Program-made: the position numbers and the translations under genes
Shown here: positions 1 through 64,000 of the stretch, piece by piece
Layout: every line of letters starts with the position of its first letter
How positions within the stretch are numbered: position 1 is the first letter of the stretch
The notes under the pieces: model-generated
The model's input: the letters and a program-made list of their open reading frames with translations, nothing else
Database searches by the model: none
What the model was told of the DNA's origin: nothing
From: Escherichia phage vB_EcoM_WFL6982
Direction: 5' to 3' (one strand)
Length of the DNA stretch: 64,000 bases
Sequence record: MK373774.1

Positions 1-2214
1 TTATTTGGCCGCTTCCACGGCCTTCATGAATTTAACGATTTGAGCGACCTGTTCTTTGGAAAGAGTACCACGTCGTCCCATGTAGTCTGACACAATATGA
101 TAATTGGTTTCGAATTCAATAACCATTTTATCATCATTATCGTAAGCATTATCTTTAAGCTTATCGAAAATTTTAGCACACAATTCTAACTTCTTATTCA
201 GGTCTCTGTTATCAGCACCTGCGAATCGATTCCATCCCCAGCGATTATTTACTGTTGAGAGTTTTGCAAAGTCTTTACTGATTTCTTTGTTCTTAGAGCT
301 AAAATACTTACTAAGGAAGTTAAGCTCTTCATTACGAGTAATATGGTTTAGATAGGGCTGTGCTCTACGACTTGGTGATACATACTCATCATAATCTACT
401 TTATCGATTAGCGTAATATAGTCATTAATTGATTTTTCGAACAAGCATTCTACTTCGCCAAGTTTACGAACTTTCTTAGCAATCTGTGGGCGAACTACAG
501 TGAACTCTTTAATACCTGACAAATCAGCAATACGAGTCAAGAAATTAGAGTCATAGTTTAACCAACCTTTATCTGCGACAAGACATTCAGCATTAGAACG
601 ATTACGAATTACAACATAACCTTGAATCTCATCAGCTTTACTAGCCGGAATAAAGAGATCTTCTGATACCCAAACATCGTTTTCATTCTTAAAGAACCGA
701 TGAGCACTTGGGGATTTAGGACGAGGCTGCGATGAACGTTCTTTAACTTCAATCCATGGTTTAACTAATGCAAGAATTTCAGAGGTCTTATAAAATTTAA
801 GGCTATCACCAGCGAAAATAACCTTTAATCGTTCCAGAAGTTTCATTGCAACTTCATCTTCCGGGTTAATGAATAATACGCTACTACCCCGTCCAGAAGG
901 AACCTTATCAACGAGTGTTGATGCATCAGTGGAAGTCAAAGCATCGTTCAGAGCACGCATCATTGGTACGCGGCCTTTCACATCGTCAATAACGATATCA
1001 ATATGCTTACGACTAATACCTAGCAGGCTATTAATTGAAATAGTTGCAGACGAGCTTCCGCTTTCACGAATACGACGAAGTCGTGGGTCTGAAACGATAT
1101 CATATACAACGCCAAGGTTACACCATTCAGGTCCCATTTTAAAACGTTTGTACAACTCAGAATAAGTTAGTTGTTCTTTAGAGTATTTCAGTGATTCAAT
1201 ATTAGAACCAGCTTTTTCCATATATTTACGAGCAGAGTAACCAAGAGAATCGATTTCACGGAATACATGACGTGGATATTCACAATCAATCCATTTCTTA
1301 GAATCTTCAGCAAATAATTTTGCATCGATTTCTGCAACGCGTTTATGGATATTTGCTACTGTACGTTTATCAAATGACAATGCTTCACGAGACGGGGCTA
1401 CATCTAGTTCACCCATAGGGAATTTAATATAAGCTGTAGTGCATCGCGTCATCATCCAGGTTTGTTCTTTAATAACACTTCCGATTGGATATACAATACC
1501 ACCATAAACAGCCATGATATTACCACGTTCACCCCATGGAGCTTCCTTGGCTAAATAAACATCATCGAATTCCGGGAAGTATTTGATATCTTTAACACCA
1601 CGAACTTCTGCAATATCGCCGAGAGGACGCATAACATAAGCAATTTCGGATGCGAACTTTTCAAAATCTTCTGGGTTAACAGGCACAACTACTTCAACGC
1701 CGGTTCGGTCATCAGGACCCATCTTATCTACAAAGGTTGGCTTAATTTGTGGACCACTGTCATCTTGATAAATTACATAACCACGAACTTCACCATTATG
1801 ATAAGAAGTAATGTTAAACGTATCAGTATATGCTAATGGAGCTTTAGAACCGAGACCGAAACCACCAATGAAATCGTTACTCGATGTTTTAGTTGAAGCA
1901 AAATATGAGTTATAGATTCCTGGCTCTTCGTCATTACCTCGAATGGTGAAATCGCTCATACCAGGACCAAAGTCTCGAACTACAAAACGTGGGTCTAAAC
2001 GACCTGGAGCCTGAACAATAAACTTATCAGTGCAACCATTAAGAATTTGTCCATCGATACAGTTTGTGATTAATTCACGTACACAAGCCAATTCTTTGTT
2101 TGTATAAAGGTCATTAGACAAAATCTTATAAACTTTGCTATTGCCTTGAATAGTGAATGCTGTGCTCTTACCGCCTGAACCAATAATCGTTTCTTTAGCC
2201 GTTTCAATAATCAT
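1..2214 (-). CDS. rIIA: rIIA membrane-associated lysis-inhibition / prophage-exclusion protector protein
   Basis: 737-aa ORF with GHKL/Bergerat ATPase-like motif (DFGPGMS); size and position next to topoisomerase II gene as in T4 rIIA; stop codon at window bases 1-3. Confidence 0.85.
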   Translation of the reverse strand: MIIETAKETIIGSGGKSTAFTIQGNSKVYKILSNDLYTNKELACVRELITNCIDGQILNGCTDKFIVQAPGRLDPRFVVRDFGPGMSDFTIRGNDEEPGIYNSYFASTKTSSNDFIGGFGLGSKAPLAYTDTFNITSYHNGEVRGYVIYQDDSGPQIKPTFVDKMGPDDRTGVEVVVPVNPEDFEKFASEIAYVMRPLGDIAEVRGVKDIKYFPEFDDVYLAKEAPWGERGNIMAVYGGIVYPIGSVIKEQTWMMTRCTTAYIKFPMGELDVAPSREALSFDKRTVANIHKRVAEIDAKLFAEDSKKWIDCEYPRHVFREIDSLGYSARKYMEKAGSNIESLKYSKEQLTYSELYKRFKMGPEWCNLGVVYDIVSDPRLRRIRESGSSSATISINSLLGISRKHIDIVIDDVKGRVPMMRALNDALTSTDASTLVDKVPSGRGSSVLFINPEDEVAMKLLERLKVIFAGDSLKFYKTSEILALVKPWIEVKERSSQPRPKSPSAHRFFKNENDVWVSEDLFIPASKADEIQGYVVIRNRSNAECLVADKGWLNYDSNFLTRIADLSGIKEFTVVRPQIAKKVRKLGEVECLFEKSINDYITLIDKVDYDEYVSPSRRAQPYLNHITRNEELNFLSKYFSSKNKEISKDFAKLSTVNNRWGWNRFAGADNRDLNKKLELCAKIFDKLKDNAYDNDDKMVIEFETNYHIVSDYMGRRGTLSKEQVAQIVKFMKAVEAAK

Positions 2215-2226
2215 ATTTTTCTCTCA

Positions 2227-2427
2227 TCACAAGTTACGTTTAAAAATTTCTGCCACTTCGAGAAGTTCTTCTTTAGTAGCTGTATCGGTTTGTATTTTAT
2301 ATCGAATTTCTTTAAAGCGTTCTTTAAAGGACTCTGCTGACTCGATATCAAAAAATCTTTGGATAAGCCGGAATTCCCGGAGAACCGCTTTATCAAAAAG
2401 TTCCAAGTCCACGTTATATGTTCTCAT
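2227..2427 (-). CDS. small hypothetical protein (rIIA.1 position)
   Basis: 66-aa ORF tightly packed upstream of rIIA on same strand. Confidence 0.5.
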   Translation of the reverse strand: MRTYNVDLELFDKAVLREFRLIQRFFDIESAESFKERFKEIRYKIQTDTATKEELLEVAEIFKRNL

Positions 2428-2519
2428 AATATTCTCTTCAGTAGATTCCTAGGGCACTATTACTAAAGACCATATAATTTATCATCTTATGTGTAATAGT
2501 GCCTCAGGCTATTCAGGAT

Positions 2520-3620
2520 TTACGCTGTGAAGATTTTATCCCACATCGCAACAACTGCATCTCGATTATACTTCTTCCATACTGCTTCAGCACGTTTAAC
2601 TCGAGCTTCGTATGTGTCAGTGAATTCTAATACAGCTTTTGTGTAAAGCGCAACTACTTCTTTCTTAGGAGTAGAGGAATCAATTTCTACACGCACTGTA
2701 TCTGGGTCGTATTCGAATGTCGCATGAGGATAATCCTTAAAAACTAACTGGATTACAGGGACACCTTTAGAGATGGCTTCAATAGAACTATTCTCTACCG
2801 TACCTGTGTCAGGACACGTATTAATAAGTGCTTTAGCTGTTTTAAGACGTTCCATAATTTCACTGTGTGGAGCATCAATAATAACAGGATATTTAGCTGG
2901 TGGTGCCCATTTACTAGGACAGTATCCTGCACCATTTTCGCCTAGTGCTTTAATCGCTTCAAGAGCAACATCAGTACGACGCATTTTAGTGTCATAACGT
3001 TGTGCACTAATAATCAGATCAGTCGCTGGAAGAACTTCAGGTTTCTCATTCAAACAAATAACCGGATAATCTTCGGCTTCAAACAACGGATTTGCTCGCC
3101 AATAATCATAATCAATTTTGTCAGTCAGACCTGAAGTCATATAACAATATTTACGTTCAAATTCACGGAAGGCTTTAGTAGGAGCATAACTCTTACCACC
3201 ATTCTTATGAATTTGAATAGTCTGGTCCCAAATTTGAACAATGCCACGAGATACCGGTTCAAATGGTGTTGCCATAAAATTCTTATGAACTTTAGAGAGA
3301 CCTGCGTCTTTAATTGCCTGAACGGTTAGTTTAGTCGGTTCCATAGTAACAACAAAATCGTATTCATGGATGCCGGCTAGTTCAACAATCTTACGAGCCA
3401 TAGTATAACTCATACCTAGACCGAATTTAGTCAGATGACCAACAGGATGATGATTAACCTTCCAATCACCAAATGTGTCATTATCAAAACCAATATAATC
3501 AATATCGGCACCGATGGACACAAGATATTTCAACACATTTAAATGTACTGCTTCAAGACCACCTTGTACACGGTCAGGATTAAATGGGACTGCACGAGAT
3601 GGGATAAACATAACTTTCAT
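2520..3620 (-). CDS. putative glycosyltransferase (candidate 5-hmC sugar transferase, arabinosyltransferase-like)
   Basis: 366-aa ORF inserted between rIIA.1 and gene 39 where T4 has no such gene; N-terminus MKVMFIPSRA.. resembles a GT-B-type glycosyltransferase start; phage lacks alpha-gt/beta-gt homologs. Confidence 0.65.
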   Translation of the reverse strand: MKVMFIPSRAVPFNPDRVQGGLEAVHLNVLKYLVSIGADIDYIGFDNDTFGDWKVNHHPVGHLTKFGLGMSYTMARKIVELAGIHEYDFVVTMEPTKLTVQAIKDAGLSKVHKNFMATPFEPVSRGIVQIWDQTIQIHKNGGKSYAPTKAFREFERKYCYMTSGLTDKIDYDYWRANPLFEAEDYPVICLNEKPEVLPATDLIISAQRYDTKMRRTDVALEAIKALGENGAGYCPSKWAPPAKYPVIIDAPHSEIMERLKTAKALINTCPDTGTVENSSIEAISKGVPVIQLVFKDYPHATFEYDPDTVRVEIDSSTPKKEVVALYTKAVLEFTDTYEARVKRAEAVWKKYNRDAVVAMWDKIFTA

Positions 3621-3646
3621 AATTAAGCCTTATTAAAATTAAAATG

Positions 3647-3664
3647 AAGCTCCCGAAGGAGCTT
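3647..3664 (-). terminator. UUCG-tetraloop stem-loop at 3' end of gene 39
   Basis: AAGCTCC-cgaa-GGAGCTT perfect 7-bp hairpin overlapping the gene 39 stop codon. Confidence 0.45.
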
Positions 3665-5480
3665 AGGACATCCATTCTTTACGAAGTTCTGAATCATCAC
3701 CCATCAACATTTCAAAGAGTTCTTTCCAATTTTCAGGAAGTTTAACTACGTCGTACACAGGGTTCTGAATCATTTCACGATATTCTGACTTTTCAAGGGA
3801 GCCTAATCCCTTGATGTATCGAATACTATGCTTAGGCAGTGTATCTTTAACTTCTTCATACTCAGCTACAGTATAAAACCATTTTTGAGCTTTGCCAATT
3901 TGTGCAATAATTACAGGTGTTTTAACAAAGCGAATACGTCCTTGTTCAAACAATTCAGGCCAATTACTAAAGAAAGCAAGCAAAGCCGGATAGATACTTC
4001 CAAGACCGTCATGATCGGCATCGGTCATAATTGCAATATTACGATAGTTCGTATTCTCTGCCTTTTCACCAAGAATAAGACCCGTGATAGCACAGATATC
4101 AAAGAGCTCTTTGTTCTTCATCATATCAGCATATGACATACCCCAGCTATTCATCACCTTACCACGTAATGGGAATCCGCCGTGTAGTTCACGGTCACGA
4201 ACATCAATGAGATAACCAATTGCCGAATCACCTTCTGTTAAAAACAATGTCGTATCTGCATCTTTACCACATTGGTTAGCTTTAATATGCTTATGAACCT
4301 TAGCTTTAGTTGCCTTTTTAGCTGCTTTAGTTTCTGCAGCCTTTTCTGCTGCCAATTTACGAGCTAATGCTGCTTCAACAATAGGCATAATCAAGGCTTC
4401 GTTTTTAAGAAGTGCCTGAGCAATTTTCTTAGCATCTAATTGGATATGATTACGAATATCACCATACGTTGACGTTAAACGTTCTTTAGTCTGAGAATCA
4501 AAACGCATGTTGCTCATGTCTCTAATAAACATCAACATTGTGAGACATTCTTTAACACGAGCTTTAGTGACTTCAATACCCTTATATTTCTTTTTAATAC
4601 CGGGCAAAAGATGTTCGCAGATATCATCCATTACACATTCAACATGATGACCACCATTTTTAGTATGGATGTTATTCACATAAGTTAAATGACGGAAGCC
4701 ATCTGGTGATGTTGTGAATGCTATAGAGACTTTATCATTTTCTTGAATGATGTTATCTTCACCAAATTGTTTAGCAAATCGTTTAAAATTACCATCAACC
4801 TTTTTACCATTAAATGTGAACTTGATATCAGGATAAACGACTGCCAATGTTTGAAGTCTGTCTAAAGTAATATCTAAATAAATTTGAGATAAATTATGCT
4901 CTTCAAATGAAGAGAAATCAGGAGTGAAGATTACTTTAGTGCCTTTACATTTAGATTTCTTAGAAGACCATGATTTGTTTTCCATTCCGTTTGAACAGTT
5001 AACAGTGATTTCATTTTCGCCATCTGACGTGATGCCTGTAAACAACGTAGAGAAGATATTAGTTAAACTACTCCCGACGCCGTTCATACCACCAGTCTTG
5101 CGTTCAGAATCATCACCAAAGTTACCACCAGCCTTTGGAATAGTCCAGGCTGCTACAGGCCCAGGAATTTGTTCACCTGTTTGGTCGGTAACTAAACCTT
5201 GAGGAATACCACGTCCGTTATCTTCCACCAAAACTTGATTATTTTTAATTTGCACATCAATTTTATTTGCAAACTTAAATGATGTACGAATAGCTTCATC
5301 AACCGAGTTGTCAATAATCTCATCGATTAATTTAACCAGACCAGGAACATATTCAACTTGTTGATATTTACCAAACAAAAAACGCTCATGTGCTTCTTTA
5401 GCAGAAGAACCAATATACATACCACTACGTTTCTTAATATGTTCTACATCTGACAATACCTTAATTTCATTTTTAATCAT
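3663..5480 (-). CDS. 39: DNA topoisomerase II large subunit (ATPase, GyrB-like), unsplit gene 39+60
   Basis: 605-aa ORF; GHKL ATPase motifs (NSVDEAI, EDNGRGIP) and TOPRIM region (LTEGDSA); single continuous ORF, no gene 60 split. Confidence 0.9.
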   Translation of the reverse strand: MIKNEIKVLSDVEHIKKRSGMYIGSSAKEAHERFLFGKYQQVEYVPGLVKLIDEIIDNSVDEAIRTSFKFANKIDVQIKNNQVLVEDNGRGIPQGLVTDQTGEQIPGPVAAWTIPKAGGNFGDDSERKTGGMNGVGSSLTNIFSTLFTGITSDGENEITVNCSNGMENKSWSSKKSKCKGTKVIFTPDFSSFEEHNLSQIYLDITLDRLQTLAVVYPDIKFTFNGKKVDGNFKRFAKQFGEDNIIQENDKVSIAFTTSPDGFRHLTYVNNIHTKNGGHHVECVMDDICEHLLPGIKKKYKGIEVTKARVKECLTMLMFIRDMSNMRFDSQTKERLTSTYGDIRNHIQLDAKKIAQALLKNEALIMPIVEAALARKLAAEKAAETKAAKKATKAKVHKHIKANQCGKDADTTLFLTEGDSAIGYLIDVRDRELHGGFPLRGKVMNSWGMSYADMMKNKELFDICAITGLILGEKAENTNYRNIAIMTDADHDGLGSIYPALLAFFSNWPELFEQGRIRFVKTPVIIAQIGKAQKWFYTVAEYEEVKDTLPKHSIRYIKGLGSLEKSEYREMIQNPVYDVVKLPENWKELFEMLMGDDSELRKEWMS

Positions 5481-5529
5481 GTTGTCTCCTCGTTATGAAG
5501 GTATTCTATCATCCGAAATCTAAAGCAAA

Positions 5530-5545
5530 AAGGGCCGAAGCCCTT
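5530..5545 (-). terminator. UUCG-tetraloop stem-loop at 3' end of goF-like gene
   Basis: AAGGGC-cgaa-GCCCTT hairpin. Confidence 0.4.
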
Positions 5546-5969
5546 ATTTAAATTTAATTTTCTGAAGTGCATCAATTGCAGCCAAACGCCCTTGTTCACT
5601 TTTAACTGTAATGACCACATCGCCTGATACGATCACCGAACCATCAACAAATTCTATAGAGCCTTTTTTGAAATCGACAGCTGTATCTGGTTCCTGAACT
5701 TCTTCAAAGAATTTAAATTCTGCACCATAAAGCAGAATATCACCTTGCATACTATGAATAGTTCGACCATAATCGCCTACGGCTTCTACAGCAATAACCG
5801 AAACACCGTAACCAATCATCTCTTCCACAATAAAATCTTTGGACAATAAAGTAGTATGCAGATTAGTATTAAGACGTTTACCAGTCGTATTAAGAATTCT
5901 CAAGAAATTATCTTCCTGTCCTTTGATAATACGATATTTCTTACCAACTTCAAAACCTTTAAAAGCCAT
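5544..5969 (-). CDS. goF: hypothetical protein, goF-like by size and position
   Basis: 141-aa ORF immediately upstream of gene 39 as T4 goF (141 aa); no motif verified. Confidence 0.4.
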   Translation of the reverse strand: MAFKGFEVGKKYRIIKGQEDNFLRILNTTGKRLNTNLHTTLLSKDFIVEEMIGYGVSVIAVEAVGDYGRTIHSMQGDILLYGAEFKFFEEVQEPDTAVDFKKGSIEFVDGSVIVSGDVVITVKSEQGRLAAIDALQKIKFK

Positions 5970-5971
5970 AA

Positions 5972-6151
5972 TTAACCCTTCTTAAGTAAGTCGTAAAAAC
6001 CACCGTTCACATGTTTAGGAGCAGAAACCCGACGAGTAGACAGACGATGACATTCAGGGCAAACATCGTTTTCTCGTTCAGAAATCCTTTTAATTTTTTC
6101 ATATTCATGACCACAATCTTCAGATTGACATTTATAGTCGTATAACGGCAT
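5972..6151 (-). CDS. small zinc-ribbon protein (FmdB-like CxxC..CxxC)
   Basis: 59-aa [31 protein letters not shown] stop-start overlap with upstream gene; below ORF-track size cut-off. Confidence 0.5.
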   Translation of the reverse strand: MPLYDYKCQSEDCGHEYEKIKRISERENDVCPECHRLSTRRVSAPKHVNGGFYDLLKKG

Positions 6152-6582
6152 TATTGTTCCTTAAAATGTGCTTTCAACATTTGATACAAAGACCATGCCT
6201 GGTCGTTATTTTCGATAGTAATCGTCATCACCGGAAATTCAGACAATTCATCAAGTTCACCATAATCTTGCTCTTCGGGCGCTTGATATGGATTTCCAAC
6301 TTCGTCAAAGAATTCTGCTTCATTCGTGGAGAGCCAGATAAAGTTTTCATCAAGAATATCACCGCCTGTTGCGTATCCAACCATGCCAGTAGATGTCACA
6401 AGTTTAGTAGGACGTCCAAGATGGTCAACATCTAATACTTTAAACGGTTCCATGCCAAGACGTCGTGCATAAATCCCATTATCAGTGTGGTCTTTAATAA
6501 ACTCTTCTTGGGCACGTTTATCTATGAACTGATACCATTTATTAACTTCAAATTTATTAGCCATTAGTAAGTTTCCTTCCAA
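6151..6582 (-). CDS. hypothetical protein
   Basis: 143-aa ORF, acidic C-terminus, co-directional packing. Confidence 0.55.
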
Positions 6583-6836
6583 TAAGTTGTACCGTTTTCA
6601 GTGATTTCACGGAAGATACCATAGATAGGCATTTCATCGCCGAGTTTTTCGTAAACGTAAACCACTTCGGTGTAGCATAAAAATTCAGTCCAGTTTTTCT
6701 GTACAACAACTAAATCAGGATTAAACAGAACATCTTCAAACTCATCGATGTTTGAATCAGTAGTTACGTTTTTAATGATTTGACGTTTCATAATATTCTC
6801 CTCTTGTTTTGATAGGTCTATAGTATCATAGACCAT
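6564..6836 (-). CDS. hypothetical protein
   Basis: 90-aa ORF. Confidence 0.5.
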
Positions 6837-6848
6837 AGTTGTTGTACA

Positions 6849-7373
6849 TCATTTTAGCAAAATAAAATCAACTTGTTCTGCCAATGAACGTCTAAACATT
6901 AATTGACAACTTCCGAGGATGAAATCAGGTGCTTCATAGACCGCGATGTAGTATCCTTTAGCTTTCAAGAGTTCAACATCCACCTGGTCATCAAACCATG
7001 CATAAACCGCGTCAACACTTTCAAATCCAAAATAGAACCCTTGAGCCCAATCTTCGTTCAATTCAAATGTGTGCTCAATTCTATAGTATCTTAAAATATT
7101 TTGTTCAAGGAGTTTGTCTTCATTTACTGTAGGACGATTAGGGACATTATAGTTGTCGCCGTGATGGTAGAAGTTACCTGAGAGTATTCCATGCTTATCA
7201 AGGAACTCCCATGTTTCTTCAGAGTTGTCGGTGCCTGACCAACCGTATGGCGAACGAGGTTCTTTATTCCAAGAGGTTTCCCAAATTCTGACGGCTTTAC
7301 CGTCTTCGATAGCAATTCCTGGTAATGATTCACGTTGAGTACAAAAACTACGTTCTACGCGGTAAACTAACAT
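6849..7373 (-). CDS. hypothetical protein
   Basis: 174-aa ORF with early promoter immediately upstream. Confidence 0.6.
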   Translation of the reverse strand: MLVYRVERSFCTQRESLPGIAIEDGKAVRIWETSWNKEPRSPYGWSGTDNSEETWEFLDKHGILSGNFYHHGDNYNVPNRPTVNEDKLLEQNILRYYRIEHTFELNEDWAQGFYFGFESVDAVYAWFDDQVDVELLKAKGYYIAVYEAPDFILGSCQLMFRRSLAEQVDFILLK

Positions 7374-7398
7374 ATTATTCTCCTCTGGTTGATGTGGT

Positions 7399-7427
7399 TA
7401 TAATATCAAAACCAGAGGAGAAGTAAA
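7399..7427 (-). promoter_or_regulatory. T4-type early promoter
   Basis: minus strand GTTTAC-17nt-TATTAT, about 25 nt upstream of ORF start 7373. Confidence 0.6.
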
Positions 7428-7432
7428 CAACT

Positions 7433-7852
7433 TTATGCAAAAGATGCTGGACAATATTTTTTGATTTGGAACTCAGGAACTACCATGAACTGTCCAGCGA
7501 AAACGATGTTATAAAGCTTAGCACCATCTTCAACCCATTGGTCACTAATGAAGCCGGCGATTTGCTTAGTTTTCCATGGCGTTCCATCAGTTGCCGCAGC
7601 AATAGTAAATTCATGGTCTTTTACAACTAAAACAGACCTGCACAGTTTCCATTTGAACGCACGTTCTTCTGGCTCAATGAACTGGCTTGAGACGTAGCCA
7701 ATATTACCATTAGCGTCACGAACTTTAACTTCGTTACGTCCAAAAACCGGATCACTCACAGAAAGAACTTCAACCAACTTCCCGGCAACTTTAGAGCGAG
7801 AAGCAACAGATACATATACGTAATCACCTGTAGAGAGATTTACAATATTCAT
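7433..7852 (-). CDS. hypothetical protein, member of 3-gene tandem paralog family
   Basis: 139 aa; shares N-terminal (SRSKxAGKLVEV) and C-terminal (GFISDQWVEDGxKLYNIVF) blocks with the two following ORFs. Confidence 0.6.
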   Translation of the reverse strand: MNIVNLSTGDYVYVSVASRSKVAGKLVEVLSVSDPVFGRNEVKVRDANGNIGYVSSQFIEPEERAFKWKLCRSVLVVKDHEFTIAAATDGTPWKTKQIAGFISDQWVEDGAKLYNIVFAGQFMVVPEFQIKKYCPASFA

Positions 7853-7861
7853 AATAATTCC

Positions 7862-8347
7862 TTAAGCTTTACGAGGAGACACATAGCGAGTGATTTCAGA
7901 TTCTTTAACAACTCGGAAGTCACCTAAGAATACGATATTGTATAACTTTTCACCATCTTCGACCCATTGGTCGCTAATGAAGCCACACATAGTATCAGTT
8001 TTGCTTGGATAACCGTATTCATCGATGAAGTCAAATTCTTTATCAGTCTGGAATTCAACACCTTTACACAAGGCCCATTTGAACTGTACATTAGGCTCTG
8101 TGGATTCAACTTTTTCTCTTGAAGCAAAAGCACTACTCGCAGGAGTTTCCAAGAACTTTGCACGAACATAAGCGAACTGAGTTTCCCTCGACCCAAGACT
8201 AGGAATAATACGAACTTTTACCTCAGAATCTTCATCTTTAACGCCTTCTTTAAGTTGAATACTTACAACTTCGACCAATTTTCCTGCTGCTTTAGAACGA
8301 GATTTGTTAGATACGCGAACGATTTCACCAATAATACCAAGATTCAT
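7862..8347 (-). CDS. hypothetical protein, member of 3-gene tandem paralog family
   Basis: 161 aa; conserved blocks shared with 7433..7852 and 8409..8903. Confidence 0.6.
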   Translation of the reverse strand: MNLGIIGEIVRVSNKSRSKAAGKLVEVVSIQLKEGVKDEDSEVKVRIIPSLGSRETQFAYVRAKFLETPASSAFASREKVESTEPNVQFKWALCKGVEFQTDKEFDFIDEYGYPSKTDTMCGFISDQWVEDGEKLYNIVFLGDFRVVKESEITRYVSPRKA

Positions 8348-8376
8348 AATTTTCTCTCTTTGTTTAAGTTGAATTC

Positions 8377-8406
8377 ATTATACTCCATCCATCCTTGGAT
8401 GTAAAA
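8377..8406 (-). promoter_or_regulatory. early promoter with palindromic spacer (variant copy)
   Basis: (G)TTTTAC - CATCCAAGGATGGATGG - AGTATAAT; palindrome CATCCA/TGGATG inside spacer. Confidence 0.55.
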
Positions 8407-8408
8407 CG

Positions 8409-8903
8409 TTAATTAAGAATATTAACTACTGCACTACGTGGAACAACACTAAAATCACCAGCATGAACAACATTAATAAGTTCAACACCATCTTCAATCC
8501 ACTGATCAGTTACCCATCCACTCACTGGACCTGCGAATGGACGTCGAATTGAAACAGCTTTACACAACAAATCAGTAGGCTCAATAGGCTTAATCAGAGT
8601 ACCGTACATACAAGCGATATCCATATCAATACAGATGTCTTTAACGGGTTCTACTTCTTCAATCAACAGTTCAAAGTCAGTGCTTGGAACGGCGGTAGTA
8701 GAAATTGTACCTTGTGAATTTTTAATTTCTAAGAATAACCAAGGGCCTTCAGCTTGTTTGATGAAGTTAACAATAGTGAAACTATTACCTTGAGTGGCAC
8801 CTAAAATTTCACAAAACTTTTCATAAGCTCGCACTGAAGCACCGTACCAGTTGATTTGTTTTTCGTCTTTCAGGATGTAAGTAGCCGTAGTATTGATATT
8901 CAT
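8409..8903 (-). CDS. hypothetical protein, divergent member of tandem paralog family
   Basis: 164 aa; C-terminal GWVTDQWIEDGVELINVVHAGDFSVV matches family motif. Confidence 0.55.
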   Translation of the reverse strand: MNINTTATYILKDEKQINWYGASVRAYEKFCEILGATQGNSFTIVNFIKQAEGPWLFLEIKNSQGTISTTAVPSTDFELLIEEVEPVKDICIDMDIACMYGTLIKPIEPTDLLCKAVSIRRPFAGPVSGWVTDQWIEDGVELINVVHAGDFSVVPRSAVVNILN

Positions 8904-8934
8904 AATGTTTTTCCTGTTTGGTTAAGATAGAAAG

Positions 8935-8964
8935 ATTATACTCCAACCATCCTTGGTTGTAAAC
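8935..8964 (-). promoter_or_regulatory. early promoter with palindromic spacer
   Basis: GTTTAC - AACCAAGGATGGTTGG - AGTATAAT; 27-nt core identical to copy at 51116..51147. Confidence 0.6.
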
Positions 8965-8969
8965 TGATT

Positions 8970-9647
8970 TTATCGCTGTTTTACACTTAACGGGTCAGGA
9001 TTCTCAGGGACATCTTCAAGGCCAAGCGCATAACGCTGAGCATATTTTAACATCAAAATATCTTTAGCACAATCATGAATACTATCATGGGCAACGAATC
9101 CTTTTAGCGTACCCATCGGTAATGGACACATACTTAATCCTCGTGTCAACGAGTAAGCTTCGATTGCCGTACGAATATCGCGTTGAGCCCAGAATTTAAC
9201 CGGTTCTAATTTATCAGTATCAATATCTGGTTCAAGAACACCTTCATCACGATAGAGGTCACGAATCAAATCGACCAAGATCGGGAAGTCAAAGCTCATA
9301 CCACGGCACCACATCTGTGATTTCCATTGGTCAACTTTATTAGCTCGACAATAATCTAAAAAGATTTTAATGCCTTCAAGCGTAGTGACATCGTCTTCAG
9401 ACGGGGCCAAGTTTTTACGTGCTTCAGCCGATTGCTCTTTCCACCATTTCATAGTGGATTTAGCGAAAACTCGCTTCCCTTTTTGAGAAGCTAAATTAAA
9501 TTTAATTCGCTTACCTCGTTGAACAAGTTCTTCAAATGATTCAACAACTTCAGGGTCGGAATTATATGCAATAACCGCAAGGTCAATAACAGCCGCTTTT
9601 GATGTATTGCCGAATGTTTCAAAATCTATAATAACATCAGTGCTCAT
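8970..9647 (-). CDS. dexA: exonuclease A (DEDDh 3'-5' exonuclease)
   Basis: 225 aa; matches T4 DexA sequence as recalled from memory (IDFET..AVIDLAVIA..GFVAHDSIHDCAKDILM). Confidence 0.9.
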   Translation of the reverse strand: MSTDVIIDFETFGNTSKAAVIDLAVIAYNSDPEVVESFEELVQRGKRIKFNLASQKGKRVFAKSTMKWWKEQSAEARKNLAPSEDDVTTLEGIKIFLDYCRANKVDQWKSQMWCRGMSFDFPILVDLIRDLYRDEGVLEPDIDTDKLEPVKFWAQRDIRTAIEAYSLTRGLSMCPLPMGTLKGFVAHDSIHDCAKDILMLKYAQRYALGLEDVPENPDPLSVKQR

Positions 9648-9656
9648 AATTTTCTC

Positions 9657-10970
9657 TCAAATAAAATGGACGTCAAAACGACCACGAGTCGTGCCGACAT
9701 ACAATAACTGTTTAGCTAATTCTGAATCAGCATAATGGATACACGGTGTATAAACAAAGGCCGTGTCAACAGACATACCCTGGGCCTTATGGAAGGTTGA
9801 TACTGGTAGTGCCTTCACCTTAGTGAACATACGTTTAGCATCCCAGAATTCGCTCCATGGAGCTTTACCGCCTTTATTCCAGAATTTGTATGTTTCTGCG
9901 GTCTTAGCCAAAAACAAATTGAATTTATAAAGCTCTTCTTCAGAAGAAATAACCTTTATATCTTCTCGGATATATTCTTCATCATCCCCATATGTTTCTA
10001 CTGTAAGATTCCAGTATCGTATCATATATTCACCTGAAACACCACGTGCTTTAACGAATGTAGACGTTTCTACAGCATCTCGAATACGAACGAATTGCCC
10101 ATTATTGAAAAGCATTTCAGTCATATTTTTGCCATCTAGCTTGTACGTCTTAGTAAACGGCTCTTGTAGAACAATGACTTCGTCTTTAATAAATGGTTTT
10201 TCTGTTTCAAGAAGTTTTCGGCGAATAATTGAATTTAACTTGTCCACCGACTTATTTGTGAATGCCATCATTCGATTTTCGAAAAGGTCTTCAGGAGTTT
10301 TAACGACGTTAAAATAGTTCATCATATACGATTTAAGGTCTGTATATCCGTGAACACCGTGTCCATCAACTACTTTATCGTAAATCCATTTGCCATTACG
10401 AATATCAGTCGCAACATCAATAATTGGTGCATTGCTACGTTTAACTTCTGTAAGGTTGCATTGCACGAAGTCTTTGTGAGTGAAGAAAGGACTTAGATAC
10501 GCAGTTGATTCGCCTGGGTCTACCGGTCGAATCTGGCATCGGTCGCCGATTCCAATTACTGTACACCATTTAGGGATACTAGCTAACATTATTTTAAACA
10601 GAGAACGGTCGCACATTGACGCTTCATCAAATAGCAGTACACGACACAAGGCTAAGTCGGGAACCTTTTTCTGTTCAAACAATACGTTTTCTTCGTATGT
10701 AGTTGGGTTGATTTTAAGAATGCTATGAATAGTCGATGCTTCTTGACCCGCAAGTTTGCTTAGAACCTTTTTAGCAGCATGTGTAGGGGCTGCTAAAATA
10801 ATACCTGATTCTCCTGAAGAAATAAGAGCTTCAACAATAAATCTAGTAAGGGTTGTTTTACCTGTACCAGCCGGTCCATTAATAGTTACATGATGTTTCT
10901 TTTCTTTAATAGCTTCCATAACAACGTTGAAGGCGTTTTTCTGGCCTTCAGTCAAATCATCAAATGTCAT
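9657..10970 (-). CDS. dda: Dda DNA helicase (SF1B)
   Basis: 437 aa; Walker A GPAGTGKTT; near-colinear with T4 Dda as recalled from memory. Confidence 0.92.
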   Translation of the reverse strand: MTFDDLTEGQKNAFNVVMEAIKEKKHHVTINGPAGTGKTTLTRFIVEALISSGESGIILAAPTHAAKKVLSKLAGQEASTIHSILKINPTTYEENVLFEQKKVPDLALCRVLLFDEASMCDRSLFKIMLASIPKWCTVIGIGDRCQIRPVDPGESTAYLSPFFTHKDFVQCNLTEVKRSNAPIIDVATDIRNGKWIYDKVVDGHGVHGYTDLKSYMMNYFNVVKTPEDLFENRMMAFTNKSVDKLNSIIRRKLLETEKPFIKDEVIVLQEPFTKTYKLDGKNMTEMLFNNGQFVRIRDAVETSTFVKARGVSGEYMIRYWNLTVETYGDDEEYIREDIKVISSEEELYKFNLFLAKTAETYKFWNKGGKAPWSEFWDAKRMFTKVKALPVSTFHKAQGMSVDTAFVYTPCIHYADSELAKQLLYVGTTRGRFDVHFI

Positions 10971-11278
10971 CGTAAAGTCCCTGCAATTGGAATACTAACA
11001 ATACGGCCTGTGTCCAGGATTCGTTGATACAATCTTTGCGTCTCCGCATCTAGTTTAATGTGTTTCATTTCAAGCTTATTAAACCAGAACTTACGCGGAG
11101 TTTCGACCATTCTTAGAACTCCCATTTTTAAATCTGTTTTATACTGTGTTTTCAAAGTATCGAAAACTTTATCCGCAATATCCTTTCTAAAAAATACTGC
11201 AGGACGATGCTCATCAAGTGGAACCGGGACAGTAAATCCTTCCATATCTCGATAAACTATTGCATATACATAAACCAT
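10967..11278 (-). CDS. hypothetical protein (dda.1 position)
   Basis: 103-aa ORF overlapping dda start by 4 nt. Confidence 0.5.
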   Translation of the reverse strand: MVYVYAIVYRDMEGFTVPVPLDEHRPAVFFRKDIADKVFDTLKTQYKTDLKMGVLRMVETPRKFWFNKLEMKHIKLDAETQRLYQRILDTGRIVSIPIAGTLR

Positions 11279-11280
11279 AA

Positions 11281-12027
11281 TTAACCTTTAATCAGTTGGA
11301 ATAATGATGCGCTAAGTGGTAAGCCACGTTTCAATTTTAATTTACCAATGAAACCAATCTTTTCAAAACGTTGCAGACCTTGGATAACTTTATCATATGT
11401 ATCGAAAAGCGATTCAGCGTCAGTTAATTTAGTTTTAGTTTTCCAGTCAGAGCCTTTAAGAAGAACGTTGAGTTTAGTAAGTTCATGGCCTTCTGCTTGA
11501 TGTGAGCCATTAATGCGTGCTTTCAAAGCAACAATTCTAAGTTTAGATTCGTTAGATAAAGGTTGATTTTTCATCATGTTCGCCATATGCTTAACACGAT
11601 TTTCACGTTTTGCTCGGATTTTTAAAATAGTATCATAAACATTTTTAATTTGGGCCCATTTCTTCTCGTCGAGATTAAGTTTCTCTACTTTACGGGCAGA
11701 AGGATTAGCGATACGTCTTGCAATGGCATCACGTTTCACAATAAGTTCTTCTAATGTTAAATCAGAACGAGCCGTGTTATATTTTTTCTTAACTGGGATA
11801 ACATTACCTTTAATGTAGCCTATATCATTATTAAAACGTTCTAAGGATAATTTCTCACCTTCAACAGAGTTATTAAAGGATTCACCTGAGTAAGCGCAGA
11901 CCTTTTGATCAAGAATGTTTTTAAGGTAATTAAAGTCTAAGTTAAAATCCTTAGAGCGTCTCTTCGCAGAAGCTCTGGTGTGGTCAAGACGACGATTGAT
12001 TTTGTTAATTTTATTATTTGATAACAT
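11281..12027 (-). CDS. srd: hypothetical protein, Srd-like by size and position
   Basis: 248-aa basic ORF between dda.1 and modA, as T4 srd (about 250 aa); not verified by motif. Confidence 0.4.
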   Translation of the reverse strand: MLSNNKINKINRRLDHTRASAKRRSKDFNLDFNYLKNILDQKVCAYSGESFNNSVEGEKLSLERFNNDIGYIKGNVIPVKKKYNTARSDLTLEELIVKRDAIARRIANPSARKVEKLNLDEKKWAQIKNVYDTILKIRAKRENRVKHMANMMKNQPLSNESKLRIVALKARINGSHQAEGHELTKLNVLLKGSDWKTKTKLTDAESLFDTYDKVIQGLQRFEKIGFIGKLKLKRGLPLSASLFQLIKG

Positions 12028-12179
12028 AATATTTTCCTCTGTCTTACGGACGTTAGGTCATTTAGCTGATAAGCTTATAATATCATGCCCTCAGGTAGTG
12101 TACACTCTTTTTTCATAAAATGCTTTAATTTTTTATGTGTTATAATGGTTCTGAGTTCCATCCGGTTATTCCAATTCAG

Positions 12180-12788
12180 TCAGTAACTGACAATAGACAG
12201 ATTCCAGATTGTATAACGTCCATCTTGAATAATAGAATCTACACGCAGTGTAGTCCCTATAGGGAGCATAAATTCACATTCGTCAGATATAAGTCTAGCA
12301 TTAGACCGTCTTGTCGCTTCAGGGAAAGCTCCATTGAACTCACAAGATGGAGCAGCCAGAATCATGTTAAGCATATGTTCACGGAAGTTGAAAGCAAATG
12401 GTGCATCTTTGATGCAGAACATATTAAATGTTCCGTAAAAATTATATGAAGCAAAGTTACGTGCTACACCGAACACTGGGCTGAAGCTCATTACTCTGTC
12501 AAATTTAATAATACTACCAATGCCTTTATCATCGAGTGTGGCCATAGTTTTCTTAGAGATTCCACGATACATTGTCTCAGGAACAGAAGACGTCCAATTT
12601 CTACGAACGATTGAACTTAACTCCTGTTGAATACAGTCTGGCTTGTTTTCCATACACTGCCACAGTACACTTTGTTCAATGTCGCTGAATTGACTATCAA
12701 TTTCGTACTGCAATACATCTTGATATTCGGGGTTTTGAGCACGACGAACCATTTCTTCAATTTCACACTCGTTATACGGCATAAACAT
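12180..12788 (-). CDS. modA: ADP-ribosyltransferase ModA-like
   Basis: 202 aa; paralog of adjacent ORF; YRG ... S-T ... E pattern typical of R-S-E ADP-ribosyltransferases; T4 modA/modB position. Confidence 0.6.
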   Translation of the reverse strand: MFMPYNECEIEEMVRRAQNPEYQDVLQYEIDSQFSDIEQSVLWQCMENKPDCIQQELSSIVRRNWTSSVPETMYRGISKKTMATLDDKGIGSIIKFDRVMSFSPVFGVARNFASYNFYGTFNMFCIKDAPFAFNFREHMLNMILAAPSCEFNGAFPEATRRSNARLISDECEFMLPIGTTLRVDSIIQDGRYTIWNLSIVSY

Positions 12789-12845
12789 TTAGGTTTCTCC
12801 TGTGGTTGATAAAGGTATAGTATCATCATCGGAAGAGTTTGTACA

Positions 12846-13427
12846 CTAAAAATTCAACATTTTCAAATGAATGATTTTGTATAATCGAGATAAAGGGTCA
12901 TATTCTAAGTCTTCAATTTCCACAATCTCAAATCTAGAGATACCTGAGACCATGTACTCTTGTTCAGATTCAATCATATCTAGGACGTCAACACGCGTTT
13001 CTTCCATAACATGCTTAGGGTTCTTTCCGGCGAGTACAATGTTAATCATGTTTTGGTAGTAATCAAAAATGAATGGAGCATTCCTGAGACTAAGAATAGT
13101 GTACGTCTGATATTCCCATCTCCCAGAGAATTGACGAGCTGTACTGAAATCAGTTGTGAACGATGTTACTCGTCCAGGAGACCAATGGCATCCAACAGAA
13201 AGAAGTGAAAGACGTTCTACTTCTTCTGGAGTTACACCACGGTAGAGTTCTACTGGTACTGTAGAAGTCATATGCTTACGAACAAGATGGTCTAACTCAT
13301 AGTGGAAATCCGGGTCTTCCTTAGAATCGGTGCAAGCCCAGAGAATGTTTTGTTCTTGGCGGGTGAATTTGCTATCAATCAGATTTGTTAGGTATTCACG
13401 TTCTTGAAGTTCAGATTGACATGTCAT
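12846..13427 (-). CDS. modB: ADP-ribosyltransferase ModB-like
   Basis: 193 aa; paralogous to 12180..12788 (LYRG, NAPFxF blocks). Confidence 0.6.
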   Translation of the reverse strand: MTCQSELQEREYLTNLIDSKFTRQEQNILWACTDSKEDPDFHYELDHLVRKHMTSTVPVELYRGVTPEEVERLSLLSVGCHWSPGRVTSFTTDFSTARQFSGRWEYQTYTILSLRNAPFIFDYYQNMINIVLAGKNPKHVMEETRVDVLDMIESEQEYMVSGISRFEIVEIEDLEYDPLSRLYKIIHLKMLNF

Positions 13428-13643
13428 GATAGACCTCCATTTAAAGATAAGCCTATCATAACACGAGAGGAGGGAATGTAAACTACTTTTTAAGCTTTCC
13501 TACTAAAGGTCCATCAGGGCCAGGTTGTTCTAACATGAATAAGGATGCTTTAAAAAGCAATGTCAACCCTTTCACCATTCGATACCATGTCTCAAAGTCT
13601 TTTTCCTTGATTTCTAATAAGAATTTCTCTTTCAATTTCTCTT

Positions 13644-13832
13644 TCATTTCCAAGGACTCCATGGTGGAGGGTCATCATAATAAGAGGCGAGGTCTTTCAG
13701 GACATCTAATGGTAAACTAAAGCCGTGTCGTTGTATAATACTATCTAGTTCATCAATAAGTTCACTACGATGCACTTTAGGAGCCTCAACTTCAGGCTCG
13801 TCAAACATACTCATAAGGTCCATATTATTCAC
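13644..13832 (-). CDS. hypothetical small acidic protein
   Basis: 62-aa ORF. Confidence 0.4.
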   Translation of the reverse strand: MNNMDLMSMFDEPEVEAPKVHRSELIDELDSIIQRHGFSLPLDVLKDLASYYDDPPPWSPWK

Positions 13833-14289
13833 CTAGATAAAAACTAGCTGGTTCAGAGAATGTTTCTAGCGCTACACCTTTTGTCTTAAAAAATTTCCAA
13901 ATAGCTCGTTGCAAATGGATTAAATCTGCTAATGATGTAATAAAGTATTTTTTGGCAAAATACTTGTGGTCTCGCTTTTCAAACAAGTCTAAACGCTTTT
14001 CAGGATTCACATAAACGGCATTTTCCGTAGATTCATAACCTAAGTCCTTTATGCCTTCTTCAAGACTAAACGGAGAATTTTTAGAACGAGTAATAGCTCC
14101 AACTCGCTCTACACGAATTTTGTAACCTTTAGGAATCTGCAATTTGCAGAATTCTTCTACGATATATTGCGGATTATTTAGACTTTTGTTAATGAGAATA
14201 GCTATTTCTAGTGGAGTCTTATCTTCTACTGGTATATGTTTAAACGACTTGGCTTCAAGCAAATACATTTTAAATAACATAGCATCCAT
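13825..14289 (-). CDS. hypothetical protein (mrh region)
   Basis: 154-aa ORF. Confidence 0.5.
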   Translation of the reverse strand: MDAMLFKMYLLEAKSFKHIPVEDKTPLEIAILINKSLNNPQYIVEEFCKLQIPKGYKIRVERVGAITRSKNSPFSLEEGIKDLGYESTENAVYVNPEKRLDLFEKRDHKYFAKKYFITSLADLIHLQRAIWKFFKTKGVALETFSEPASFYLGE

Positions 14290-14468
14290 TATAATTTCCT
14301 CGATGGTTCACCCATATAAAGTTTTACAATACGTTCGCCTTCATCTTCGACGAGCTTTTCTTCATGTTTCTGGAGTTCTTTGACCATTTTCTCTTCAAAA
14401 ACATCTAACCAATCTTCTGGTTCGACTCCATCATTCAAGCTTTTAAACCATTTTACTATTCTGTTCAT
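14289..14468 (-). CDS. hypothetical small protein
   Basis: 59-aa ORF (MNRIVKWFKSLNDG..) with stop/start overlaps to both neighbours; below ORF-track cut-off. Confidence 0.4.
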   Translation of the reverse strand: MNRIVKWFKSLNDGVEPEDWLDVFEEKMVKELQKHEEKLVEDEGERIVKLYMGEPSRKL

Positions 14469-14773
14469 TCACAGCTCCCTGAGCTTGAACCACAATCAGA
14501 ATAACTTGTCCCAGAATCACCAGGCCAAGACGATACGTATGAATGATTATAACTTGAAGAGCTTGAAGCAGACTTAGGACGAACAACTTCTTCCATCATT
14601 CCGTCACCGATATATTCCCAACTTTTTTCGTGTGTATCAGGAATAGGCATCATACCTTCGCCTGGTTTAGCAGCAAACAACTTCTTCAGTATCGTAAGCA
14701 TAAATGGTTCCTCTAACAAAACGAACACCACCATCATCCCAGCGGATTTCGGCATTAAATTTGATGTCTTCAC
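14465..14773 (-). CDS. hypothetical protein with Ser-rich low-complexity C-terminus (start uncertain)
   Basis: 102-aa ORF; overlaps 14667..14894 in another frame, so true start is probably an internal Met. Confidence 0.3.
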   Translation of the reverse strand: MKTSNLMPKSAGMMVVFVLLEEPFMLTILKKLFAAKPGEGMMPIPDTHEKSWEYIGDGMMEEVVRPKSASSSSSYNHSYVSSWPGDSGTSYSDCGSSSGSCE

Positions 14774-14894
14774 CGTCCATCATGAAAGAATGTACCACAA
14801 CATCATCATAGTATCCAAGGCCGTACTTTAATGAAACTTCTTGAGCAATCAAAGCGCCTAATGTGTTATTAGGTTTAATCCAACGATTTAACAT
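14667..14894 (-). CDS. hypothetical protein
   Basis: 75-aa ORF downstream of an early promoter. Confidence 0.4.
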   Translation of the reverse strand: MLNRWIKPNNTLGALIAQEVSLKYGLGYYDDVVVHSFMMDGEDIKFNAEIRWDDGGVRFVRGTIYAYDTEEVVCC

Positions 14895-14968
14895 ATTGTT
14901 CTCCTCTTGAGTAAGTAAGAATATCTTAACATAGTTTTTAGTGGATGTAAACTCTAGAAACGAAAAAA

Positions 14969-14988
14969 AGGAATCCCGAAGGATTCCT
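14969..14988 (-). terminator. rho-independent terminator downstream of soc
   Basis: AGGAATCC-cgaa-GGATTCCT 8-bp hairpin followed on the transcribed strand by UUUUUUU. Confidence 0.65.
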
Positions 14989-14996
14989 TAAATTAT

Positions 14997-15233
14997 TTAA
15001 CCACTTACTGGTGTAGGGGTAAACATTGCAGCGTTCTTAGTACGCCAATCTGCTGCGTCAGTCACCACAGTAGTGTAAGCAGCTTTTTCGGACGGGAAAG
15101 TCTGATAATGAGAATCTGCAATCCGATGTTCGTTTGAATAAATCTCAAACGGAACAGAAACTTCCATACCTTTAACTTCTTTGCCTTCACCAGCAGGATG
15201 CGTAAAGGTTTTGATGTTTACATAACCACCCAT
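14997..15233 (-). CDS. soc: small outer capsid protein Soc
   Basis: 78 aa; GYVNIKTF ... HYQTFPSEKAAY match T4 Soc as recalled; TATAAATA late promoter upstream. Confidence 0.9.
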   Translation of the reverse strand: MGGYVNIKTFTHPAGEGKEVKGMEVSVPFEIYSNEHRIADSHYQTFPSEKAAYTTVVTDAADWRTKNAAMFTPTPVSG

Positions 15234-15264
15234 AATTAACTCCTTTGTTGTTTAATTACAGGTG

Positions 15265-15272
15265 TATTTATA
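15265..15272 (-). promoter_or_regulatory. late promoter (TATAAATA) upstream of soc
   Basis: perfect TATAAATA on minus strand about 30 nt upstream of soc ATG, followed by AAGGAG SD. Confidence 0.65.
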
Positions 15273-15278
15273 ACTTAA

Positions 15279-15800
15279 TTAGTAACCATTATCCTGACGT
15301 TCAAAGTTGTGTTGGTTTTTCAAGTAGTAAAGTTTAAAGATTTCTTCTGCTGTAAGACCAAGACCCTGGAACATATTCAGAACGAAATGAAGAATATCAA
15401 TCATCTCAAATTTAATTTCAAGCTGGTCTTCAGGAGACAGTTCATCGATACGACGATTTCGATATTCAGCATGTTGTGCTTTCCATGGCTTCCATACACT
15501 GCTGGCAGCTTTTTCACCGTTGGACATACCACCAAGTGAAGTCAGCAGTTCACGGAATTCATCATCAATATAATCTTTCTGATTACGCAGCCAATCAACA
15601 ACATCGCCAGCAGTAGCCAATTCATCAGGATGTTTGTTATGTTCAGGCTTGTCATTTGCCAGACGAACCTGTAAAGATTTCTGCATATCAAGCATTACCT
15701 GCAGTGGGTCTTTATCTTCGTGAATCAGAGCATTAAAATAAGCTTCTTCTGCTTTATCAACACCAGAAATAAGTTGTGAACATTCGTTAAAGTGTGCCAT
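15279..15800 (-). CDS. 56: dCTP pyrophosphatase (dCTPase/dUTPase, MazG-like)
   Basis: start moved to ATG at 15800 (MAHFNE.., AAGGA SD); MazG-type all-alpha NTP-PPase; T4 gp56 position next to soc. Confidence 0.85.
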   Translation of the reverse strand: MAHFNECSQLISGVDKAEEAYFNALIHEDKDPLQVMLDMQKSLQVRLANDKPEHNKHPDELATAGDVVDWLRNQKDYIDDEFRELLTSLGGMSNGEKAASSVWKPWKAQHAEYRNRRIDELSPEDQLEIKFEMIDILHFVLNMFQGLGLTAEEIFKLYYLKNQHNFERQDNGY

Positions 15801-15888
15801 TATTTTTCCTTTCAATTCAGTATAAGAGAGTTAATTCTAACATTAATTTTATAAAGCGTAATAAATAATAGGTAACTAAGGAGATATT

Positions 15889-16086
15889 ATGTTTAAACTT
15901 CCATCGTTAATCAACGCTATTAAAGGCAATAAAAAGAAAACTGCTATCGCTGCAATAGTTGTAGGTGGCATTATTTCATGGAACTTCGGGATTGCACCAT
16001 TGTTAGTTGCCCATGGTGTTATGGTTCCTTCTGTTCCATTGGATACTGTAGTTGATTTGGCCTTTGCTATTATAGGGCTTGTTTAA
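15889..16086 (+). CDS. small hydrophobic membrane protein (only convincing plus-strand gene)
   Basis: 65-aa ORF with strong SD AAGGAG 8 nt upstream of ATG; hydrophobic segments; lies in divergent gap between 56 and 61. Confidence 0.55.
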   Translation: MFKLPSLINAIKGNKKKTAIAAIVVGGIISWNFGIAPLLVAHGVMVPSVPLDTVVDLAFAIIGLV

Positions 16087-17105
16087 ATCTTCGAATAACG
16101 AGATAATCTCATTTTAGCATGCAACCCACTTGAAATATTCTGTTTCATATATTCTAAAATTTCTTGTGGTGTTGCATTTTCTTTCATTACCATATCATTC
16201 ACATCCTTTGATCTCCATGGAGCTCGGTCCCAGAACATGACACGTTCGCCTGCATCAACTAATCGCTTCATGCGAGCTATAGTATCCGGATGCCTAGGTT
16301 CATTATCCATTACCCATACCCGTCGTTCTTTAAATGGTACCACATCTAAATCTATTGAGCCGCCTGTAATAGCGATTGCATTGGGTATGAATAAACTATC
16401 AATAGGGCCTTCCATTACCCAGACGTCCCCTTCCTTAACACGTTCAACACCATAAATTTTTGTTGCAGACTCAAACGCTTTAATAGTGATATATTTCTGA
16501 GGAGCATCTTTACGAAGTGCACGTCCTTGGAATGACTCGGCCTTCCCATCTTTATTAAAAATAGGAATAACTAAACGTGGTTCGGGAATCTCTTTCTTAT
16601 ACGTACCAGGTTGAATCTTGTTGACCAATTTGGGCCATTCTAATGTGAACCATAATCTGTTCCATGATTCTTTAGGAATACACCGAGACTTAACATATTT
16701 CACAATAGGATGCTCTTCAGGCAACTTGTCCAGACGAGAACAAGACGGCAAAGAATTTATAGTCTTTTTCTCCGGTTCTTGTTTATGTTCAGGAACCTTT
16801 TCAATCTTTGGTTCCATTCTAGCTTTTTCTTTACGAACTTCCATTAGATATTCGCGATAAAGCTCTTCATCATACTCTTTTAAGTATCCGGAAATTGTAT
16901 TGTGGTATTGACAGTTATAGCAATGTACATTACCAGGAGTACCGCCATAATACCATCCGCGAGCTTTCATTGCATCTGTCTGGGAGTCGCCACAAACTGG
17001 ACATCGAAATGTTAATTTAAATGTGCTTGAATTATTGATTTGTCTAAAACGAGGTAGGTGAGAAAACGCACGATAAGCAAATTCATTATCTATCCATTCA
17101 GCCAT
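16083..17105 (-). CDS. 61: DNA primase
   Basis: 340 aa; N-terminal zinc ribbon CPVCGDS..CYNC and TOPRIM-like domain; T4 gp61 size (342 aa) and position. Confidence 0.9.
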   Translation of the reverse strand: MAEWIDNEFAYRAFSHLPRFRQINNSSTFKLTFRCPVCGDSQTDAMKARGWYYGGTPGNVHCYNCQYHNTISGYLKEYDEELYREYLMEVRKEKARMEPKIEKVPEHKQEPEKKTINSLPSCSRLDKLPEEHPIVKYVKSRCIPKESWNRLWFTLEWPKLVNKIQPGTYKKEIPEPRLVIPIFNKDGKAESFQGRALRKDAPQKYITIKAFESATKIYGVERVKEGDVWVMEGPIDSLFIPNAIAITGGSIDLDVVPFKERRVWVMDNEPRHPDTIARMKRLVDAGERVMFWDRAPWRSKDVNDMVMKENATPQEILEYMKQNISSGLHAKMRLSRYSKI

Positions 17106-17144
17106 AGTATTCTCCAGAGGCCTTAAATTAATAAGGCCATCTTA

Positions 17145-17639
17145 TCACAACTTATTAATATTTACTTTAATTCGCTTTCTTTTCTTGGAAGGAATTTGTT
17201 CGGGACCTTTATTTACAATTGCACCTGTAGTAGTTCCTGATGCAATAGCTTGAGGACTGCCACCCGAATCGCCAGCAACCATATCCTCAAATAAAGGGAG
17301 CTCTTTAAATATTTCTTTCTGTTGTTCTTCCGTAATGTTATAGCGTGAAGCTACAGCACTCCAGGCAGACATCATTGAGGCCATTCCATTAAGACCTGGA
17401 ACAGTGCTCATCATTCGCTTCATTGAACGAACTGAAGCATGAAAAGGTGTATAAGCCGCTTTCTCTTCAGGAGTAGAAGGACGTTTAAGAACACTTCCAC
17501 GTTCATCGATGATTTTGGCTTCGTATGCTTTCCATTCGGTAAAAGGTTTTTGCATTAGTCGAATAAACTTATATGCGTAAACAGAATCTATTGCAGTGTT
17601 AATAATACCCATAGGTACCTCCTGAGTATATTTAATCAA
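17145..17639 (-). CDS. hypothetical protein
   Basis: 164-aa ORF. Confidence 0.55.
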   Translation of the reverse strand: MIKYTQEVPMGIINTAIDSVYAYKFIRLMQKPFTEWKAYEAKIIDERGSVLKRPSTPEEKAAYTPFHASVRSMKRMMSTVPGLNGMASMMSAWSAVASRYNITEEQQKEIFKELPLFEDMVAGDSGGSPQAIASGTTTGAIVNKGPEQIPSKKRKRIKVNINKL

Positions 17640-17829
17640 TTACAAAGATTGCTTTGTCACCATTTATATCTGTTACTTCATATGTAGTGCCTTCATACTG
17701 TGGAATATTCCAAATTACACCATCATTAGCTTTTACGCTAATATGGCATTGGTGTTTTGAAACAACTTCATAATCTTCAAAACTTGTAAAAACACTAATT
17801 TTAGAACCAGTGCAAATTGCAGTAGTCAT
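17632..17829 (-). CDS. hypothetical protein
   Basis: 65-aa ORF. Confidence 0.45.
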   Translation of the reverse strand: MTTAICTGSKISVFTSFEDYEVVSKHQCHISVKANDGVIWNIPQYEGTTYEVTDINGDKAIFVID

Positions 17830-17830
17830 T

Positions 17831-18490
17831 TTAACCTCGATTCATAAATGCATTAAATATTTGGTCATCAACAGAAATTTCTAATTCGACTTCAATTGCT
17901 TCAGCCTTTTCTTCAGGTGGTAATTCGTATCCACACACTACAATTTTTTCATCGATATCAAAATATACAGAAGCAATACTATTAATGTTATTTTCAGTTA
18001 AGTCCAAATCAACACCAACATCTTTTTGGCCTACACTTAGAGGATAACTAATACGGGTTATTTTATTATCTTTAACAAAGAGTCCACCAACATACTCTGT
18101 ACTACGTTTGAAGTTTACACGTTTCCGAATTGAAAGATATGATACATCTTTACCGTGAGCTCGGCTCATAGGACATAATGAATAGCTAGAATAAGAGATG
18201 TCAAATCCTACACCTTCAATATGAGCCAACGTGTCACGATTAAACCAATTATAATCATATGCCAAATCCATTATATTGTAATATGTGAAAGGCACAGGAT
18301 TAACATCATATGTTGTACCTTTAAAATCTGCCCAGGCAACGATTTCGTTATCTTTAACAATTACAAAAATTACACCAATATGGTATCCGTTATTATTTTC
18401 ATTAGGCGTTATATTATAACATTGTGCATTAGGAAATTTACCATATTTAAACGGCGCGTTTTTGTGCATATAATAAATCATATTATTCAC
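17831..18490 (-). CDS. hypothetical protein
   Basis: 219-aa ORF. Confidence 0.55.
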   Translation of the reverse strand: MNNMIYYMHKNAPFKYGKFPNAQCYNITPNENNNGYHIGVIFVIVKDNEIVAWADFKGTTYDVNPVPFTYYNIMDLAYDYNWFNRDTLAHIEGVGFDISYSSYSLCPMSRAHGKDVSYLSIRKRVNFKRSTEYVGGLFVKDNKITRISYPLSVGQKDVGVDLDLTENNINSIASVYFDIDEKIVVCGYELPPEEKAEAIEVELEISVDDQIFNAFMNRG

Positions 18491-18776
18491 CTGTGATTTC
18501 GGTTACGATATCTTTGTTATCGAAATTAGGGTCACAATACAAAACATAGTTGTACTGCATGATACCGCCAGACTTAAGTTGTTCAACAACTTTATTAACC
18601 ATATTAGGACGGTCTCGTTTAGTGATGTTCATGATATCAGAGAAGATTTGTTGTTCAACATCTTCTTGATTTGCAGTCATTGACCACTCACAGAGGTCTT
18701 TATCATAACCTGCCGTAACTGGAGCCGGTGCACATGATACTGCAAGTAAGATTGCTGCCAATGATAACTTTTTCAT
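18483..18776 (-). CDS. sp: Spackle periplasmic protein (superinfection/lysis-from-without resistance)
   Basis: 97 aa; signal peptide MKKLSLAAILLAVSCAPAPVTA; GYDKDLCEWSMTA ... SGGxMQYNYVLYCD resembles T4 Sp as recalled. Confidence 0.8.
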   Translation of the reverse strand: MKKLSLAAILLAVSCAPAPVTAGYDKDLCEWSMTANQEDVEQQIFSDIMNITKRDRPNMVNKVVEQLKSGGIMQYNYVLYCDPNFDNKDIVTEITGE

Positions 18777-18839
18777 TTTAACTCCTTAGTTGATTTGATA
18801 TGACTACTATACTATAGTCCATCTATAATGTAAACAAGT

Positions 18840-19088
18840 TTATTCTTTTTCGCGAATAATAATTACTTGTTGAGGCTGCTGAGCTGATTTCTTTTCGGCA
18901 ACGATAGACCAAATTAAAGTTCCAATCCAACCAACCATCGTCCAGTTAAAGAGTAAAGATACAAAGAAGATTGCTGTTGTGCTTTTTGTGCCACGAATAA
19001 GTGCGATTACCCAAGGCAACATGTAAATGATGATTGAACCAATACCTGCGATTAAAACTGCTACTGAACTAGCTACGAATAATTCCAT
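18840..19088 (-). CDS. small integral membrane protein
   Basis: 82 aa, two or three predicted TM helices. Confidence 0.5.
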   Translation of the reverse strand: MELFVASSVAVLIAGIGSIIIYMLPWVIALIRGTKSTTAIFFVSLLFNWTMVGWIGTLIWSIVAEKKSAQQPQQVIIIREKE

Positions 19089-19149
19089 GTTAATTTCCTC
19101 TTGATTTGTTATGTTTATAGTATCTTGTTTTAACTTTGGTGTAAACCAA

Positions 19150-19518
19150 TTAATTAAATTTGTTTAAACGTTCAATACACTGGATGTAGTTATTCGCGAT
19201 TTGTTTCTGGGTAGGCTCTTTACCAGTTGTTTCAACATAGCGAATGAATGCGATTTCAGTAGCCTGTAGACAATGTTCTTTAACGCGTTGTTCTTTTGAC
19301 AATGCTACGGTATCAGAGTCACGATAACGTTGAGCATGGGCATCAGCTTGAATCATTCGATTACCTACAGTAACCGGGTCTTCCACTTCAACTTTAGGTT
19401 GGTCGTACTGTTTAACATTCGGATTGTAAATCAATTGGCCGACGTTATTAGGGATAAAGCCATGGGCACCACATCCGGTTAATCCAAATACCATTGCTAA
19501 AGCGATTAATTTTTTCAT
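19150..19518 (-). CDS. putative lipoprotein
   Basis: 122 aa; signal peptide with lipobox LTGC. Confidence 0.55.
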   Translation of the reverse strand: MKKLIALAMVFGLTGCGAHGFIPNNVGQLIYNPNVKQYDQPKVEVEDPVTVGNRMIQADAHAQRYRDSDTVALSKEQRVKEHCLQATEIAFIRYVETTGKEPTQKQIANNYIQCIERLNKFN

Positions 19519-19578
19519 TTCAATTTCCTCTGTAGTTGATAGAAAGATAGTAACACAGTATGTGGTGCTTGTAAACAG

Positions 19579-19791
19579 CTATTTTAAACTTTTTCGAAAT
19601 TTGCGTTTTTCTTGACGAATCTGTCGTTTAGTCGGACGTACAGCAAATTTAACGAAGTCCACTTTGCCGTGTGGAAACTTTTCAGATGCTTCGCAGTCCA
19701 TCATTAGTTCCCATCCTTCCAGAATAAGAGCTTTCCATTGTGTAGTTGATGCAAATTCGTATGTTGATGGTTTAAACACAGTTGAATACAT
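19579..19791 (-). CDS. small protein with basic C-terminal RPTKRQ tail (family of three in window)
   Basis: start moved to internal ATG after dmd stop; C-terminus VRPTKRQIRQEKRKFRK shared with ORFs at 47592..47771 and 48196..48393. Confidence 0.45.
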   Translation of the reverse strand: MYSTVFKPSTYEFASTTQWKALILEGWELMMDCEASEKFPHGKVDFVKFAVRPTKRQIRQEKRKFRKSLK

Positions 19792-19792
19792 A

Positions 19793-19984
19793 TTATCCTC
19801 TGAAATCAGCTTCAAAAACTTTCTCGTCATTAATAAATGCTTTAACTAATGCATTGTTCACTTCAGCAAGTTGTACCGTAACCCACTCGATTTCTTCGCG
19901 ATCACCTGATAACATGATATCTTTAGTGAACATCTCACCGCTTTTAAACCAACCGATAAAAGTAACTTTAGTTAATTTGCTCAT
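19793..19984 (-). CDS. dmd: Dmd antitoxin (discriminator of mRNA degradation, inhibitor of RnlA/LsoA toxins)
   Basis: about 63 aa from ATG at 19984; FIGWFK..MFTK..AEVNxALVKAFIxDxKV pattern matches T4 Dmd as recalled. Confidence 0.75.
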   Translation of the reverse strand: MSKLTKVTFIGWFKSGEMFTKDIMLSGDREEIEWVTVQLAEVNNALVKAFINDEKVFEADFRG

Positions 19985-20298
19985 ATTTCCTCGCAAAATG
20001 CCCATTCAGCGTGATAAACTGTAGCGCCTTTAGTATCATTCATTTGAACTACATCTACCGGAGAAATTACTCGATAGAGACGTGGTTCACCTCCATAAGA
20101 GCGTGCTGCTCGTCCTGCATAAATCTTTGCTAAACCGATATCTTCAGTAAAGAATACACGATCCAAGTTTTTCTTACGTCCAGTTTCAGACAGAACTCCT
20201 GTTTCTTCAGGAGAACAAAGCATGTTTTCGATGTTAGCTGAACTACTTGAACCGTGATAAAAAATCTTAAATTCTGCTTTACAATCGATGGTTTTCAT
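19981..20298 (-). CDS. hypothetical protein
   Basis: 105-aa ORF with early promoter upstream. Confidence 0.5.
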   Translation of the reverse strand: MKTIDCKAEFKIFYHGSSSSANIENMLCSPEETGVLSETGRKKNLDRVFFTEDIGLAKIYAGRAARSYGGEPRLYRVISPVDVVQMNDTKGATVYHAEWAFCEEI

Positions 20299-20324
20299 TT
20301 TGTTCTCCAGTAGTTGATAGGTCT

Positions 20325-20353
20325 ATAATAACACAACTACTGGAGAAGTAAAC
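20325..20353 (-). promoter_or_regulatory. T4-type early promoter
   Basis: GTTTAC-17nt-TATTAT followed by AGACCTATC. Confidence 0.6.
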
Positions 20354-20728
20354 TTAAAAACGTAATTTAGATATATCCGCGTTGATTTCGTTTTGGTTTG
20401 CGTCGTATGCAATTAAACGAACCGCTTTAGATGGGTCATTCAATGCATAGAAATGATGGAACATTGCTCGAACGATATCACCATTTACGAGTTCTACCTG
20501 GATAGGAGAACCTTTTTCGAGTTGGAAATGTTCATAAGCTTTGATGGTTCGTAGATAATCAAGTTTTTGATTTCCAGCTCCAACTATTTGTACGATACGT
20601 TTGCCTGTGTTTTCCATACGAGATACAATAGTTTTAGGAGCAAGAATAACGTAGGTTGCCAGCGGAGAAACTACTTCAACAGTTGTGTTTTCGGTGATTG
20701 CAGTAAAAATTGCTTGAGACATATTCAT
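20354..20728 (-). CDS. hypothetical protein
   Basis: 124-aa ORF. Confidence 0.55.
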   Translation of the reverse strand: MNMSQAIFTAITENTTVEVVSPLATYVILAPKTIVSRMENTGKRIVQIVGAGNQKLDYLRTIKAYEHFQLEKGSPIQVELVNGDIVRAMFHHFYALNDPSKAVRLIAYDANQNEINADISKLRF

Positions 20729-20792
20729 AATGTTTTCCTCTTGGTTTGTGTAAGTACATCATATCATGCCTAGAGGAAGATGTAAACCCCGA

Positions 20793-20813
20793 AAGGAGAC
20801 CGAAGTCTCCTTT
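20793..20813 (-). terminator. stem-loop downstream of gene 41 (possibly bidirectional terminator)
   Basis: AAAGGAGAC-cgaa-GTCTCCTTT hairpin; T-run on plus strand side. Confidence 0.4.
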
Positions 20814-20816
20814 TTA

Positions 20817-22259
20817 TTAAAATTTTAACTCATTGGCTAAGCTATCTAGGTCAGCACGTGTTGCTTTGGCTTTACCTACGCGTTCCGTACGATTCACCTC
20901 TGCCTGACGCATCTGAGCACCTGCGTTTTCATTTACTGTGTTAGGTGTGTTCATGCCTTCTTGCTCAATCTCAACCCATTTCTGATTGCCTTTACGTACA
21001 CCCATCAGGAATTTATTCCACTTATTCTTATCACCATATCGTGATTTGATTTGTTTGATAAGTTGTTGTTCAGCTTGTGCAAGTTCTTCGGTTTCAATTA
21101 CAGCCAACATGAAATCTGCCGTTGCTGGTAAACCTGCTGATTCTGCAATATCACTCATGTTCATATCCGAAGCATCCCATGCTGCACGTCCTACTTGAGC
21201 TGCAGTCCATAGAACTGTTTCAGATTCTACTGCTAATGCACGAAGTTCTTCTGCGATAGCTTTAACTAATGTGTAGCTATTTTCAGTGTAAACTCTGATA
21301 CGACAAGACCCACAAATACCTAAGTAATCAACCATGATTACAGATGGCACAAAATTCTTCTTAAGTTTTAACTCATTAAGCAATGCACGGAATGTATTAG
21401 CATTAGCTCCGCCAGTAGGATACTGTTTAACTACTAAACGTCCTAATGTGGATTTTGAACGCCATTTTTCCATCTTGGCTTTATATTCAGCATAAGATAC
21501 GTTACCATCATCGATATCATCGAGTGATACGTCAAGCATGTTTGCATCTATACGCTTAGCACAAACTTCTTCAGCCATTTCCATGGAAATATAAAGAACA
21601 TTATGACCTGTTTGAAGATAATCTGCAGCAAGTGAACAAAGGCCTAAAGATTTACCGACGTTAACACCAGCCATTAAAACGTTTAGTGTACCTGTTTCTG
21701 CACCGCCTTTAGTGATTTTATTCAAAATGTTTAATTTGAACGGGACCTTACGTGCTTTATTTAGATAAGAAAGCCAGCGTGCTTCGTAGTCTTCCATCCA
21801 GTCATGTCCAACATAACTATCAAACGAAATTGAAAGTGCTTGACGCATAATATCAGGAATAGCTCCTACGTCAGGCATTTTCTTGTTACGTTGTTCTGGA
21901 GGTAGTTCAGCATTAGACTGAATCTCAATTATTTTGGATGTAGCATTATACATCGCTTTTTGCTGGACATATTTCTCAGTTTCTTTAACCAACCATTCAT
22001 GGTCTTCAGGAGTATCAGCCAATTTTTCAATTAGGTCTGAAGTTCCTTTATATTCGGCTTCAGTTAAAGAACTGTTATCTAAAGCCACCTTTAACGCATT
22101 GATAGATGGCATTGCATTATATTCGTTAACGTGGCTCTTTATAATTTTAAAGACATTTTTTGCCGGTCCACGCTCAAAATAATCAGAATCCATATAAGGC
22201 CAGACCTTAGAAAAATAAGCCTGGTCATATACGAGATGAGACAAAATAATTTCTACCAC
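20817..22259 (-). CDS. 41: replicative DNA helicase (DnaB-like)
   Basis: 480 aa; Walker A GVNVGKS, near-colinear with T4 gp41 as recalled. Confidence 0.95.
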   Translation of the reverse strand: MVEIILSHLVYDQAYFSKVWPYMDSDYFERGPAKNVFKIIKSHVNEYNAMPSINALKVALDNSSLTEAEYKGTSDLIEKLADTPEDHEWLVKETEKYVQQKAMYNATSKIIEIQSNAELPPEQRNKKMPDVGAIPDIMRQALSISFDSYVGHDWMEDYEARWLSYLNKARKVPFKLNILNKITKGGAETGTLNVLMAGVNVGKSLGLCSLAADYLQTGHNVLYISMEMAEEVCAKRIDANMLDVSLDDIDDGNVSYAEYKAKMEKWRSKSTLGRLVVKQYPTGGANANTFRALLNELKLKKNFVPSVIMVDYLGICGSCRIRVYTENSYTLVKAIAEELRALAVESETVLWTAAQVGRAAWDASDMNMSDIAESAGLPATADFMLAVIETEELAQAEQQLIKQIKSRYGDKNKWNKFLMGVRKGNQKWVEIEQEGMNTPNTVNENAGAQMRQAEVNRTERVGKAKATRADLDSLANELKF

Positions 22260-22268
22260 GATAACTCC

Positions 22269-22631
22269 TTAAAAGAATTTAAATTTTTTCTTGGTTCGTT
22301 CATTAAAAGCTTGTTGTACTTGCATTGTAACACATTTTTCAACATGTGGTGCAAGTTCTGCTTTTCTGTCCTGGTCAAGAACTGCAAAGTCCATTACGAT
22401 TTTACCATCAACCCAGTCTAGTTTTGTAATATAGACTATATGATGGGAACCGTCTTCAAGTGTAATCAGAATCTCTTGAATGACATTTTCCATTGCTGAA
22501 CGGACAATTTTAAGAGATTCATTAAACACTCGTTCTTTGCGAATGTCCTCCCCTTCCGAAGAAGGGGATTCATCAACGATTTCTAGATTTAAATCATCGA
22601 GATTATTCATCGAAATCTTCCATTTCGTCAA
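22269..22631 (-). CDS. hypothetical protein (gene 40 position)
   Basis: 120-aa ORF between 41 and uvsX where T4 has gene 40; identity not verified. Confidence 0.4.
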   Translation of the reverse strand: MTKWKISMNNLDDLNLEIVDESPSSEGEDIRKERVFNESLKIVRSAMENVIQEILITLEDGSHHIVYITKLDWVDGKIVMDFAVLDQDRKAELAPHVEKCVTMQVQQAFNERTKKKFKFF

Positions 22632-23775
22632 GGTCGTTTTCTATATCTGCTGCAGACGGAGCATCAGAAGTTTTAACCGGAACTTTAGTTGTTGCTTTGC
22701 AATTAATAAGGTCGTTAACAGCGTCATCAACTTCTTTAATAGAAGAGATAGCACCTAGTTTATATTTAGTTTCAATTGCATCTCGGAAAGGTTTGTGTTT
22801 AAACAAAGGTCCCCAGAATTCTACACAATCAGTAGCTTTAGCACGCCACGATTTCTCTTCACGAATCATTTCGCCTGTTTCTTCGTCAAGGAATTCACGA
22901 GCATACCAACCAGCTTTAGGCTTAACTACAAAACCAATTTCAGTTGCCATTTCTAGCAAGCCACTGAATGGGTCGATACCACCATCGAAATTAACCGTGA
23001 TCGGGAAAGTAGATTTCTCTTTAACTGTACGAGATTTTTCTGCTTTCAACGTGAAGTCATAACCGGTCAATTCTGTACCTTCTTTAACCTGACGTTTAGA
23101 GATAAAGAATACAGTGTTAGCAGAATAAAGAATACCTGTACCACCGCCCATAATCTCTTTAGGATACAATCCGCCAATTTCCATTGCGGTATGGTTAATT
23201 GCAACACACGGAATATCTTTAATAGTCAGATACGGGGTCACAATACGGAAAAGAGATTTAAGTGCCTTAGCACGAGACATATCACCTACAACTTTCTCGT
23301 TCAATGCATCTTCAGTTTCTTTCTTAGATGCAGTATTACCGATTGAATCGATAAAGATAATAACTTTATCACCGCGTTCAATCGCGTCAAGCTGATTAGT
23401 CATATCAACTTTAAGTTGTTCGACTGACTGAATTGGTGTATGAACTACACGGTCTAAATCAACACCCATTGAACGAAAATAAGATTCTGAAGCACCAAAT
23501 TCTGAATCATAGAACAAACAAATTGCATCTTTATATTTCTTCATATATGCTGCAACCATAGTTAGTCCAAACAACGTTTTAAAGTGTTTAGAAGGAGCAG
23601 CAAAAATAGTCAAGCCTGATTGCAATCCTGCATTCAGAGCACCACCTAATGCAATATTCAACATCGGAATACGAGTAGGGACTTCATCACGATTATTAAA
23701 CAGCTTAGACTTAGTCAAGTCTGCAGTCATTTTAGAAGTAGAAGCTTTAATCAGACGAGATTTTAAATCAGACAT
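22603..23775 (-). CDS. uvsX: UvsX recombinase (RecA/Rad51-like)
   Basis: 390 aa; MSDLKSRLIKASTSK.. near-colinear with T4 UvsX as recalled. Confidence 0.95.
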   Translation of the reverse strand: MSDLKSRLIKASTSKMTADLTKSKLFNNRDEVPTRIPMLNIALGGALNAGLQSGLTIFAAPSKHFKTLFGLTMVAAYMKKYKDAICLFYDSEFGASESYFRSMGVDLDRVVHTPIQSVEQLKVDMTNQLDAIERGDKVIIFIDSIGNTASKKETEDALNEKVVGDMSRAKALKSLFRIVTPYLTIKDIPCVAINHTAMEIGGLYPKEIMGGGTGILYSANTVFFISKRQVKEGTELTGYDFTLKAEKSRTVKEKSTFPITVNFDGGIDPFSGLLEMATEIGFVVKPKAGWYAREFLDEETGEMIREEKSWRAKATDCVEFWGPLFKHKPFRDAIETKYKLGAISSIKEVDDAVNDLINCKATTKVPVKTSDAPSAADIENDLDEMEDFDE

Positions 23776-23873
23776 TGTATTTTTCCATAGGCATCATTAT
23801 ATTTTACTCATGTTTAAAAGATAAGATGATTATATACTAAGAGTTATACAGCATTTAAAACTTTAAATGGCTC

Positions 23874-24422
23874 TTAACGAGCCCATTTAATGATTTCTGT
23901 AATCAAATTATTACGTTCGCTTGCATTAAATCCTATAACTTTGTTAGAACCATCATGATTAAGTAATTGATACGTTTGGATTTTGTTATGAATTGCAAAC
24001 TCTTCAAAATGTGAAATGACTGTATTAAAACCGAATGAAGACAAAGTAATAAGGTCGTCTTCAAAACTTTCAGTCATTTCGTTACGTGTTAAAATAATTG
24101 TGAACACATCATGGTTTTGGCAAAGACGAACATAATCCTGTTCATAAACGTCAAGAACCGAGTCCGCATCTTGTCGAATACGTCCATAAACCCAGTTACT
24201 AATATATCCACGGTCTAATAGATAAATCTTAGTAGGGTCTAAATAATTCAACATCGTTTCGAAACAGCCAACTTCATTTCGAGACTTAACATCGAAACGC
24301 CCATCAACTGTTCGTTTAGGGAAATCAATCTTTACATATCTTTCACTAATTTCCATTATGTCATTAATGAAAGTTGTTTTACCAGCATTATCCGGCCCGT
24401 CTACTAAAATAATTTTAGCCAT
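23874..24422 (-). CDS. P-loop nucleotide kinase, thymidylate-kinase-like
   Basis: 182 aa; P-loop LVDGPDNAGKTT resembles TMPK GxDGAGKTT; LDRGY resembles the TMPK DRY motif; occupies T4 beta-gt locus. Confidence 0.5.
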   Translation of the reverse strand: MAKIILVDGPDNAGKTTFINDIMEISERYVKIDFPKRTVDGRFDVKSRNEVGCFETMLNYLDPTKIYLLDRGYISNWVYGRIRQDADSVLDVYEQDYVRLCQNHDVFTIILTRNEMTESFEDDLITLSSFGFNTVISHFEEFAIHNKIQTYQLLNHDGSNKVIGFNASERNNLITEIIKWAR

Positions 24423-24423
24423 T

Positions 24424-25323
24424 TTATTCCTCGATTACGACATCTTCGTATTTAGGTATATTATACGGTGAAGAAATTAAAGCATTAAAGTAGATGAACT
24501 CACCAAGACCTGGATGGAATACTTCTTCAGGATTTTCGAAATATTGAATCTTCGGACGTCCTTTAAGAATTTGATAGTACTCAGTTTTAGTTGGATTAAA
24601 AATTCGAATCAGCGCTTCTTCAGGATACTTATTTCTGTCGAAACTATTATTTGGATCAGTTATATAAAGCGGTTGACCTAATTGAATTGCGCATTCAACC
24701 ACTTGTTCAAAACGATAGCATGGGTCACTAATTCGAAATGGATGAAAAATACCATCTAGATGAATAGGAGCCAAATCACCTACAAGACGCTGCATGACGG
24801 AAGGACGTATAACTTTCTGCGTTACGATAATCTTATTACCATCTGCACCTGCGTTAACCAGCACTTCTTTTTGACGTTCATTCAACACAGTAGTTTGAAG
24901 TGAACGATTAACAGACAACATGTCGGTTTTTAAGAATTCATCAATATAAAAACGTGGTTTATTAGGGTCTGCAGTGATATTGAAATTGAATTCTACATCA
25001 AAAGCGCCGTCATATCCAGTGATATCTGTGATTAGAAAATCACAATCATAATAAGCAATTAATGAATCAACCACAAATTCATTTTCAGACCAAAAATATT
25101 TACGAGTGTTATACGCGTTATCTTTATACCATAATGGAACAAACTTAAATTCTGGGAAAAGACGTTCACATTCTTTAATATCAGATGCATTACGTGGATA
25201 TGTAATCACATCACCCGGATTAGCACGGTGCAAATGAAGTTGGAAGTTGCCATCCTTAAGGATAGCATACTGTCCAGTTTCATAAGACCGCATACTCAAG
25301 ATAGGTACGCGGAAAATAGCCAT
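24424..25323 (-). CDS. hypothetical protein at beta-gt locus (function unknown, possible DNA-modification enzyme)
   Basis: 299-aa ORF between TMPK-like gene and gene 42; no recognisable motif. Confidence 0.55.
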   Translation of the reverse strand: MAIFRVPILSMRSYETGQYAILKDGNFQLHLHRANPGDVITYPRNASDIKECERLFPEFKFVPLWYKDNAYNTRKYFWSENEFVVDSLIAYYDCDFLITDITGYDGAFDVEFNFNITADPNKPRFYIDEFLKTDMLSVNRSLQTTVLNERQKEVLVNAGADGNKIIVTQKVIRPSVMQRLVGDLAPIHLDGIFHPFRISDPCYRFEQVVECAIQLGQPLYITDPNNSFDRNKYPEEALIRIFNPTKTEYYQILKGRPKIQYFENPEEVFHPGLGEFIYFNALISSPYNIPKYEDVVIEE

Positions 25324-26039
25324 TAGTCAAGGAATCCTTTAACATAATCAAAATCACGTTCAAACACATGGGCACTTACCATGGTATGAGTATAATCACC
25401 AACTTCTACACCACATTCGTTAGCGATATAATGAAGTAATTTTCCTTGGAGATAAAAATCCAACTGCATAACAACAGCACAGTTCTGGGAACGCATATGA
25501 CAGTGGGTATAAAGCTTACCGTCACGAATATAATAAGTCACTGAGTCAGTACATGGATATTCAAGCGTTTCGTCCGAATCAAGCAAAGCCTGATCAGAAC
25601 TTTCTAGAATTTGGAACACAACTCTTCGGGAGTTAGGCTTCTCTTTAAGTTCTTTTAGAAGAGCTGGTAATTGGGCCGCAATGCGAGGACCATAGAAAGT
25701 GTTGAAGTTCGCCGGCAAAACATCTGATTTTGGTTTAGAAATAAATTTAGCGACATTAGGATATGCCTTAAACGCTTCTTCTGCGTTGGTACCACCAGAA
25801 ATCATAAACTTCCAGAAGTCTTCGGCATATTCATAAGAGATGCGGTTAATACGTGGGTCAGTCATTTTGAATGATGATGGAGTGTCAACAACTACTGTCA
25901 TAGACCCAATTTCATTACAACGTCCAATACGAGAATCAGTTACGAATTCCGGGTTTTCTAAAATTTCACGATTGACTGCTTTAAATGCGGTTTGAAAATC
26001 TGCGGCTTTGATATATTTCATTGTGTTATGTTTTCCCAT
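25323..26039 (-). CDS. 42: dCMP hydroxymethylase (thymidylate synthase fold)
   Basis: 238 aa; TS-like fold with catalytic Cys context (YPCTD); T4 gp42 size and position. Confidence 0.85.
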   Translation of the reverse strand: MGKHNTMKYIKAADFQTAFKAVNREILENPEFVTDSRIGRCNEIGSMTVVVDTPSSFKMTDPRINRISYEYAEDFWKFMISGGTNAEEAFKAYPNVAKFISKPKSDVLPANFNTFYGPRIAAQLPALLKELKEKPNSRRVVFQILESSDQALLDSDETLEYPCTDSVTYYIRDGKLYTHCHMRSQNCAVVMQLDFYLQGKLLHYIANECGVEVGDYTHTMVSAHVFERDFDYVKGFLD

Positions 26040-26081
26040 GTTTACCTCAATACAATTTATTATATACTCAATTCGTAAAGC

Positions 26082-26321
26082 TTATTTGAATTTCTTGACA
26101 ATGTTGATATAACGTAAAGCTTCAGCATCGATACTTCCAAGAACACTATGAAGAAATGCATCAGCGTAGTATTCCAATTGAACAGGTTCTTTAATCACTT
26201 TAGCCGCTTTAGTTTCAAACAGGCCCATAAGGGCCTTTTTAAGAATTTGTTCGTTAGTGTTCAGTTTAATAGTCAAAATCTCTTCATTAAGTTGGTGATT
26301 AAAAGTTTTTCTAGAAATCAT
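26082..26321 (-). CDS. hypothetical protein
   Basis: 79-aa ORF, ATGA overlap with upstream gene. Confidence 0.45.
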   Translation of the reverse strand: MISRKTFNHQLNEEILTIKLNTNEQILKKALMGLFETKAAKVIKEPVQLEYYADAFLHSVLGSIDAEALRYINIVKKFK

Positions 26322-27487
26322 TCCGGGTACCTCAGAGCGTCATCAGAGTTAGTTATATCAATAATAGATATAGAGTTTTCTGCTAACCCGTTTTTAGATA
26401 ATTGACGTTTATAATATCTTTCACAATATGTACACGTTGATCCACAGATTTCATTAGCACAATCAAAATCTGGATGTCTGAACCACCTTTTTTCTAAAAA
26501 GCCATCTAACAAAGAGGTTTCAATATTTACTGTATGTGAAAACTCAGTTTCATTTTCAAGAGTGAAAATAGTCTCTAAAGGCTTCCACAGTTCTAACAAA
26601 TTACCTTCAAACTTTTCAGAAGCGTATGCTTCAAGAACTTTCAAAATGTAGTCTGTGCTACCTGTACGTCCTGAAACTTTGAATTGAGTGATACCAATAT
26701 CATTATAAAGTTTCAAATCTTGAGGACGAACAAAACGAGTTCTCAACCAGTTAAATGGGTCTGTATCACGAGCTTTAATACAGTGCTGCATTGGATATCC
26801 GTTTAAGGATTTAGCATCATCAGCTGTAACATCAGTACTATGGAAAATATAGCAAGAGTCACGATAGCTACAATGTGTTGTATACCCTTTACCAGCGTTA
26901 GAACAGAACTCATTTACAAGAACTTCAAATATTATATTGTTCTTATTGCAAAACTCTGCTGCACGCTTCAGGAAAGAAACTGAACGGTTCTTATGAATTC
27001 CACAGCAGACCTTTTTGATATTGTATTGGTCATGTAAGTATTTTATTTGAGTTACAGCATCGACATGTAGAATTGTTGAAACTTCAATCTCAATGTCTTT
27101 ATTGACTTCACGAACAATTTCCATAACAACAGGGTTAGCGATAGTAATACGCCATACGCCTATTGACCAAAGATACTGAACATAATCCTGAATAGCTTTC
27201 TTCTTCCACTCGACTAGTTCTCTTTTTGAACCAGGATTTATCGTGTTGAGTGTATAGTTAAAGCAAATACCTAATTCGTTACAACGTTTAACGTAATCTT
27301 CTAACATCTTTTTGTCGACGTCAGGAAGCCTAAAATCAGGTCTGGCTGCTACAAAAGCCATTTCTCTTGTAGAGCCGTATACTTCGTTTATCAAGCTATT
27401 AGGATAAGTTTTATTGAGCTCTACGATTTTATCAAGAAGAGCTAAATCAAAATTCGTTCCGATTTTAAAAGTATTCATTTTTTGCAT
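26318..27487 (-). CDS. Cys-rich U32-like (peptidase U32 / putative Fe-S enzyme family) protein
   Basis: 389 aa; IEIEVS..YLHDQYNIKKV and EVLVNEFCSNAGKGYTTHCSY blocks resemble E. coli YhbU-type U32 proteins; C-terminal CANEICGSTCTYC cluster. Confidence 0.45.
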   Translation of the reverse strand: MQKMNTFKIGTNFDLALLDKIVELNKTYPNSLINEVYGSTREMAFVAARPDFRLPDVDKKMLEDYVKRCNELGICFNYTLNTINPGSKRELVEWKKKAIQDYVQYLWSIGVWRITIANPVVMEIVREVNKDIEIEVSTILHVDAVTQIKYLHDQYNIKKVCCGIHKNRSVSFLKRAAEFCNKNNIIFEVLVNEFCSNAGKGYTTHCSYRDSCYIFHSTDVTADDAKSLNGYPMQHCIKARDTDPFNWLRTRFVRPQDLKLYNDIGITQFKVSGRTGSTDYILKVLEAYASEKFEGNLLELWKPLETIFTLENETEFSHTVNIETSLLDGFLEKRWFRHPDFDCANEICGSTCTYCERYYKRQLSKNGLAENSISIIDITNSDDALRYPE

Positions 27488-27533
27488 CTCGCGTTAATTG
27501 ATGCGATGGTTTTTGCAGGTCTTACTTAAATTA

Positions 27534-27935
27534 TTATAGATTCGGTTTATATGATTTAAATGTTTCGAATTCGCCTTTATTCATAAGAGCTTTGAATTCG
27601 TCAGGACGCATAGCTTTGTCGTCGATAATCCAATCATATACTGGTTTATGTGTTAGCAAATTATGGTACTTCAAGCCAATGTTTGCCAAGTTCTGAATCA
27701 GACTTGGGAGAATGTCAATTGCTATACGACCAGGACCTACTGACTTCATACCGCGAGCAGTGTAAAGCGTTATGGTATGCCCTGCATCATACAGGGCATT
27801 AATGGCAGACACCATTTCGACGTCTGGTTTGAAGTTCACGTAATCACGATTGTTATTCCACTCTGTTATACAATCATCGACATCAAAACAAAGATTAAGC
27901 ATGTTTTCTACACGGTGCATTAGATTCGTTCCCAT
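27534..27935 (-). CDS. small HAD-superfamily phosphatase
   Basis: 133 aa; HAD motif I FDVDDCIT, motif II T (LYTARG), motif III K...DD (KPVYDWIIDDK). Confidence 0.6.
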   Translation of the reverse strand: MGTNLMHRVENMLNLCFDVDDCITEWNNNRDYVNFKPDVEMVSAINALYDAGHTITLYTARGMKSVGPGRIAIDILPSLIQNLANIGLKYHNLLTHKPVYDWIIDDKAMRPDEFKALMNKGEFETFKSYKPNL

Positions 27936-29605
27936 TGATGAGTGATATCGCCACCGATTGGACGATAAGAAACACCAGTTTCTTTATCAGTTAGTACCCA
28001 TTTACCAGGATTTTTTGTAATCAGAGTAGCCGTTACAGGTTCTGCTACGTCATAACTAATAGAGCCGTCTTGAAGTACACGGCCCATGTTACGTAATTGC
28101 TTAGTCAGAAGTTCCATACCTTTATAATATGCAGCTACCGCTTTAAGTGGATTATTCTTGAAATAACCACCTAATGCAATCCAGATAATTGCCACTGCCA
28201 AATGATGATACTCGTTAAACGAACTCATCTTTCCATATTTGTAAACTAATGGATTGATGTTAATAGTCACATTACAAGTTGTTTCATCAATAGTAAACTG
28301 TCCCCAGGTCGGATTAGCATTGAATTCATCATAACCTGAAACAGCGTAAAGCACTTTAGCTTCATCGTACAATTTTGGCCCGTAAATCTTGGTTTCGCCA
28401 AAATATCCGCGAGGGTCGATAAACTTGACTTCGCCATCATCAGTAATCATAGTATTACTGAAGTTCGGGTCACCATGAATAACAGAGTACTGTCCCTGAG
28501 AACGATTATGATAACGAATAAGGTGTTCTAAAGCTTGTTTCAGCATTGGCTTCAGACGTCCAATCTTAGTGTAGTTCACATGTGTGATTTTACCAAATGA
28601 ATCAATCAATGGTTGAATGCTTTCACAACGATCAATAACTTTCGTATAGAACTCTTTAGTGAAATCACGGCGAACAGTTTCAGGACTTACAAAATACGTG
28701 TCTGTGCTGAATTTCAGTGCATCTAAAATTGCATCAACAATTTGTGGACGAGCAAGACTTGATTTGGATTTAATATATTCAAATGCCGGCTTACCTTTAA
28801 TGCGTTCCATTTCAAAGTTATTTTCATTAACAGAAACTAACTGAGGAACTGAATCTGATTTCACTTTCAAATACCACGAAATCTCATCTTTCTGAAGAGC
28901 TCGTCCCTGTTCGGTTAATGCGAATTTAGTTACAGTTTCTTCACCAATTTCAACTGCATTAAAACTACGATTAAGTTCACGAACTTCATGAGCTTTTTCA
29001 AGTTTAGGCATATCACCTAAATCAATTATATTCATAAGCTCTGATTTATTGAATGCGCCGCTGTAAAGGAATTCTACGAAATCACGTCCTTTGCAGTATT
29101 CATGAATTTCCTCATCGGTAGAACCCATATAGAATTCCCAGTCTTTGAACTGATAAATTCCTACAACATTACCACCTGTTGAACCTACGTTAGTGATATT
29201 TTCACCGTCGAAATTATACCGACATTCGTCACCCTTAACATAGATTGCGTTAACATTCCAAGACCATGAACCAAAATCAGGAATAATATCACACCAGTTA
29301 ACAATTACATTATGGCCGTCTAAATCTTTGTGTAATTTAGCAAGAGCATAAGCAGAACCGTACGCTTCATCAACTGTACGAATAGTCACATTGAACCCTT
29401 CTTGCTCACAATAAGCTCGAACAGTTTCAGCAAATTTTGAATGAACTACTACAATAATTTCATCTGCGCCAAGGTCAGAATAAATTGTATACAAATTGCT
29501 CAGAATAGTGTCTTGTTTATAGTTAACAAGCACCTTAGGAATATGATGCGTTATTGGATATAAACGAGTCGCCAGTCCAGCACCAAGAATAACAGCTTTT
29601 TTCAT
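27920..29605 (-). CDS. bifunctional sugar-1-phosphate nucleotidyltransferase / sugar kinase (APH/choline-kinase fold)
   Basis: 561 aa; N-terminal AVILGAGLATRLYPIT..PKVLV nucleotidyltransferase signature; C-terminal kinase motifs IHGDPNFSN and FIDPRG. Confidence 0.7.
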   Translation of the reverse strand: MKKAVILGAGLATRLYPITHHIPKVLVNYKQDTILSNLYTIYSDLGADEIIVVVHSKFAETVRAYCEQEGFNVTIRTVDEAYGSAYALAKLHKDLDGHNVIVNWCDIIPDFGSWSWNVNAIYVKGDECRYNFDGENITNVGSTGGNVVGIYQFKDWEFYMGSTDEEIHEYCKGRDFVEFLYSGAFNKSELMNIIDLGDMPKLEKAHEVRELNRSFNAVEIGEETVTKFALTEQGRALQKDEISWYLKVKSDSVPQLVSVNENNFEMERIKGKPAFEYIKSKSSLARPQIVDAILDALKFSTDTYFVSPETVRRDFTKEFYTKVIDRCESIQPLIDSFGKITHVNYTKIGRLKPMLKQALEHLIRYHNRSQGQYSVIHGDPNFSNTMITDDGEVKFIDPRGYFGETKIYGPKLYDEAKVLYAVSGYDEFNANPTWGQFTIDETTCNVTININPLVYKYGKMSSFNEYHHLAVAIIWIALGGYFKNNPLKAVAAYYKGMELLTKQLRNMGRVLQDGSISYDVAEPVTATLITKNPGKWVLTDKETGVSYRPIGGDITHQWERI

Positions 29606-29646
29606 GTTGAAGTCCTCATTGGTAAGTAGGAGTATTGTACACTATT

Positions 29647-29790
29647 CTAGTTAAAGCATTCATACTTTGCTTGTAGTCCAATCATAATCCATCCAATTAC
29701 AAGTGTTGGAATCATTACTGGAGCCGTTAAGCTCCAGTAGATAGTCATGACAAACATCAATAGTAAAAGTCCTATTGTTATTGCTTTCAT
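29647..29790 (-). CDS. small single-pass/hairpin membrane protein (possibly Imm-like)
   Basis: 47-aa hydrophobic ORF MKAITIGLLLLMFVMTIYWSL.., ATGA overlap with upstream SIS gene; not in ORF track. Confidence 0.4.
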   Translation of the reverse strand: MKAITIGLLLLMFVMTIYWSLTAPVMIPTLVIGWIMIGLQAKYECFN

Positions 29791-30422
29791 TGTTCGCCTC
29801 GTAACATGGCACCTAGTGCACCGCCTGGATGGAACTTAAGGAAATCATTAGAGGTAAATCCACGTTCAGACGAAAGGTTGATAGCGAACGTATCGATAAG
29901 CGCTAACAACAATGTAGTAGACATTGTCGGAGCTAAAGAGTTCTCGTCAACTTCTACCGCGATACCGGTACAGAACGTATAATCAAAAAGAGCTTCGTAT
30001 TCTTGTGGAATGTCAGGGTTACAATGTAACAGAATCTGTTTAACCTGAGGACGAATCATACGAAGATGTTTAGCAACACCTATCATTTCTTCAGTCTTAC
30101 CAGAACGACTGATGTGAACTAATACATCATTAGGTGCAATAAATCCTGCGTCACCATGAGAATAATGCCCAGTGTTCAAATACATGCTAGGAATACCTAG
30201 TGAAGCAAAAGTCTCGGAAGCTTTAGTTGCGATATTAGCGTTCTTACCAACACCTGTAATAATTACACGACTTTCATAATTACTCAGTCCAGGGCGACGA
30301 AGAGTTTCTAGAATAGCATTATAACGAGCAGGGTTTTGACTAATTACTTTAGCCATAGTGGCAAGAGAAGAAGCTTGTTTTATGATTGCGTCAATAGCGA
30401 TAGTGATTGGTGTAGTTTTCAT
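29787..30422 (-). CDS. SIS-domain sugar-phosphate isomerase, D-arabinose-5-phosphate isomerase (KdsD/GutQ-like, no CBS domains)
   Basis: 211 aa; RVIITGVGKN..HGD..ISRSGKT..LAPTMSTT..HPGGALG aligns block by block with E. coli KdsD SIS domain as recalled. Confidence 0.85.
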   Translation of the reverse strand: MKTTPITIAIDAIIKQASSLATMAKVISQNPARYNAILETLRRPGLSNYESRVIITGVGKNANIATKASETFASLGIPSMYLNTGHYSHGDAGFIAPNDVLVHISRSGKTEEMIGVAKHLRMIRPQVKQILLHCNPDIPQEYEALFDYTFCTGIAVEVDENSLAPTMSTTLLLALIDTFAINLSSERGFTSNDFLKFHPGGALGAMLRGEQ

Positions 30423-30462
30423 ATTTCTCTCATTTAATTAGTTTACCGTCCATGACATTATA

Positions 30463-33174
30463 TCAAAAATCGAACATATCGAACAGAGATGCTTTCTTCT
30501 CATAATCGAGTTTCGCTGCTGATGTGAATCCTTCAAGTGGTTTAATAAATGTCTTCTCAAGGAGAACCGTGTAGTCCATCCAATGAAGTACATCATCTTT
30601 GATTAAATCAGTGATTTCAGTACCAGAAGGCCATGCGATACATTTATCACCGAATGGGTTTCCTTCACGTAAAGGCAGAACATATACTTTTTCACCTTCT
30701 ACAACTTGTGGTGCATCGATATTACCTTTGATAGCCCGGTTATACGTCAGAATTCCACGAATATGGAACGGGCATTTAGGACCCGGGAATCCACCTACGT
30801 CGTATTTAGCAATGTTATTCGCAGAAGATACCGACGCGATGCTAATATAATTCAATTGACGGAATTCTTTTTCAAACTCTTTAAAATATTCTTGTAATGA
30901 TTCTTCACCTTCTTGAAGCATACGACGAATACATTCTTTAAGAGCTTTCTGTACTGCTTTAGGAGTCGAAGATTTCTGAGTCTCTAGACCCATGATTTTG
31001 AGTTTAGGCTCAGCGTAACGAGTACCTTCCATATCCCACACGTTTAATGCATAACGTTTCTTACCAGTCCAAAATCCGCCAATACCTTTAGAACCAAGCG
31101 GAGGCCCAGCGATAGCTTCTCGGTCCATGAACATTAAGTGTTGTTTATTGTTCATGTATTCACACATTTCACGGAAACCTCTATCAATAGCAGGTTCCAT
31201 ACGTTCACGAGCAAACTTATCTAAGAAGTCTACCCAATGGTTGGTATCACGGAATTTAGATTCACCAACCTTATCGATAATTTTATCAGCAGATACGTAA
31301 ATGGAGTCTGTATCACCATATAGAACGAAAGCTTCACCTTCTGTACCACAAACTTCATTCAGATATTCATTAACTTTACGTTCAATCCACTGTAAAGCCA
31401 TTTGCCCGAATGTTGTGATTGCAGTAGCATTACGCAAATCATAATAACGGAACCAAACGTTTCCAAGTGCACCATAAAGCGAGTTGATAAGCAATTTACG
31501 GTTAATTTGTGCAGTCATACCTGCAACTTCAGTACGTTGAGCTCTAAACAACATTTCATTAAGAGATTTAGCAGACAACTTTTTAATCTTTTCTTTAATC
31601 TCATCACTGAAGTCGAAACGATAATCAACATCTAATGGTTCGTCAACAGAAAGATTAGGATTATGCAATGCCTCTTTAATTATTTCGCCATTACGTTGAG
31701 CTGCAAGCATGTAACCTTTATGTTCTTTACGTTGATTAAAGACCTTAGTGATTTCAGTTGGAACTACACCATCACGGTCTTTATAATACATCATGCCGTT
31801 AGGAGAACAACTGTACACATCTGAAGGACGTTCAGCGATTGCGTTAATATAATCATGCAATGGAGCTACTTTAAACGTTCCTGCTATTGTTTCCGGGCTA
31901 ATATTCACTTGGCGAATAATACTTGGATACAGAGATGTAAGGTCGAAACTCATTACATATTTGTATCGATTTGGAATAGGTTCCTTAACAAAAGCGCCGG
32001 GATAAGGTTGAACCGGGTGAGAACGACCTTGTGGAATCACCTTGTTCTGCTCTTTAAGGCTATTAAAAATAATAGCATCCCATGTTTTAATTGGGCTAAA
32101 CACAGATTGAATCTGTATCTTAGCATAATAACCCATGTCCAAGCTCAAGTTGATGAACTGACGCTTAGAATCAATTTGCAATACACGATATACGTCGATA
32201 ATGTTATAAGAAATATATCGTTGGTGATTGCTTTCACGAAGCTTAGAAATAGGGCCGTCGTATTTCAGTTTGCCAACGTTCAATTCAAATTCTGAAATGT
32301 AATCCAGAGAATACGACGGTTGGTTCGTGAAAGAGAACTTTTTGTAAAGGTCAATGTAATCAAGAACAGAGATACCGAACAATGTAATGATTTCACGAGA
32401 ACCATACATGTTTTCGATAACTTTAACACGAGTTTTACGATGTGGTGATAAACGTTTCGCAGTAGATTCGCCAAAAATATTCTTGATTCGGTTATACACA
32501 TATGGAATATCAAATGACTCAACGTTCCATCCAGTCAAAATGACAGGAGTTTTCTGTTGCCAGAAGTTGAGATATTCCATCAACAATTCTTTTTCGTTAT
32601 CGAACGGCATATAAATGATTTTATCGATAATTTCGGATGGAACTTCATCGCCGCCTTGTTCTTGAAGCTTAGCCGCAATTTCGATAGACCATTCTTCTAC
32701 ATTACCATATGGAGAATTCAATAGATCAAATACGTAGAACCTGTCGTCAATTGAGTCATAATGGGTGATAGCATCAATTGGATGTTTTGCTTGTGACGGC
32801 TCAGGGAACCCGTCCGGAGATGTTACTTCGATGTCGAAGTTAGCCACACGAATTTTTGTATGGTCGTATTTGATTTCATAGTTATAAGTGTCAGACAAAT
32901 ACGCCAATTTGAAATCGTCCATGCCAAGTGCTTCAAGTCCGATATCTTCCATGCGTTTAATCCATTGGGAGGCATCACGCATATTAGCGAACAACTTACG
33001 AGTACACGGCTTACCGTAGATATCGAAATATTTCGTAGCCTGACTTTCTGGACAATGAGCAAACAGTGATGGTTTATATTCTACTTCACGAGTACGTTCA
33101 CGGCCATTAGAATCGATGTAACGTTCAAAAATTGAATCACCAATCTGTTCAACCGTTAAGTAAAATTCTTTCAT
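30463..33174 (-). CDS. 43: DNA polymerase (family B) with 3'-5' exonuclease
   Basis: 903 aa; exo motifs FDIE, YNIIDV; pol motifs DxxSLYPS, YGDTDS; sequence recognised as RB69-type gp43 from memory. Confidence 0.97.
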   Translation of the reverse strand: MKEFYLTVEQIGDSIFERYIDSNGRERTREVEYKPSLFAHCPESQATKYFDIYGKPCTRKLFANMRDASQWIKRMEDIGLEALGMDDFKLAYLSDTYNYEIKYDHTKIRVANFDIEVTSPDGFPEPSQAKHPIDAITHYDSIDDRFYVFDLLNSPYGNVEEWSIEIAAKLQEQGGDEVPSEIIDKIIYMPFDNEKELLMEYLNFWQQKTPVILTGWNVESFDIPYVYNRIKNIFGESTAKRLSPHRKTRVKVIENMYGSREIITLFGISVLDYIDLYKKFSFTNQPSYSLDYISEFELNVGKLKYDGPISKLRESNHQRYISYNIIDVYRVLQIDSKRQFINLSLDMGYYAKIQIQSVFSPIKTWDAIIFNSLKEQNKVIPQGRSHPVQPYPGAFVKEPIPNRYKYVMSFDLTSLYPSIIRQVNISPETIAGTFKVAPLHDYINAIAERPSDVYSCSPNGMMYYKDRDGVVPTEITKVFNQRKEHKGYMLAAQRNGEIIKEALHNPNLSVDEPLDVDYRFDFSDEIKEKIKKLSAKSLNEMLFRAQRTEVAGMTAQINRKLLINSLYGALGNVWFRYYDLRNATAITTFGQMALQWIERKVNEYLNEVCGTEGEAFVLYGDTDSIYVSADKIIDKVGESKFRDTNHWVDFLDKFARERMEPAIDRGFREMCEYMNNKQHLMFMDREAIAGPPLGSKGIGGFWTGKKRYALNVWDMEGTRYAEPKLKIMGLETQKSSTPKAVQKALKECIRRMLQEGEESLQEYFKEFEKEFRQLNYISIASVSSANNIAKYDVGGFPGPKCPFHIRGILTYNRAIKGNIDAPQVVEGEKVYVLPLREGNPFGDKCIAWPSGTEITDLIKDDVLHWMDYTVLLEKTFIKPLEGFTSAAKLDYEKKASLFDMFDF

Positions 33175-33205
33175 TTAATTTCCTTTAGACGAGTTATTGT
33201 CTTTT
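33175..33205 (-). promoter_or_regulatory. gene 43 translational operator region (small hairpin plus SD AAGGAA)
   Basis: mRNA-sense AGACAAUAACUCGUCUAAAGGAAAUUAAAUG resembles the T4 gp43 autoregulatory operator (UAAUAACUCG..AAGGAA). Confidence 0.5.
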
Positions 33206-33232
33206 GTTTGTTGATGAACTTATTATACTCCA

Positions 33233-33252
33233 AATGGGACCGAAGTCCCATT
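33233..33252 (-). terminator. stable UUCG-tetraloop stem-loop between regA and 43
   Basis: AATGGGAC-cgaa-GTCCCATT perfect 8-bp hairpin 4 nt after regA stop. Confidence 0.5.
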
Positions 33253-33255
33253 GCT

Positions 33256-33624
33256 TTAATTACCAATTGTATATTTTGCTTTCAAAGTCCAGTCATCTTT
33301 CTGTTTAAAAGAGATAACACGGAAGTTATTAGTCAGGCCAAACAGATCTTCACGAGCAGAGTCTTCAATAACAATCAATCCCCAGTCTTCAAGCAACTGA
33401 GCAATCGAATCACGTCGCTGATAGTCTTCACCATCAATATCAACCTGACGTCCGTCCATACGCAGCATTTCTTTAAAGTGGACGATGTAATATTTACCTT
33501 GCTTTTGGAGGATATGACAGGACTGATAAAGAACTTTATCCTTGTTATTAGCGATGCCCATACGGGTCAGAGTCTCTTTGACTTTCAGAAAATCTTCGGG
33601 GTTCTTCAATTTAATTTCGATCAT
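33256..33624 (-). CDS. regA: RegA translational repressor
   Basis: 122 aa from ATG at 33624; MIEIKLKNPEDFLKVKETLTRMGIANNKDKVLYQSCHIL matches T4 RegA as recalled. Confidence 0.92.
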   Translation of the reverse strand: MIEIKLKNPEDFLKVKETLTRMGIANNKDKVLYQSCHILQKQGKYYIVHFKEMLRMDGRQVDIDGEDYQRRDSIAQLLEDWGLIVIEDSAREDLFGLTNNFRVISFKQKDDWTLKAKYTIGN

Positions 33625-33626
33625 TT

Positions 33627-34190
33627 TTACCATTCCAATGCTAATTTTTTAAATTGTTTTTGTTCTTTCACATTTTTTGTAACTTCTTTGAGAAACTCAT
33701 CAGTGACCATGGCCTTCAGTTCTTTAAGGACTATTGGCAACTTGTTATTTTTTTCAAGGAGCCGCTTATACTCGGTAGCATCATTCATGTTGATTGTGTA
33801 ATGTTTCATCAACAGTTTGATAACTAGTAACTCTGAAGTGTCTTCGACTAGTTTAGCCCATTTAGAGAATCGTCGGCCACGTGGAATTGCCGCCATCATA
33901 TAGTTGAAGTGCGCTTCATCACTTAATTCAGAACCGACTAAGTTCATCATGTAAACGGCTGGCATACATTCTGGGAACTGGGATAATGAGTTCTCAACCA
34001 TAAATTTTGAGTAGTCGACCTGAGCAATTGACATAGATTTCTTTTCATTAATAGCATTAATGATTTTAAAGAATTCATTCTCAGGTTTTTCTTTAAACAT
34101 GTCAGCACATTTTTGAATCGCATCAGCGTCATTAGACTTCCATGCAATTTGGTGCTCGTTAAGTTGGACGTCATCATCAAATAAGTTCAT
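33627..34190 (-). CDS. 62: clamp loader small subunit
   Basis: 187 aa, same size and position as T4 gp62. Confidence 0.85.
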
Positions 34191-34191
34191 A

Positions 34192-35154
34192 TTATTTCCA
34201 AGTCAGTTCGCAGGTCAGTTGAAGAAGCATATACATAACGTGTAATTCAATATTACTAGCTAGTCCATGAAACTTATTATTTTCGCCTGCAATTTCATAA
34301 AGCGAAATAATACTTTTACCAGGTGCAACTTTGTCATAACACTCGGAAACTAATTTATCGATGAACCATGAATAATCTGCAGCGTATTTTGGAGCTAATG
34401 CACGAAGCTGTTTGATATCTTTATTTTTCATTGCTTCTATGACATCATCTACCGTGCCACGATCATTGGTTACAATCGACAAAATACCTGCATCAAGAAC
34501 ACCTTTAGACGAGTACTGGTCTAATTGACCAATTGTACGTCGAAAGTCCGGGAAGTTCTTTTTAACCAGAGCTGCAACAACTTTCATATCAGCGATTTCG
34601 ATATTTTCGTTCTTACAGATTTCAACCATGCGATGAATCATTTTCTTCATCATTGAGATTTTATCTTCTTCGGTTGGACGTCCGAATTCGATAACTCGAC
34701 AACGACTACGTAACGGTTCGATAATTCCATCGATGTTGTTGGCAGTAATAATAATAGAACAGTTACTAGAGAATTCTTCCATGAATGTACGAAGGTGACG
34801 TTGTGATTCGGCGAGGCCACTACGGTCAAATTCATCAATAACAATAACTTTAGGCTTGCCTTCCATTGAGACTGAACGAGCGAATGCAGTTAACGGACCA
34901 CGCACAAAATCAATCTTACAATCAGAACCGTTGACGAACATCATTTCGGCATTGATATCATTACATAATGCTTTTGCTACGGTTGTTTTACCGGTACCAG
35001 GAGATGGAGAGTGTAAAATAATATGAGGAAGTTTTCCTTTAGATACTAAAGACTTGAATGTTTCATGGTCATACGCAGGCAGAATACATTCGTCAATGGA
35101 AGAAGGACGATATTTCTGTTCTAGAATGTGTTCTTTGTAATTGATAGTAATCAT
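34192..35154 (-). CDS. 44: clamp loader large subunit (AAA+ ATPase)
   Basis: 320 aa; Walker [11 protein letters not shown], Walker [12 protein letters not shown] motif. Confidence 0.92.
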
Positions 35155-35229
35155 GTAATTTTCCTCATTATCATTAAACTGGAGGATTTCTCCTCCATAA
35201 TCGTACTACATTAAACGTAAAGCTTTGAC

Positions 35230-35916
35230 TTAGAAGTCGTGGGTAGAATCGGCTTCCATCGCAATAACATAACTTACTTGAGAGCTTTCAAACTTGGCTG
35301 CAACTTTATCACCAGCTCCCCACAACATTACTTTATAGTTACCTGGCTGGATTTTCATATTAGCCATATTGATTACGAAGTTAAAGTTGTTAGAACCATC
35401 ATAATCAGTAAGAGTCAAAGAATACTTAGGACGAGTCAAGCCAGAATCTTCAACTTTATTGTAACCGTTGATAACAATTTTACCATCTTTATTTGTAATA
35501 GCAATTGTATCAATCTGAAGACCGCGTGAAACTCGAAGCAATTGTTGAAGGTCTTCGGCTTTAATTTCAGTAATCACAGAAGCCATTGGGAATTGAATTG
35601 GCTTATTAGGAAAAACAATGGTGCTCTTGTCGGCAGCAGGCCAATAAACTGTGGAACGTGTATCTGCAATTTTAATATTGCCATCAGTATGCATTGAAAT
35701 TTCGGCATCATCAGACACTAGACTCAAAATGCTTAAGAAGCTATTCAAATCATAAAGTGCTACGTCAAAATCAATTTCATCAGAGATATTTGCTTCCGCA
35801 TAAGTGGTGCCATTAACTGCACGAGTCATAATAAATTTACCTTGACTCAGCAGAATGCCAGAGTTAATAGAGGCAAAGTTTTTCAGAATAGCGATAGTAT
35901 CTTTAGACAGTTTCAT
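35230..35916 (-). CDS. 45: sliding clamp
   Basis: start moved to MKLSKDT (ATG 35916); near-colinear with T4 gp45 as recalled. Confidence 0.95.
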   Translation of the reverse strand: MKLSKDTIAILKNFASINSGILLSQGKFIMTRAVNGTTYAEANISDEIDFDVALYDLNSFLSILSLVSDDAEISMHTDGNIKIADTRSTVYWPAADKSTIVFPNKPIQFPMASVITEIKAEDLQQLLRVSRGLQIDTIAITNKDGKIVINGYNKVEDSGLTRPKYSLTLTDYDGSNNFNFVINMANMKIQPGNYKVMLWGAGDKVAAKFESSQVSYVIAMEADSTHDF

Positions 35917-35958
35917 TTTATTTCCTTTCAAGACAATTCAAAGTTTATAACAAATTTA

Positions 35959-36375
35959 TTATGCAGCAACCATCTGCTTTTTAATAGCTTCAGGCAGTGA
36001 TTCAATATATTCTGGAATTTTAGAAGCAACAATTTCGCCAGCTGCAATTAGTTGTTCGTCGGCATCAACACAGTAGAAATCTTCCAGACGCTCAGAACCG
36101 TCTTTATCAAGAACGATTTTTGCGCCAGCTTCAATAGAATCTTTATAGTGCTTACGCATCAGATGAATCCACATATCAGATACATCGTTATCAATAAAAC
36201 CATAAATCATAAAACGAGTTTCTTGCGGCAAAGATTGGAGTTTTTTAGCACTTGCGTCATCACAATGCAGGACCCATGCTTTACGAACACGATTATGGTT
36301 ATGTGGGTTAGCGTCAGTACGGATAGAAGTAACTTTCAGATCAGCAGCAGTGAAACCTTTAGCAGTAGTAAACAT
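35959..36375 (-). CDS. hypothetical protein (rpbA position)
   Basis: 138-aa ORF between 45 and 46 where T4 has rpbA; identity not verified. Confidence 0.4.
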   Translation of the reverse strand: MFTTAKGFTAADLKVTSIRTDANPHNHNRVRKAWVLHCDDASAKKLQSLPQETRFMIYGFIDNDVSDMWIHLMRKHYKDSIEAGAKIVLDKDGSERLEDFYCVDADEQLIAAGEIVASKIPEYIESLPEAIKKQMVAA

Positions 36376-36387
36376 ATTATTTCTCTC

Positions 36388-36588
36388 TTATTCGTAGAAG
36401 TCGGTAACTGTCCATGCAGAATTGCGATTAGACATTATTTTATTATACTCATCTTTAAAAGCAGATTTGAGCATTTGTTCAGTAACAATATGTTCTTCAC
36501 CTGAAAACGTATTGGTCAAAACATATTTTTTAATTTCAGGGACAACGAGAAGATGTTGTCCAGTTGAATACTCCATGTTGTTCTCCAT
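36388..36588 (-). CDS. hypothetical small protein
   Basis: 66-aa ORF. Confidence 0.4.
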   Translation of the reverse strand: MENNMEYSTGQHLLVVPEIKKYVLTNTFSGEEHIVTEQMLKSAFKDEYNKIMSNRNSAWTVTDFYE

Positions 36589-36630
36589 TTAATTTGATGT
36601 GGTCATTATAACCACATCGTGTTAAAGCGT

Positions 36631-38319
36631 TTATGAAACAGTCATTACTGTAAATCGTCCAACTTTGCTCATCTGAAGATGTTGTCCATAAGCTTGTGGG
36701 TCATGGTCTCTGTGACTAATTATAAACACGTTTGCATCGGTTAGAGAGTTAAGAATTGTTGAAATAGCTTTAATACCTTCAGAATCAGTCGCGGAATCCA
36801 TGACTTCGTCCATAATTAATGTATTGATTCTAACACCAGAGACCTTTTCAGCAATATCTCGCCATGTAAACAACAACGCGATATCGATACGTGCTTTTTC
36901 ACCTTGACTAAATGAAGCATAACTGAACTCTTCACGGCCACGTGATTTTATAGATTCATTGAATTCTTCGTCAATAGAAAACACGTAATCAGCTTCCATG
37001 ATTTTAAGATAATGGTTAATCTGCTTGTTGAACAGAGGCACATATTTTTTAATGATAGCACCTTTAATACCAGAATCTTTTAACATATCTGTGATAATAC
37101 CACGATGGTATTTTTCAAGAACGATATCTGATTTTGTTTTAATGATTTTATCAAGTTCTTTTTGAAGCAAAGCTATCTCATCGGCATGGTCGATAAATTC
37201 TGCTGAGGCTTGCTCTATTGCAGCTTTAACTTTCTTAGCTTTATCAATAGTGGCAATCATTGCTTGTTTCTTGGTACGAATATCAGATGCAAGGTCCTGC
37301 TTAGTCTTAACATTAGCTCTATATTCATCAACTAGGACACTCAGATTATCTCTGTGACAGGTAAGTTGCTCGAATGAGTGATTACATTCATGAAGCTTAT
37401 CGGTAATCTTAGAGACAATAGGGTCACCCTGGTGCAATTGTGATGCACAAGTAGGACATGTGCCACCGTCATGATACATCTTAATAACTTTGTTATATGA
37501 GTCGATTTTAGATTTAATCAAGAATGCTTCTTGTCCTATCTTGTTGAATGCCTCAGTAGGGTCTTCATCAAGAACGATATTAAGTAGTCGCTCATTAGCT
37601 TCTTCGATTTCTGCTTTTAATGAACGAGCTTCTTTGGCTAGGTCGTCATACATATTCTGTAGACGCGCTACATTATCACCAGATAATTTCTTTTGACGTT
37701 CGATATTCTCGTTATAAATCTTAATTTGTTGGATAATACCATCTTTCTTGGCATCAAGAACTTGTCCCTGAGAATTAAGTTCGCGAACTTGAGACTTATT
37801 GATTTTATCCATTTCAGCGAGTGTGCCGACTTCTAAAAGGTCTTCGACAAGTTTTCTACGAGCAGGGGTGCTAAGAGCCATGAAAGGGGTATACCCTGCC
37901 GTCCCAAGCACAACGATTTGTTTAAAAGACGCGTATGACATTCCGATGCTACGTTCAAATTCTTCTTGGAAGTCACGACTGCTGGCAGATTCATCGAGAC
38001 GAACACCGTCAACGGAGATTTCGAAAATATTGGGCTTTTGGCCACGTTTAATGAAGTATTTTTTATCATCGAATTCCATCCAAAGCTCAACTAAGAGCTC
38101 TTTCTTGTTCGTGCTATTAATGATTTGTCCTTTCTTAACATCACGAAATGGTTTACCGAAAAGTCCGAAAGTAATGGCTTCTAACATCGTAGATTTACCA
38201 CCGCCATTTTTACCTGTGATTAAGGTCTTTTGGACTTTATCTAATTGGATATCGATAAAATTTTGCCCAACAGACATTATATTTTTATAACGAACACGAT
38301 TTAATTTAAATGATTTCAT
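36631..38319 (-). CDS. 46: recombination endonuclease subunit (SbcC/Rad50-like ATPase)
   Basis: 562 aa; Walker A GKNGGGKST, coiled-coil middle with CxxC zinc hook (CPTC), signature SQGE and Walker B LIMDE. Confidence 0.92.
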   Translation of the reverse strand: MKSFKLNRVRYKNIMSVGQNFIDIQLDKVQKTLITGKNGGGKSTMLEAITFGLFGKPFRDVKKGQIINSTNKKELLVELWMEFDDKKYFIKRGQKPNIFEISVDGVRLDESASSRDFQEEFERSIGMSYASFKQIVVLGTAGYTPFMALSTPARRKLVEDLLEVGTLAEMDKINKSQVRELNSQGQVLDAKKDGIIQQIKIYNENIERQKKLSGDNVARLQNMYDDLAKEARSLKAEIEEANERLLNIVLDEDPTEAFNKIGQEAFLIKSKIDSYNKVIKMYHDGGTCPTCASQLHQGDPIVSKITDKLHECNHSFEQLTCHRDNLSVLVDEYRANVKTKQDLASDIRTKKQAMIATIDKAKKVKAAIEQASAEFIDHADEIALLQKELDKIIKTKSDIVLEKYHRGIITDMLKDSGIKGAIIKKYVPLFNKQINHYLKIMEADYVFSIDEEFNESIKSRGREEFSYASFSQGEKARIDIALLFTWRDIAEKVSGVRINTLIMDEVMDSATDSEGIKAISTILNSLTDANVFIISHRDHDPQAYGQHLQMSKVGRFTVMTVS

Positions 38320-38570
38320 ATGTATTCTCTTCGAATGAAGTCCTCTACATATTTTAACATGTCATCTCTATCAGCAAAATATTCATCTAGTTCTGCATAC
38401 ATAACAACACCTGGTGCATACTCGCAAGTAACATACATTGTTCCAAAGAAACGAGGAGTTGATTCCTCGTAATTCTCAGTCCATTCAACGATGCCAATAT
38501 AACCGTCACCAATACTAAATTCATGACGATGGATTTCATAATCAGTCTTCGTCATTATACGCATCCTCAA
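38316..38570 (-). CDS. hypothetical small acidic protein
   Basis: 84-aa ORF. Confidence 0.45.
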   Translation of the reverse strand: MRMRIMTKTDYEIHRHEFSIGDGYIGIVEWTENYEESTPRFFGTMYVTCEYAPGVVMYAELDEYFADRDDMLKYVEDFIRREYI

Positions 38571-38799
38571 TACACGCTTCAGCCATTTTAAGAATAGAGC
38601 CGGGAGTATCGTTGTCCATTATATTAAAGCTAAATTCAATAGCCCAGTCGGTGCAGACATGAACTGCTTTAACTTCATTGCCTTCAACGCGTAATGGCTC
38701 AATCCAATACTTGATGGTGTTCTCGAATCCATCATCATCTTTAACGTCTATTTCAACTTCAAGCCCGAGCCCAGCATTGTTAAATTCATCTAAAGTCAT
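38542..38799 (-). CDS. hypothetical small acidic protein
   Basis: 85-aa ORF. Confidence 0.45.
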   Translation of the reverse strand: MTLDEFNNAGLGLEVEIDVKDDDGFENTIKYWIEPLRVEGNEVKAVHVCTDWAIEFSFNIMDNDTPGSILKMAEACIEDAYNDED

Positions 38800-39815
38800 T
38801 GTGTTGCCTCAATATAAAGTTCGTTGGAATATTTGACCAGCGCTTCTCTGTCTTCGTCTGAGATATCTGGAATCGCGTCAATATATTCTTTAATGATATC
38901 TTGAAGTGATTTAATCTCGATTTCCTGGTCATCATCAGATTCAACACTGTTATCAACTTTAGAAACCATACGAAGAGAGTGAACTACTTTTTCAAGTTCA
39001 GATTCAAACTTAGTCAACTCTGAATCAATTTCTGATACTATAACACGTACGGCTAGATTAGTATAATCAGAATAATTGATTTTGCCTTTAAACGGATAAG
39101 TGATTCGTCGATGCCATGTTGTTTCATTTGGAATAAATTCCATACGTTCAACATCAGTGTCAAATACCCAGAATCCGCGCGGGTCGTTCTCATCGCCTGC
39201 AGTAAGGGTCCATGGTGTCCCAATATATTTGACGTTAGCAGCTTCAGAGATTGTGTGGAAGTGGCCGGACCAGACTTGTTTATAGGTCTTTAAGAAATCA
39301 GGTTCAAGCCCATGAGACTTCATTCCTTTATAGAAATAAAAGCCATTCAGTTCCCAGTGCCCAACACAATACGCTGCGGAAGAAGTCTTGATGTGCTCTA
39401 AGATTTCACCTGTATTTTCTTCACACATCCATGGAACGATATCAATCAGACATCCGTCAAAATCTACAGTAGTCGGATGCTCGTAAATAGTAAAGTTTTC
39501 AAATTGAGTTAACAATTCAGAAACAGTGTTAGGTGTTATTGTATTCTTAAACGCCATGTCATGGTTTCCTATCGTGACATGAACGTGAATGCCTGCCTTA
39601 GAAATCATATCAACGATTTCACGATTGAATTCCATTGTACGATGTGTTATTGCTTTACGGACGTCGAACCAATCACCGTATTGAATCCAAGTTTTAATCC
39701 CGTGTTTCTTAGAGTATTCAATTGCTTGTCGAATACCATCACGTTGAATATCTTGAACCCATGGGTCATCTTGTTTGACTCCGATATGGAAGTCGCCTAA
39801 GTGCAAAATTTTCAT
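38796..39815 (-). CDS. 47: recombination endonuclease subunit (SbcD/Mre11-like phosphoesterase)
   Basis: 339 aa; calcineurin-like motifs LHLGDFH, GDWFD, GNHD, GHxH. Confidence 0.92.
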   Translation of the reverse strand: MKILHLGDFHIGVKQDDPWVQDIQRDGIRQAIEYSKKHGIKTWIQYGDWFDVRKAITHRTMEFNREIVDMISKAGIHVHVTIGNHDMAFKNTITPNTVSELLTQFENFTIYEHPTTVDFDGCLIDIVPWMCEENTGEILEHIKTSSAAYCVGHWELNGFYFYKGMKSHGLEPDFLKTYKQVWSGHFHTISEAANVKYIGTPWTLTAGDENDPRGFWVFDTDVERMEFIPNETTWHRRITYPFKGKINYSDYTNLAVRVIVSEIDSELTKFESELEKVVHSLRMVSKVDNSVESDDDQEIEIKSLQDIIKEYIDAIPDISDEDREALVKYSNELYIEATQ

Positions 39816-39867
39816 ATTATTTCCTCATTAGTTAATTCATTCTATCATCCGTTTATAAAGCAAAAAA

Positions 39868-39885
39868 GGAACTCCGAAGAGTTCC
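39868..39885 (-). terminator. rho-independent-type terminator hairpin (UUCG loop plus U-run)
   Basis: GGAACTC-cgaa-GAGTTCC preceded on plus strand by AAAAAA (U-tract on the transcribed strand). Confidence 0.5.
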
Positions 39886-40058
39886 TATCCACATAGTACA
39901 CCGTACAGAGGCTCATTTGAACTTTTAAATCGAATGGGCTTGTATGTAATAGTTCCTTCGGCTTTAGCTTTATCATAAGACTCTTTAAAACGTCTCATTC
40001 TTTCTGCTTTGCCTTTACGGATTTTATCGAAATTTTCAGAAGTCGGGATGTTCGTCAT
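39885..40058 (-). CDS. hypothetical small basic protein
   Basis: 57-aa ORF with GAGGTG SD; not in ORF track. Confidence 0.3.
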   Translation of the reverse strand: MTNIPTSENFDKIRKGKAERMRRFKESYDKAKAEGTITYKPIRFKSSNEPLYGVLCG

Positions 40059-40097
40059 GCATAAGCACCTCTCAGAAAATGCCTAAATCGATTTCTC

Positions 40098-40319
40098 TCA
40101 TCGTTTCCACCATTTCTTAACTTGAAATGAATCAACCCACACGAGTTGTTTTGGGTCTGCCTTTACAATAGGCGGACAAATTTCTGTAATAGAACCGTCG
40201 TGATATTCCTTTTCAGAAATTTTAACACAAAGAGGACCACCCAATTTAACGGTGAACCCTGCGTTCAGCTTCAGACGTTTAAACTTTGTTTGAACTAGCG
40301 CCATTAATGATGTCCTCAA
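40098..40319 (-). CDS. hypothetical protein
   Basis: 73-aa ORF. Confidence 0.4.
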   Translation of the reverse strand: MRTSLMALVQTKFKRLKLNAGFTVKLGGPLCVKISEKEYHDGSITEICPPIVKADPKQLVWVDSFQVKKWWKR

Positions 40320-40602
40320 TAGCCTGACGAGTAGTAACCCACTGGATTTTAATTAACTTGTCATTATACGGTTGTCGTAGAATATCCCGAGATTTCTTAA
40401 TAGCATATTCGTAAGCTTCGAAGTTGTTTTGAATTGCTGCTTCTTGAGCATGTGCATAAAGACGGTTTAGTTCAAAACGATTCTTTTTAAGAATCTTTTC
40501 GGATTTTTTACGTGCTTCAGCTTCATTTTTCTTTTGGATTTCTTGTAGCATTTTAGCTACTGCATCTTCTGCTTCTTTATTTTCAATAATCTCGGTAGTC
40601 AT
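40279..40602 (-). CDS. hypothetical protein
   Basis: 107-aa ORF. Confidence 0.45.
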   Translation of the reverse strand: MTTEIIENKEAEDAVAKMLQEIQKKNEAEARKKSEKILKKNRFELNRLYAHAQEAAIQNNFEAYEYAIKKSRDILRQPYNDKLIKIQWVTTRQAIEDIINGASSNKV

Positions 40603-40603
40603 A

Positions 40604-40813
40604 TTATCTCATTAAATTAAAATAAAAACGTCCATCCTCTTCAATACAGAACTCATATTCAACTGGAGTCCCGTTTATCGAAAATGACATGTCATGTGGG
40701 TTCAAAGGGTCGATGTCAAAATTAATTTTAAATTCACGACCCAACAGTTTTACCAAATAAGGGATTGCTTCGTCAAAAGGTTCTTCTAAGTAGTTAGAGA
40801 TGTCAATTGTCAT
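40604..40813 (-). CDS. hypothetical protein
   Basis: about 69 aa from internal ATG just after gp55 stop. Confidence 0.4.
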
Positions 40814-41360
40814 CCTCATATAAAAAATCCAAACTAGGCGAATCGCTAACAACTTCCTTCTTTTCAGCCCCAGGAGCTTTATAAGCGGATTCTTCATAAT
40901 GCGTCATTTTATCGTAGATGTCTTGAATAAATGTTTCATCTACCAACGCTACCATATCATCGTCATGACTGTCGTAGACATTATGAACGAAGTAACTATA
41001 TTTCTTTGCAACTTCCTTACGTTCTTTTTTGATACGTTGGACAAAAGCATTAAAACAAGCTCGAGTTATGTATGCATGTGGGTTATTGTACTTAGTTTCG
41101 TCGAAATTATGAAGTCCCTTAATAGAGGCTTCAATCCCATCTGCAATCATCTCCTGCTTCCAAGACTGGGTATATCCTGAAAAGTTGAAACGTTTGGACA
41201 GGCCTTCGGCGATAAGCATAATTGCTAAACCGATGGTATCATTCTGACGAATAATTTTGTTTGGGTCTTTATTATTTAAGAGCTCCTTTTTCCACTCGAT
41301 TATAGCGGCGAGAAGCTCTTTATTATTCACATAGTTATTTTTAGGTTTTTGTTCAGTCAT
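40803..41360 (-). CDS. 55: late-transcription sigma factor
   Basis: 185 aa from ATG 41360 (AAGAGG SD); [32 protein letters not shown] matches T4 gp55 as recalled. Confidence 0.92.
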
Positions 41361-41432
41361 AAGTACCTCTTGGCTCAATTCATAGGTCTATTATATCATA
41401 ATATTTAGAGACCTATCTTAAAGCACGAGATA

Positions 41433-41702
41433 CTATCGGAGCAAACAATAAGCCTGAAACACTTTTTCCATTAAACGTTTGAACTCATGGATATCGATAT
41501 AAAGCTCAGTAAGACCGGCATTATAAAGAAAATCTAAAAAGTTCTCATGTGTTTCGTTATAGTCGCCTTCGTTTAATTGAGATACATGAGTTTCCCAAAA
41601 ACCAACACCTTTAACGAATGGAAAATACGTGACTTTCATGTATTCGTCAACATAAAATTCGCCCAGCTTTTCTTCAGTTATACTGATTCGAGTTAATTTC
41701 AT
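41433..41702 (-). CDS. hypothetical protein
   Basis: 89-aa ORF. Confidence 0.45.
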   Translation of the reverse strand: MKLTRISITEEKLGEFYVDEYMKVTYFPFVKGVGFWETHVSQLNEGDYNETHENFLDFLYNAGLTELYIDIHEFKRLMEKVFQAYCLLR

Positions 41703-41926
41703 TCTAGTTCCTTTGCTGCTTCAAGAGCAGCATCCAGCGAATCAAATTGGTCAACGAAATCAATATTCAACGCATCGTCAACCGTAGCATATAACCACCA
41801 TTGTTTGAATTCGTATTCTAGAATAAATCCAGGACCTTCAATCTGAGGAAGACCTAGACTATTTGTACCAACTTCGTAACCAGCTAGACGCAGGTCATTA
41901 ATCAAAGTTTCTGTTAATACGCTCAT
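41699..41926 (-). CDS. hypothetical protein
   Basis: 75-aa ORF. Confidence 0.45.
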   Translation of the reverse strand: MSVLTETLINDLRLAGYEVGTNSLGLPQIEGPGFILEYEFKQWWLYATVDDALNIDFVDQFDSLDAALEAAKELE

Positions 41927-42285
41927 TTTACCGCCTTAACAATTTTAAGGTCAACGAATTTTTTCTTACGTTGATTTTTCATACGACGGATAGTCTTTTC
42001 AGAGATTTCATGTTTCTGATAAGCTTTAGATTCAACACCAAATGCAGCAACGTCAAATTCAGAAAGAATATATTGTACTAGAATTTCACGAATAGAATTA
42101 CGTCCAATTTTCTGGTCGTGTTTTTGCATGATTTCATAAAGACGGAATTCCCACGCATCAAGAACTTGAGGAGTAACAATATTGCCAGATTCCAGAAGAG
42201 CAACAACTTTATCGAAAGCGAAAGAATTAACTACGTTTTTGATTTTAGTAGACATATTATTTTCCTCGGTTATTTTATTATCCAA
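41923..42285 (-). CDS. hypothetical protein
   Basis: 120-aa ORF. Confidence 0.5.
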   Translation of the reverse strand: MDNKITEENNMSTKIKNVVNSFAFDKVVALLESGNIVTPQVLDAWEFRLYEIMQKHDQKIGRNSIREILVQYILSEFDVAAFGVESKAYQKHEISEKTIRRMKNQRKKKFVDLKIVKAVK

Positions 42286-42321
42286 CGAGAGAATTATACT
42301 CTGCTCTCAAGAGTTTGTATA

Positions 42322-42561
42322 CTATTTTTTAAGCATGAAAAGCAAGTAATTTGTATCGCGTGGAGTAATATCAACACCCATATCAAAGACGCCTTTATAG
42401 ATTGGGTATTTGTTTTCGGTTGTATCGAAGCTGAAACTATTTCCATCACATCTAACAGTAATAGCATCTGTTAAAATGTCATACTCAATCCTAACAATTG
42501 AATCCCCAATTTTAACGTCGAGGTGTTTTTTGAATTTGATAAAATCTAATTCTTGGGCCAT
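42322..42561 (-). CDS. hypothetical protein
   Basis: 79-aa ORF. Confidence 0.45.
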   Translation of the reverse strand: MAQELDFIKFKKHLDVKIGDSIVRIEYDILTDAITVRCDGNSFSFDTTENKYPIYKGVFDMGVDITPRDTNYLLFMLKK

Positions 42562-42624
42562 GATATTTTCCTCATTTTAAGACGATAGGAAGATAATAAC
42601 ATGTCTTCCTATCGTTGTACATTA

Positions 42625-42825
42625 TTAACCGAACTTTTTAGCGCCTTTCCAGCCTTCGTACATAACTGCACAAGTCAGTAGTACAGCGTGCTGGCATTCT
42701 TTGTATTTGTAAATCCAGAACCAGCGTAAGAAGTCTTCATCCTCAACGCCGTTGAGTTTCATATTGGCAAAGAATTCGGCACGTTCTTCACGAAGCTTTT
42801 GCGATAACATAGATTCAGGATTCAT
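42625..42825 (-). CDS. hypothetical protein
   Basis: 66-aa ORF. Confidence 0.4.
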   Translation of the reverse strand: MNPESMLSQKLREERAEFFANMKLNGVEDEDFLRWFWIYKYKECQHAVLLTCAVMYEGWKGAKKFG

Positions 42826-42956
42826 TTTGTGTTCCAGGCCCCATTTTCATCGATGAACTTAATCCAGTCATTTACAGACCATTTAGTTGTATCACCCTTT
42901 GGATTAACATTTAAAGTATATAATCCCTGCTTAAAAAGCATTCGTTTGATATTCAT
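42822..42956 (-). CDS. hypothetical small protein
   Basis: 44 aa from internal ATG with strong SD (GAGGAAATT); longer ORF-track version overlaps upstream gene. Confidence 0.35.
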   Translation of the reverse strand: MNIKRMLFKQGLYTLNVNPKGDTTKWSVNDWIKFIDENGAWNTK

Positions 42957-42963
42957 AATTTCC

Positions 42964-43284
42964 TCAACTGTAACGATAACATTCGTTAGCTTTACGTTTG
43001 GCTTCAGTATGAGAAGTATTATAATCATACTCTTCTTTACTGTAAACATCTTTTTTCAACTTACGAACTTCTTTGCGGAGTTGTCGATTCATTTCATTCT
43101 TGACTTCAGAATCAACGCCTTTCATACGTTTCCATTTATCTGAGCGGAAAATGTTTTCAACCATGTCTTTGTGGCTAACACCGTCAGGAGCTTTACGCTT
43201 ACCAAAATAGTCGTAATCGCGAACTTTCAAATCTTTACGACGATATGTTTTACCCATAAGTACCTCAGAGGTTGATTGATACAA
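42964..43284 (-). CDS. hypothetical basic protein
   Basis: 106-aa ORF (start may be the internal Met). Confidence 0.45.
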   Translation of the reverse strand: MYQSTSEVLMGKTYRRKDLKVRDYDYFGKRKAPDGVSHKDMVENIFRSDKWKRMKGVDSEVKNEMNRQLRKEVRKLKKDVYSKEEYDYNTSHTEAKRKANECYRYS

Positions 43285-43513
43285 CGCGTTTGATAAAATT
43301 CACTTCACTTACTGAAAGGTCTTTAAGACCGATTGATTCTAAACGCTGAGTAAGCGTCAACATCGGGATATAATCCCAATGAGTTTTATTTGCTTGATAA
43401 GTACGAACGCCATTAGCAATTTCAACATGCAAATCGGAAATGGTAACGAATACCAGACGCTCGTCATTAACTTTAAGGGTTAGAACAACTTTCTTTGAAT
43501 CTAAACTAATCAT
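43265..43513 (-). CDS. hypothetical protein
   Basis: 82-aa ORF. Confidence 0.45.
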   Translation of the reverse strand: MISLDSKKVVLTLKVNDERLVFVTISDLHVEIANGVRTYQANKTHWDYIPMLTLTQRLESIGLKDLSVSEVNFIKRVVSINL

Positions 43514-43692
43514 GGCTTAATTTCCTTCGCAATTGAACAGAAGATACCACGGTCACAAAGCATTTCACCAATTTCTGGATATTTGATTGAACGATACCAA
43601 ACATCCAGGCTTGAAACTCTGGTTATCTGTACGGCATTACCATTGACAGAATAGTACTGGTCAACCTTAATTTCTTTATCTTCAATTGTCAT
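43510..43692 (-). CDS. hypothetical small protein
   Basis: 60 aa from ATG 43692 with strong SD (AGAGGAAA); upstream part of ORF-track ORF is promoter/UTR. Confidence 0.4.
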   Translation of the reverse strand: MTIEDKEIKVDQYYSVNGNAVQITRVSSLDVWYRSIKYPEIGEMLCDRGIFCSIAKEIKP

Positions 43693-43841
43693 TTTGTTTT
43701 CCTCTATAGCAGATGGTTTAATCTTAACATATCTATCGAGGATGTAAACTGTTTTATGAAAATATTTTTTGATTTGAGAGGGGCACAAGGAGATAGTGAA
43801 GTGAAGATTCCAATGGATTATATTAGAAATGAGATAAAGAA

Positions 43842-43860
43842 GACCAGGCGGCACCTGGTC
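43842..43860 (-). terminator. rho-independent-type terminator after nrdH
   Basis: GACCAGG-cggca-CCTGGTC stem-loop followed on the transcribed strand by a U-rich run. Confidence 0.5.
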
Positions 43861-44182
43861 AATCTTCTATGATATCAGAGTCATATCCTAATGAAATCAA
43901 GGACTTTTTAAACTCTGCAATATTCTTTTGTTTCTTATCATTTAAAAATATGACAGGATAACGAATATTAAGTGAAGTGAATCCTGCACGTTTAGCAAGA
44001 GATACGATTAAAGGACGGTCATATTCAATCTTACCATTATTAGTGAGGACTTTATAAAATGTATAAGGAGCATTGAGCTCCTTTAAAAGTTTTGTAACAG
44101 TATAACATCCTGGACAACGTCCAACTTCTTCAGGGATGCCATAAATTTCAATCTTGTTCTTTAAGTTCGAGTTTTGTTCCAC
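43859..44182 (-). CDS. nrdH: glutaredoxin-like protein (NrdH-type redoxin)
   Basis: thioredoxin-fold CPGC active site; start uncertain (probable GTG at 44182; ORF-track N-terminus overlaps upstream gene). Confidence 0.55.
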   Translation of the reverse strand: MEQNSNLKNKIEIYGIPEEVGRCPGCYTVTKLLKELNAPYTFYKVLTNNGKIEYDRPLIVSLAKRAGFTSLNIRYPVIFLNDKKQKNIAEFKKSLISLGYDSDIIED

Positions 44183-44465
44183 GAGAAATAATTCCTTGGT
44201 AAGCCCAATAAGGAGGATTAACAGAATCCTCACCAGAGTTTTCTTCAGGAAAATAAACCTGGATAACGAAGCCGGATTCATCAAAGGTAAAATAAACCGT
44301 AGGCAGTTCACCTAACAAATCGGCACGAGCGTTGATTTCTTCGAGGTCTTGTTCACGTCCAGCCCAGAAGCTTGGGTTCAGACTACATTCATAGAAATAA
44401 TAGTCATTACCGAACATATCAAAACCATTCCAACTCTCTACTACATACCGCTCAAAACTAATCAT
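44148..44465 (-). CDS. hypothetical acidic protein
   Basis: 105-aa ORF. Confidence 0.5.
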   Translation of the reverse strand: MISFERYVVESWNGFDMFGNDYYFYECSLNPSFWAGREQDLEEINARADLLGELPTVYFTFDESGFVIQVYFPEENSGEDSVNPPYWAYQGIISRGTKLELKEQD

Positions 44466-44467
44466 AA

Positions 44468-44683
44468 TTAAGCCTTTTTATCAAGAACAGAATTCAGTTT
44501 ATTAGTAATTTTGTCCAAACGTTCATTGAATTCGCTGGAGGATAAACCCTTTTCTGGAGAAATTAAACTAATCACGAAAAATACACCAGTAAAAGGAATA
44601 AGAAAAATAGCTCCAACTGCCATAAACAAAAAGAACGTTACAGTTGTAAGAAAATCAGCTAAACCTTTACGAAATTTGTACAT
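44468..44683 (-). CDS. small membrane protein
   Basis: 71 aa with long hydrophobic stretch. Confidence 0.45.
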   Translation of the reverse strand: MYKFRKGLADFLTTVTFFLFMAVGAIFLIPFTGVFFVISLISPEKGLSSSEFNERLDKITNKLNSVLDKKA

Positions 44684-44797
44684 ATTTACCCTTAATTAAT
44701 TAACCAAGCATTGATAAGCACTAAACCATATTGCGAATAAAATTCTGGACCAAAATGAAAAATCATATCATTTATAGTATCCATAATGTAATTCAAT

Positions 44798-45268
44798 TTA
44801 ATCATGTTTCCACACCCCATCGGTATTTGACCAAAGTCGCTGATTATCTGATCCTCGCCACAGCTTTTTAGTCGGAAGATTTTTCTCATACTTCCCATCA
44901 ATAATAACATCAACATATTTAAGCATTTCTAGCTGTTTAATATCTTCAAACTTATATCCTGTCCACAACCAAATGCTTTTATTAGGATAAAGATTTTTTA
45001 CTGTTTGAACAATGCAATGAATAACATCTCGGTTATCAGGATAGAGAGGGTCACCTCCGGTTATAGTTAATCCTTCTATATAATCATTATTCAAACATTC
45101 AATTAATTGTTCTAGTGTCTCTCCAGTGAATGGAATACCATTTCTAGCATTCCATGTTGATTTATTATAACACCCTTCGCATTTATGCAAACAACCCGTA
45201 ACGAAAAGAACGACCCTGCAACCAGGGCCATTCACAAAATCGCAAGGATAAAATCTATCATAATTCAT
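44798..45268 (-). CDS. nrdG: anaerobic ribonucleotide reductase activating protein (radical SAM)
   Basis: 156 aa; Cys-rich N-terminal block (GCLHKCEGC); T4 NrdG size and position. Confidence 0.9.
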   Translation of the reverse strand: MNYDRFYPCDFVNGPGCRVVLFVTGCLHKCEGCYNKSTWNARNGIPFTGETLEQLIECLNNDYIEGLTITGGDPLYPDNRDVIHCIVQTVKNLYPNKSIWLWTGYKFEDIKQLEMLKYVDVIIDGKYEKNLPTKKLWRGSDNQRLWSNTDGVWKHD

Positions 45269-47082
45269 TGGTGTTTAACCCTATGCATGATTTCTTTATT
45301 TTTACCGAGATTAAATCCGCGTTCGTTCGGATTTCCCAAATATCCGCATGTTCTTCTTATGGTGTTCATCTTTTTAGGATCAGTTTCTCCGCAAACTGAA
45401 CAAACAAATCCGTTTTCAGTAGGAGTCATTTCATGGGTACTTCCACATGTAAAACATTTATCTACTGGCATATTAACACCAAAATAATCTAAATGTTGTG
45501 CAGCATAATCCCAGACGGCCTCAAGTCCCTTTAAATTGTTTTTCATATCTGGAAGTTCAACATAAGAAATGTGACCGCCTGTCGCAATGAAATGATACGG
45601 CGCTTCACGAGAAATCTTTTCAAACGGAGTAATATTTTCTTCTACTGAAACATGGAAACTATTAGTGTACCAGCCTTTATCGGTAACATCTTTTACACTT
45701 CCATATTTTTCTGTATCGAGTTTACAGAAGCGATAACAAAGGTTTTCAGCAGGAGTAGAATACAAGCTAAAAGCAAATCCAGTTCTTTCGGTCCACTGTT
45801 TAAGATGAGCATTCATTTTAGTTAAAATTTCTTGCCCAATATCACGACCGACAAGAATATTCAATTCGTGAATACCAATGTATCCTAAAGACACTGAACT
45901 TCTACCGTTTTTAAATAACTCAATTATATCGTCATCAGGTTTAAGGCGAACCCCGAATGCACCTTCTTGGTAAAGAATAGGAGCAACAGTCGCTTTAACT
46001 CCTTTTAAGGAACTAATTCTACACATCAAAGCTTCAAAACACAGGTCCATTCGTTCGTTAAATAGCTCAACAAATTTCTGTTCATTGAACTGTGTTCCAA
46101 TATAAGAATCTAACGCAATACGAGGAAGATTCAGTGTTACAACACCAAGATTATTACGTCCATCAAGAATTTCATTACCAGTCGAATCTTTCCATACGCT
46201 CAAGAAACTACGGCAACCCATTGGAGAAACTGGAACTGAAGAACCGGTAATAGCTTTATTATTCTTAACCGAAATAATGTCAGGATACATTCTTTTGCTT
46301 GCACATTCTAACGCAAGTTGTTTAATATCATAGTTTGGATCATCTTTATAAAGATTAACACCTTCTTCAACAAACATAACAAGTTTAGGAAAAATAGGAG
46401 TTATTCCATCACGACCAAGACCTTTAATGCGGTTTTTAAGAATTGCCTTCTGAATCATTCGTTCAGTCCAGTCAGTTCCCGTACCAAATGTAATTGTTAC
46501 AAAAGGCGTTTGTCCGTTTGAACTAAAGAGAGTATTTACTTCGTATTCATAAGCTTGGAATGCGTCATAGACATCTTTTTCTGTTTTAGATTGAGCATAA
46601 TTCAACGCATCAGCGATTTGCCATTTTTCTGCATCTTCAACATGTTTAGCGTATGTGCGTTTAACATAAGGAGAAAGAACTTTATCTACATTCGCAAATG
46701 TAGTTCCGCCATACTGGTGTGAAGCAACTTGTGCGGTAATTTGTGCCATAATTGCAGTAGCAACACCAATAGATTTAGGCGTTTCAATTTGAGCATTGCC
46801 TAATTTAAATCCATTCTCAAGCATCCCCTTTAAATCGACTAAACAGCAATTGGTAAACGGAAGAGCAGGAGAATAATCAATATCATGCATGTGAATGATT
46901 CCGCTTTCATGCGCATTCATAATAAAAGACGGGACCATATTTTTGGCAATGTGTTTAGACACAATACCAGCCATAAGGTCCCGTTGAGTTGGAAAAACAC
47001 GAGAATCTTTATTAGCATTCTCGTTCAAAAGATCTTTATTAGTTTTATAAATTAATCCTTCAATTTCTTTTTCAATTTTCAT
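45265..47082 (-). CDS. nrdD: anaerobic ribonucleoside-triphosphate reductase (glycyl radical enzyme), no intron
   Basis: 605 aa; C-terminal Zn site CxxC..CxxC and glycyl-radical motif RTCGYLG; continuous ORF. Confidence 0.95.
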   Translation of the reverse strand: MKIEKEIEGLIYKTNKDLLNENANKDSRVFPTQRDLMAGIVSKHIAKNMVPSFIMNAHESGIIHMHDIDYSPALPFTNCCLVDLKGMLENGFKLGNAQIETPKSIGVATAIMAQITAQVASHQYGGTTFANVDKVLSPYVKRTYAKHVEDAEKWQIADALNYAQSKTEKDVYDAFQAYEYEVNTLFSSNGQTPFVTITFGTGTDWTERMIQKAILKNRIKGLGRDGITPIFPKLVMFVEEGVNLYKDDPNYDIKQLALECASKRMYPDIISVKNNKAITGSSVPVSPMGCRSFLSVWKDSTGNEILDGRNNLGVVTLNLPRIALDSYIGTQFNEQKFVELFNERMDLCFEALMCRISSLKGVKATVAPILYQEGAFGVRLKPDDDIIELFKNGRSSVSLGYIGIHELNILVGRDIGQEILTKMNAHLKQWTERTGFAFSLYSTPAENLCYRFCKLDTEKYGSVKDVTDKGWYTNSFHVSVEENITPFEKISREAPYHFIATGGHISYVELPDMKNNLKGLEAVWDYAAQHLDYFGVNMPVDKCFTCGSTHEMTPTENGFVCSVCGETDPKKMNTIRRTCGYLGNPNERGFNLGKNKEIMHRVKHQ

Positions 47083-47552
47083 TTTAAACTCTTTCTAAGC
47101 TGCTTTTTGAATGAAGCTATTAATTGTGTTTTAGTATCAGATTCATTATATTCAAATCCTCTTTGAAGCATCTCGGACATCATTTCCTCTTTACCTAGTC
47201 TTGAGAACTCTTTAGTTTTGTCTGGAACAAAATTAGGATGGATATTATTATCAGAATAATCTTGTTTCAAATAAGCAAGAAGAGATTCAAGCCATTCGAG
47301 GTAGTCGACATCACGACCTTTAAGACCAGAACGGTTGAACTTATGCTTCATTTGGCCTTCTGCTGCGTTGCACAGATTACAGAGTAACCCACGAACTCTA
47401 CCTGCTTTTGGCCCGTTTAATTCGTGGTCGTGGTCAAGATGGTTACCTTGAACATCAGGGTCTAATTCACGGTGGCAAATAGGACACTTACCGTTCTGTG
47501 CATCATAAAATTTTTGTTTTTCTTCTTTGTATAATTTGCCAGATAATAACAT
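47079..47552 (-). CDS. 49: endonuclease VII (Holliday junction resolvase)
   Basis: 157 aa; CPICHR..LDHDHEL..GLLCNLCN matches T4 gp49 as recalled. Confidence 0.92.
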   Translation of the reverse strand: MLLSGKLYKEEKQKFYDAQNGKCPICHRELDPDVQGNHLDHDHELNGPKAGRVRGLLCNLCNAAEGQMKHKFNRSGLKGRDVDYLEWLESLLAYLKQDYSDNNIHPNFVPDKTKEFSRLGKEEMMSEMLQRGFEYNESDTKTQLIASFKKQLRKSLK

Positions 47553-47581
47553 AATAAACCCTTACCATATATAGATAAGGG

Positions 47582-47589
47582 TATTTATA
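47582..47589 (-). promoter_or_regulatory. late promoter (TATAAATA) upstream of gene 49
   Basis: plus-strand TATTTATA = TATAAATA on minus strand, about 30 nt upstream of gene 49 ATG; T4 gene 49 is known to have a late promoter. Confidence 0.5.
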
Positions 47590-47591
47590 AT

Positions 47592-47771
47592 TTAGTAAAC
47601 GTTATAAAAGTCTCGATGAAAACGTTTATACTGTCGAATCATTCTTTTAGTAGGACGTGTTACCGAAATGATTGAAGTCCTCATGTTCGGATTGTTTGGA
47701 GCCCCAATCATAATAAATTTCCAGGATTTTTGGCCGTTTGTTCTTTCGCCATAAAATAGTTCAGTTTTCAT
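47592..47771 (-). CDS. small protein with basic C-terminal RPTKR tail (family member)
   Basis: 59-aa ORF ending ..VTRPTKRMIRQYKRFHRDFY; not in ORF track. Confidence 0.4.
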   Translation of the reverse strand: MKTELFYGERTNGQKSWKFIMIGAPNNPNMRTSIISVTRPTKRMIRQYKRFHRDFYNVY

Positions 47772-47780
47772 AATAAACCT

Positions 47781-48194
47781 TTAACTTAAACGTCTTTCTA
47801 AATATTCAATGTATTCCGCTGCGGCTTGCATCAGATTACCTTCATAACCGTCATTATTTTCTTGGGCGGCTAATTTAGCTAAAGCATAAGAAATACGTTC
47901 ACCTTCGAATTCGCCAAGTCCACCATCACAAACTACTTGGTCAATTTCTTCGAGTTCATCTATTGAATGGGATTCCCAGAAGCACCAAAGAGAAGTATCA
48001 CGGTCATAGATGCAAAGTTTCTCACCTGTGTTCAACATCACTTCAATAATGCCATGGTCGCCATAACCATCTTCGGTAGTAGTACCAATTACCTTGATGA
48101 TCGTATCTTTCTTTAATTCAGGAAACTTGACTTGTAGTTCTTCATCTTCTTTAACAATCTTGAACCATTTACCGCGAGTTTCAGAAATATTCAT
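47781..48194 (-). CDS. hypothetical acidic protein
   Basis: about 137 aa from internal ATG (MNISETRGKWF..); ORF-track N-terminus overlaps upstream gene. Confidence 0.5.
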   Translation of the reverse strand: MNISETRGKWFKIVKEDEELQVKFPELKKDTIIKVIGTTTEDGYGDHGIIEVMLNTGEKLCIYDRDTSLWCFWESHSIDELEEIDQVVCDGGLGEFEGERISYALAKLAAQENNDGYEGNLMQAAAEYIEYLERRLS

Positions 48195-48195
48195 A

Positions 48196-48393
48196 TCAAT
48201 ATTCTCTATAAAAGTTACGATGAGAACGTTTAGCTTTGCGAAGCTGACGTTTAGTAGGACGAACTGTAAATGGTTGTCCAGAGAAAAAATTCGGATCGGT
48301 TTTAATAAGCAAATACCAATCATGCTTGCCATTTTTTAATAAACGGTACAATAATTTAACTTGCATAATAATCTCTTCCCATCTCCATATCAA
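48196..48393 (-). CDS. small protein with basic C-terminal RPTKRQ tail (family member)
   Basis: 65-aa ORF ending ..FTVRPTKRQLRKAKRSHRNFY. Confidence 0.4.
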   Translation of the reverse strand: MIWRWEEIIMQVKLLYRLLKNGKHDWYLLIKTDPNFFSGQPFTVRPTKRQLRKAKRSHRNFYREY

Positions 48394-48494
48394 TTAATTC
48401 ATTTATTGAAGGTTCATCATAACACGTTTCTTCGTCGTTGTAAACTGTTTCGACGTCTGGCTCGACTGTCTCCCATCGAGCCGAATACCATGGC

Positions 48495-48851
48495 TTAACC
48501 CCGGAGTTTATTGAGCTCTTCATAATCAATCCAGGATTCTAGCCCTGACGGCAGGTCACATTCAATGTTCCACAGAAGCTCTTCAATGGCTTGCAGGCGA
48601 TTATATTCTTCAACGGTAATGGTAACCATTGGTGCAACCGGTTCTGCCTTTTTAACCATCATGTCGTTCATCAGGACGTAAAGGTCATCACGAACGACAG
48701 TGTCGTTCCAACCCCATGATTTGGCTTCGTAAGCTAATGATGAAGGGAGCACATTTAAAACTTCAATAATAGTTGGAGCATCAGGACCAAGTTCATTGGC
48801 ACAAACTTCGTATACATCCTGGAAATCTTTAAGATTTAATGAATATGTCAT
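48495..48851 (-). CDS. hypothetical acidic protein
   Basis: 118-aa ORF. Confidence 0.5.
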   Translation of the reverse strand: MTYSLNLKDFQDVYEVCANELGPDAPTIIEVLNVLPSSLAYEAKSWGWNDTVVRDDLYVLMNDMMVKKAEPVAPMVTITVEEYNRLQAIEELLWNIECDLPSGLESWIDYEELNKLRG

Positions 48852-48869
48852 TTAAAATTTTCTCGCAGG

Positions 48870-49166
48870 TTATTGTTCTACCCATGAACAAGAGACTTCA
48901 AAATCAGGACCACCGTATTCCCAGTGATATTCACCAACAGGAATCCAGTCACCGTGCTCGTTTTCTTCATAGTCCTCAGGCTCAAGGCCAACGAATCGCC
49001 ATTGGACACCGATGATTCGATTACCCATCATTACTCGAAATTCGCCCCATGGATTATCGATAGCATACTGAATATCGTTCTTGGCACGAGAGCACATTTC
49101 TTGATATAATAAAGCTTCTAATTCACCCTGGTCATAAGGGCCAGGGAAAGTTAAATCAATACTCAT
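48870..49166 (-). CDS. hypothetical acidic protein
   Basis: 98-aa ORF. Confidence 0.5.
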   Translation of the reverse strand: MSIDLTFPGPYDQGELEALLYQEMCSRAKNDIQYAIDNPWGEFRVMMGNRIIGVQWRFVGLEPEDYEENEHGDWIPVGEYHWEYGGPDFEVSCSWVEQ

Positions 49167-49426
49167 TTAAAATATTCTCGTAGTTGGTCAAATCCACCAA
49201 TGTGACTTCCGTCAGGAGCAAACACCTGAGGCATAGTCAATCCAACTTGTGATTCACGTCCAAGCTTAACCAGAAGCTCAGTAATTTTCTCATCATCGAA
49301 CACACCTTTTTCCGGCATAACATTAATGAATTCGAATGGTTGTTTCTTAACAGTCAGCAATCGTTTCGCATTATCACAATAAATGCATTTATGAATAGTA
49401 GAGTCATACCCGTACACTTTAAACAT
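49163..49426 (-). CDS. nrdC: thioredoxin/glutaredoxin NrdC
   Basis: 87 aa from MFKVYGYD; CxxC (CIYC); near-colinear with T4 NrdC as recalled. Confidence 0.9.
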   Translation of the reverse strand: MFKVYGYDSTIHKCIYCDNAKRLLTVKKQPFEFINVMPEKGVFDDEKITELLVKLGRESQVGLTMPQVFAPDGSHIGGFDQLREYFK

Positions 49427-49832
49427 TATTTTTCCTTTCATCGATTAAATATGCAATGCCAAATACAATACATGTAATAAAACCTGTGATACAGATAGAA
49501 ACCAACAATACTGTACCAAAGAACCAAATCAAGTTATCTTTGGTAGTTTGTTTGATATCCATCTCACGAATTTCTATAGCTATCGTATCACCTTTATTCA
49601 GAAGCGTATAAAACGATGGCGATACACGCCTGTCAAAAACTCGTCCTTGCTCATCTTTATAGACTGCAATAAATTCTAATTTAGAATATTTTCCTGTAGA
49701 TTGGCCTGAGATTAATTCCACTACCTCCACAGGAATTACTTTAGTTTCCATGTAAGTATTCTGGCTGTTCCAAATGAATGGAATAATAGCAAAAACTAAA
49801 GCTGTGATAAAACAACGAAGGCTATATCTCAT
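49419..49832 (-). CDS. membrane protein
   Basis: 137 aa with N- and C-terminal TM helices. Confidence 0.5.
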   Translation of the reverse strand: MRYSLRCFITALVFAIIPFIWNSQNTYMETKVIPVEVVELISGQSTGKYSKLEFIAVYKDEQGRVFDRRVSPSFYTLLNKGDTIAIEIREMDIKQTTKDNLIWFFGTVLLVSICITGFITCIVFGIAYLIDERKNNV

Positions 49833-50137
49833 TATAATGTTCTCTCAAATTTGTGGAAGCATTTACGGCATTTCAATTTCAAGTTATCAGTTGTCCAGTT
49901 AACCAGTTGGACTTGGATAGTTCCACATTCCGGGCATGGATGTTTTGCTGCCGATTTAGCAGCATTTTCACGTCGTTCAACCATTTTCATTATTTCGTTC
50001 CATGCCGGAGGAACAAACTCTTCTTCACCGTGGATTTTATCTCGCTGAACAAATTCAATCTTTGAACTATCGTCAATAAACTTAACCAAGCCATGATTAG
50101 TGCTCATATCAATATCCTCTAAAAGACGTAGTTTCAT
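49832..50137 (-). CDS. hypothetical zinc-ribbon protein
   Basis: 101 aa; CPECG ... CRKC. Confidence 0.5.
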   Translation of the reverse strand: MKLRLLEDIDMSTNHGLVKFIDDSSKIEFVQRDKIHGEEEFVPPAWNEIMKMVERRENAAKSAAKHPCPECGTIQVQLVNWTTDNLKLKCRKCFHKFERTL

Positions 50138-51087
50138 TATAACACCTCAATGGCATTTCGTAAACCATCCGCTTTCGCATTCAGAGCTTTTAACGATTTA
50201 GTTTGTTCTGCAATCTGGGCTTCGACTTCTTTCAGACGAGATTTGAGGTATTCACGTTCTTCAGCCATGATATCAACCTTTTCTGCTTTAGGTTCTTTAA
50301 TAAGCTTAGGTTTATACGTATTAGGGTTCTTCAGCTTAATTCGGGTACGAGAACTGTATAACATTGAACCGTTATCTTCGGATTCGTCGAACGTTTCAAC
50401 AACATCCATAGTCTCTAACAATGTAATAAGTTTATAAGACAATGAACGAACGGTTTTGTTATGCTTATTAATTTCTTCAGCTTTCATGGTACCGAGATTA
50501 CGTGAGTAGTAATAAGGAACCTGGATATCAATTGATAATGATGCGTTACCATTACCAGTTGGTTTGAATACTGCAGTAACCCAATCTTTAACATGAACTT
50601 TATTTGTACGACCATCACCGCCCGTGAATAATTTACGAGAATGTTTAAAAAGCATATTCACTTGGTTATTGAATTCACAAGCAAATTTATCAGCAAATTT
50701 AGTTTCAGGAATTGTAGATAACCAATCAGCCAAATGAGTCTTTTTAACATCGTTAATAATAGTGAATTCAACCAAATCAGTTTTAGATGTCACAGATTTA
50801 ATAAAGCTCGGTTTCATAAAGTTTTTAATGTTATCGCGAGCTACAGTAGAAGATAATAAACGAGAACGTTTGAACCATTGAAGCAACGTCCCTAATGAAT
50901 GAGAATATGCATTTTGAGTATCTTTACAGATATGATTTTCTTGGTCTGTGTATGTACCAAAATCGCGAAGAATACCACTTACTACATCTCGGTGTGGAAC
51001 ATCAAATCCTAGTGCGCCAGTAGCGCGCTGAGCATGAACGTTAGCGATAAGGCCGGCAAAGTATTCAATGTAATGTGAACGTGTCAT
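50137..51087 (-). CDS. hypothetical protein with C-terminal coiled coil
   Basis: 316-aa ORF; palindrome-bearing early promoter upstream. Confidence 0.6.
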   Translation of the reverse strand: MTRSHYIEYFAGLIANVHAQRATGALGFDVPHRDVVSGILRDFGTYTDQENHICKDTQNAYSHSLGTLLQWFKRSRLLSSTVARDNIKNFMKPSFIKSVTSKTDLVEFTIINDVKKTHLADWLSTIPETKFADKFACEFNNQVNMLFKHSRKLFTGGDGRTNKVHVKDWVTAVFKPTGNGNASLSIDIQVPYYYSRNLGTMKAEEINKHNKTVRSLSYKLITLLETMDVVETFDESEDNGSMLYSSRTRIKLKNPNTYKPKLIKEPKAEKVDIMAEEREYLKSRLKEVEAQIAEQTKSLKALNAKADGLRNAIEVL

Positions 51088-51115
51088 AATATTTTCCTCT
51101 CGTTAAGATAAATTC

Positions 51116-51147
51116 ATTATACTCCAACCATCCTTGGTTGTACATCA
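51116..51147 (-). promoter_or_regulatory. early promoter with palindromic spacer (third copy)
   Basis: -35 variant TGTACA, spacer AACCAAGGATGGTTGG, -10 TATAAT. Confidence 0.5.
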
Positions 51148-52140
51148 TTCCTTAAGAAGTTTTACTACTTGAATAAGATTAGCTCGTTCTGTTTTATTTT
51201 TACCGTTTAAGCCTGCTAATCGTGAGATTTCATCGTCAGTCTGTTGAATAGTTACATTAAGTTCGTTAATCAAAGCTTCAAAGTATTTGATTTGCTCAGC
51301 ATGTTTTGATTCAAATTTCTGAACCGGAATAACGTCTTGGTTCAGTTCATCAATAAGGTCTTTAAGAGCATCTTCTTGGTTGATATCATATTCAACTTCT
51401 TTTATTTCTTCAACGAGCTCGTCTTTATATCTAACGTCTTTTAGTCCTGGAGCTGGTCCTGAAATCTCTTCTTTAAGAGTACAAACATACCCAATACGGT
51501 ATCCAACGCCGTCTCGCTTGATATCAACTTCGTCGATAAATCCACAATGTTTAAGTCCAGAGCCGATTATGTCAAAATATCCTTGACGTCGTCCTTCAAA
51601 CGTTACACGAACTACTAAGACAGTTTTACCTGCAACCTTTTGAAGCTCACATTTATAAAAGTCAGTTGAACCTGAATAACGTGGATGAGTTTTAAAGTTC
51701 ATCTGACGATCTAGGCCCATTTGTAAGCGTGCTGTTACGGCCATAAAACGTGTTTGGTTCTCGTTAAGATGAGCAACAATCCATTTCAAAGGCATTTTAC
51801 ACTGTTCACGGCCGAACAAATCAGTACGTCCTAAATTACGCAGGATATTGTTAGAGTTAATCATCGACAGAACGTTAAGTTTATTCAGCGCGCTGAAGAT
51901 TCCATCAGCCATTGATTTCCCATAACCTTTACACGCTTTAATAAGTGCTCGCGGCAGATTAGTATAGATTTCAGACGGCATATGAAAATCAAATTTACTA
52001 ACCAGTAATTGATGAACTTGGATAGCAATTTGTTCATAATTAAGTGCTCTGCGATCGTTATGGTCTTTAAACCACACTTTAATCTGTGAAGCACATAAAC
52101 CGTTAATTTCATGTTTTACCGCATCAGATGTAATGCTCAT
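51145..52140 (-). CDS. hypothetical protein with C-terminal coiled coil
   Basis: 331-aa ORF. Confidence 0.6.
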   Translation of the reverse strand: MSITSDAVKHEINGLCASQIKVWFKDHNDRRALNYEQIAIQVHQLLVSKFDFHMPSEIYTNLPRALIKACKGYGKSMADGIFSALNKLNVLSMINSNNILRNLGRTDLFGREQCKMPLKWIVAHLNENQTRFMAVTARLQMGLDRQMNFKTHPRYSGSTDFYKCELQKVAGKTVLVVRVTFEGRRQGYFDIIGSGLKHCGFIDEVDIKRDGVGYRIGYVCTLKEEISGPAPGLKDVRYKDELVEEIKEVEYDINQEDALKDLIDELNQDVIPVQKFESKHAEQIKYFEALINELNVTIQQTDDEISRLAGLNGKNKTERANLIQVVKLLKE

Positions 52141-52202
52141 AACTATTTCCTCAGATTGAATTGGAACTCAAAACCATTATAACCCGTCCTTGGGTAAAGC
52201 GT

Positions 52203-52730
52203 TTATGCGTGAACCGTCTTTAAACGTTCTTCAAATTTCCGAAGAGTACTAATACGTTCTGCTTTCTGTTTTGTATAGTTTGCAATACGTTCTGAAGTGA
52301 GAGCGTATCGTTCGTTTACTGTTTCTTTCATGAAGTCAGGGATTTCACGAGAAGCTTTAATTTCATCAAACTTATCGAGTACTGCCTGGTCTTCAGCAAT
52401 TAAATTTTCGTACATCTCGATATCTTTCTTGATGAAGTCGATATCTTCCTGGGTTACTTTGGATAAACGAGATGCTTTATCCTTTTTGTACTGCTCGTTA
52501 GTTTCACGAGACCAGAATAATGTACGTTTTTTGTTAGTGTTTTTGTAGACTTCCACAATTCCAACTGAATCGATGATAACAATCCAATTCCAGCGAGATT
52601 TGAAAATCTGACCTCCGTCCACGGTAATCTCGTTACCATAAGCAACGTCATTAAAGAACTTGCTTTGTGCTTCAGATTTAAATTTACCGTCGTTATAATT
52701 TACCAGGTTGAAAATATCTTTAGCGTTCAT
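52203..52730 (-). CDS. hypothetical protein
   Basis: 175-aa ORF with early promoter upstream. Confidence 0.55.
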   Translation of the reverse strand: MNAKDIFNLVNYNDGKFKSEAQSKFFNDVAYGNEITVDGGQIFKSRWNWIVIIDSVGIVEVYKNTNKKRTLFWSRETNEQYKKDKASRLSKVTQEDIDFIKKDIEMYENLIAEDQAVLDKFDEIKASREIPDFMKETVNERYALTSERIANYTKQKAERISTLRKFEERLKTVHA

Positions 52731-52757
52731 GTTTTACCTCCAGTAGTTGATAGGTCT

Positions 52758-52786
52758 ATAATAACATAACCATAGACCTTGTAAAC
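52758..52786 (-). promoter_or_regulatory. T4-type early promoter
   Basis: GTTTAC-17nt-TATTAT. Confidence 0.6.
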
Positions 52787-52788
52787 AA

Positions 52789-53076
52789 CTAAAAGAAACT
52801 TTTTTCGGTATTTTTTCCACTGAACCAAACAGACTTCGGGATTTTTTGTAATTTTTCAGATTTAAGTTTCTCTTCCTGTTCTTTCTTATATACACCCTTG
52901 TCGTACTGGAGCATCTCTATGGCATTCTTTTGCAAACGATCTAAGGTAATTAAGGCTTTAGTTTTTCCTTTCAAGGAAGAGTCCTGGCGAACCTCCTCGC
53001 TATATTGCATAGTAGAACTAACCATACGATGAGCATAGAGTTCGACTGCGGCTTTAATTTTTTGCGTAAAATCCAT
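52789..53076 (-). CDS. hypothetical protein
   Basis: 95-aa ORF. Confidence 0.45.
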   Translation of the reverse strand: MDFTQKIKAAVELYAHRMVSSTMQYSEEVRQDSSLKGKTKALITLDRLQKNAIEMLQYDKGVYKKEQEEKLKSEKLQKIPKSVWFSGKNTEKSFF

Positions 53077-53214
53077 AACATATCCTCTTTGATTTGTACA
53101 TCATTATTTTTAAATATTTCTATGCCCTCAGTAGGTTCCTGGTGTCCTTCTTTGAGGTAAACCATATGATTATTCATCTTTATGGCTTTTGTTACCTCAG
53201 AACTTCCTATAAGC

Positions 53215-54207
53215 TTATTTCAGTAAAGTAACTTCCGAGATTTCCTCCCAACCATCTTTATCAGTTGAAATAAAATCTGCTACATAAAGAGCCGTACGTA
53301 ATGATACATTGCGAAGACGAGATACGTTAGCCTTCATCCAGGACAATGCTTTGTACGTTTCTGCATCCGTCAGGCCACGTTTCTGCATCATGTCAGTAGA
53401 TAATATTACATCTTCAACTCGGACCATAATCTCTTCATTAGAGTGTACTCCAAGGTCGAGATACACTGAACGAGATACTAAAGCTTGAAGGTGTGGAGCA
53501 AGTTTCGAACCACGTTCTAACTCTTTATCGATATCAACGTTTGTAATGAAAACGATAGTACCTTCAAACTCAAATTCTTTATCAATACCCTTATCCTCGA
53601 GATAAGATGACGCAGTGCTCCAACAAACTTTGCGTTTATCTCCGGTATCTAATGCTGCTTTAAGAAGGTTCAGGATGTCCATATCTGAGAATACGTCAAC
53701 GTCATCGATTAAGAGAACGCTGTCTGCATCACGGTTGAGCCAAAGTTGTTCGTAAAGGCCAATACCAGAGATTTTACCATTAATGCTTTTGTATTTGATG
53801 AAACCATTATCATTAGCATTATTAAGTGCTTTATCCAGAGAATATGTCTTACCAATACCGGCTGCACCTGAAATAATGAGTGAACGAATTTTGCCATCGA
53901 TAATACCATTCGTCATCATGTTCATTACTTTAAAGCGTTTGTTGATACGAGTTTTCATATCTTCAGTGCTTTCAACAACTGCAACCGGTGACGTCTCAAC
54001 TCCTTCCATTATGATGTCTGATTTGAAGACCCATACTCCACGTTCAGAACCATCAATCATAACGAAAATTTTACCATCACCTAAGTGGGAACATTCAGGA
54101 TTAAGCTTTACCGGGAACCAGGTCTTTGTGGCAACATAAGAACCAGAGATTTCGTTATTACGATAGATACCTTTTTTGATTTGAACGTTGAACATTTTAT
54201 TCTCCAA
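53215..54207 (-). CDS. P-loop ATPase (AAA-like) with N-terminal extra domain
   Basis: 330 aa; Walker A SGAAGIGKT, Walker B LLIDDVD. Confidence 0.6.
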   Translation of the reverse strand: MENKMFNVQIKKGIYRNNEISGSYVATKTWFPVKLNPECSHLGDGKIFVMIDGSERGVWVFKSDIIMEGVETSPVAVVESTEDMKTRINKRFKVMNMMTNGIIDGKIRSLIISGAAGIGKTYSLDKALNNANDNGFIKYKSINGKISGIGLYEQLWLNRDADSVLLIDDVDVFSDMDILNLLKAALDTGDKRKVCWSTASSYLEDKGIDKEFEFEGTIVFITNVDIDKELERGSKLAPHLQALVSRSVYLDLGVHSNEEIMVRVEDVILSTDMMQKRGLTDAETYKALSWMKANVSRLRNVSLRTALYVADFISTDKDGWEEISEVTLLK

Positions 54208-54234
54208 ATTTACTCATTTCGTTTCGATAGGTCT

Positions 54235-54263
54235 ATAATAACATGTTTAAAGCAAAAGTAAAC
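54235..54263 (-). promoter_or_regulatory. T4-type early promoter
   Basis: GTTTAC-17nt-TATTAT followed by AGACCTATC. Confidence 0.6.
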
Positions 54264-54265
54264 AA

Positions 54266-54484
54266 TTATTTGCGACGAGATTTTTTGGTAAGAGGTTGAA
54301 AGAACACTGCTTTACCGGCTGGGGTTAAGGTGACTCGTAATGCATTACCGATTCCCAAGGATGCTTTAACCAGACCTTTAGATTTCAGTTCACCGAATGC
54401 TTGACGTTGGTCTGCATCACGAGTGTTAACCATAAGACCTTTATCACCTGCTTCACGAATCATTTCTAACATTTTTGTTTTCAT
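54266..54484 (-). CDS. hypothetical small basic protein
   Basis: 72-aa ORF. Confidence 0.45.
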   Translation of the reverse strand: MKTKMLEMIREAGDKGLMVNTRDADQRQAFGELKSKGLVKASLGIGNALRVTLTPAGKAVFFQPLTKKSRRK

Positions 54485-54514
54485 TTTGTTTTCTCCTCTT
54501 GTTTTGATAAGTCT

Positions 54515-54543
54515 ATAATAACATATCCTAAAAGCATGTACAC
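54515..54543 (-). promoter_or_regulatory. early promoter (variant -35 GTGTAC)
   Basis: GTGTAC-17nt-TATTAT followed by AGACTTATC. Confidence 0.45.
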
Positions 54544-54571
54544 TACTTTTTAAAAATATTTTGACCCCCTA

Positions 54572-54589
54572 AAGGGCCTGAAGGCCCTT
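54572..54589 (-). terminator. stem-loop downstream of NTase-fold gene
   Basis: AAGGGCC-tgaa-GGCCCTT perfect 7-bp hairpin. Confidence 0.4.
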
Positions 54590-54590
54590 A

Positions 54591-55580
54591 TCATTTATAG
54601 TACGAATTGTGGTTTTCTAAGTAGACTTGCTCAAGGAAGTCATCCCAGAAACTCATATCTACTTTTTGTTGCATACCGTTCTTAGCAGCTTGTTCTGCTG
54701 CATGTTCAACTTGGTCAACGATATCTTCTAGGAATTCTTGTACAGTTTTAAACGTATGTTTACCAAGCTTAACATCGAGAATAAATGGAGCATCCTGAAG
54801 TGGGTAAACCAGGTCGCCGGTTTTGTAAATTTCCAATAATTGAAGTCCACCACGACATGCATGACTCAATGCTTTCCAGTCAATACCTTCGTTGGCTTCT
54901 GCCTTACGAGCACGTTCGCCATAGTTCTCTTCCAGTTTAACCAGGATGGCATTGAACTCTTTATTGGTTAACGTATCTTGGAATTTACGGTCTAACAGAT
55001 TATAGAATGTTTGCATACCTGTTTTCTCGTTTTCGGTTTCAACCCACGAAGCAAATTCACCTACAGGCAGAACATTCTTCATATGTGATAAACGAATTAC
55101 TGCACCATTATCAAAGTATTGTCCCCATTCATTAGAACGTTTAAGGGCTTGACGAAGAACAGCCAGTCGAGAACCCTTGACACCGTATTTAGAAGCTTGC
55201 TTACGGACATACCCTAAATAAGATTTCATGTTAGTGGTATAGAAACGAGACCTGTTATCTTGAATATACTTCCATACATCAGGCAAATCAGATTTAACTA
55301 CTAGACTTTGTGGAGTGTGAAGCATGTCTAATGCGACGGTTTCACCGTCCACAGCTAGTTTAAAGAAATATTTGAGACTATACAACTCATGGTCCACGTC
55401 GTCTTTTGTGTTCTTAGAAGATGTGTTATTCGTGTTCTTGCTCATGTGTTCTTTAACGTTACCGGTCAAGATATCACGAGCATGAGGGACATAAATTTCT
55501 TTAAAATCGACGTCAGATTCAGGAGTAGACGTTCCATAAAGGTGGCTACCAAAGTAGCCTTTCATAATTGTTTTCATCAT
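54591..55580 (-). CDS. nucleotidyltransferase-fold protein (pol-beta superfamily signature GS-x10-DxD)
   Basis: 329 aa; N-terminal GYFGSHLYGTSTPESDVDF fits the hG[GS]x9-13Dh[DE]h motif. Confidence 0.55.
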   Translation of the reverse strand: MMKTIMKGYFGSHLYGTSTPESDVDFKEIYVPHARDILTGNVKEHMSKNTNNTSSKNTKDDVDHELYSLKYFFKLAVDGETVALDMLHTPQSLVVKSDLPDVWKYIQDNRSRFYTTNMKSYLGYVRKQASKYGVKGSRLAVLRQALKRSNEWGQYFDNGAVIRLSHMKNVLPVGEFASWVETENEKTGMQTFYNLLDRKFQDTLTNKEFNAILVKLEENYGERARKAEANEGIDWKALSHACRGGLQLLEIYKTGDLVYPLQDAPFILDVKLGKHTFKTVQEFLEDIVDQVEHAAEQAAKNGMQQKVDMSFWDDFLEQVYLENHNSYYK

Positions 55581-56050
55581 TTAGCCTTATATTCAAGAGT
55601 AGGACAGACTTTTTCTTTACGAGCTTTAAGGTATTCGCCTATTAATGATTTCTTACGTTCAATAGGCCCAAGTCCATTTTTAATTCGTTCTTGGTTTTGC
55701 GCAATGAGCTCAATTTCTTTATAATATTTTCTGTCGTTATATTTGTCTAACAACCAAGACGGACCAATTATCAATCCGGCAGAAATAAAAGCCATGACTG
55801 CTACCATTAAAATGCCTACACCAATTGAGGCCGGAACTAATGTCCATAGACTGCTAAAAACAAAGAATTTAGTTAAAATTTCATGGCCAACGATTGTGAC
55901 TGCTGCTAAAATCGCAAATCCAATAATTGAAACAGACAATACCGGAATTAACGTTTTCCAAAAATAAGCACACAACGTTTTCGGGCGATTCCATGTACTA
56001 TTGAACGCGGCATAAATTTTAAAGTGCCAAGAGTTTTCATTGATAATCAT
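55577..56050 (-). CDS. integral membrane protein, translationally coupled to NTase-fold gene
   Basis: 157 aa, three or four TM helices; ATGA stop/start overlap with downstream gene. Confidence 0.5.
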   Translation of the reverse strand: MIINENSWHFKIYAAFNSTWNRPKTLCAYFWKTLIPVLSVSIIGFAILAAVTIVGHEILTKFFVFSSLWTLVPASIGVGILMVAVMAFISAGLIIGPSWLLDKYNDRKYYKEIELIAQNQERIKNGLGPIERKKSLIGEYLKARKEKVCPTLEYKAK

Positions 56051-56059
56051 AATAATTCC

Positions 56060-56593
56060 TTATTTCAAAGTCGGGATAATAGAATCAAGATAAGCTTTAA
56101 GAGCAACTGCTTCATCTTTGTCTAATGTAACGATATGTTGACGAAGGTCATCAATTTGACGAATAACTACGACATCACCATCTTCATAAGAAGGATTAAC
56201 GCCTAGGACTGTTGTATAGTCAGGGCGGTCCTGATTTGTAATAAAAGCATTACGGCATTTAGCCCATTGAAGTTTGGCCTTTTTGGCTGTTTCAGATTCC
56301 ATTAATTCTTTCACCTTAGTGACGAATGTTTTCCAATTATTAATAGAAAAACATTCGTCTTCAGTTTCGATATTGGCCGCGTTGTAAAGACCCGGATAAA
56401 AACGAACTTGGAGGTCTTCACCAATGTTAATTACCTCTCGACGACGTCCAGACGGATTGAGTTTCAAAATCTTGTCCAGTTCCATAGGAAGAATAGTAGC
56501 AGCATCATCTTCTTGTGTCAGAACATACACATAACCACGTTTTTCGATACATAAATCACCGAACAACTCGGTTGTTTCAATTACAGTTTTCAT
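56060..56593 (-). CDS. hypothetical protein
   Basis: 177 aa from ATG 56593 (MKTVIETTEL..). Confidence 0.55.
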   Translation of the reverse strand: MKTVIETTELFGDLCIEKRGYVYVLTQEDDAATILPMELDKILKLNPSGRRREVINIGEDLQVRFYPGLYNAANIETEDECFSINNWKTFVTKVKELMESETAKKAKLQWAKCRNAFITNQDRPDYTTVLGVNPSYEDGDVVVIRQIDDLRQHIVTLDKDEAVALKAYLDSIIPTLK

Positions 56594-56594
56594 A

Positions 56595-56774
56595 TTATTC
56601 ACCAATTAAAGTTTCAACAAAATTCACCAAAGCATTCTGGCAAGCGTCAACCTGATTTTCATAAAAATCTCCGTTATCATTTACCGCATGATAAGCTACA
56701 TCATTCAAATCTGAATCAGCTTCACGTAAGTCACGGATAAGGTCCATCAATTTATTAGCTTGTTCACGGGTCAT
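56595..56774 (-). CDS. hypothetical small acidic protein
   Basis: 59-aa ORF hand-translated codon by codon; stop 2 nt before next ATG; weak SD. Confidence 0.35.
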   Translation of the reverse strand: MTREQANKLMDLIRDLREADSDLNDVAYHAVNDNGDFYENQVDACQNALVNFVETLIGE

Positions 56775-56938
56775 TTTACCATACTCGTTTCAATAAGATT
56801 CACTATGCCGTTTACCATGTTATAAGTAAACATCGGATAATTGTATTGTACCACAACATAAGCGATAAGCAAAAGTTTCATTTTGTTCTCCGTTTGTTTT
56901 GATAGGACTACTATAACATAGTCCTACCAAGATGTAAA

Positions 56939-57148
56939 CTACCGATTGTGTTTTAAATGTTGATAAAGTTCTTCAACTTGTTTTGGGTCCAAAACAATTA
57001 GGTCATTTTCTTGACGAAGATAAATCCATCCCTTATCCCCAGGACCATTTTTACAAAACATCACCGTCGTCATATCATCATCTTCAGCGCTTTCAGGTAA
57101 AAGTTCAAGTACACCGTCTTCAGATTTTCCAGTATAATCGTAAAGCAT
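56939..57148 (-). CDS. hypothetical small acidic protein
   Basis: about 69 aa from internal ATG with GAGGA SD. Confidence 0.4.
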   Translation of the reverse strand: MLYDYTGKSEDGVLELLPESAEDDDMTTVMFCKNGPGDKGWIYLRQENDLIVLDPKQVEELYQHLKHNR

Positions 57149-57155
57149 AATATCC

Positions 57156-57335
57156 TCACATAATCTCGTTAACATACATTTGCAATTCGGTGTGGGCTTC
57201 GGCCATCTTTTTCATAGCTCTGTTAATGTCGATGTCTCCATCTTCGCAACCATGAGCATTTTCCCAATCAGATACCGCATTAGCGTACTCTTCAATCAAA
57301 AACATTAACTTAGAAATTTTTTCTTTACGTGACAT
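57156..57335 (-). CDS. hypothetical small protein
   Basis: 59 aa from internal ATG with GAGGAGAA SD; promoter at 57363..57391 lies inside the longer ORF-track version. Confidence 0.4.
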   Translation of the reverse strand: MSRKEKISKLMFLIEEYANAVSDWENAHGCEDGDIDINRAMKKMAEAHTELQMYVNEIM

Positions 57336-57362
57336 AACGTTCTCCTCTAGTAAGTAAGGTTT

Positions 57363-57391
57363 ACTATAACACAACCTGAGGAGAAGTAAAC
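57363..57391 (-). promoter_or_regulatory. T4-type early promoter
   Basis: GTTTACTTCTCCTC ... TATAGT. Confidence 0.55.
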
Positions 57392-57406
57392 TGATAGATG
57401 CCAAAA

Positions 57407-57430
57407 AGCCCCAACCATAAGGAAGGGGCT
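57407..57430 (-). terminator. rho-independent-type terminator after rI
   Basis: AGCCCC-loop-GGGGCT hairpin followed on the transcribed strand by UUUUU. Confidence 0.5.
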
Positions 57431-57436
57431 AGTAAA

Positions 57437-57886
57437 TTAGATAGATGTAGGCTCTAATTTTATTTTCATGAACTCGGCAAATTGTCTGGCAGTTTTTATG
57501 CCTTGTTCATGACATTCAAATGCATCATCACAGGGGCTATTTTTGTAATGCTTTGCCATATACTTATAGAATTTTTCAGAATTCTCGACATTTTGAATTT
57601 CAAACAAAGTATATACGTTTTTAATCCCTGATTCCATAAAGTTATCAAAATATGGGTCGGTATATGCAGTACCAACGATAGGAGTTGTTGCTGCAAAAAA
57701 CCCCAGCATCGCCTTAACATCTGTGAGGTATTTTTCCAGCTTGCGCTTGCGTGTATAATCAGCTTTAGAACCAGTTTGACGGATATCCTCGTTTAAATGA
57801 GAAATAGAATGTCCTAATTCTCTTCGGATTTCATCCAATTGGGTTACAGTAAGATTACGAAGTTGTCTTTCGTTTAATTGCTGCAT
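57437..57886 (-). CDS. rI: lysis inhibition regulator RI (antiholin), with in-frame N-terminal extension or alternative start near 57709
   Basis: C-terminal 75 aa ([32 protein letters not shown]) matches T4 RI periplasmic domain as recalled; 59 aa hydrophilic extension upstream in same frame. Confidence 0.75.
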
Positions 57887-57913
57887 ATATACCTCTTGGT
57901 TAGATATTAGTAT

Positions 57914-58495
57914 TTATAACAACCCTGTCAAATCATTCCAATGCTTCCGGCATAATGACACGTATCTATCGGTATCACCAATTTCAATTTGACTGCCATC
58001 TGTAATTGGAAGTCCGTCTTCCGTGACTCTAGCTACCATTGTGGCCTTTTTACCACAATGACAGACGCCTTTAAGTTCAACAAGCTTATCGGCAATAGCC
58101 ATTAATGCTTGAGAACCTTCAAATAGATTACCTTTAAAATCTGTTCGTAGTCCATATGCCATTACCGGCACATTGTATACGTCAACAATACGACTAAGTT
58201 GATACACCTTTTCAGTAGTTAAGAACTGAGCTTCGTCAACAAATACGCAGTGAATATCCTTTTGTGCTGCAGCCCATTTATAAAATTCAAAGATATCCAT
58301 GTCTTTTGTAATTATATTGGCGTCCTGACGAATACCAATACGAGAGACTATTTCACCTTTTGAATCGCGAGTATCAATAGCCGGTTTAAGAACTAATACA
58401 CCCATGCCACGTTCTTTATAGTTATGTGCGGCAGTAAGTAATGAAGCAGACTTACCAGCGTTCATAGCGGCATATGTAAAAATTAAACTAGCCAT
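57914..58495 (-). CDS. tk: thymidine kinase
   Basis: 193 aa; P-loop YAAMNAGKS, C-terminal Zn site CxCG. Confidence 0.92.
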   Translation of the reverse strand: MASLIFTYAAMNAGKSASLLTAAHNYKERGMGVLVLKPAIDTRDSKGEIVSRIGIRQDANIITKDMDIFEFYKWAAAQKDIHCVFVDEAQFLTTEKVYQLSRIVDVYNVPVMAYGLRTDFKGNLFEGSQALMAIADKLVELKGVCHCGKKATMVARVTEDGLPITDGSQIEIGDTDRYVSLCRKHWNDLTGLL

Positions 58496-58504
58496 AAGAG
58501 TCCT

Positions 58505-58687
58505 TTATAGTGAATTCACGTAGTCAATGAGTTCTTGTTCTTTCCTGTCAAATGATTCCATCAATGCGTGATATTCTTCGTCCGTCAAAGGAGCATATTC
58601 ATCATACGCATTGGTGGCTGATTGTTCATCCAATAGGTCATGGATAAGTTCGAATAGTTTAGCTTTCTCTTCTTTAGTCAATTTCAT
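58505..58687 (-). CDS. hypothetical small acidic protein
   Basis: 60-aa ORF. Confidence 0.45.
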   Translation of the reverse strand: MKLTKEEKAKLFELIHDLLDEQSATNAYDEYAPLTDEEYHALMESFDRKEQELIDYVNSL

Positions 58688-59178
58688 TTAGGTTCCCAAT
58701 CAACAATCACAATTTCTAGTTTAGTGGAATATGTATCTAAAATCTCTTCGATGACGTCCCAGTTTCCACCGCCAATACCTGCACCAATTCTTGGCATATA
58801 AATTACAGGCTTTGTTATCTTATTCTTTCCGAATTCATTTAATTCTATTATACAATTCATTAAAGCAGAGTACTCAAAATTAGGTCCCGGCTCAAACTGT
58901 GTATAAAGATTAAAGCAATAAGCTTTATGGGTCTTAAAATATTTTTCATAAACCGAATAAGTCCCGAGTTTAGACTTGTCTCCGAATTCGGTTTGAAGTT
59001 TATCGGCTTCTAAAATTTTTGGATAAGCCTTTGCTAATTGGCCTGCTACACCGGCGCCCATTGTATGAAAACAATTACACCCATGAGCAATATTATTACC
59101 TTTAGAAAACAGGGCGACAATATCGCCCTTGATATAGTTTTTAATCACTTGCTGCAAGTCCTCTATTATAAGAGTCAA
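58684..59178 (-). CDS. macro-domain protein (ADP-ribose binding / processing)
   Basis: 164 aa; GDIV..N..MGAGVAGQL and IGAGIGGG blocks match macro-domain diphosphate-binding loops. Confidence 0.65.
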   Translation of the reverse strand: MTLIIEDLQQVIKNYIKGDIVALFSKGNNIAHGCNCFHTMGAGVAGQLAKAYPKILEADKLQTEFGDKSKLGTYSVYEKYFKTHKAYCFNLYTQFEPGPNFEYSALMNCIIELNEFGKNKITKPVIYMPRIGAGIGGGNWDVIEEILDTYSTKLEIVIVDWEPK

Positions 59179-59488
59179 CTAGACGGTCCACCATAGAATT
59201 GCATGCTGCCTTATCTTTAGGTTCCGCCACCGAGCATTCTAATATTTGCCATTTTTTATAGTATCTTTTAATTAAGGTAGACGCCTTGAACCTACTAGAC
59301 GCCCCGTCTTTTTCTCCGTCTTTATACGCGTATAACAATTTTTGTGAAAAATCTACTTTACACTCTTGACTTTTACCACAATAATCAGACGCCGTTCTGT
59401 TTGTATACTCCGTTACATCAGTATATGTAGTATTAGCAAGAGCGTTAAATGAAACCAAGCTAACTATTAAAGCCAACATTTTGGTCAT
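59141..59488 (-). CDS. secreted/periplasmic hypothetical protein
   Basis: 115 aa; signal peptide MTKMLALIVSLVSFNALA. Confidence 0.45.
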   Translation of the reverse strand: MTKMLALIVSLVSFNALANTTYTDVTEYTNRTASDYCGKSQECKVDFSQKLLYAYKDGEKDGASSRFKASTLIKRYYKKWQILECSVAEPKDKAACNSMVDRLVDSYNRGLAASD

Positions 59489-60027
59489 TCTTTTATTTCC
59501 AGTAGTTTATTTGATTTAAGGTAATTAGCCTTTTCTAGGACTTCAGAAGCATATTTACTTCCGGCACTTGTCTTCCATCCCGCATTATATGAGGATATAG
59601 CTTTTCTTATATCCCCGTTATGTATATTTAACCAATAAGAAAATTCGATATAAGCCCATCTGGCTGAATTAGACCGCTTAGATAGCATTTTCTTAATTTG
59701 GGCATCAGTCATATTATAACCAAGCTGGTTAATTCTTGCCCTCATTGTCGGTAGATAATTTTGGAACATTCCATACGCATGGTGACCTTTCTTATCTTTA
59801 AGATTAATACCGGCAGATGATTCCTGCCATAGTATTGCGGCCATTATGTATCCAAGTCCTTTCTTATGCATATTTTCATGCGTTTTAAATTTTCCATCCT
59901 TAGAAAACTGTTCCCCAAACTGATAAGCATAATTCAAGTTATCGAGTTGGACATTACTAAAAGTATGCTCGGAGCTATGTGCTGATAATGAAAGAGCAAA
60001 TAGACCAGCGAGTAGTGCTTTTCTCAT
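59485..60027 (-). CDS. lytic transglycosylase (SLT) domain protein with signal peptide
   Basis: 180 aa; signal peptide; QESS catalytic-Glu context and AYGMFQ, SxYNAG blocks. Confidence 0.6.
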   Translation of the reverse strand: MRKALLAGLFALSLSAHSSEHTFSNVQLDNLNYAYQFGEQFSKDGKFKTHENMHKKGLGYIMAAILWQESSAGINLKDKKGHHAYGMFQNYLPTMRARINQLGYNMTDAQIKKMLSKRSNSARWAYIEFSYWLNIHNGDIRKAISSYNAGWKTSAGSKYASEVLEKANYLKSNKLLEIKE

Positions 60028-60035
60028 GTTTACCT

Positions 60036-60494
60036 CTAGATTTTAATCACTGCTTTAGAAGCTTTTCCTGGTAGTCGTTTATTGTTAATAATAGCCATTC
60101 TGCATTGAAGAGTCTTCATTTTGAATGCCGGATTTTCGCGACAAACTGTAAGTCCTAACCAAAGATTTCCGTCAGTTATTTCTAAACGGCCCGGGCGATA
60201 TTCGACACCTTCGACAAAATCTTCATCAACATCTGGACGTGCCGGCATTGATAAAAATTCTGCAACTTCTTTAACATGATTTTTTACTTTATGAAATAAT
60301 TCAAAAACGTAATTCTCATCTATTTCTCTCTGGATGGCACGATCTAAGAGATGTTGAGAATACTTGATATGAAAGCCTGGTAGTCCAAGAGACTTTGCAG
60401 CATCTTTTATACCGGCATTTATTTTGCGGAACTCCGTTTCAAAGATTCGACGGAGTTTATTACGGCGGATAAAAACGTCTGAATTGATAGTCAT
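60036..60494 (-). CDS. regB: RegB site-specific endoribonuclease
   Basis: 152 aa; position after vs/tk and partial recall of the T4 RegB N-terminus (MTIN..VFIRRNKLRR). Confidence 0.6.
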   Translation of the reverse strand: MTINSDVFIRRNKLRRIFETEFRKINAGIKDAAKSLGLPGFHIKYSQHLLDRAIQREIDENYVFELFHKVKNHVKEVAEFLSMPARPDVDEDFVEGVEYRPGRLEITDGNLWLGLTVCRENPAFKMKTLQCRMAIINNKRLPGKASKAVIKI

Positions 60495-60522
60495 TTTGAT
60501 TTCTCCTCTAGTTGACAGGTCT

Positions 60523-60551
60523 ATAGTAACACAACTAGAGGAGAAGTAAAC
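60523..60551 (-). promoter_or_regulatory. T4-type early promoter upstream of regB
   Basis: GTTTACTTCTCCTC-...-TACTAT. Confidence 0.55.
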
Positions 60552-60850
60552 TACTCTTTGAAAGGAATTAACTTTTTAACTGCTTTAGATACTTCGTCAC
60601 GAACCTGGTGGAAGTTCTTGAGCTGTTCAAGGCGTTGTTCGTAATACGCAATCTCATCTTCTTCAAGACAATCGTCAGCGTCTTCTTTCAGATATGCCTT
60701 GTACTCATTAAAGAGGGCCCATAGGCGATTCTCAAAGTCATCAAGGCTTTGAATTTTCTTGTGCTTCGGAACAAGGCCAAAAGGATTGCTTTCAGTTATG
60801 CGTCTAGATGCTTCATAATGAGTTCCAAAGCCTGATAGGATTTGAGCCAT
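60551..60850 (-). CDS. hypothetical protein
   Basis: 99-aa ORF. Confidence 0.45.
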
Positions 60851-61116
60851 TAGTATTTTTCCTCAGGTCGAAATACTGCACGACAGGCCCACATGCTGGC
60901 TTCTTTTAGATGTTGCTTAGCATACTTAAGAGCCTGCACTGCATCCATATCTTCTTTGGTTTGTTGCTCTGTTTCGTTTTCTTTCAAGATATATGCTTCT
61001 TCAATCAGAGCATCAAACAACAATCCAAGACGGACTTCTGCATCTTTAATAGCGTTCACTTTACCGATTTTATCATCGGTATGCGGCTTGTAGCCTTTGA
61101 TGTCTTCAATCGACAT
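60850..61116 (-). CDS. hypothetical protein
   Basis: about 88 aa from internal ATG (MSIEDIKGY..). Confidence 0.4.
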
Positions 61117-61330
61117 AAGGAATTTCCTCATCGGTGGCAAGGTCATATTCGACCAATTGGATAGGCTCATTAATACCATATCCACGTACAGTGATATCAG
61201 TTGCCGGATAGTTTCCAGTAATATCACCCATTCTAAATGCTTCAATGAATGATTGCTCGCCTGAGCAACTAAACCAGGCGGCAAAACATTTTAAAACATC
61301 TTCAGACCCTTCTATAATCAATTTAGCCAT
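61106..61330 (-). CDS. hypothetical acidic protein
   Basis: 74-aa ORF. Confidence 0.4.
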   Translation of the reverse strand: MAKLIIEGSEDVLKCFAAWFSCSGEQSFIEAFRMGDITGNYPATDITVRGYGINEPIQLVEYDLATDEEIPYVD

Positions 61331-61692
61331 TATAGACTCTCAGTAAAGGTACGAGCGATAACGTCACGCTGCTGTCCCGGAGTCAGAGAGTTAAAGCGAA
61401 CTGCATAACCGGATACACGGATGGTCAACTGCGGATATTTTTCTGGATGCTTAACTGCATCTTCCAGAGTTTCACGACGCAGAACATTAACGTTCAGGTG
61501 TTGACCACCTTCAATTTTAACTTTAGGTTGATGTTCAATTTCAATTTCACGGGCATTCAAACCGTAGAAAATTTCCGGGTCTACAATAGCGTCTTCTTTA
61601 AAAGTCTTAGAGACAATAATCCGGGCTTGAGTACCGTCTTCAAAATAAATAGTGCCTTTATGTGCACCTTCAAGAATTTGATATGCTTTCAT
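61330..61692 (-). CDS. autonomous glycyl radical cofactor (GrcA/YfiD-like)
   Basis: 120 aa; C-terminal about 60 aa nearly identical to E. coli GrcA as recalled, including glycyl radical motif RVSGYAV. Confidence 0.9.
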
Positions 61693-61698
61693 ATAACC

Positions 61699-62007
61699 TC
61701 AATTAGAAAATAAATTTATCCAAGATTTTTCTTTAATCAAAAATGGGTCGGAATTAAACGCCATTAAACTTTGAGTGATTAATCCCTTAAATGGCCCATC
61801 AATAAATTCCATTTTGAAATGCGGAATACTAGTCATCAACCGTGCATTAGGAGCAGTACAAAGAACCTGCTGCCCTGCGAACGGACCTTTAGTCAAACGG
61901 TATCGTTTAGGTTTAAAATGGTAAATCTCGTAATTTTTTACAAGGGCCCTTTTATTGCATACTGGGCTGTTATAACAATATTCAAAAACTTCAATAGTGG
62001 TCATCAT
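61699..62007 (-). CDS. hypothetical protein
   Basis: 102-aa ORF. Confidence 0.45.
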   Translation of the reverse strand: MMTTIEVFEYCYNSPVCNKRALVKNYEIYHFKPKRYRLTKGPFAGQQVLCTAPNARLMTSIPHFKMEFIDGPFKGLITQSLMAFNSDPFLIKEKSWINLFSN

Positions 62008-62543
62008 TGCATTCCAATCACAAAAAATTGAGGACGAGCATTACCGCCGATGCAATATTTGCTTTTGCAACAGTGTTGGACTGTTTTAATATGTACATTG
62101 TAAATCTTATCCATATCAGGAGCTTTAATAGGCTCGTCAATTATATACAGAATACGAGAAAGCGTTAATCCACGGAATTTAGAACCTTCATTGCCAATAA
62201 AACTACGAACAGAATCAGTAAATAAACGGAATCGAATATCGTCGCTAGAATAACGAGAAAATTCTTTTTCAATGTTGCCGGCAGAAATTTTAGCATAAGC
62301 CGAAGTATTAGAAAGAACAATAACTGTTCCACCATCATACAGCCAATTAACAGCAAAATTAGTTACTGCGGTCGATTTACCTGATTGTCTGCCACCGTCT
62401 AAACGAAGTGTACAGTACTGCTTGAGTACGTCTTCAAATGGTGGGACATAACCATTCTTACAAATTTCTTCTACTCTAGCATCAGAATGGTGTGTAAAAG
62501 CATTCATCAGGGATAGATAAGGACCAGTTAAAAATGTTCTCAT
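62004..62543 (-). CDS. P-loop NTPase-like hypothetical protein
   Basis: about 179 aa from ATG 62543; Walker A-like GGRQSGKST. Confidence 0.5.
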   Translation of the reverse strand: MRTFLTGPYLSLMNAFTHHSDARVEEICKNGYVPPFEDVLKQYCTLRLDGGRQSGKSTAVTNFAVNWLYDGGTVIVLSNTSAYAKISAGNIEKEFSRYSSDDIRFRLFTDSVRSFIGNEGSKFRGLTLSRILYIIDEPIKAPDMDKIYNVHIKTVQHCCKSKYCIGGNARPQFFVIGMQ

Positions 62544-62715
62544 ATTATTTCTCTTAAGGTTTGGACCATTCCGTGGCACATGTTAGGTCCTTCGACTCGC
62601 TATGTAAACCCATTACCGCATTGCGCTCGACCTTATTACAGGTTGGAAAAGGTACATCACTCAGAGGACTCGACGTTCATGAGGAGAGGTTGCGTTTCCC
62701 TTTATTAGGCAAGAA

Positions 62716-63045
62716 TTATACTCTAGGCTTTTGAGCTTGTTTGGTATTGGATTCCCATGCGGCTTTGGTAATTTTGTTAGCGGCATAACCAAAGGCATTA
62801 GATAGAACACCTTTAGAGTTGAATACATCCAATCCAATAAGTACACCGGCTGTGTTAAATTTAGGAGCAAAGTACGCATTAGTTTTAGAAAGAACTTTTT
62901 TCAATTCAGGGTCTTGAACCAAGCCATCAAAAACGCCTTTACTATTTACTTTGTATGTTACTTTGGGATTTTTACCTTCTTCGATAGCAGCTTTCTGTTC
63001 CGCAGATAATGTAACTTCAGTGATAAACTCCTGATATGTTTTCAT
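62716..63045 (-). CDS. internal head protein with capsid-targeting sequence
   Basis: 109 aa; N-terminal MKTYQEFITE matches T4 internal-protein capsid targeting sequence (prohead protease LxE site). Confidence 0.7.
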   Translation of the reverse strand: MKTYQEFITEVTLSAEQKAAIEEGKNPKVTYKVNSKGVFDGLVQDPELKKVLSKTNAYFAPKFNTAGVLIGLDVFNSKGVLSNAFGYAANKITKAAWESNTKQAQKPRV

Positions 63046-63108
63046 TTTTGTTTCCTTGTTTGTTTTGATAGAGTAATTATACCATATTAATACTTAAGCG
63101 TAAACAAT

Positions 63109-63363
63109 TTAAGCTTTACCGCCAGAAATAATTCCGAAGTTGTTAAAATCATATCCAATATCGTCAACATCTACTTTAGGACTTGCTACAACATAAGCAA
63201 TTTCACTACGTTTTGCATAGGTGTTGATTTCTTTACCATCGCCACCTAAGAAAGAATACCCATTACGTTTTAATGAGCCAAAGTCTTCCGCATCACCAAT
63301 GAAAGCTTTAACTTTAAATTTGGGGTCTTTGGCATCTGCTTCAATGATAAATTCTTGATACAT
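63109..63363 (-). CDS. internal head protein-like with capsid-targeting sequence
   Basis: 84 aa; N-terminal MYQEFIIEA resembles CTS. Confidence 0.6.
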   Translation of the reverse strand: MYQEFIIEADAKDPKFKVKAFIGDAEDFGSLKRNGYSFLGGDGKEINTYAKRSEIAYVVASPKVDVDDIGYDFNNFGIISGGKA

Positions 63364-63375
63364 TTTCGTTTTTCC

Positions 63376-63786
63376 TTAGTAAATTGATTTACCATAGTAT
63401 TTGTACCAAGTCGGACGTTGAGCAATTTTTTCATCTAAGCGTGCTTGACTTATCGCAATGGACGCTTCGGACGGGACGTAATTATTACGAAATTCGGCAG
63501 GGATGTCGGAAATATCCTGGACAGTCGTGTCCTTGATTTTGAAACCACGTTTCAAGCATTCAGCGATTAGCTCGTTTTGACGTAAACGTAAAAATTCGAG
63601 TTTGTCGTAAAAGAATGTTACGTGACCTGTGCCTAAGATAAATGTTGGAGAGATTTTAAAATCCTTTACACGTTTACCGTTTTGAACATGTTTACGGACT
63701 GCACCAAATACGCGTGGTAATTCACGATACTCAGCCATAAGATGTTGGTCGGCCAGTTCAGAAACAAGTGTTAAATTGATACGGGT
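63376..63786 (-). CDS. denV: endonuclease V (pyrimidine dimer DNA glycosylase)
   Basis: start moved to MTRINLT (ATG 63786); near-colinear with T4 DenV as recalled. Confidence 0.95.
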
Positions 63787-63816
63787 CATAATTTCCTCCA
63801 AGTAGTTGATGAATGT

Positions 63817-63846
63817 ATAGTATCAAAACCCTTGGAGGAAGTAAAC
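63817..63846 (-). promoter_or_regulatory. T4-type early promoter upstream of denV
   Basis: GTTTACTTCCTCC ... TACTAT. Confidence 0.5.
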
Positions 63847-63847
63847 A

Positions 63848-64000
63848 CTATTTTTCTGAAGCGCCTGAAATATATTTTTCAAGACGTTGTTTCATCAGCG
63901 AGCCGTTCTTAGCGATTTCTTCTGGTTTATCGCACATACGCAACAAGGCTTCAAGCTTAGCGATATCGCTGGTACGTTCAAATTTGCGAGTATCTATCTT
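63848..64000 (-). CDS. C-terminal fragment of ORF continuing beyond window
   Basis: open frame from window edge ending ..KYISGASEK; 5' part outside window. Confidence 0.35.
   Translation of the reverse strand, partial: KIDTRKFERTSDIAKLEALLRMCDKPEEIAKNGSLMKQRLEKYISGASEK

Follow-up and report, generated by a model that had tools for sequence, protein, structure and literature searches.

An NrdC.11 ortholog of the RlaP nucleotidyltransferase family between a membrane-protein gene and an AAA+ ATPase gene in a T4-like Escherichia phage

The RlaP family and the phage locus

Among the closest described relatives of the phage nucleotidyltransferase (NTase) studied here are the canonical bacterial RlaP proteins encoded in Pseudomonas rtcB operons. 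Pseudomonas RlaP (PfRlaP/PaRlaP) adds 1-2 NMP to an RNA 3'-OH in a Mn2+-dependent manner, prefers cleaved-tRNA mimics, is inactive on DNA and protein, and lets a tRNA short of one nucleotide regain aminoacylation (10.64898/2025.12.29.696909). RNAs labelled by the canonical enzyme include rRNA, tRNA fragments and full-length tRNA, and it discriminates little between NTPs; the same 2025 preprint lists T4 NrdC.11 as an uncharacterised RlaP-family member in 'cluster 5' of PF10127 (10.64898/2025.12.29.696909). RloC is described as excising the wobble nucleotide (PMC3458546), and the role predicted for RlaP is to put back RloC-removed nucleotides ahead of ligation (PMC7824862). The idea that the NTase restores tRNA has already been published by Burroughs and Aravind (as represented in papers that cite them), Iyer et al. 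2021 and Carruthers et al. 2025. T4 NrdC.10 has been noted as an AAA ATPase match since 2006 (PMC1524935). The T4 nrdC.11-mobD.3 interval can be deleted in laboratory conditions (PMC9825161), so any role of NrdC.11 must be conditional.

We analysed a 64,000-nucleotide stretch of DNA (the window) that is 100% identical to bases 1-64000 of MK373775.1 (Escherichia phage vB_EcoM_WFK, a T4-like Mosigvirus). Three genes on the minus strand are at issue: a membrane-protein gene (55577..56050; 157 aa, PHROG 944 family), the NTase gene, an NrdC.11 ortholog (54591..55580; 329 aa, a long-form RlaP-family, PF10127, pol-beta nucleotidyltransferase), and the ATPase gene, an NrdC.10 ortholog (53215..54195; 326-aa AAA+ ATPase, in an ORF that opens at 54207). 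A 72-aa ORF (phrog_6001; 54266..54484, minus strand) lies between the NTase and ATPase genes. Comparison with T4 identifies an ortholog of MobD.1 (y05I) at 56060..56593 (minus strand; PF24449 and PF24448), which ends 9 nt before the membrane gene; given this spacing on the same strand, the two are probably co-transcribed. The nrdC ortholog (49163..49426) lies on one side of the three genes and the rI and tk genes on the other. The original prediction called this a hypervariable nrdC-rI region: the placement between nrdC and rI/tk holds and small inserted ORFs are variable, but the three genes themselves are each present in about 1250-1570 phage records. Rfam searches of both strands at 50-59 kb found no RNA families.

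Family and fold of the nucleotidyltransferase

The translated NTase carries the catalytic motif GSHLYGTSTPESDVD (G11-S12-x10-D23-V24-D25; 55506..55550, minus strand), confirming the GS-x10-DVD pol-beta motif that had been predicted in this ORF. Conservation, the structural model and alignment together suggest that DVDHE (residues 61-65; 55386..55400, minus strand) provides the probable third metal-binding carboxylate: it sits on strand E62-68 of the model, the beta strand that follows, and in alignments it falls opposite the LDxNGWD aspartate, which is invariant in canonical RlaP. A first homolog search gave only sequences at least 98% identical to the query, and homolog diversity was sampled with a 50%-identity representative search. 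The 59 diverse homologs show no variation at G11, S12, D23 and D25 and almost none at D61, D63 and D85, with D61 and D63 at least 90% conserved. G11/S12/D23/D25/D61/D63 correspond to the pol-beta signature, G[GS]-x9-13-DxD with a third carboxylate, and the canonical RlaP residues aligned with them are invariant.

The NTase matches PF10127 (8.4e-13, 49 bits against a gathering cutoff of 23) over residues 7-137 only, covering profile positions 23-144 of 249, and matches phrog_388 at 4e-126; it is 77-78% identical to T4 NrdC.11. By sequence comparison, we identify it as an NrdC.11 ortholog that belongs to the long form of the RlaP family (PF10127). An hhalign comparison with canonical RlaP (probability 93.7%, E 1.9e-7) aligns about 117 N-terminal columns, and the C-terminal half (residues ~140-329, with a beta insertion at 177-201) has no alignment with the canonical protein; a few phage homologs give weak matches to the RlaP second domain. 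Because the C-terminal half does not align, the substrate or product of the phage NTase could differ from that of canonical RlaP.

In the AlphaFold2 model of the NTase (pLDDT 93.6) the C-terminal half is helical, and the best structural matches are pol-beta NTases, so the superfamily placement withstood the structure search by which it was to be checked. PDB sequence and profile searches with the NTase gave no significant match, and no RlaP structure was matched there, whether by sequence or by fold. Structural matches include kanamycin NTase, LinB and MNT-type proteins, as well as, in the case of the C-terminal part, helical bundles of HEPN-like type. The same matches lend some weight to a reading in which the substrate of the NTase is not RNA but a small molecule, a protein or a DNA end, in the manner of aminoglycoside/lincosamide NTases or MNT AMPylases, which we regard as very unlikely.

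CD-NTases and MNTs had been named among the proteins that carry this signature, and the searches placed the protein with neither. For a CD-NTase of the cGAS/DncV-like (CBASS) kind, neither structure nor profile searches returned a CD-NTase match, there was no CD-NTase/SMODS Pfam or PADLOC match, and a cGAS-like fold was not found. For the MNT of a HEPN-MNT system, the MntA model of NCBIfam reaches 12.9 bits where the cutoff is 60, and MNT structures match only weakly; next to the NTase lie the membrane-protein gene and the 72-aa ORF, with no HEPN gene. Neither PADLOC nor NCBIfam yielded a usable match.

Gene order, gene packing and the two neighbouring proteins

We asked whether the three genes belong together. 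The membrane protein matches phrog_944 at 5.2e-52, and its two hydrophobic segments, which span residues 33-55 and 62-101 (2-3 TM helices), followed by a basic C-terminal tail, bear out the prediction of a multi-TM membrane protein at 55577..56050. Its homologs occur in 1251 phage records, T2, T6, ICP1 and PaP1 among them; the T4 locus has no homolog and carries the mobD homing endonuclease gene in its place. The PHROG 944 family is also found in phages without NrdC.11. There is no NTase near the ICP1 and PaP1 homologs, and the ICP1, PaP1 and Erwinia jumbo phage neighbourhoods reveal no consistent partner for the membrane protein. The ICP1 homolog has a dNMP-kinase-like gene beside it, and the Erwinia jumbo phage homolog has unknown genes. 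In PaP1, the homolog gp023 adjoins an Rnl1-like RNA ligase, which is suggestive and confined to a single lineage.

The minus-strand sequence at the membrane/NTase junction reads ...GCTAAATGATGAAAAC, where the membrane ORF stop TGA (55579..55577) overlaps the NTase ATG at 55580 to form ATGA, as had been described. A second in-frame NTase ATG lies at 55577, and the GenBank record starts the NTase there. The overlap had further been read as coupling indicative of a functional module, an interpretation that the surrounding genes do not sustain. Overlapping junctions make up 16 of the 36 local gene junctions, and the -4 overlap at the NTase start recurs in other phages with many unrelated, non-membrane upstream genes, so the ATGA overlap reflects ordinary tight packing.

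The ATPase contains a Walker A motif, GAAGIGKT (53845..53868, minus strand), with G113, G115 and K116 invariant in 69 homologs, and a Walker B motif, VLLIDDVD (53695..53718, minus strand), with D164, D165 and D167 invariant in the same set. Its AlphaFold2 model (pLDDT 93.9) shows a separate beta-rich domain (residues 1-64) followed by an AAA+ core and helical lid, with Walker A, Walker B, sensor 1 and arginine motifs on the AAA+ alpha-beta core. The DDVD Walker B and SRS arginine motif (RFC/gp44-type: SRC) are clamp-loader/initiator-like, and the protein is 78% identical to T4 NrdC.10. The predicted P-loop ATPase, extra N-terminal domain included, stands with a corrected start: judging from the GGAG ahead of it, the ATG at 54195 is the likely start rather than the TTG at 54207. 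No conserved partner accompanies the ATPase homologs of Vibrio phage XZ1, Pseudomonas phage 30-3 or three metagenomic phage contigs; in XZ1 the homolog has an SLT-domain gene on one side and a topoisomerase gene on the other, and the homologs in the three metagenomic contigs lie amid unrelated small ORFs.

The NTase-ATPase interval is itself structured. Directly after the NTase stop codon is a GC-rich hairpin (54572..54589, minus strand), annotated in GenBank as a putative terminator, which has a weak U tract and a predicted fold of -12.5 kcal/mol with a z-score of only -1.2. A promoter-like site, TGTACA-16-TATTAT with extended TG (54515..54542, minus strand), precedes the 72-aa ORF, and a T4-early-type promoter-like site, GTTTACT...TGTTATTAT (TTTACT-16-TATTAT, extended TG; 54235..54262, minus strand), precedes the ATPase gene in the GTTTAC context typical of T4 early promoters; the two sites have in common a repeated ATGTTATTATAGAC..TATC..AAAC stretch. 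A sigma-70 scan found 17 sites against 16.0 expected from shuffled sequence, with no enrichment, and the promoter calls consequently depend on position and T4-type context. On that basis, a candidate for the ATPase's predicted own promoter exists at 54262..54235. The ATPase had also been placed just downstream of the NTase; it is downstream, but the hairpin, the second promoter-like site and the 72-aa ORF intervene, and across phages the insert between the two genes varies from 21 to 2268 nt.

We compared NTase gene order in 86 phage loci and in bacterial loci. Among the 86, the membrane, NTase, ATPase order occurs only in close T4 relatives: 38 have the ATPase downstream of the NTase and 47 have the membrane gene upstream of it. 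Within 8 kb of the NTase, 38 more distant phage loci contain neither gene, and bacterial NTase loci likewise have no membrane gene or ATPase nearby. The ATPase and the membrane protein are each found without the NTase in other phages, and T4 and its close relatives lack the membrane gene. Where present, the order is kept across Escherichia, Klebsiella, Enterobacter and Acinetobacter phages, in the last of which the ATPase is 61% and the membrane protein 26% identical. This cross-genus conservation is weak evidence for some shared selection on the three genes. The only recurring NTase partners in the 86 phage loci are the synteny genes rI, rI.-1 and tk. The most persistent neighbours are rI and rI.-1, and 14 distant loci encode a NUDIX protein nearby. 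Neither an RNA ligase nor a kinase recurs near the NTase, and within 5 kb no ligase is a recurring neighbour.

These comparisons bear directly on the possibility that the membrane protein, NTase and AAA+ ATPase form one accessory module, for example in anti-defence or signalling. The genes share strand and order over many Tevenvirinae-like phages, including those of Acinetobacter, and the membrane gene/NTase stop/start overlap recurs in about 15 loci. However, such overlap is generic, the membrane gene is missing from T4 and its close relatives, the NTase is solitary in the 38 more distant phage loci and in bacteria, and the ATPase and membrane protein occur alone elsewhere. Within the locus, a hairpin, two promoter-like sites and the variable insert part the NTase from the ATPase, and PADLOC returned no matches. 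We therefore consider a single module improbable, and an obligate partnership is not supported. The shared position of the three genes reflects gene order inherited by common descent more probably than a functional module.

The more specific proposal of a Hailong-like or CBASS-like pair, in which the membrane protein senses or is gated by an oligonucleotide or cyclic nucleotide made by the NTase, or in which this product imitates or counteracts a signal of the host, is extremely improbable. The likeness to HalB that might recommend it (16% identity, Foldseek E about 0.02, TM 0.25-0.37) is generic for a minimal NTase domain, no CD-NTase/SMODS Pfam or PADLOC match accompanies it, and the NTase-membrane pairing is not obligate. 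The significant family match is to RlaP, whose bacterial members stand beside RtcB, Ro60 and Pnkp.

Probable RNA-end repair and comparison with known systems

Bacterial relatives point to RNA repair. Among loci encoding full-length NrdC.11-type proteins, 13 of 70 have RtcB, Ro60/TROVE or Pnkp ligase within 6 kb, and in 15 of 64 canonical RlaP is immediately 3' of the long form. The WFK genome encodes a polynucleotide kinase (PseT, 130296..131195) and an RNA ligase (Rnl1, 133148..134272), about 75 kb from the NTase in the same genome and not adjacent to it in phages. Canonical RlaP was not found in the phage loci or in WFK 1-64 kb and 118-164.6 kb.

From family membership and genomic context, the NTase is most likely a tRNA/RNA-end repair enzyme acting with PseT and Rnl1. 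It would be an RNA nucleotidyltransferase of RlaP type, whose likely substrate is tRNA halves short of a nucleotide after cleavage by RloC-type host anticodon nucleases; PseT and RNA ligase 1 could then reseal a functional tRNA. The NrdC.10 ortholog would be an independent AAA+ ATPase with its own early promoter, and the PHROG 944 membrane protein a separate gene product. Taken as a whole, the interval probably comprises three separate, widely conserved early T4-like genes, of which the NTase gene serves RNA-end repair with PseT and Rnl1. If NrdC.11 restores nucleotides to cleaved tRNA, the classic T4 PseT/Rnl1 tRNA-repair pathway would be completed. It would also become clear how T-even phages could survive anticodon nucleases that excise nucleotides, RloC among them, which were proposed to overcome repair by the phage.

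An alternative within RNA metabolism is that the NTase acts on RNA 3' ends for a purpose outside anticodon-loop repair, for example by restoring tRNA CCA ends after host-toxin damage or by tailing host or phage transcripts to change their stability. The breadth of canonical RlaP labelling, which extends to rRNA and intact tRNA with little discrimination between NTPs, would fit, the dissimilar long-form C-terminal half would allow a different RNA target, and in Aeromonas phage AS-sw a tRNA nucleotidyltransferase and an HD phosphohydrolase lie within 5 kb of the NrdC.11 homolog. Against this, the bacterial RtcB, Ro60 and Pnkp associations point to break repair and published predictions favour restoring excised nucleotides, which makes such a role unlikely.

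The frequent position of the bacterial long form directly upstream of canonical RlaP may hint at a two-enzyme system. On this speculative and very doubtful reading, the long NrdC.11-type NTase is a functionally distinct RlaP branch, working in bacteria with canonical RlaP through different nucleotide or RNA-end specificities or as a heterodimer, and T4-like phages kept the long form only; in Tevenvirinae it might act at the membrane with the PHROG 944 protein and NrdC.10 as an unrecognised counter-defence unit against RNA-targeting host immunity.

In practical terms, neither the CD-NTase/MNT reading nor the 'coupled module' reading need be kept, and the phage NTase belongs to the long RlaP subfamily, whose activity is putative. 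T4, which naturally lacks the membrane gene, can serve as a ready-made knock-out in experiment design. The window adds one further ortholog and no new system type, and the biology is already known.

Set against known systems, the locus differs from Hailong HalB-HalA, a defence NTase with a membrane channel: there is no family-level sequence match, the locus is in a phage rather than a host, the NTase family is RlaP, and the pairing is neither conserved nor an obligate two-gene cassette. The NTase shares with canonical bacterial RlaP (about 255-270 aa) a homologous N-terminal NTase domain with GS...DxD...D residues, and the bacterial long-form relatives share the RNA-repair neighbourhood of canonical RlaP. 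In contrast, the phage protein exceeds the canonical one by about 60-70 residues, and its C-terminal half with the beta insertion is not recognisably the same; the PfRlaP crystal structure has a C-terminal helical domain whose terminal helix packs back on the NTase domain. The C-terminal half of the phage model is helical, and the hhalign alignment covers the ~117 N-terminal columns only. For the ATPase, AAA+ proteins of the clamp-loader/initiator clade (RFC, Cdc6/ORC, DnaA/Hda and DnaC-like loaders) are among the closest known systems. A further counterpart is T4. Upstream of nrdC.11 it carries mobD, which encodes an HNH homing endonuclease, in place of the membrane-protein gene of the window, and nothing in it corresponds to the 72-aa phrog_6001 ORF, which here separates nrdC.11 from nrdC.10 together with a promoter-like site. 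The likeness is otherwise close: the NTase is 77% identical over its full length to the PF10127 protein NrdC.11 (NP_049709), encoded upstream of nrdC.10 in both phages, and the ATPase is 78% identical to NrdC.10 and occupies the same position.

RlaP-family nucleotidyltransferase and AAA+ ATPase

We examined the protein encoded at 54591..55580 (the NTase), for which a pol-beta superfamily motif had been described. The translation matches that description exactly, with GSHLYGTSTPESDVD at residues 11-25. Pfam returns a single significant family, PF10127 RlaP (49 bits, cutoff 23; residues 7-137 only), whose title is 'RNA repair pathway DNA polymerase beta family', and PHROGs places the protein in phrog_388 'nucleotidyltransferase' (4e-126). 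Using HMMER with the NTase as query against the whole library, we recovered 3227 representatives at 50% identity, of which 736 have E <= 1e-30; nearly all of the best 150 of the 3227 are full-length. An alignment of 59 homologs drawn from these representatives shows that G11, S12, G16, S22, D23, D25, Y132, R223, K236 and R243 are invariant and that D61, D63 and D85 are nearly so. The same alignment yielded a confident AlphaFold2 model (pLDDT 93.6) in which an N-terminal alpha/beta NTase domain is followed by helices and an insertion of three beta strands (177-201); the C-terminal half is helical.

The original prediction named CD-NTases, MNT proteins and antibiotic NTases as possible relatives. 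A structure search did not place the NTase outside the pol-beta superfamily, so this part stands, and the subfamily is RlaP instead of any of the three. CD-NTase identity was rejected, with no cGAS/CD-NTase structures among the matches listed and zero PADLOC matches, and so was MNT identity, with the NCBIfam MntA match falling far under its cutoff. We assign the NTase to the RlaP family (NrdC.11), and a CD-NTase-like signalling reading finds no support.

The ATPase (53215..54195, minus strand) most likely starts at ATG 54195, which follows a GGAG, not at TTG 54207. As predicted, it is a P-loop ATPase with an extra N-terminal domain: its translation contains Walker A (GAAGIGKT) and Walker B (VLLIDDVD) motifs, and its model (pLDDT 93.9) shows a separate beta-rich N-terminal domain (1-64), a linker helix, an AAA+ core and a helical lid. 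In a diverse alignment built from the Vibrio phage XZ1 homolog as query, the invariant residues are G113, G115 and K116 of Walker A, D164, D165 and D167 of Walker B, N219 of sensor 1, R242 in an SRS motif, and R300. Among PDB entries, this alignment's profile matches RFC4 (6e-4), Cdc6, a DnaC-like helicase loader, ORC and TnsC. The ATPase itself matches PHROG 1250 (2.7e-161; 'unknown function'), and its only Pfam hits, AAA_22/AAA_16, are sub-threshold. The NrdC.10 ortholog is a bona fide AAA+ ATPase.

Gene layout and transcription signals

Over the 3.7 kb around the three genes, the sequence matches Escherichia phage vB_EcoM_WFK (WFK; MK373775.1; a Mosigvirus of the Straboviridae) at 100% identity and with unchanged coordinates, so the window corresponds to bases 1-64000 of the WFK genome. 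All genes at this locus lie on the minus strand. Gene identities were assigned from the T4 reference annotation and tblastn. The MobD.1 (y05I) ortholog (56060..56593) is followed by the membrane protein (55577..56050), which has no T4 counterpart, its position in T4 being occupied by the mobD HNH homing endonuclease, and then by the NrdC.11 ortholog (the NTase; 77% identity), a 72-aa ORF missing from T4 (54266..54484) and the NrdC.10 ortholog (the ATPase; 78% identity). Since nrdC (49163..49426) and rI/tk (about 57.4-58.5 kb) flank these genes, their placement in the nrdC-rI region is correct. Rfam detects no RNA families on either strand of 50-59 kb, and the longest plus-strand ORF in the same stretch is 118 aa. 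A 149-aa ORF at 57437..57886 (minus strand) joins rI.1 and rI in frame: a deletion of 78 nt relative to phage GADS24 and T4 takes out the stop codon of rI.1 together with the ribosome-binding site and ~8 initial rI codons, part of the rI N-terminal signal-anchor region. A lysis-inhibition (r-type) defect may result in this isolate.

The proposed stop/start overlap between the membrane gene and the NTase is seen in the junction sequence AAATGATGAAA, where the TGA overlaps the first NTase ATG (ATGA); another in-frame ATG comes next, and GenBank starts the NTase at this second one. The ATPase does lie downstream of the NTase, though not immediately, as the 72-aa ORF intervenes. The ATPase gene is preceded by GTTTACT...TGTTATTAT, an element similar to T4 early promoters, in agreement with the predicted promoter of its own, and a comparable promoter-like element lies 5' of the 72-aa ORF; both share a repeated ATGTTATTATAGAC..TATC..AAAC stretch. 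The copies, at 54515..54545 and 54235..54265 (minus strand), are near-identical (ATGTTATTATAGAC[T/C]TATC[A/G]AAAC), which suggests that the 72-aa ORF is a cassette that arrived with a duplicated promoter. A GC hairpin 3' of the NTase stop codon is annotated as a terminator, with a poor U tract and a folding z-score of only -1.2. Given the promoter-like elements and this hairpin, the NTase and ATPase probably belong to separate transcription units with an extra gene in between.

Conservation of the three-gene arrangement

The membrane protein is hydrophobic at residues 33-55 and 62-101, as expected from its description, and has a basic tail. It matches PHROG 944 (5e-52) and has homologs in 1251 phage records. 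Its conserved motifs are an N-terminal SWH, P..LCxYFW ahead of the first hydrophobic stretch, and KAxKxKxCP in the C-terminal part. The two conserved cysteines (in LCxYFW and the C-terminal KxCP) and SWH might form a metal site. Its homolog adjoins the NTase in T2 and T6, precedes a dNMP-kinase-like gene in Vibrio phage ICP1 (gp169) and lies amid unknown genes in an Erwinia jumbo phage. In Pseudomonas phage PaP1 (gp023-gp021; 4001-5764 of locus L009), genes for an Rnl1-like RNA ligase and a small P-loop kinase come directly after the homolog gp023, with metallophosphoesterase and HD phosphohydrolase genes just 5' of gp023, a neighbourhood that is RNA-repair-like without RlaP. No NrdC.11 homolog is present at the ICP1, PaP1 or Erwinia phage loci.

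Using HMMs, we located ATPase and membrane-protein homologs in 86 NTase-containing phage loci. The order membrane protein, NTase, ATPase on one strand is found in enterobacterial and Acinetobacter T4-like phages. The ATPase is downstream of the NTase in 38 of the 86 loci (gap 21-2268 nt), and the membrane gene is upstream in 47, where it either overlaps the NTase by 4 nt or is separated from it by other genes over 340-1200 nt or more. Neither gene occurs within 8 kb in 38 distant loci (<=55% identity; Aeromonas, Vibrio, Caulobacter, Klebsiella and other groups), and the membrane gene is wholly missing in T4 and one close relative. Overlaps are also common here, at 16 of 36 gene junctions in 45-62.5 kb of the window (4 nt in six, 1 nt in five), and in other phages many different non-membrane genes overlap the NTase start by 4 nt. 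These results together argue against the coupled module of the original prediction. A looser functional link among the genes in Tevenvirinae, favoured by the RNA ligase beside the PaP1 membrane-protein homolog, has a small probability. Conserved gene order within a compact early region, where hot spots for insertion lie between the genes, is the best interpretation of the arrangement, which does not look like a functional unit inherited together.

Other neighbours were also recorded. Fourteen of the 38 distant loci (6382-7440 of L053 and 13 others) encode, about 1-3 kb 5' of the NrdC.11 homolog, a protein of ~352 aa whose C-terminal domain is a NUDIX domain. The ATPase is flanked by SLT-domain and topoisomerase genes in Vibrio phage XZ1 and by unrelated small ORFs in three metagenomic phage contigs. 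In a single case, a metagenomic phage contig (L174), a Thg1-family 3'-5' nucleotidyltransferase (9541-10275) lies ~3.6 kb 3' of an NrdC.10-type ATPase.

A proposed RNA-end repair role and the long form of RlaP

Two RlaP enzymes from Pseudomonas rtcB operons add 1-2 NMP or dNMP onto RNA 3'-OH ends, prefer Mn2+, act preferentially on the 5' half in a mimic of cleaved tRNA, are inactive on DNA and protein, and increase aminoacylation of a repaired tRNA from which one anticodon-loop nucleotide had been lost; the same December 2025 preprint places T4 NrdC.11 in RlaP 'cluster 5', function unknown (10.64898/2025.12.29.696909). According to Iyer et al. 2021 (PMC7824862), RlaP and RNA ligases have matching distributions among jumbo phages, and RlaP is predicted to put back nucleotides removed by RNases, RloC among them. 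RloC is described as excising the wobble nucleotide (PMC2610378, PMC3458546). From its RlaP-family N-terminal domain, we infer that the NTase may add nucleotides to broken tRNA in infection. Ligases that join 5'-P to 3'-OH ends, such as Rnl1, would be compatible with a 3'-OH product, as was noted for ligases of this type (10.64898/2025.12.29.696909), and WFK carries genes for both a polynucleotide kinase and RNA ligase 1 (130-134 kb of its genome). The T4 nrdC.11-mobD.3 block is deletable (PMC9825161).

A scan of bacterial and archaeal genomes identified 80 loci encoding full-length NTase relatives (34-52% identity), which match PF10127 over their N-terminal ~135 residues only, at about 50 bits. 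The phage NTase is a member of this long subfamily. Immediately 3' of the long form, 15 of the 64 loci with enough downstream sequence encode a canonical RlaP, the short form of Pseudomonas rtcB operons (255-270 aa, 175-272 bits across the whole profile), forming a recurrent two-NTase cassette in bacteria; we found no description of it in the RlaP literature examined. Examples are L106 (6004-6939 and 6966-7730), L116 (6004-6975 and 6979-7746) and L162 (5929-6984 and 6981-7790), with 12 further bacterial loci, and the stop and start codons of the pair often overlap. Canonical RlaP is absent from every phage locus compared and from WFK 1-64 kb and 118-164.6 kb. RtcB (9), Ro60/TROVE (6) or Pnkp ligase (3) is encoded within 6 kb of the long form in 13 of 70 cellular loci, so the RNA-repair association holds for the long subfamily in cellular genomes.

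A likely RNA-end repair role for the NTase has already been proposed in print, and all three genes were catalogued before, with the COG3541 NTase match of nrdC.11 and the AAA match of nrdC.10 recorded in 2006 (PMC1524935). The profile-profile alignment of the long form with its canonical neighbours (probability 93.7%, E 1.9e-7) is confined to about 117 columns at the N-terminal end. Modestly new are the C-terminal half of the long form, which is divergent from canonical RlaP, and its frequent tandem with canonical RlaP in bacteria.

Follow-up and report, generated by a model that had tools for sequence, protein, structure and literature searches.

DarT2 blocks replication by attaching ADP-ribose to thymidine in single-stranded DNA (PMC13309987). 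Thymidine-linked ADP-ribose on DNA is reversed by DarG, TARG1, and SCO6735; a structure-based alignment equates TARG1 Lys84, DarG Lys80, and SCO6735 Gln85 (PMC9411070). The Q85A variant of SCO6735 is inactive, and a role in orienting the distal ribose together with a water molecule has been suggested for this Gln (PMC9411070). PhiKZ AdfM also strips DarT2-made ADP-ribose from ssDNA, and its activity was reduced when Asn23 was replaced with Ala (PMC13309987).

In HIDEN-SEQ of a T4 transposon library on a DarTG2 host, tk.4 was the single significant hit; a clean tk.4 knockout sensitized T4 to DarTG2, and the gene was named adfM (bioRxiv 10.1101/2025.11.20.689424, 2025 preprint). In that preprint, ADP-ribose removal from DNA by Tk.4 was proposed without biochemistry, and a phenotype was reported only with DarTG2, none being reported on hosts without DarTG2 (bioRxiv 10.1101/2025.11.20.689424). 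An earlier study had found that T4 lacking adfA and adfN was still DarTG2-resistant, predicting a further factor; tk.4 as a DarTG2 factor fits this resistance. The Tk.4 protein has been detected in T2-infected cells.

In this study, a 64,000-nucleotide stretch of the Escherichia phage vB_EcoM_WFL6982 sequence (MK373774.1; hereafter, the window) was analyzed around an ORF encoding a macro-domain protein (hereafter, the macro ORF). The macro fold of its product, its orthology to T4 Tk.4, and the composition of its active site were established.

Gene Coordinates and Neighborhood

A 2.3-kb stretch around the macro ORF was a 100% match, at equal coordinates, to phage vB_EcoM_WFK (MK373775.1; Straboviridae, Tevenvirinae, Mosigvirus), and the macro ORF is annotated in GenBank as WFK_00108/QBQ77133.1, "macro domain protein", at 58684..59148. 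The longest reading in the ORF listing was 58684..59178 on the minus strand, giving 164 aa from a TTG codon. The GTG at 59148, rather than the TTG at 59178, is very probably the true start, because the GenBank start, the N-termini of the homologs, the T4 tk.4 start, and a Shine-Dalgarno-like sequence all agree. In the family alignment, the aligned "MI.." formed the N-terminus in 64/64 homologs, and T4 tk.4 starts at the equivalent aligned position, with an ATG in place of the GTG and an overlap with the vs stop codon as ATGA. The start region of the macro ORF, GTGATTAA, likewise overlaps the vs stop (GTG at 59146-59148, vs stop codon at 59141-59143), an arrangement that suggests translational coupling of the macro ORF to vs. 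The 10-codon N-terminal extension from the TTG (59149..59178, minus strand) was rejected as lying within the end of vs, outside the macro gene.

Table 1: Features of the window discussed in the text.
Feature	Position	Strand	Remarks
Tandem ModA/ModB-like genes	12180..12788 and 12846..13427	minus	PHROG 832 "RNA polymerase ADP-ribosylase", E about 1e-37
216-aa ORF	17831-18481	minus	PHROG 3781, family with no functional annotation
tk	57914-58495	minus	
tk.2-like ORF	58505-58687	minus	60 aa; DUF7438 E 1.7e-16; PHROG 653; 49% identity to T4 Tk.2
Macro ORF, tk.4/adfM ortholog	58684..59148	minus	single-domain macrodomain; 154 aa; GTG start; stop codon included
Second glycine-rich (diphosphate-binding) loop, predicted	58759..58794	minus	residues 119-130, PRIGAGIGGGNW
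End of central strand	58897..58911	minus	residues 80-84, NLYTQ; invariant Gln84
First ADP-ribose-binding loop, predicted	59041..59085	minus	residues 22-36, HGCNCFHTMGAGVAG; invariant G23, N25, C26, G33, A35
Terminator-like hairpin	59111-59129	minus	T-rich tail to about 59101
Shine-Dalgarno-like AGAGGA	59159..59164	minus	10 nt upstream of the GTG start; read from sequence
vs	59141-59488	minus	
vs.1	59485-60027	minus	SLT-like gene
regB	60036-60494	minus	
120-aa ORF	61330-61692	minus	ortholog of T4 vs.6

As shown in Table 1, all genes around the macro ORF lie on the minus strand, like the T4 early region, and the order of transcription, shared with T4, is regB > vs.1 > vs > macro gene > tk.2-like ORF > tk. 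The first-pass annotation had placed the macro gene immediately downstream of tk; transcription runs from right to left, so that the macro gene is upstream of tk, and the tk.2-like ORF separates the two. In T4 this interval holds tk.1, tk.2, and tk.3, whereas only the tk.2-like ORF is found here, tk.1 and tk.3 being absent from the present locus.

The tk.2-like ORF showed a weak local match to Tk.4 residues 80-99 (NAYDEYAPLTDEEYHALMES versus NLYTQF.PGPNFEYSALMNC, E 0.003-0.005) and a non-significant match to the Pfam Acb2/Tad1 hairpin domain (E 0.19); both are probably due to chance. The vs.6 ortholog is annotated as hypothetical in WFK, and the T4 RefSeq label for vs.6 is autonomous glycyl radical cofactor (GrcA-like).

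A terminator-like hairpin, AGGGCGAT-ATT-GTCGCCCT followed by GTTTTCTAAA (about -13 kcal/mol), was found within codons 7-13 of the macro gene, 12 nt past the vs stop. T4 and T4_ev240 carry the identical hairpin, but the orthologs of Citrobacter phage Moon and of Klebsiella phage F48 lack it. The hairpin sits inside a 26-nt run identical to T4; the gene as a whole has 80% nucleotide identity, and its longest such run is 28 nt. A regulatory role was rejected on the grounds that the hairpin is missing in Moon and F48 and that the identical run is unexceptional. The T2 tk.4 mRNA has been reported to pair with the host sRNA ArcZ in RIL-seq.

Macro Fold of the Product

The assignment as a macro-domain protein, first made from two motif blocks, KGDIVALFSKGNNIAHGCNCFHTMGAGVAGQ and PRIGAGIGGGNW, is borne out: both blocks are present in the translation, and the Pfam match, the AlphaFold2 model, and the fold matches all agree. 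Pfam PF01661 Macro matched the product with 28.2 bits (gathering cutoff, 22 bits; E 1.9e-6) over profile positions 2-117 of 118, and PHROG 335 matched with an E of 1.2e-66; the macro-domain match is far beyond chance. In NCBIfam and PADLOC, DarG was the only match, limited to its macro portion. No second macro-family gene was found within the 64-kb window.

Structure prediction had been named as a check on the fold. From the 65-sequence family alignment, AlphaFold2 produced a model with a mean pLDDT of 95.8 and a pTM of 0.91, which has the three-layer alpha/beta macro fold with a central mixed sheet. A Foldseek search of this model against the PDB placed TARG1 on top (3e-10), followed by Poa1p (1e-9); the DarG macrodomains of T. 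aquaticus and M. tuberculosis, BT1257, and SCO6735 were among the other top matches. By sequence alone, the closest solved relatives were BT1257 (1.9e-10), Poa1p (1.2e-8), and SCO6735 (7e-5), with E values of about 1e-3 for TARG1 and DarG. Sequence and model thus place the predicted product in the TARG1/DarG/Poa1p/SCO6735 ("ALC1-like") class.

Orthology to T4 Tk.4 and Distribution of the Family

Over the full length, 129/153 residues (84%) of the product were identical to T4 Tk.4 (NP_049723; E 1e-103). Because of this identity and the shared vs > tk.4 synteny, sequence comparison identifies the macro ORF as orthologous to T4 tk.4, for which the name adfM (anti-DarT factor, macrodomain) is now in use. 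T4 Tk.4 resembles the product in length, in its site between vs and tk, and in every family-invariant residue; the two differ at GIGGGNW, which reads GIGKGNW in T4 Tk.4, the family consensus being Gly.

Relatives of the family occurred in about 2800 of 50,697 phage records, among them T4-like, Felixounavirus-like, and Ackermannviridae-like (phage Cba120) phages and phages of Pseudomonas, Vibrio, and Acinetobacter. Members have previously been labeled "macro domain protein", "Poa1p-like", "ADP-ribose binding module", or "phosphatase". The nearest 80 bacterial relatives share 35-45% identity and are stand-alone ORFs whose lengths, taken from the earliest possible start codon, are mostly 150-190 aa and in a few cases up to 269 aa; the NxYTQ motif is present in 78 of them. 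No DarT2 was detected within 4 kb of these 80 genes by single-sequence tblastn, a search of limited sensitivity (best E 0.8). An origin of the nearest cellular relatives in DarTG operons was rejected on these stand-alone loci without detected DarT2, a weak single-query basis.

Phage T5 is the DarTG2-sensitive phage used in both DarTG2 studies (including bioRxiv 10.1101/2025.11.20.689424). Searching T5 by tblastn, and all its six-frame ORFs by hmmsearch with the family profile, gave no Tk.4 family member at E <= 10, which is consistent, as a single data point, with a need for the gene on DarTG2 hosts. The T5 genome (NC_005859; 6447-8094) encodes the Sir2-like protein T5.102; the neighboring T5.105 is also labeled Sir2, and its sequence opens with a DxDGVL motif and is HAD-phosphatase-like in look.

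Two T4 variants carry altered tk.4 alleles. In the mutant clone T4_7t1 (OL964745.1; 401-860), frameshifts split tk.4 into two small "macro domain-containing" ORFs; this fits dispensability on laboratory hosts without DarTG2, with a sequencing error also possible. The tk.4 of T4_ev240 (LR597657.1; 401-880) shares 59% identity with the present protein, versus 84% for reference T4, and over roughly the first 14 codons its nucleotide sequence resembles that of T4, suggesting a recombinant, mosaic allele.

Active Site

Fifteen positions were invariant among the 65 family members: G23, N25, C26, G33, A35, D49, G62, N80, Y82, Q84, P119, I121, G122, G124, and W130. Asn25 aligns with Asn23 of PhiKZ AdfM, and the glycine-rich loops together with Asn25 predict that the product binds ADP-ribose. 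The Gln84 column corresponds to TARG1 Lys84 and to a Gln of BT1257 (NLYTQ aligned to NMIGQ), and Gly126 stands in place of the catalytic Asp125 of TARG1. The TARG1 sequence used in this alignment has K84 and D125 at the expected positions. With no equivalents of Lys84 and Asp125, the product cannot use the Lys/Asp chemistry of TARG1 or the Lys of DarG.

Proposed Function and Alternative Explanations

We propose, with a probability of roughly 0.78, that the product of the macro ORF, as the tk.4/adfM ortholog, is an early-region, stand-alone macrodomain enzyme that undoes DNA ADP-ribosylation by DarT2. When a host carrying DarTG2 is infected, DarT2 would ADP-ribosylate thymidines of the phage ssDNA and replication would stop; the two glycine-rich loops of the phage protein would then bind the ADP-ribose, and the thymidine-ribose bond would be hydrolyzed, leaving the DNA replicable again. 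The protein would thus be a DNA ADP-ribosylglycohydrolase acting as an "orphan antitoxin". It is taken as such an enzyme because macrodomains of its class reverse exactly the adduct made by DarT2; enzymatic removal of ADP-ribose is what we infer for this protein and for T4 Tk.4 itself. Its chemistry would probably be like that of SCO6735 rather than DarG, with Gln84, in place of a catalytic Lys, positioning the distal ribose and water. A role against ADP-ribose-based host defense had been suggested from the DNA sequence, and the published genetics of the 84%-identical T4 ortholog supports it.

Alternatively, DarT2 might be neutralized mainly by binding, as a stoichiometric inhibition, or by binding together with hydrolysis. 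Interaction with catalytically dead SCO6735 (Q85A), DarG (K80A), or TARG1 (K84A) inhibits DarT in vitro, the strongest effect being that of SCO6735 (PMC9411070), and AdfA and AdfB, other phage anti-DarT factors, appear to bind the toxin. However, the product of the macro ORF is a macrodomain only, without the C-terminal DarT-binding domain of DarG, and the conservation of its active-site residues (N25, Q84, and the glycine loops), seen both in the 65-sequence alignment and among the 80 bacterial relatives, argues for selection on catalysis. Neutralization by binding is therefore considered unlikely.

The labels of the family point to a small-molecule hydrolase, either an ADP-ribose-1''-phosphate phosphatase like Poa1p or an O-acetyl-ADP-ribose deacetylase. 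T4 RefSeq and PHROG 335 say phosphatase, an older label was "A1pp motif", and these "A1pp phosphatase" labels reflect a real similarity to Poa1p (phmmer E 1.2e-8). Among the Poa1p residues targeted by mutant crystal structures (His23, Ser30, and Phe152), His23 corresponds to the nearly invariant His22 of the macro ORF, a match that favors such an activity, as does the frequent promiscuity of macrodomains in vitro. On the other hand, the Ser30 equivalent, Thr29, is variable in the family, and the sole tk.4 phenotype found is DarTG2-specific. We also know of no source of Appr1p in T4-type infection; T4 RNA repair by Pnkp/Rnl1 is not known to make it. Such a function appears improbable.

The product could instead reverse or tune the protein ADP-ribosylation carried out by the phage's own Alt, ModA, and ModB, a role that the first-pass annotation had raised from the presence of two modA/modB-like genes. 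SCO6735 and TARG1 act also on ADP-ribosylated proteins (PMC9411070). Both genes are indeed in the window (Table 1), matching PHROG 832, so that ModA- and ModB-like enzymes are encoded in the same genome. Alt, ModA, and ModB modify arginine, whereas TARG1/DarG-class macrodomains cleave Glu/Asp esters and thymidine linkages, and Arg-linked ADP-ribose is removed by ARH/DraG-type enzymes. Because the Mod enzymes make Arg-linked ADP-ribose, to which macrodomains of this class are unsuited, this role is chemically unlikely. The macro ORF is about 45 kb from modA/modB, with no genomic linkage; the family reaches phages far from the T4-like ones (Felixounavirus, Pseudomonas, Vibrio); and no tk.4 phenotype has been reported on hosts without DarTG2. 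Taken together, this function is regarded as very improbable.

The macro domains of TIR-containing defense systems are predicted to act on cADPR, and phage enzymes degrading such signals exist, but breakdown of ADP-ribose-derived immune signals, such as the Thoeris cADPR isomers or His-ADPR, is scarcely credible as the function of the macro ORF product.

Other Genes Related to ADP-Ribosylation in the Window

In the WFK record, both ModA/ModB-like genes carry only the label hypothetical protein. Upstream of the primase gene, two genes away, the 216-aa ORF (Table 1) occupies a position that may correspond to T4 61.2, the anti-DarTG1 factor AdfA.

Significance

The macro ORF is already annotated, and its T4 ortholog is already named with a defense-specific role; nothing in the window is therefore new in this respect, and the earlier reading of the macro ORF was right and sensible, yet already known. 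What the comparison adds is the invariant Gln84 in place of the DarG/TARG1 Lys, the short loop that follows it, and the predicted lack of a DarT-binding domain. AdfA, AdfN, and AdfM form a layered anti-DarT set of T-even phages against DNA ADP-ribosylating toxin-antitoxin defenses, and an intact copy of the gene in a therapeutic T4-like phage predicts growth on E. coli carrying DarTG2. Of wider interest is how a macrodomain without the catalytic lysine of DarG/TARG1 would cleave the thymidine-ADP-ribose bond, and over what range of substrates.

Comparison with Known Macrodomains

The macro ORF product was compared with the DarG2 macrodomains of T. aquaticus (5M31/5M3E), M. tuberculosis (5M3I), and Thermosipho (7OMU). 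In contrast to DarG, it has no C-terminal DarT-binding domain, and Lys80 is replaced by Gln. The DarG equivalog model NCBIfam NF048014 gave 31.8 bits, against an equivalog cutoff of 250 bits, over profile positions 4-148 of 338. No DarT2-like sequence was found in the 64-kb window by single-sequence tblastn, which has limited sensitivity (best E 0.55). Identification as DarG proper was rejected on four counts: the score, the architecture, the catalytic Lys, and the linkage to darT.

Human TARG1/OARD1 shares the fold class, but its Lys84/Asp125 dyad is Gln84/Gly126 in the macro ORF. Yeast Poa1p likewise shares the fold class; it serves as an Appr1p phosphatase in tRNA-splicing metabolism, a pathway without a counterpart in the phage.

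PhiKZ gp104 (AdfM; Cell Rep 2026, PMC13309987) resembles the macro ORF product in being a phage stand-alone macrodomain in which the Asn is kept; it counters DarTG2 and enters the phage nucleus (PMC13309987). In contrast to Gln84 of the macro ORF, PhiKZ gp104 keeps the DarG-type Lys (FPTKDNW). Orthology between the two was rejected, the BLAST match being a 23-residue local one only (E 6e-4). The name AdfM was thus coined independently for the non-orthologous Tk.4 and PhiKZ gp104, which, as judged by sequence, are analogous proteins recruited from separate branches of one class.

SCO6735 of Streptomyces coelicolor (PDB 5E3B) and Bacteroides BT1257 (2FG1/2AFC), like the macro ORF product, are stand-alone, single-domain proteins with Gln at the DarG/TARG1 Lys position. 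The product shares this substitution with the SCO6735/BT1257 subclass and lacks its long Lys loop and Lys34. The loop after Gln84 has 8 residues to Tyr93, equal to TARG1, versus 14 in BT1257; the Lys-rich mobile loop of the SCO6735 subclass, about 5-6 residues longer, is absent. The loop of the macro ORF, FEPGPNFE, contains no Lys, whereas that of SCO6735 carries the DNA-binding Lys89 and Lys93/94, and the DNA-positioning Lys34 of SCO6735 corresponds to Ala32. An exact transfer of mechanism from DarG/TARG1 or from SCO6735 would not be warranted, because the product lacks the Lys of DarG/TARG1, Asp125 of TARG1, and both Lys34 and the Lys-rich loop of SCO6735.

The Tk.4-type AdfM family, together with its stand-alone bacterial relatives, might tentatively be viewed as a third, mechanistically distinct DNA ADP-ribosylglycohydrolase, Lys-independent, with a short TARG1/DarG-type loop and without the DNA-clamping lysines of SCO6735, and perhaps acting also on ester-linked protein adducts. 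If it is a third kind with wider substrates, phages would be shielded from more ADP-ribosylating defenses than DarTG2 alone. Among the known macrodomains, the predicted active site of the macro ORF product most resembles that of SCO6735.

Follow-up and report, generated by a model that had tools for sequence, protein, structure and literature searches.

The 64,000-nucleotide stretch of DNA from Escherichia phage vB_EcoM_WFL6982 analyzed here over its full length (MK373774.1; hereafter the window) carries a gene for a small glycyl radical protein which we consider, with a probability of roughly 85%, to be the Mosigvirus ortholog of T4 vs.6 (Y06I), a spare part of the GrcA/YfiD type and a mosaic whose radical domain is derived from the host. 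Codons 61–117 are shown, as far as the comparison of sequences allows, to be a patch of Escherichia grcA DNA set within a diverged phage gene. The gene would appear to be old in the Straboviridae, with the radical domain alone having been replaced, and is probably not, as a whole, a recent capture.

Identity and Genomic Context of the Phage grcA Gene

The gene is a complete ATG-to-TAA open reading frame of 120 amino acids on the minus strand (61330–61692) in the program-made ORF list, and it was identified as phage grcA, the ortholog of T4 vs.6/Y06I, from this list together with a Pfam Gly_radical match, a match to the solved structure 6OWR, and gene order. A GAGG Shine-Dalgarno ribosome-binding site, read from the sequence (61697–61700, minus strand), lies 4 nt upstream of the ATG and shares bases with the TGA stop codon of the vs.7 homolog, and at the other end the grcA stop and the start of the next gene overlap as TAATG, again as read from the sequence. 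The frame, with a ribosome-binding site and a stop of its own, has the size of a small stand-alone glycyl radical protein (about 120–130 amino acids). Scanning for promoters and terminators around the gene gave no excess over shuffled sequences (9 found, 10 expected) and is therefore uninformative as to expression. An identical gene is present in phage vB_EcoM_WFK (MK373775.1; 100% match at identical coordinates), where it bears the locus tag WFK_00115 and is annotated as “hypothetical protein.” This entry would be better named GrcA/vs.6.

The first-pass annotation, made from the letters alone, had read a host-like GrcA/YfiD gene at 61330–61692, and this reading held: the frame coincides exactly, and the protein scores 66.4 bits against the Pfam Gly_radical profile (PF01228; cut-off 22.2 bits) over residues 60–101, up to the end of the profile. 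The best solved-structure match in HMMER is E. coli GrcA (6OWR, E = 1.8e-41), with residues 21–120 of the phage protein aligned to residues 27–127, followed by the C-terminus of PflB (E = 2.8e-25 over 64 residues, PflB 696–759). The translation and the HMMER alignment to GrcA and PflB 696–759 place the glycyl radical motif RVSGYAV at residues 92–98 (61399–61419, minus strand). Within it Gly95, the predicted radical glycine, whose codon was taken from the translation (61408–61410, minus strand), is aligned with Gly102 of GrcA and Gly734 of PflB. Both the RVSGYAV radical loop and the C-terminal helix, homologous to PflB 693–759, are present. In the reference resources for the GrcA/YfiD family (InterPro IPR011140; NCBIfam TIGR04365), GrcA (TIGR04365) is by far the top NCBIfam family at 155.7 bits, with GrcA2 and GrcA3 scoring lower. 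Over the whole protein this score is below the 170-bit equivalog cut-off of TIGR04365 because the N half has diverged.

The window phage is a Mosigvirus (Straboviridae, Tevenvirinae). Its GrcA is identical at 111/120 residues to T4 vs.6/Y06I (NP_049730), a protein also of 120 amino acids that RefSeq names “autonomous glycyl radical cofactor GrcA.” The gene order of the block in the window, denV-vs.8-vs.7-vs.6-vs.5-vs.4-vs.3-regB-vs.1-vs-tk.4, is that of RB14 and T4, and vs.6 is flanked on the same strand by vs.7 and vs.5 homologs in MK373775.1, RB14, T4, Kpn6N, and KMB19. T4 Y06I thus resembles the window copy in its orthologous position, its phage-type N half, and its E. coli-type tract, but differs from it at nine residues, eight within or adjacent to the N half in addition to the E106G of the window copy. 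By tblastn, 1,588 phage records contain a GrcA homolog, and T4-like, T5-like, rV5-like, Aeromonas, and Vibrio phages are among them. The homologs in the T5-like Demerecviridae and in the rV5-like, Aeromonas, and Vibrio phages have, as here, a conserved C-terminal domain and a short variable N-terminal part; however, their tracts are only 63–83% identical in nucleotides to every sampled bacterial grcA with saturated dS, and a recent patch is therefore absent from them. Phage GrcA was known before, as was the function proposed for it, and the gene itself adds nothing new.

Mosaic Structure of the Gene

When compared with E. coli grcA, the phage gene falls into three segments. Codons 1–60 (61513–61692, minus strand) form a phage-type N half, of which codons 1–56 agree with E. 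coli at 18/56 amino acids and 83/168 nucleotides, the third positions being saturated (22/56 identical). Codons 61–117 (61342–61512, minus strand), equivalent to YfiD residues 68–124 and to the structured glycyl radical domain, constitute the putative host-derived conversion tract and share 166/171 nucleotides with E. coli grcA. The last three codons, GAG AGT CTA, with the stop (61330–61341, minus strand) are phage-type, as in Slopekvirus 05F, and form the 3' edge of the tract; all sampled bacteria end grcA in GAA AGC CTG. On the two sides of codon 57, nucleotide identity to E. coli grcA is about 49% vs. 93%. A single open reading frame therefore holds a segment with host-level DNA identity between phage-type sequences on both sides, the configuration expected of gene conversion, and this segment is closer to E. 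coli than are the sister taxa of E. coli. The tract is short, at 171 nt.

Other T-even phages carry the tract in a still more host-like state. It matches E. coli grcA at 171/171 nucleotides in RB14 and in L090 and L092, two IMG/VR T-evens drawn one from each genus (Tequatrovirus, Mosigvirus), and at 170/171 in T4, so that drift amounts to 1 nt in T4 vs. 5 nt in the window copy. In a triplet breakpoint test with E. coli and Slopekvirus as parents, in which informative sites inside and outside the tract were compared by Fisher's exact test, the sites for and against E. coli numbered 31:0 inside the tract and 23:48 outside in RB14 (p = 1e-11), and 29:1 inside and 27:47 outside in the window copy (p = 3e-9).

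At the protein level, the C-terminal stretch of about 60 residues, RVSGYAV included, had been described in the first-pass annotation as nearly identical to E. coli GrcA, and the alignment confirms this far beyond chance: residues 61–120 match GrcA residues 68–127 at 59/60 positions. The sole mismatch, E106G, lies in the C-terminal helix and is private to the protein of the window phage. Extending the comparison to residues 57–120 gives 60/64 identical residues, and identity to the solved domain is 94–98%. The alignment with host grcA proposed by the first-pass annotation, at 59/60 amino acids (61–120) and 166/171 nucleotides (codons 61–117), leaves the radical motif intact, so that neither low identity to host GrcA nor loss of the motif was found.

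The N half has a separate history. It can be aligned to YfiD from residue 21 onward (18/56 identical, four indels), with aligned segments that include ARCIVAKAGFAED and REIEIE..P.V / REVPVE..P.V, and compared with the N half of YfiD it is about 32% identical and 7 residues shorter. In a six-genus alignment, the four indels and the N-half motif are common to Tequatrovirus, Mosigvirus, Jiaodavirus, Slopekvirus, Pseudotevenvirus, and Karamvirus, and because this phage-type N half is so widely held the gene is judged to be old in phages. Between the window copy and RB14 the N half has a dN of 0.058 and a dS of 0.38 (dN/dS about 0.15) and is thus under purifying selection.

Probable Recent DNA Exchange and Constraint on the Protein

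Likeness to the host had initially been put down to recent acquisition or strong constraint. Both have a part in it: codons 61–117 appear to be recent E. coli DNA and the C half of the protein is constrained. What did not stand is recency of the gene as a whole, the N half being old and phage-type. From Escherichia to Haemophilus (24 bacterial genera) the last 60 GrcA residues are almost invariant (dN 0–0.03), and the synonymous sites of the bacterial C half are largely saturated (dS 0.36 to >2). Amino acid identity to the host is therefore uninformative as to recency. Synonymous distances are informative: the dS of the tract to E. coli is 0.07–0.17 in the T-evens, vs. 0.36 for Citrobacter, 1.02 for Salmonella, and 0.7–1.0 for Klebsiella. 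In a neighbor-joining tree of the tract, the T-even phages are nested inside Escherichia (192/200 bootstraps). The RB14 tract is at least 99% identical in 5,156/5,432 E. coli records, and 642 phage records are at least 95% identical to the E. coli tract. When the whole 64-kb window was compared by megablast with 5,426 complete E. coli genomes, the tract was the only match. The donor was grcA and not pflB, since the tract DNA is 80% identical to pflB vs. 97–100% to grcA. No single-site Escherichia markers (an E. coli base found in <15% of 79 other species) exist in the tract, and the case therefore rests on haplotype, dS, and tree. The codon-usage comparison that had been suggested gave a divided result: leucine codon choice in the tract is host-type (4/5 CTG), but its GC3 of 0.37 in the window copy is no outlier, with 19% of windows as high, because E. 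coli grcA itself has a low GC3.

It could be argued that purifying selection on the protein accounts for the likeness to host GrcA without any recent exchange of DNA, given that the 60 C-terminal residues are near-invariant across the Enterobacterales and Pasteurellaceae. As a sole cause, however, this is already contradicted by three control phages from IMG/VR (L100–L102) which have exactly the same 60 residues and no patch, and which reach only 82.8% nucleotide identity to E. coli with a dS of about 2; at the control rate, 171 identical bases would arise with a probability of about 9e-15 to 1e-14. The T-evens, at 97–100% nucleotide identity, match the non-optimal E. coli codons too (GTA, GCA, CAT, TAT, TTT, AAG), both edges of the tract are sharp, and Klebsiella phages show a host-matched pattern of their own. 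We therefore give selection alone very little credence. Equally little is given to a recent capture of the whole gene from E. coli followed by very fast divergence of the N half. HMMER still detects homology between the N half and GrcA, which would fit such a capture, but the saturation of third positions in the N half does not, nor do the phage-type last three codons, and the same N half, indels included, is joined to C halves unlike that of E. coli in Slopekvirus, Pseudotevenvirus, Karamvirus, and Jiaodavirus. Host DNA does occur in phage lysates, and host reads merged into a phage consensus could in principle leave a host-identical stretch behind. Assembly or contamination is nonetheless a negligible prospect here, as the tract is in frame within an ORF of the phage and has phage-type sequence on both sides, recurs in those 642 independent phage records, the reference T4 genome among them, and carries private substitutions that differ from phage to phage.

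With a patch of host DNA as the preferred reading, there is still the matter of direction, on which sequence identity by itself is silent; this leaves room for the proposal that E. coli took the 3' half of its grcA from a T-even phage. This we hold to be extremely improbable. The C half of E. coli grcA lies where the species tree predicts and is no outlier against other enterics, being about as distant from them as the N half is (dS, C half vs. N half: Citrobacter 0.36 vs. 0.57; Salmonella 1.02 vs. 0.80). All 5,426 E. coli genomes carry the tract at the grcA locus. The leucine codons of the tract are rich in CTG, as in the host, vs. 10.8% in the phage overall, and all four synonymous differences of the window copy's tract from E. 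coli are GC>AT, which is consistent with decay toward phage composition. For these reasons the bacterium appears to be the donor, with transfer from host to phage.

Recurrence and a Possible Route of Conversion

A matching patch is found in a second host-phage pair. In Kpn6N, a Klebsiella phage of the genus Jiaodavirus, the tract is identical at 164/171 nucleotides to the grcA of Klebsiella (GCA_021910665.1) and at 147/171 to that of E. coli. Codons 61–101 differ from this Klebsiella allele by one base, the rare Ser105 of the allele is present in the phage, and GC3, at 0.23 in the N half, jumps to 0.61 within the tract. Jiaodavirus and Klebsiella form a clade in the neighbor-joining tree of the tract (176/200 bootstraps), and 110 phage records are at least 95% identical to the Klebsiella tract, vs. 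about 87% for the E. coli phages. The E. coli-type tract thus occurs in Tequatrovirus and Mosigvirus and the Klebsiella-type tract in Jiaodavirus. At least two independent, host-matched transfers appear to have occurred, because a single ancient capture followed by co-divergence could not leave the phage copy at zero distance from a present host allele. No recent patch was seen in Slopekvirus, Pseudotevenvirus, Karamvirus, or in T5-like, rV5-like, Aeromonas, and Vibrio phages against the 81 bacterial species sampled, a set from which the true hosts may be missing. Two further candidates were set aside. H101, which at T5 size (116 kb) and with a tract 100% identical to E. coli had the look of a third independent event, is an incomplete Tequatrovirus record. 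The IMG/VR sequence L117 (91% identical to Yersinia grcA), considered as a patch in a Yersinia phage, is grcA of the bacterial type, lying on a contig that had been classed as viral.

Within the T-evens, the tract is more uniform than its surroundings. Mosigvirus and Tequatrovirus differ at 18–20/180 bases of the N half, vs. 0/171 for the base alleles of the tract (Fisher p = 5e-6), and the genes flanking vs.6 are 64–84% identical between the two genera. This may reflect one conversion followed by phage-to-phage spread, or repeated conversions. Phages vary in whether their last three codons show the E. coli state, which hints at several conversion events. The N half, too, is unusually alike between Mosigvirus and Tequatrovirus (dS 0.38 vs. 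0.76 to saturated in neighboring genes), and host conversion is no explanation for its conservation above that of its neighbors.

T4 recombination with homologous plasmid inserts is an established practice. Host grcA DNA may have been written into the phage gene by homologous (homeologous) recombination with fragments of the host chromosome. Owing to constraint on the protein, the phage copy would not diverge beyond about 80% DNA identity with its host counterpart, leaving such recombination possible. We lean, if only at slightly better than even odds, toward the view that, in virulent T4-like phages, the grcA of the current host is written over the radical domain of the phage GrcA gene again and again, with protein constraint acting as a ratchet that keeps the copies recombinable, and possibly with an adaptive element through host-specific residues (E/L77, K/E81). 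These two positions track E. coli-type vs. Klebsiella-type GrcA and are candidates for selection.

Proposed Function and Relation to Other Glycyl Radical Proteins

The function of the T4 protein provides the basis for a proposal. As summarized in PMC8683613, Wagner et al. (2001; PMID 11444864) showed that the PFL activating enzyme places a glycyl radical on T4 Y06I as well as on E. coli YfiD, and that O2-cleaved PFL regains activity with either protein, in the case of Y06I in vitro. They are the only two spare-part proteins to have been validated biochemically (Andorfer et al., 2021; PMC8683613). In YfiD, residues 61–127 make up the structured domain, and residues 1–60 are disordered and raise binding to cleaved PFL as well as activation about fourfold. 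By analogy with T4 Y06I, the protein of the window phage would take part in PFL repair, the role that the first-pass annotation had proposed. From the published work on YfiD and Y06I, O2 would cleave activated, radical-bearing host PflB at Gly734, and the cleaved enzyme would be bound by the small phage GrcA, on whose Gly95 the host radical-SAM activase PflA would place a radical. The C-terminal domain of phage GrcA would then stand in for the lost PflB 696–759 and restore the conversion of pyruvate to acetyl-CoA and formate. Fermentative energy and the supply of acetyl-CoA might in this way be sustained in the micro-aerobic infected cell, and a fitness benefit for the phage during microaerobic infection may be inferred.

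E. coli GrcA/YfiD (P68066; NMR structure 6OWR) is a close counterpart, in that both are stand-alone proteins of about 14 kDa with an RVSGYAV loop as well as a helix at the C-terminus, and the expected partners, PflB and PflA, are the same. In contrast to the host gene, phage grcA lies in an early-gene cluster without the regulatory context of its bacterial counterpart. The C-terminal glycyl radical domain of PflB (696–759), which shares the fold element and the motif with phage GrcA, would be the part replaced; PflB is, however, an enzyme of 759 amino acids and phage GrcA a stand-alone protein of 120.

Other roles can be envisaged. As the first-pass annotation had noted, the phage also carries nrdD and nrdG, and both are supported by Pfam: nrdD (45265–47082, minus strand; NRDD 2.5e-171 and Gly_radical) for the anaerobic ribonucleotide reductase, the other glycyl radical protein of the phage, and nrdG (44798–45268, minus strand; Fer4_12 2.3e-48 and Radical_SAM) for its radical-SAM activase. 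Their presence would suit a protein that supplies the NrdD of the phage itself with a spare radical domain or has some other part in nucleotide metabolism, a role once suggested from the Pfam match alone (Nolan et al., 2006; PMC1524935). We regard this as highly unlikely, and the comparison itself speaks against a spare part for NrdD, since BLASTP found no significant similarity between vs.6 and the phage NrdD (E = 4.6) and the radical motifs are unlike (RRTCGYLG in NrdD vs. RVSGYAV in phage GrcA). The radical domain is 94–100% GrcA-like, its best full-length enzyme match is PflB, and in the account given in PMC8683613 T4 Y06I worked with PFL and the PFL activase. A decoy or modulator that titrates PflA or occupies PflB, and so redirects pyruvate flux, is very unlikely too. 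In its favor, the N half, which governs binding and activation in YfiD and could here alter binding, differs strongly from that of the host and is conserved among phages; however, the same account has PFL activity restored in vitro by the T4 ortholog, and a radical domain identical to that of the host fits a functional replacement part. Replacement of the cleaved radical domain of PflB stays the preferred role for phage GrcA.

Precedents and Significance

In the literature searched, no earlier report of the vs.6/grcA mosaic was found, and a prior mention is possible in Wagner 2001, Miller 2003, or Bowman 2019.

Intragenic recombination between host and phage has reportedly been described for the cyanophage photosynthesis genes psbA and hli, by Zeidner et al. 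in 2005 and by Sullivan et al. in 2006. There, as here, a T4-like lytic phage carries a host-derived metabolic gene with host-like patches of DNA that imply repeated exchange. The gene, the host group, and the ecology are different. In vs.6 the patch coincides with a single structural domain, reaches as much as 100% identity to the allele of the present host, and agrees with the respective host in each of two groups of enterobacterial phages. A host-matched patch of host DNA in a virulent T-even is, as an evolutionary observation, of moderate interest and belongs to a known kind (cf. cyanophage psbA).

There is also a practical side, as it has been proposed that grcA serve as the qPCR marker of Straboviridae coliphages (PMC12845203). 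Because the conserved portion of phage grcA is host-identical DNA, carry-over from the host could amplify in such an assay. More generally, for proteins as constrained as this one, the recency of a transfer needs to be judged from synonymous sites and not from amino acid identity.

The vs.6 gene offers a clean and datable case of homologous recombination writing chromosomal DNA into the genome of a virulent T-even, in two host-phage pairs. With T-even genetics, for which no better system is available, the rate of this process and the enzymes involved (UvsX/UvsY, gp46/47) would be directly measurable with a marked host allele. If the radical domain is indeed overwritten time and again by the grcA of the current host, a lytic phage that degrades the DNA of its host would be evolving in concert with a host gene.

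Host-Like DNA in the Window and the 3' End of vs.6

When the whole window (1..64000) was compared by megablast with 5,426 complete E. coli genomes, all 5,426 returned one match each, at approximately 61322-61514, which corresponds to the grcA tract of vs.6 (codons 61-117); beyond this tract, the 64 kb contained no further host-like DNA by this comparison. The last three codons of vs.6, which follow the tract (61333..61341 in the window and the equivalent positions in the comparison sequences L169, L092, and L094), differ among the T-even phages. E. coli grcA ends in GAA-AGC-CTG, while T4 has GAA-AGT-TTG, L094 has GAG-AGC-TTG and L092 has GAG-AGT-CTG, such that the codon in the E. coli state is a different one in each of the three phages. 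This variation hints that conversion took place more than once, with patchy 3' ends.

WFK, the window phage (Mosigvirus), also carries a private change within the tract at codon 106 (61375..61377), where GAA has become GGA. The resulting Glu-to-Gly substitution affects the radical domain's C-terminal helix, “LTPEQQRD”, which is invariant apart from this change, and Glu occupies this position in the other T-evens examined and in most of the bacterial GrcAs sampled.

The N Half and Neighboring Genes

The phage-type N half of vs.6 (61513..61692) is 89.5% identical at the nucleotide level to that of the Tequatrovirus RB14 (2501..2680), with a dS of 0.38, whereas the eight genes adjoining vs.6 are less alike between the two phages (64-84%, dS 0.76 to saturated). 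Conversion by host DNA leaves the likeness of the N halves unaccounted for; this likeness may instead reflect phage-to-phage exchange seeded by the common tract.

The T4 early-gene neighbors tk.4, vs.1, regB, and denV are found as expected (58684..59148, 59485..60027, and 63376..63789, minus strand), and most are marked hypothetical in the WFK record. Here, tk.4 encodes a macro-domain protein and denV endonuclease V, with vs.1 giving a weak SLT transglycosylase match that is below the Pfam cut-off (E = 0.0013). Two genes downstream of vs.6 lies a homolog of T4 vs.4 (60850..61116, minus strand), annotated only as a hypothetical protein. Its match to the Pfam Acb2/Tad1 hairpin domain (1.4e-17) makes it a candidate member of this anti-CBASS/Thoeris cyclic-nucleotide sponge family.

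GrcA Copies in Other Records

In a Jiaodavirus-like 167-kb contig (L115, IMG/VR UViG_2974754850, 1501..1859), the tract matches Klebsiella grcA at 163 of 171 positions and the N half of the GrcA gene contains a 1-nt frameshift, so that the gene is a pseudogene or else the sequence is in error here. Another contig classed as viral (IMG/VR UViG_2706794630_000006) has a bacterial-type, Yersinia-like grcA (MITGIQITKA...) rather than the phage version and is probably host or prophage-flanking DNA. Contamination or mislabeling probably accounts for the enterobacterial-type GrcA, 91% identical to that of E. coli, in an assembly labeled as the Gram-positive Vagococcus sp. WN89Y (NZ_JBQPOM010000029.1). 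A further grcA copy lies on a 276-kb replicon labeled as a plasmid (Klebsiella sp. WOUb02 plasmid unnamed4).

Implications for Phage Typing

A 2026 study chose grcA as the conserved marker gene for the qPCR typing of Straboviridae coliphages (PMC12845203). In its conserved part, the phage gene shares 97-100% identity with the grcA of the E. coli host, so host DNA in lysates could yield false positives, depending on primer placement.
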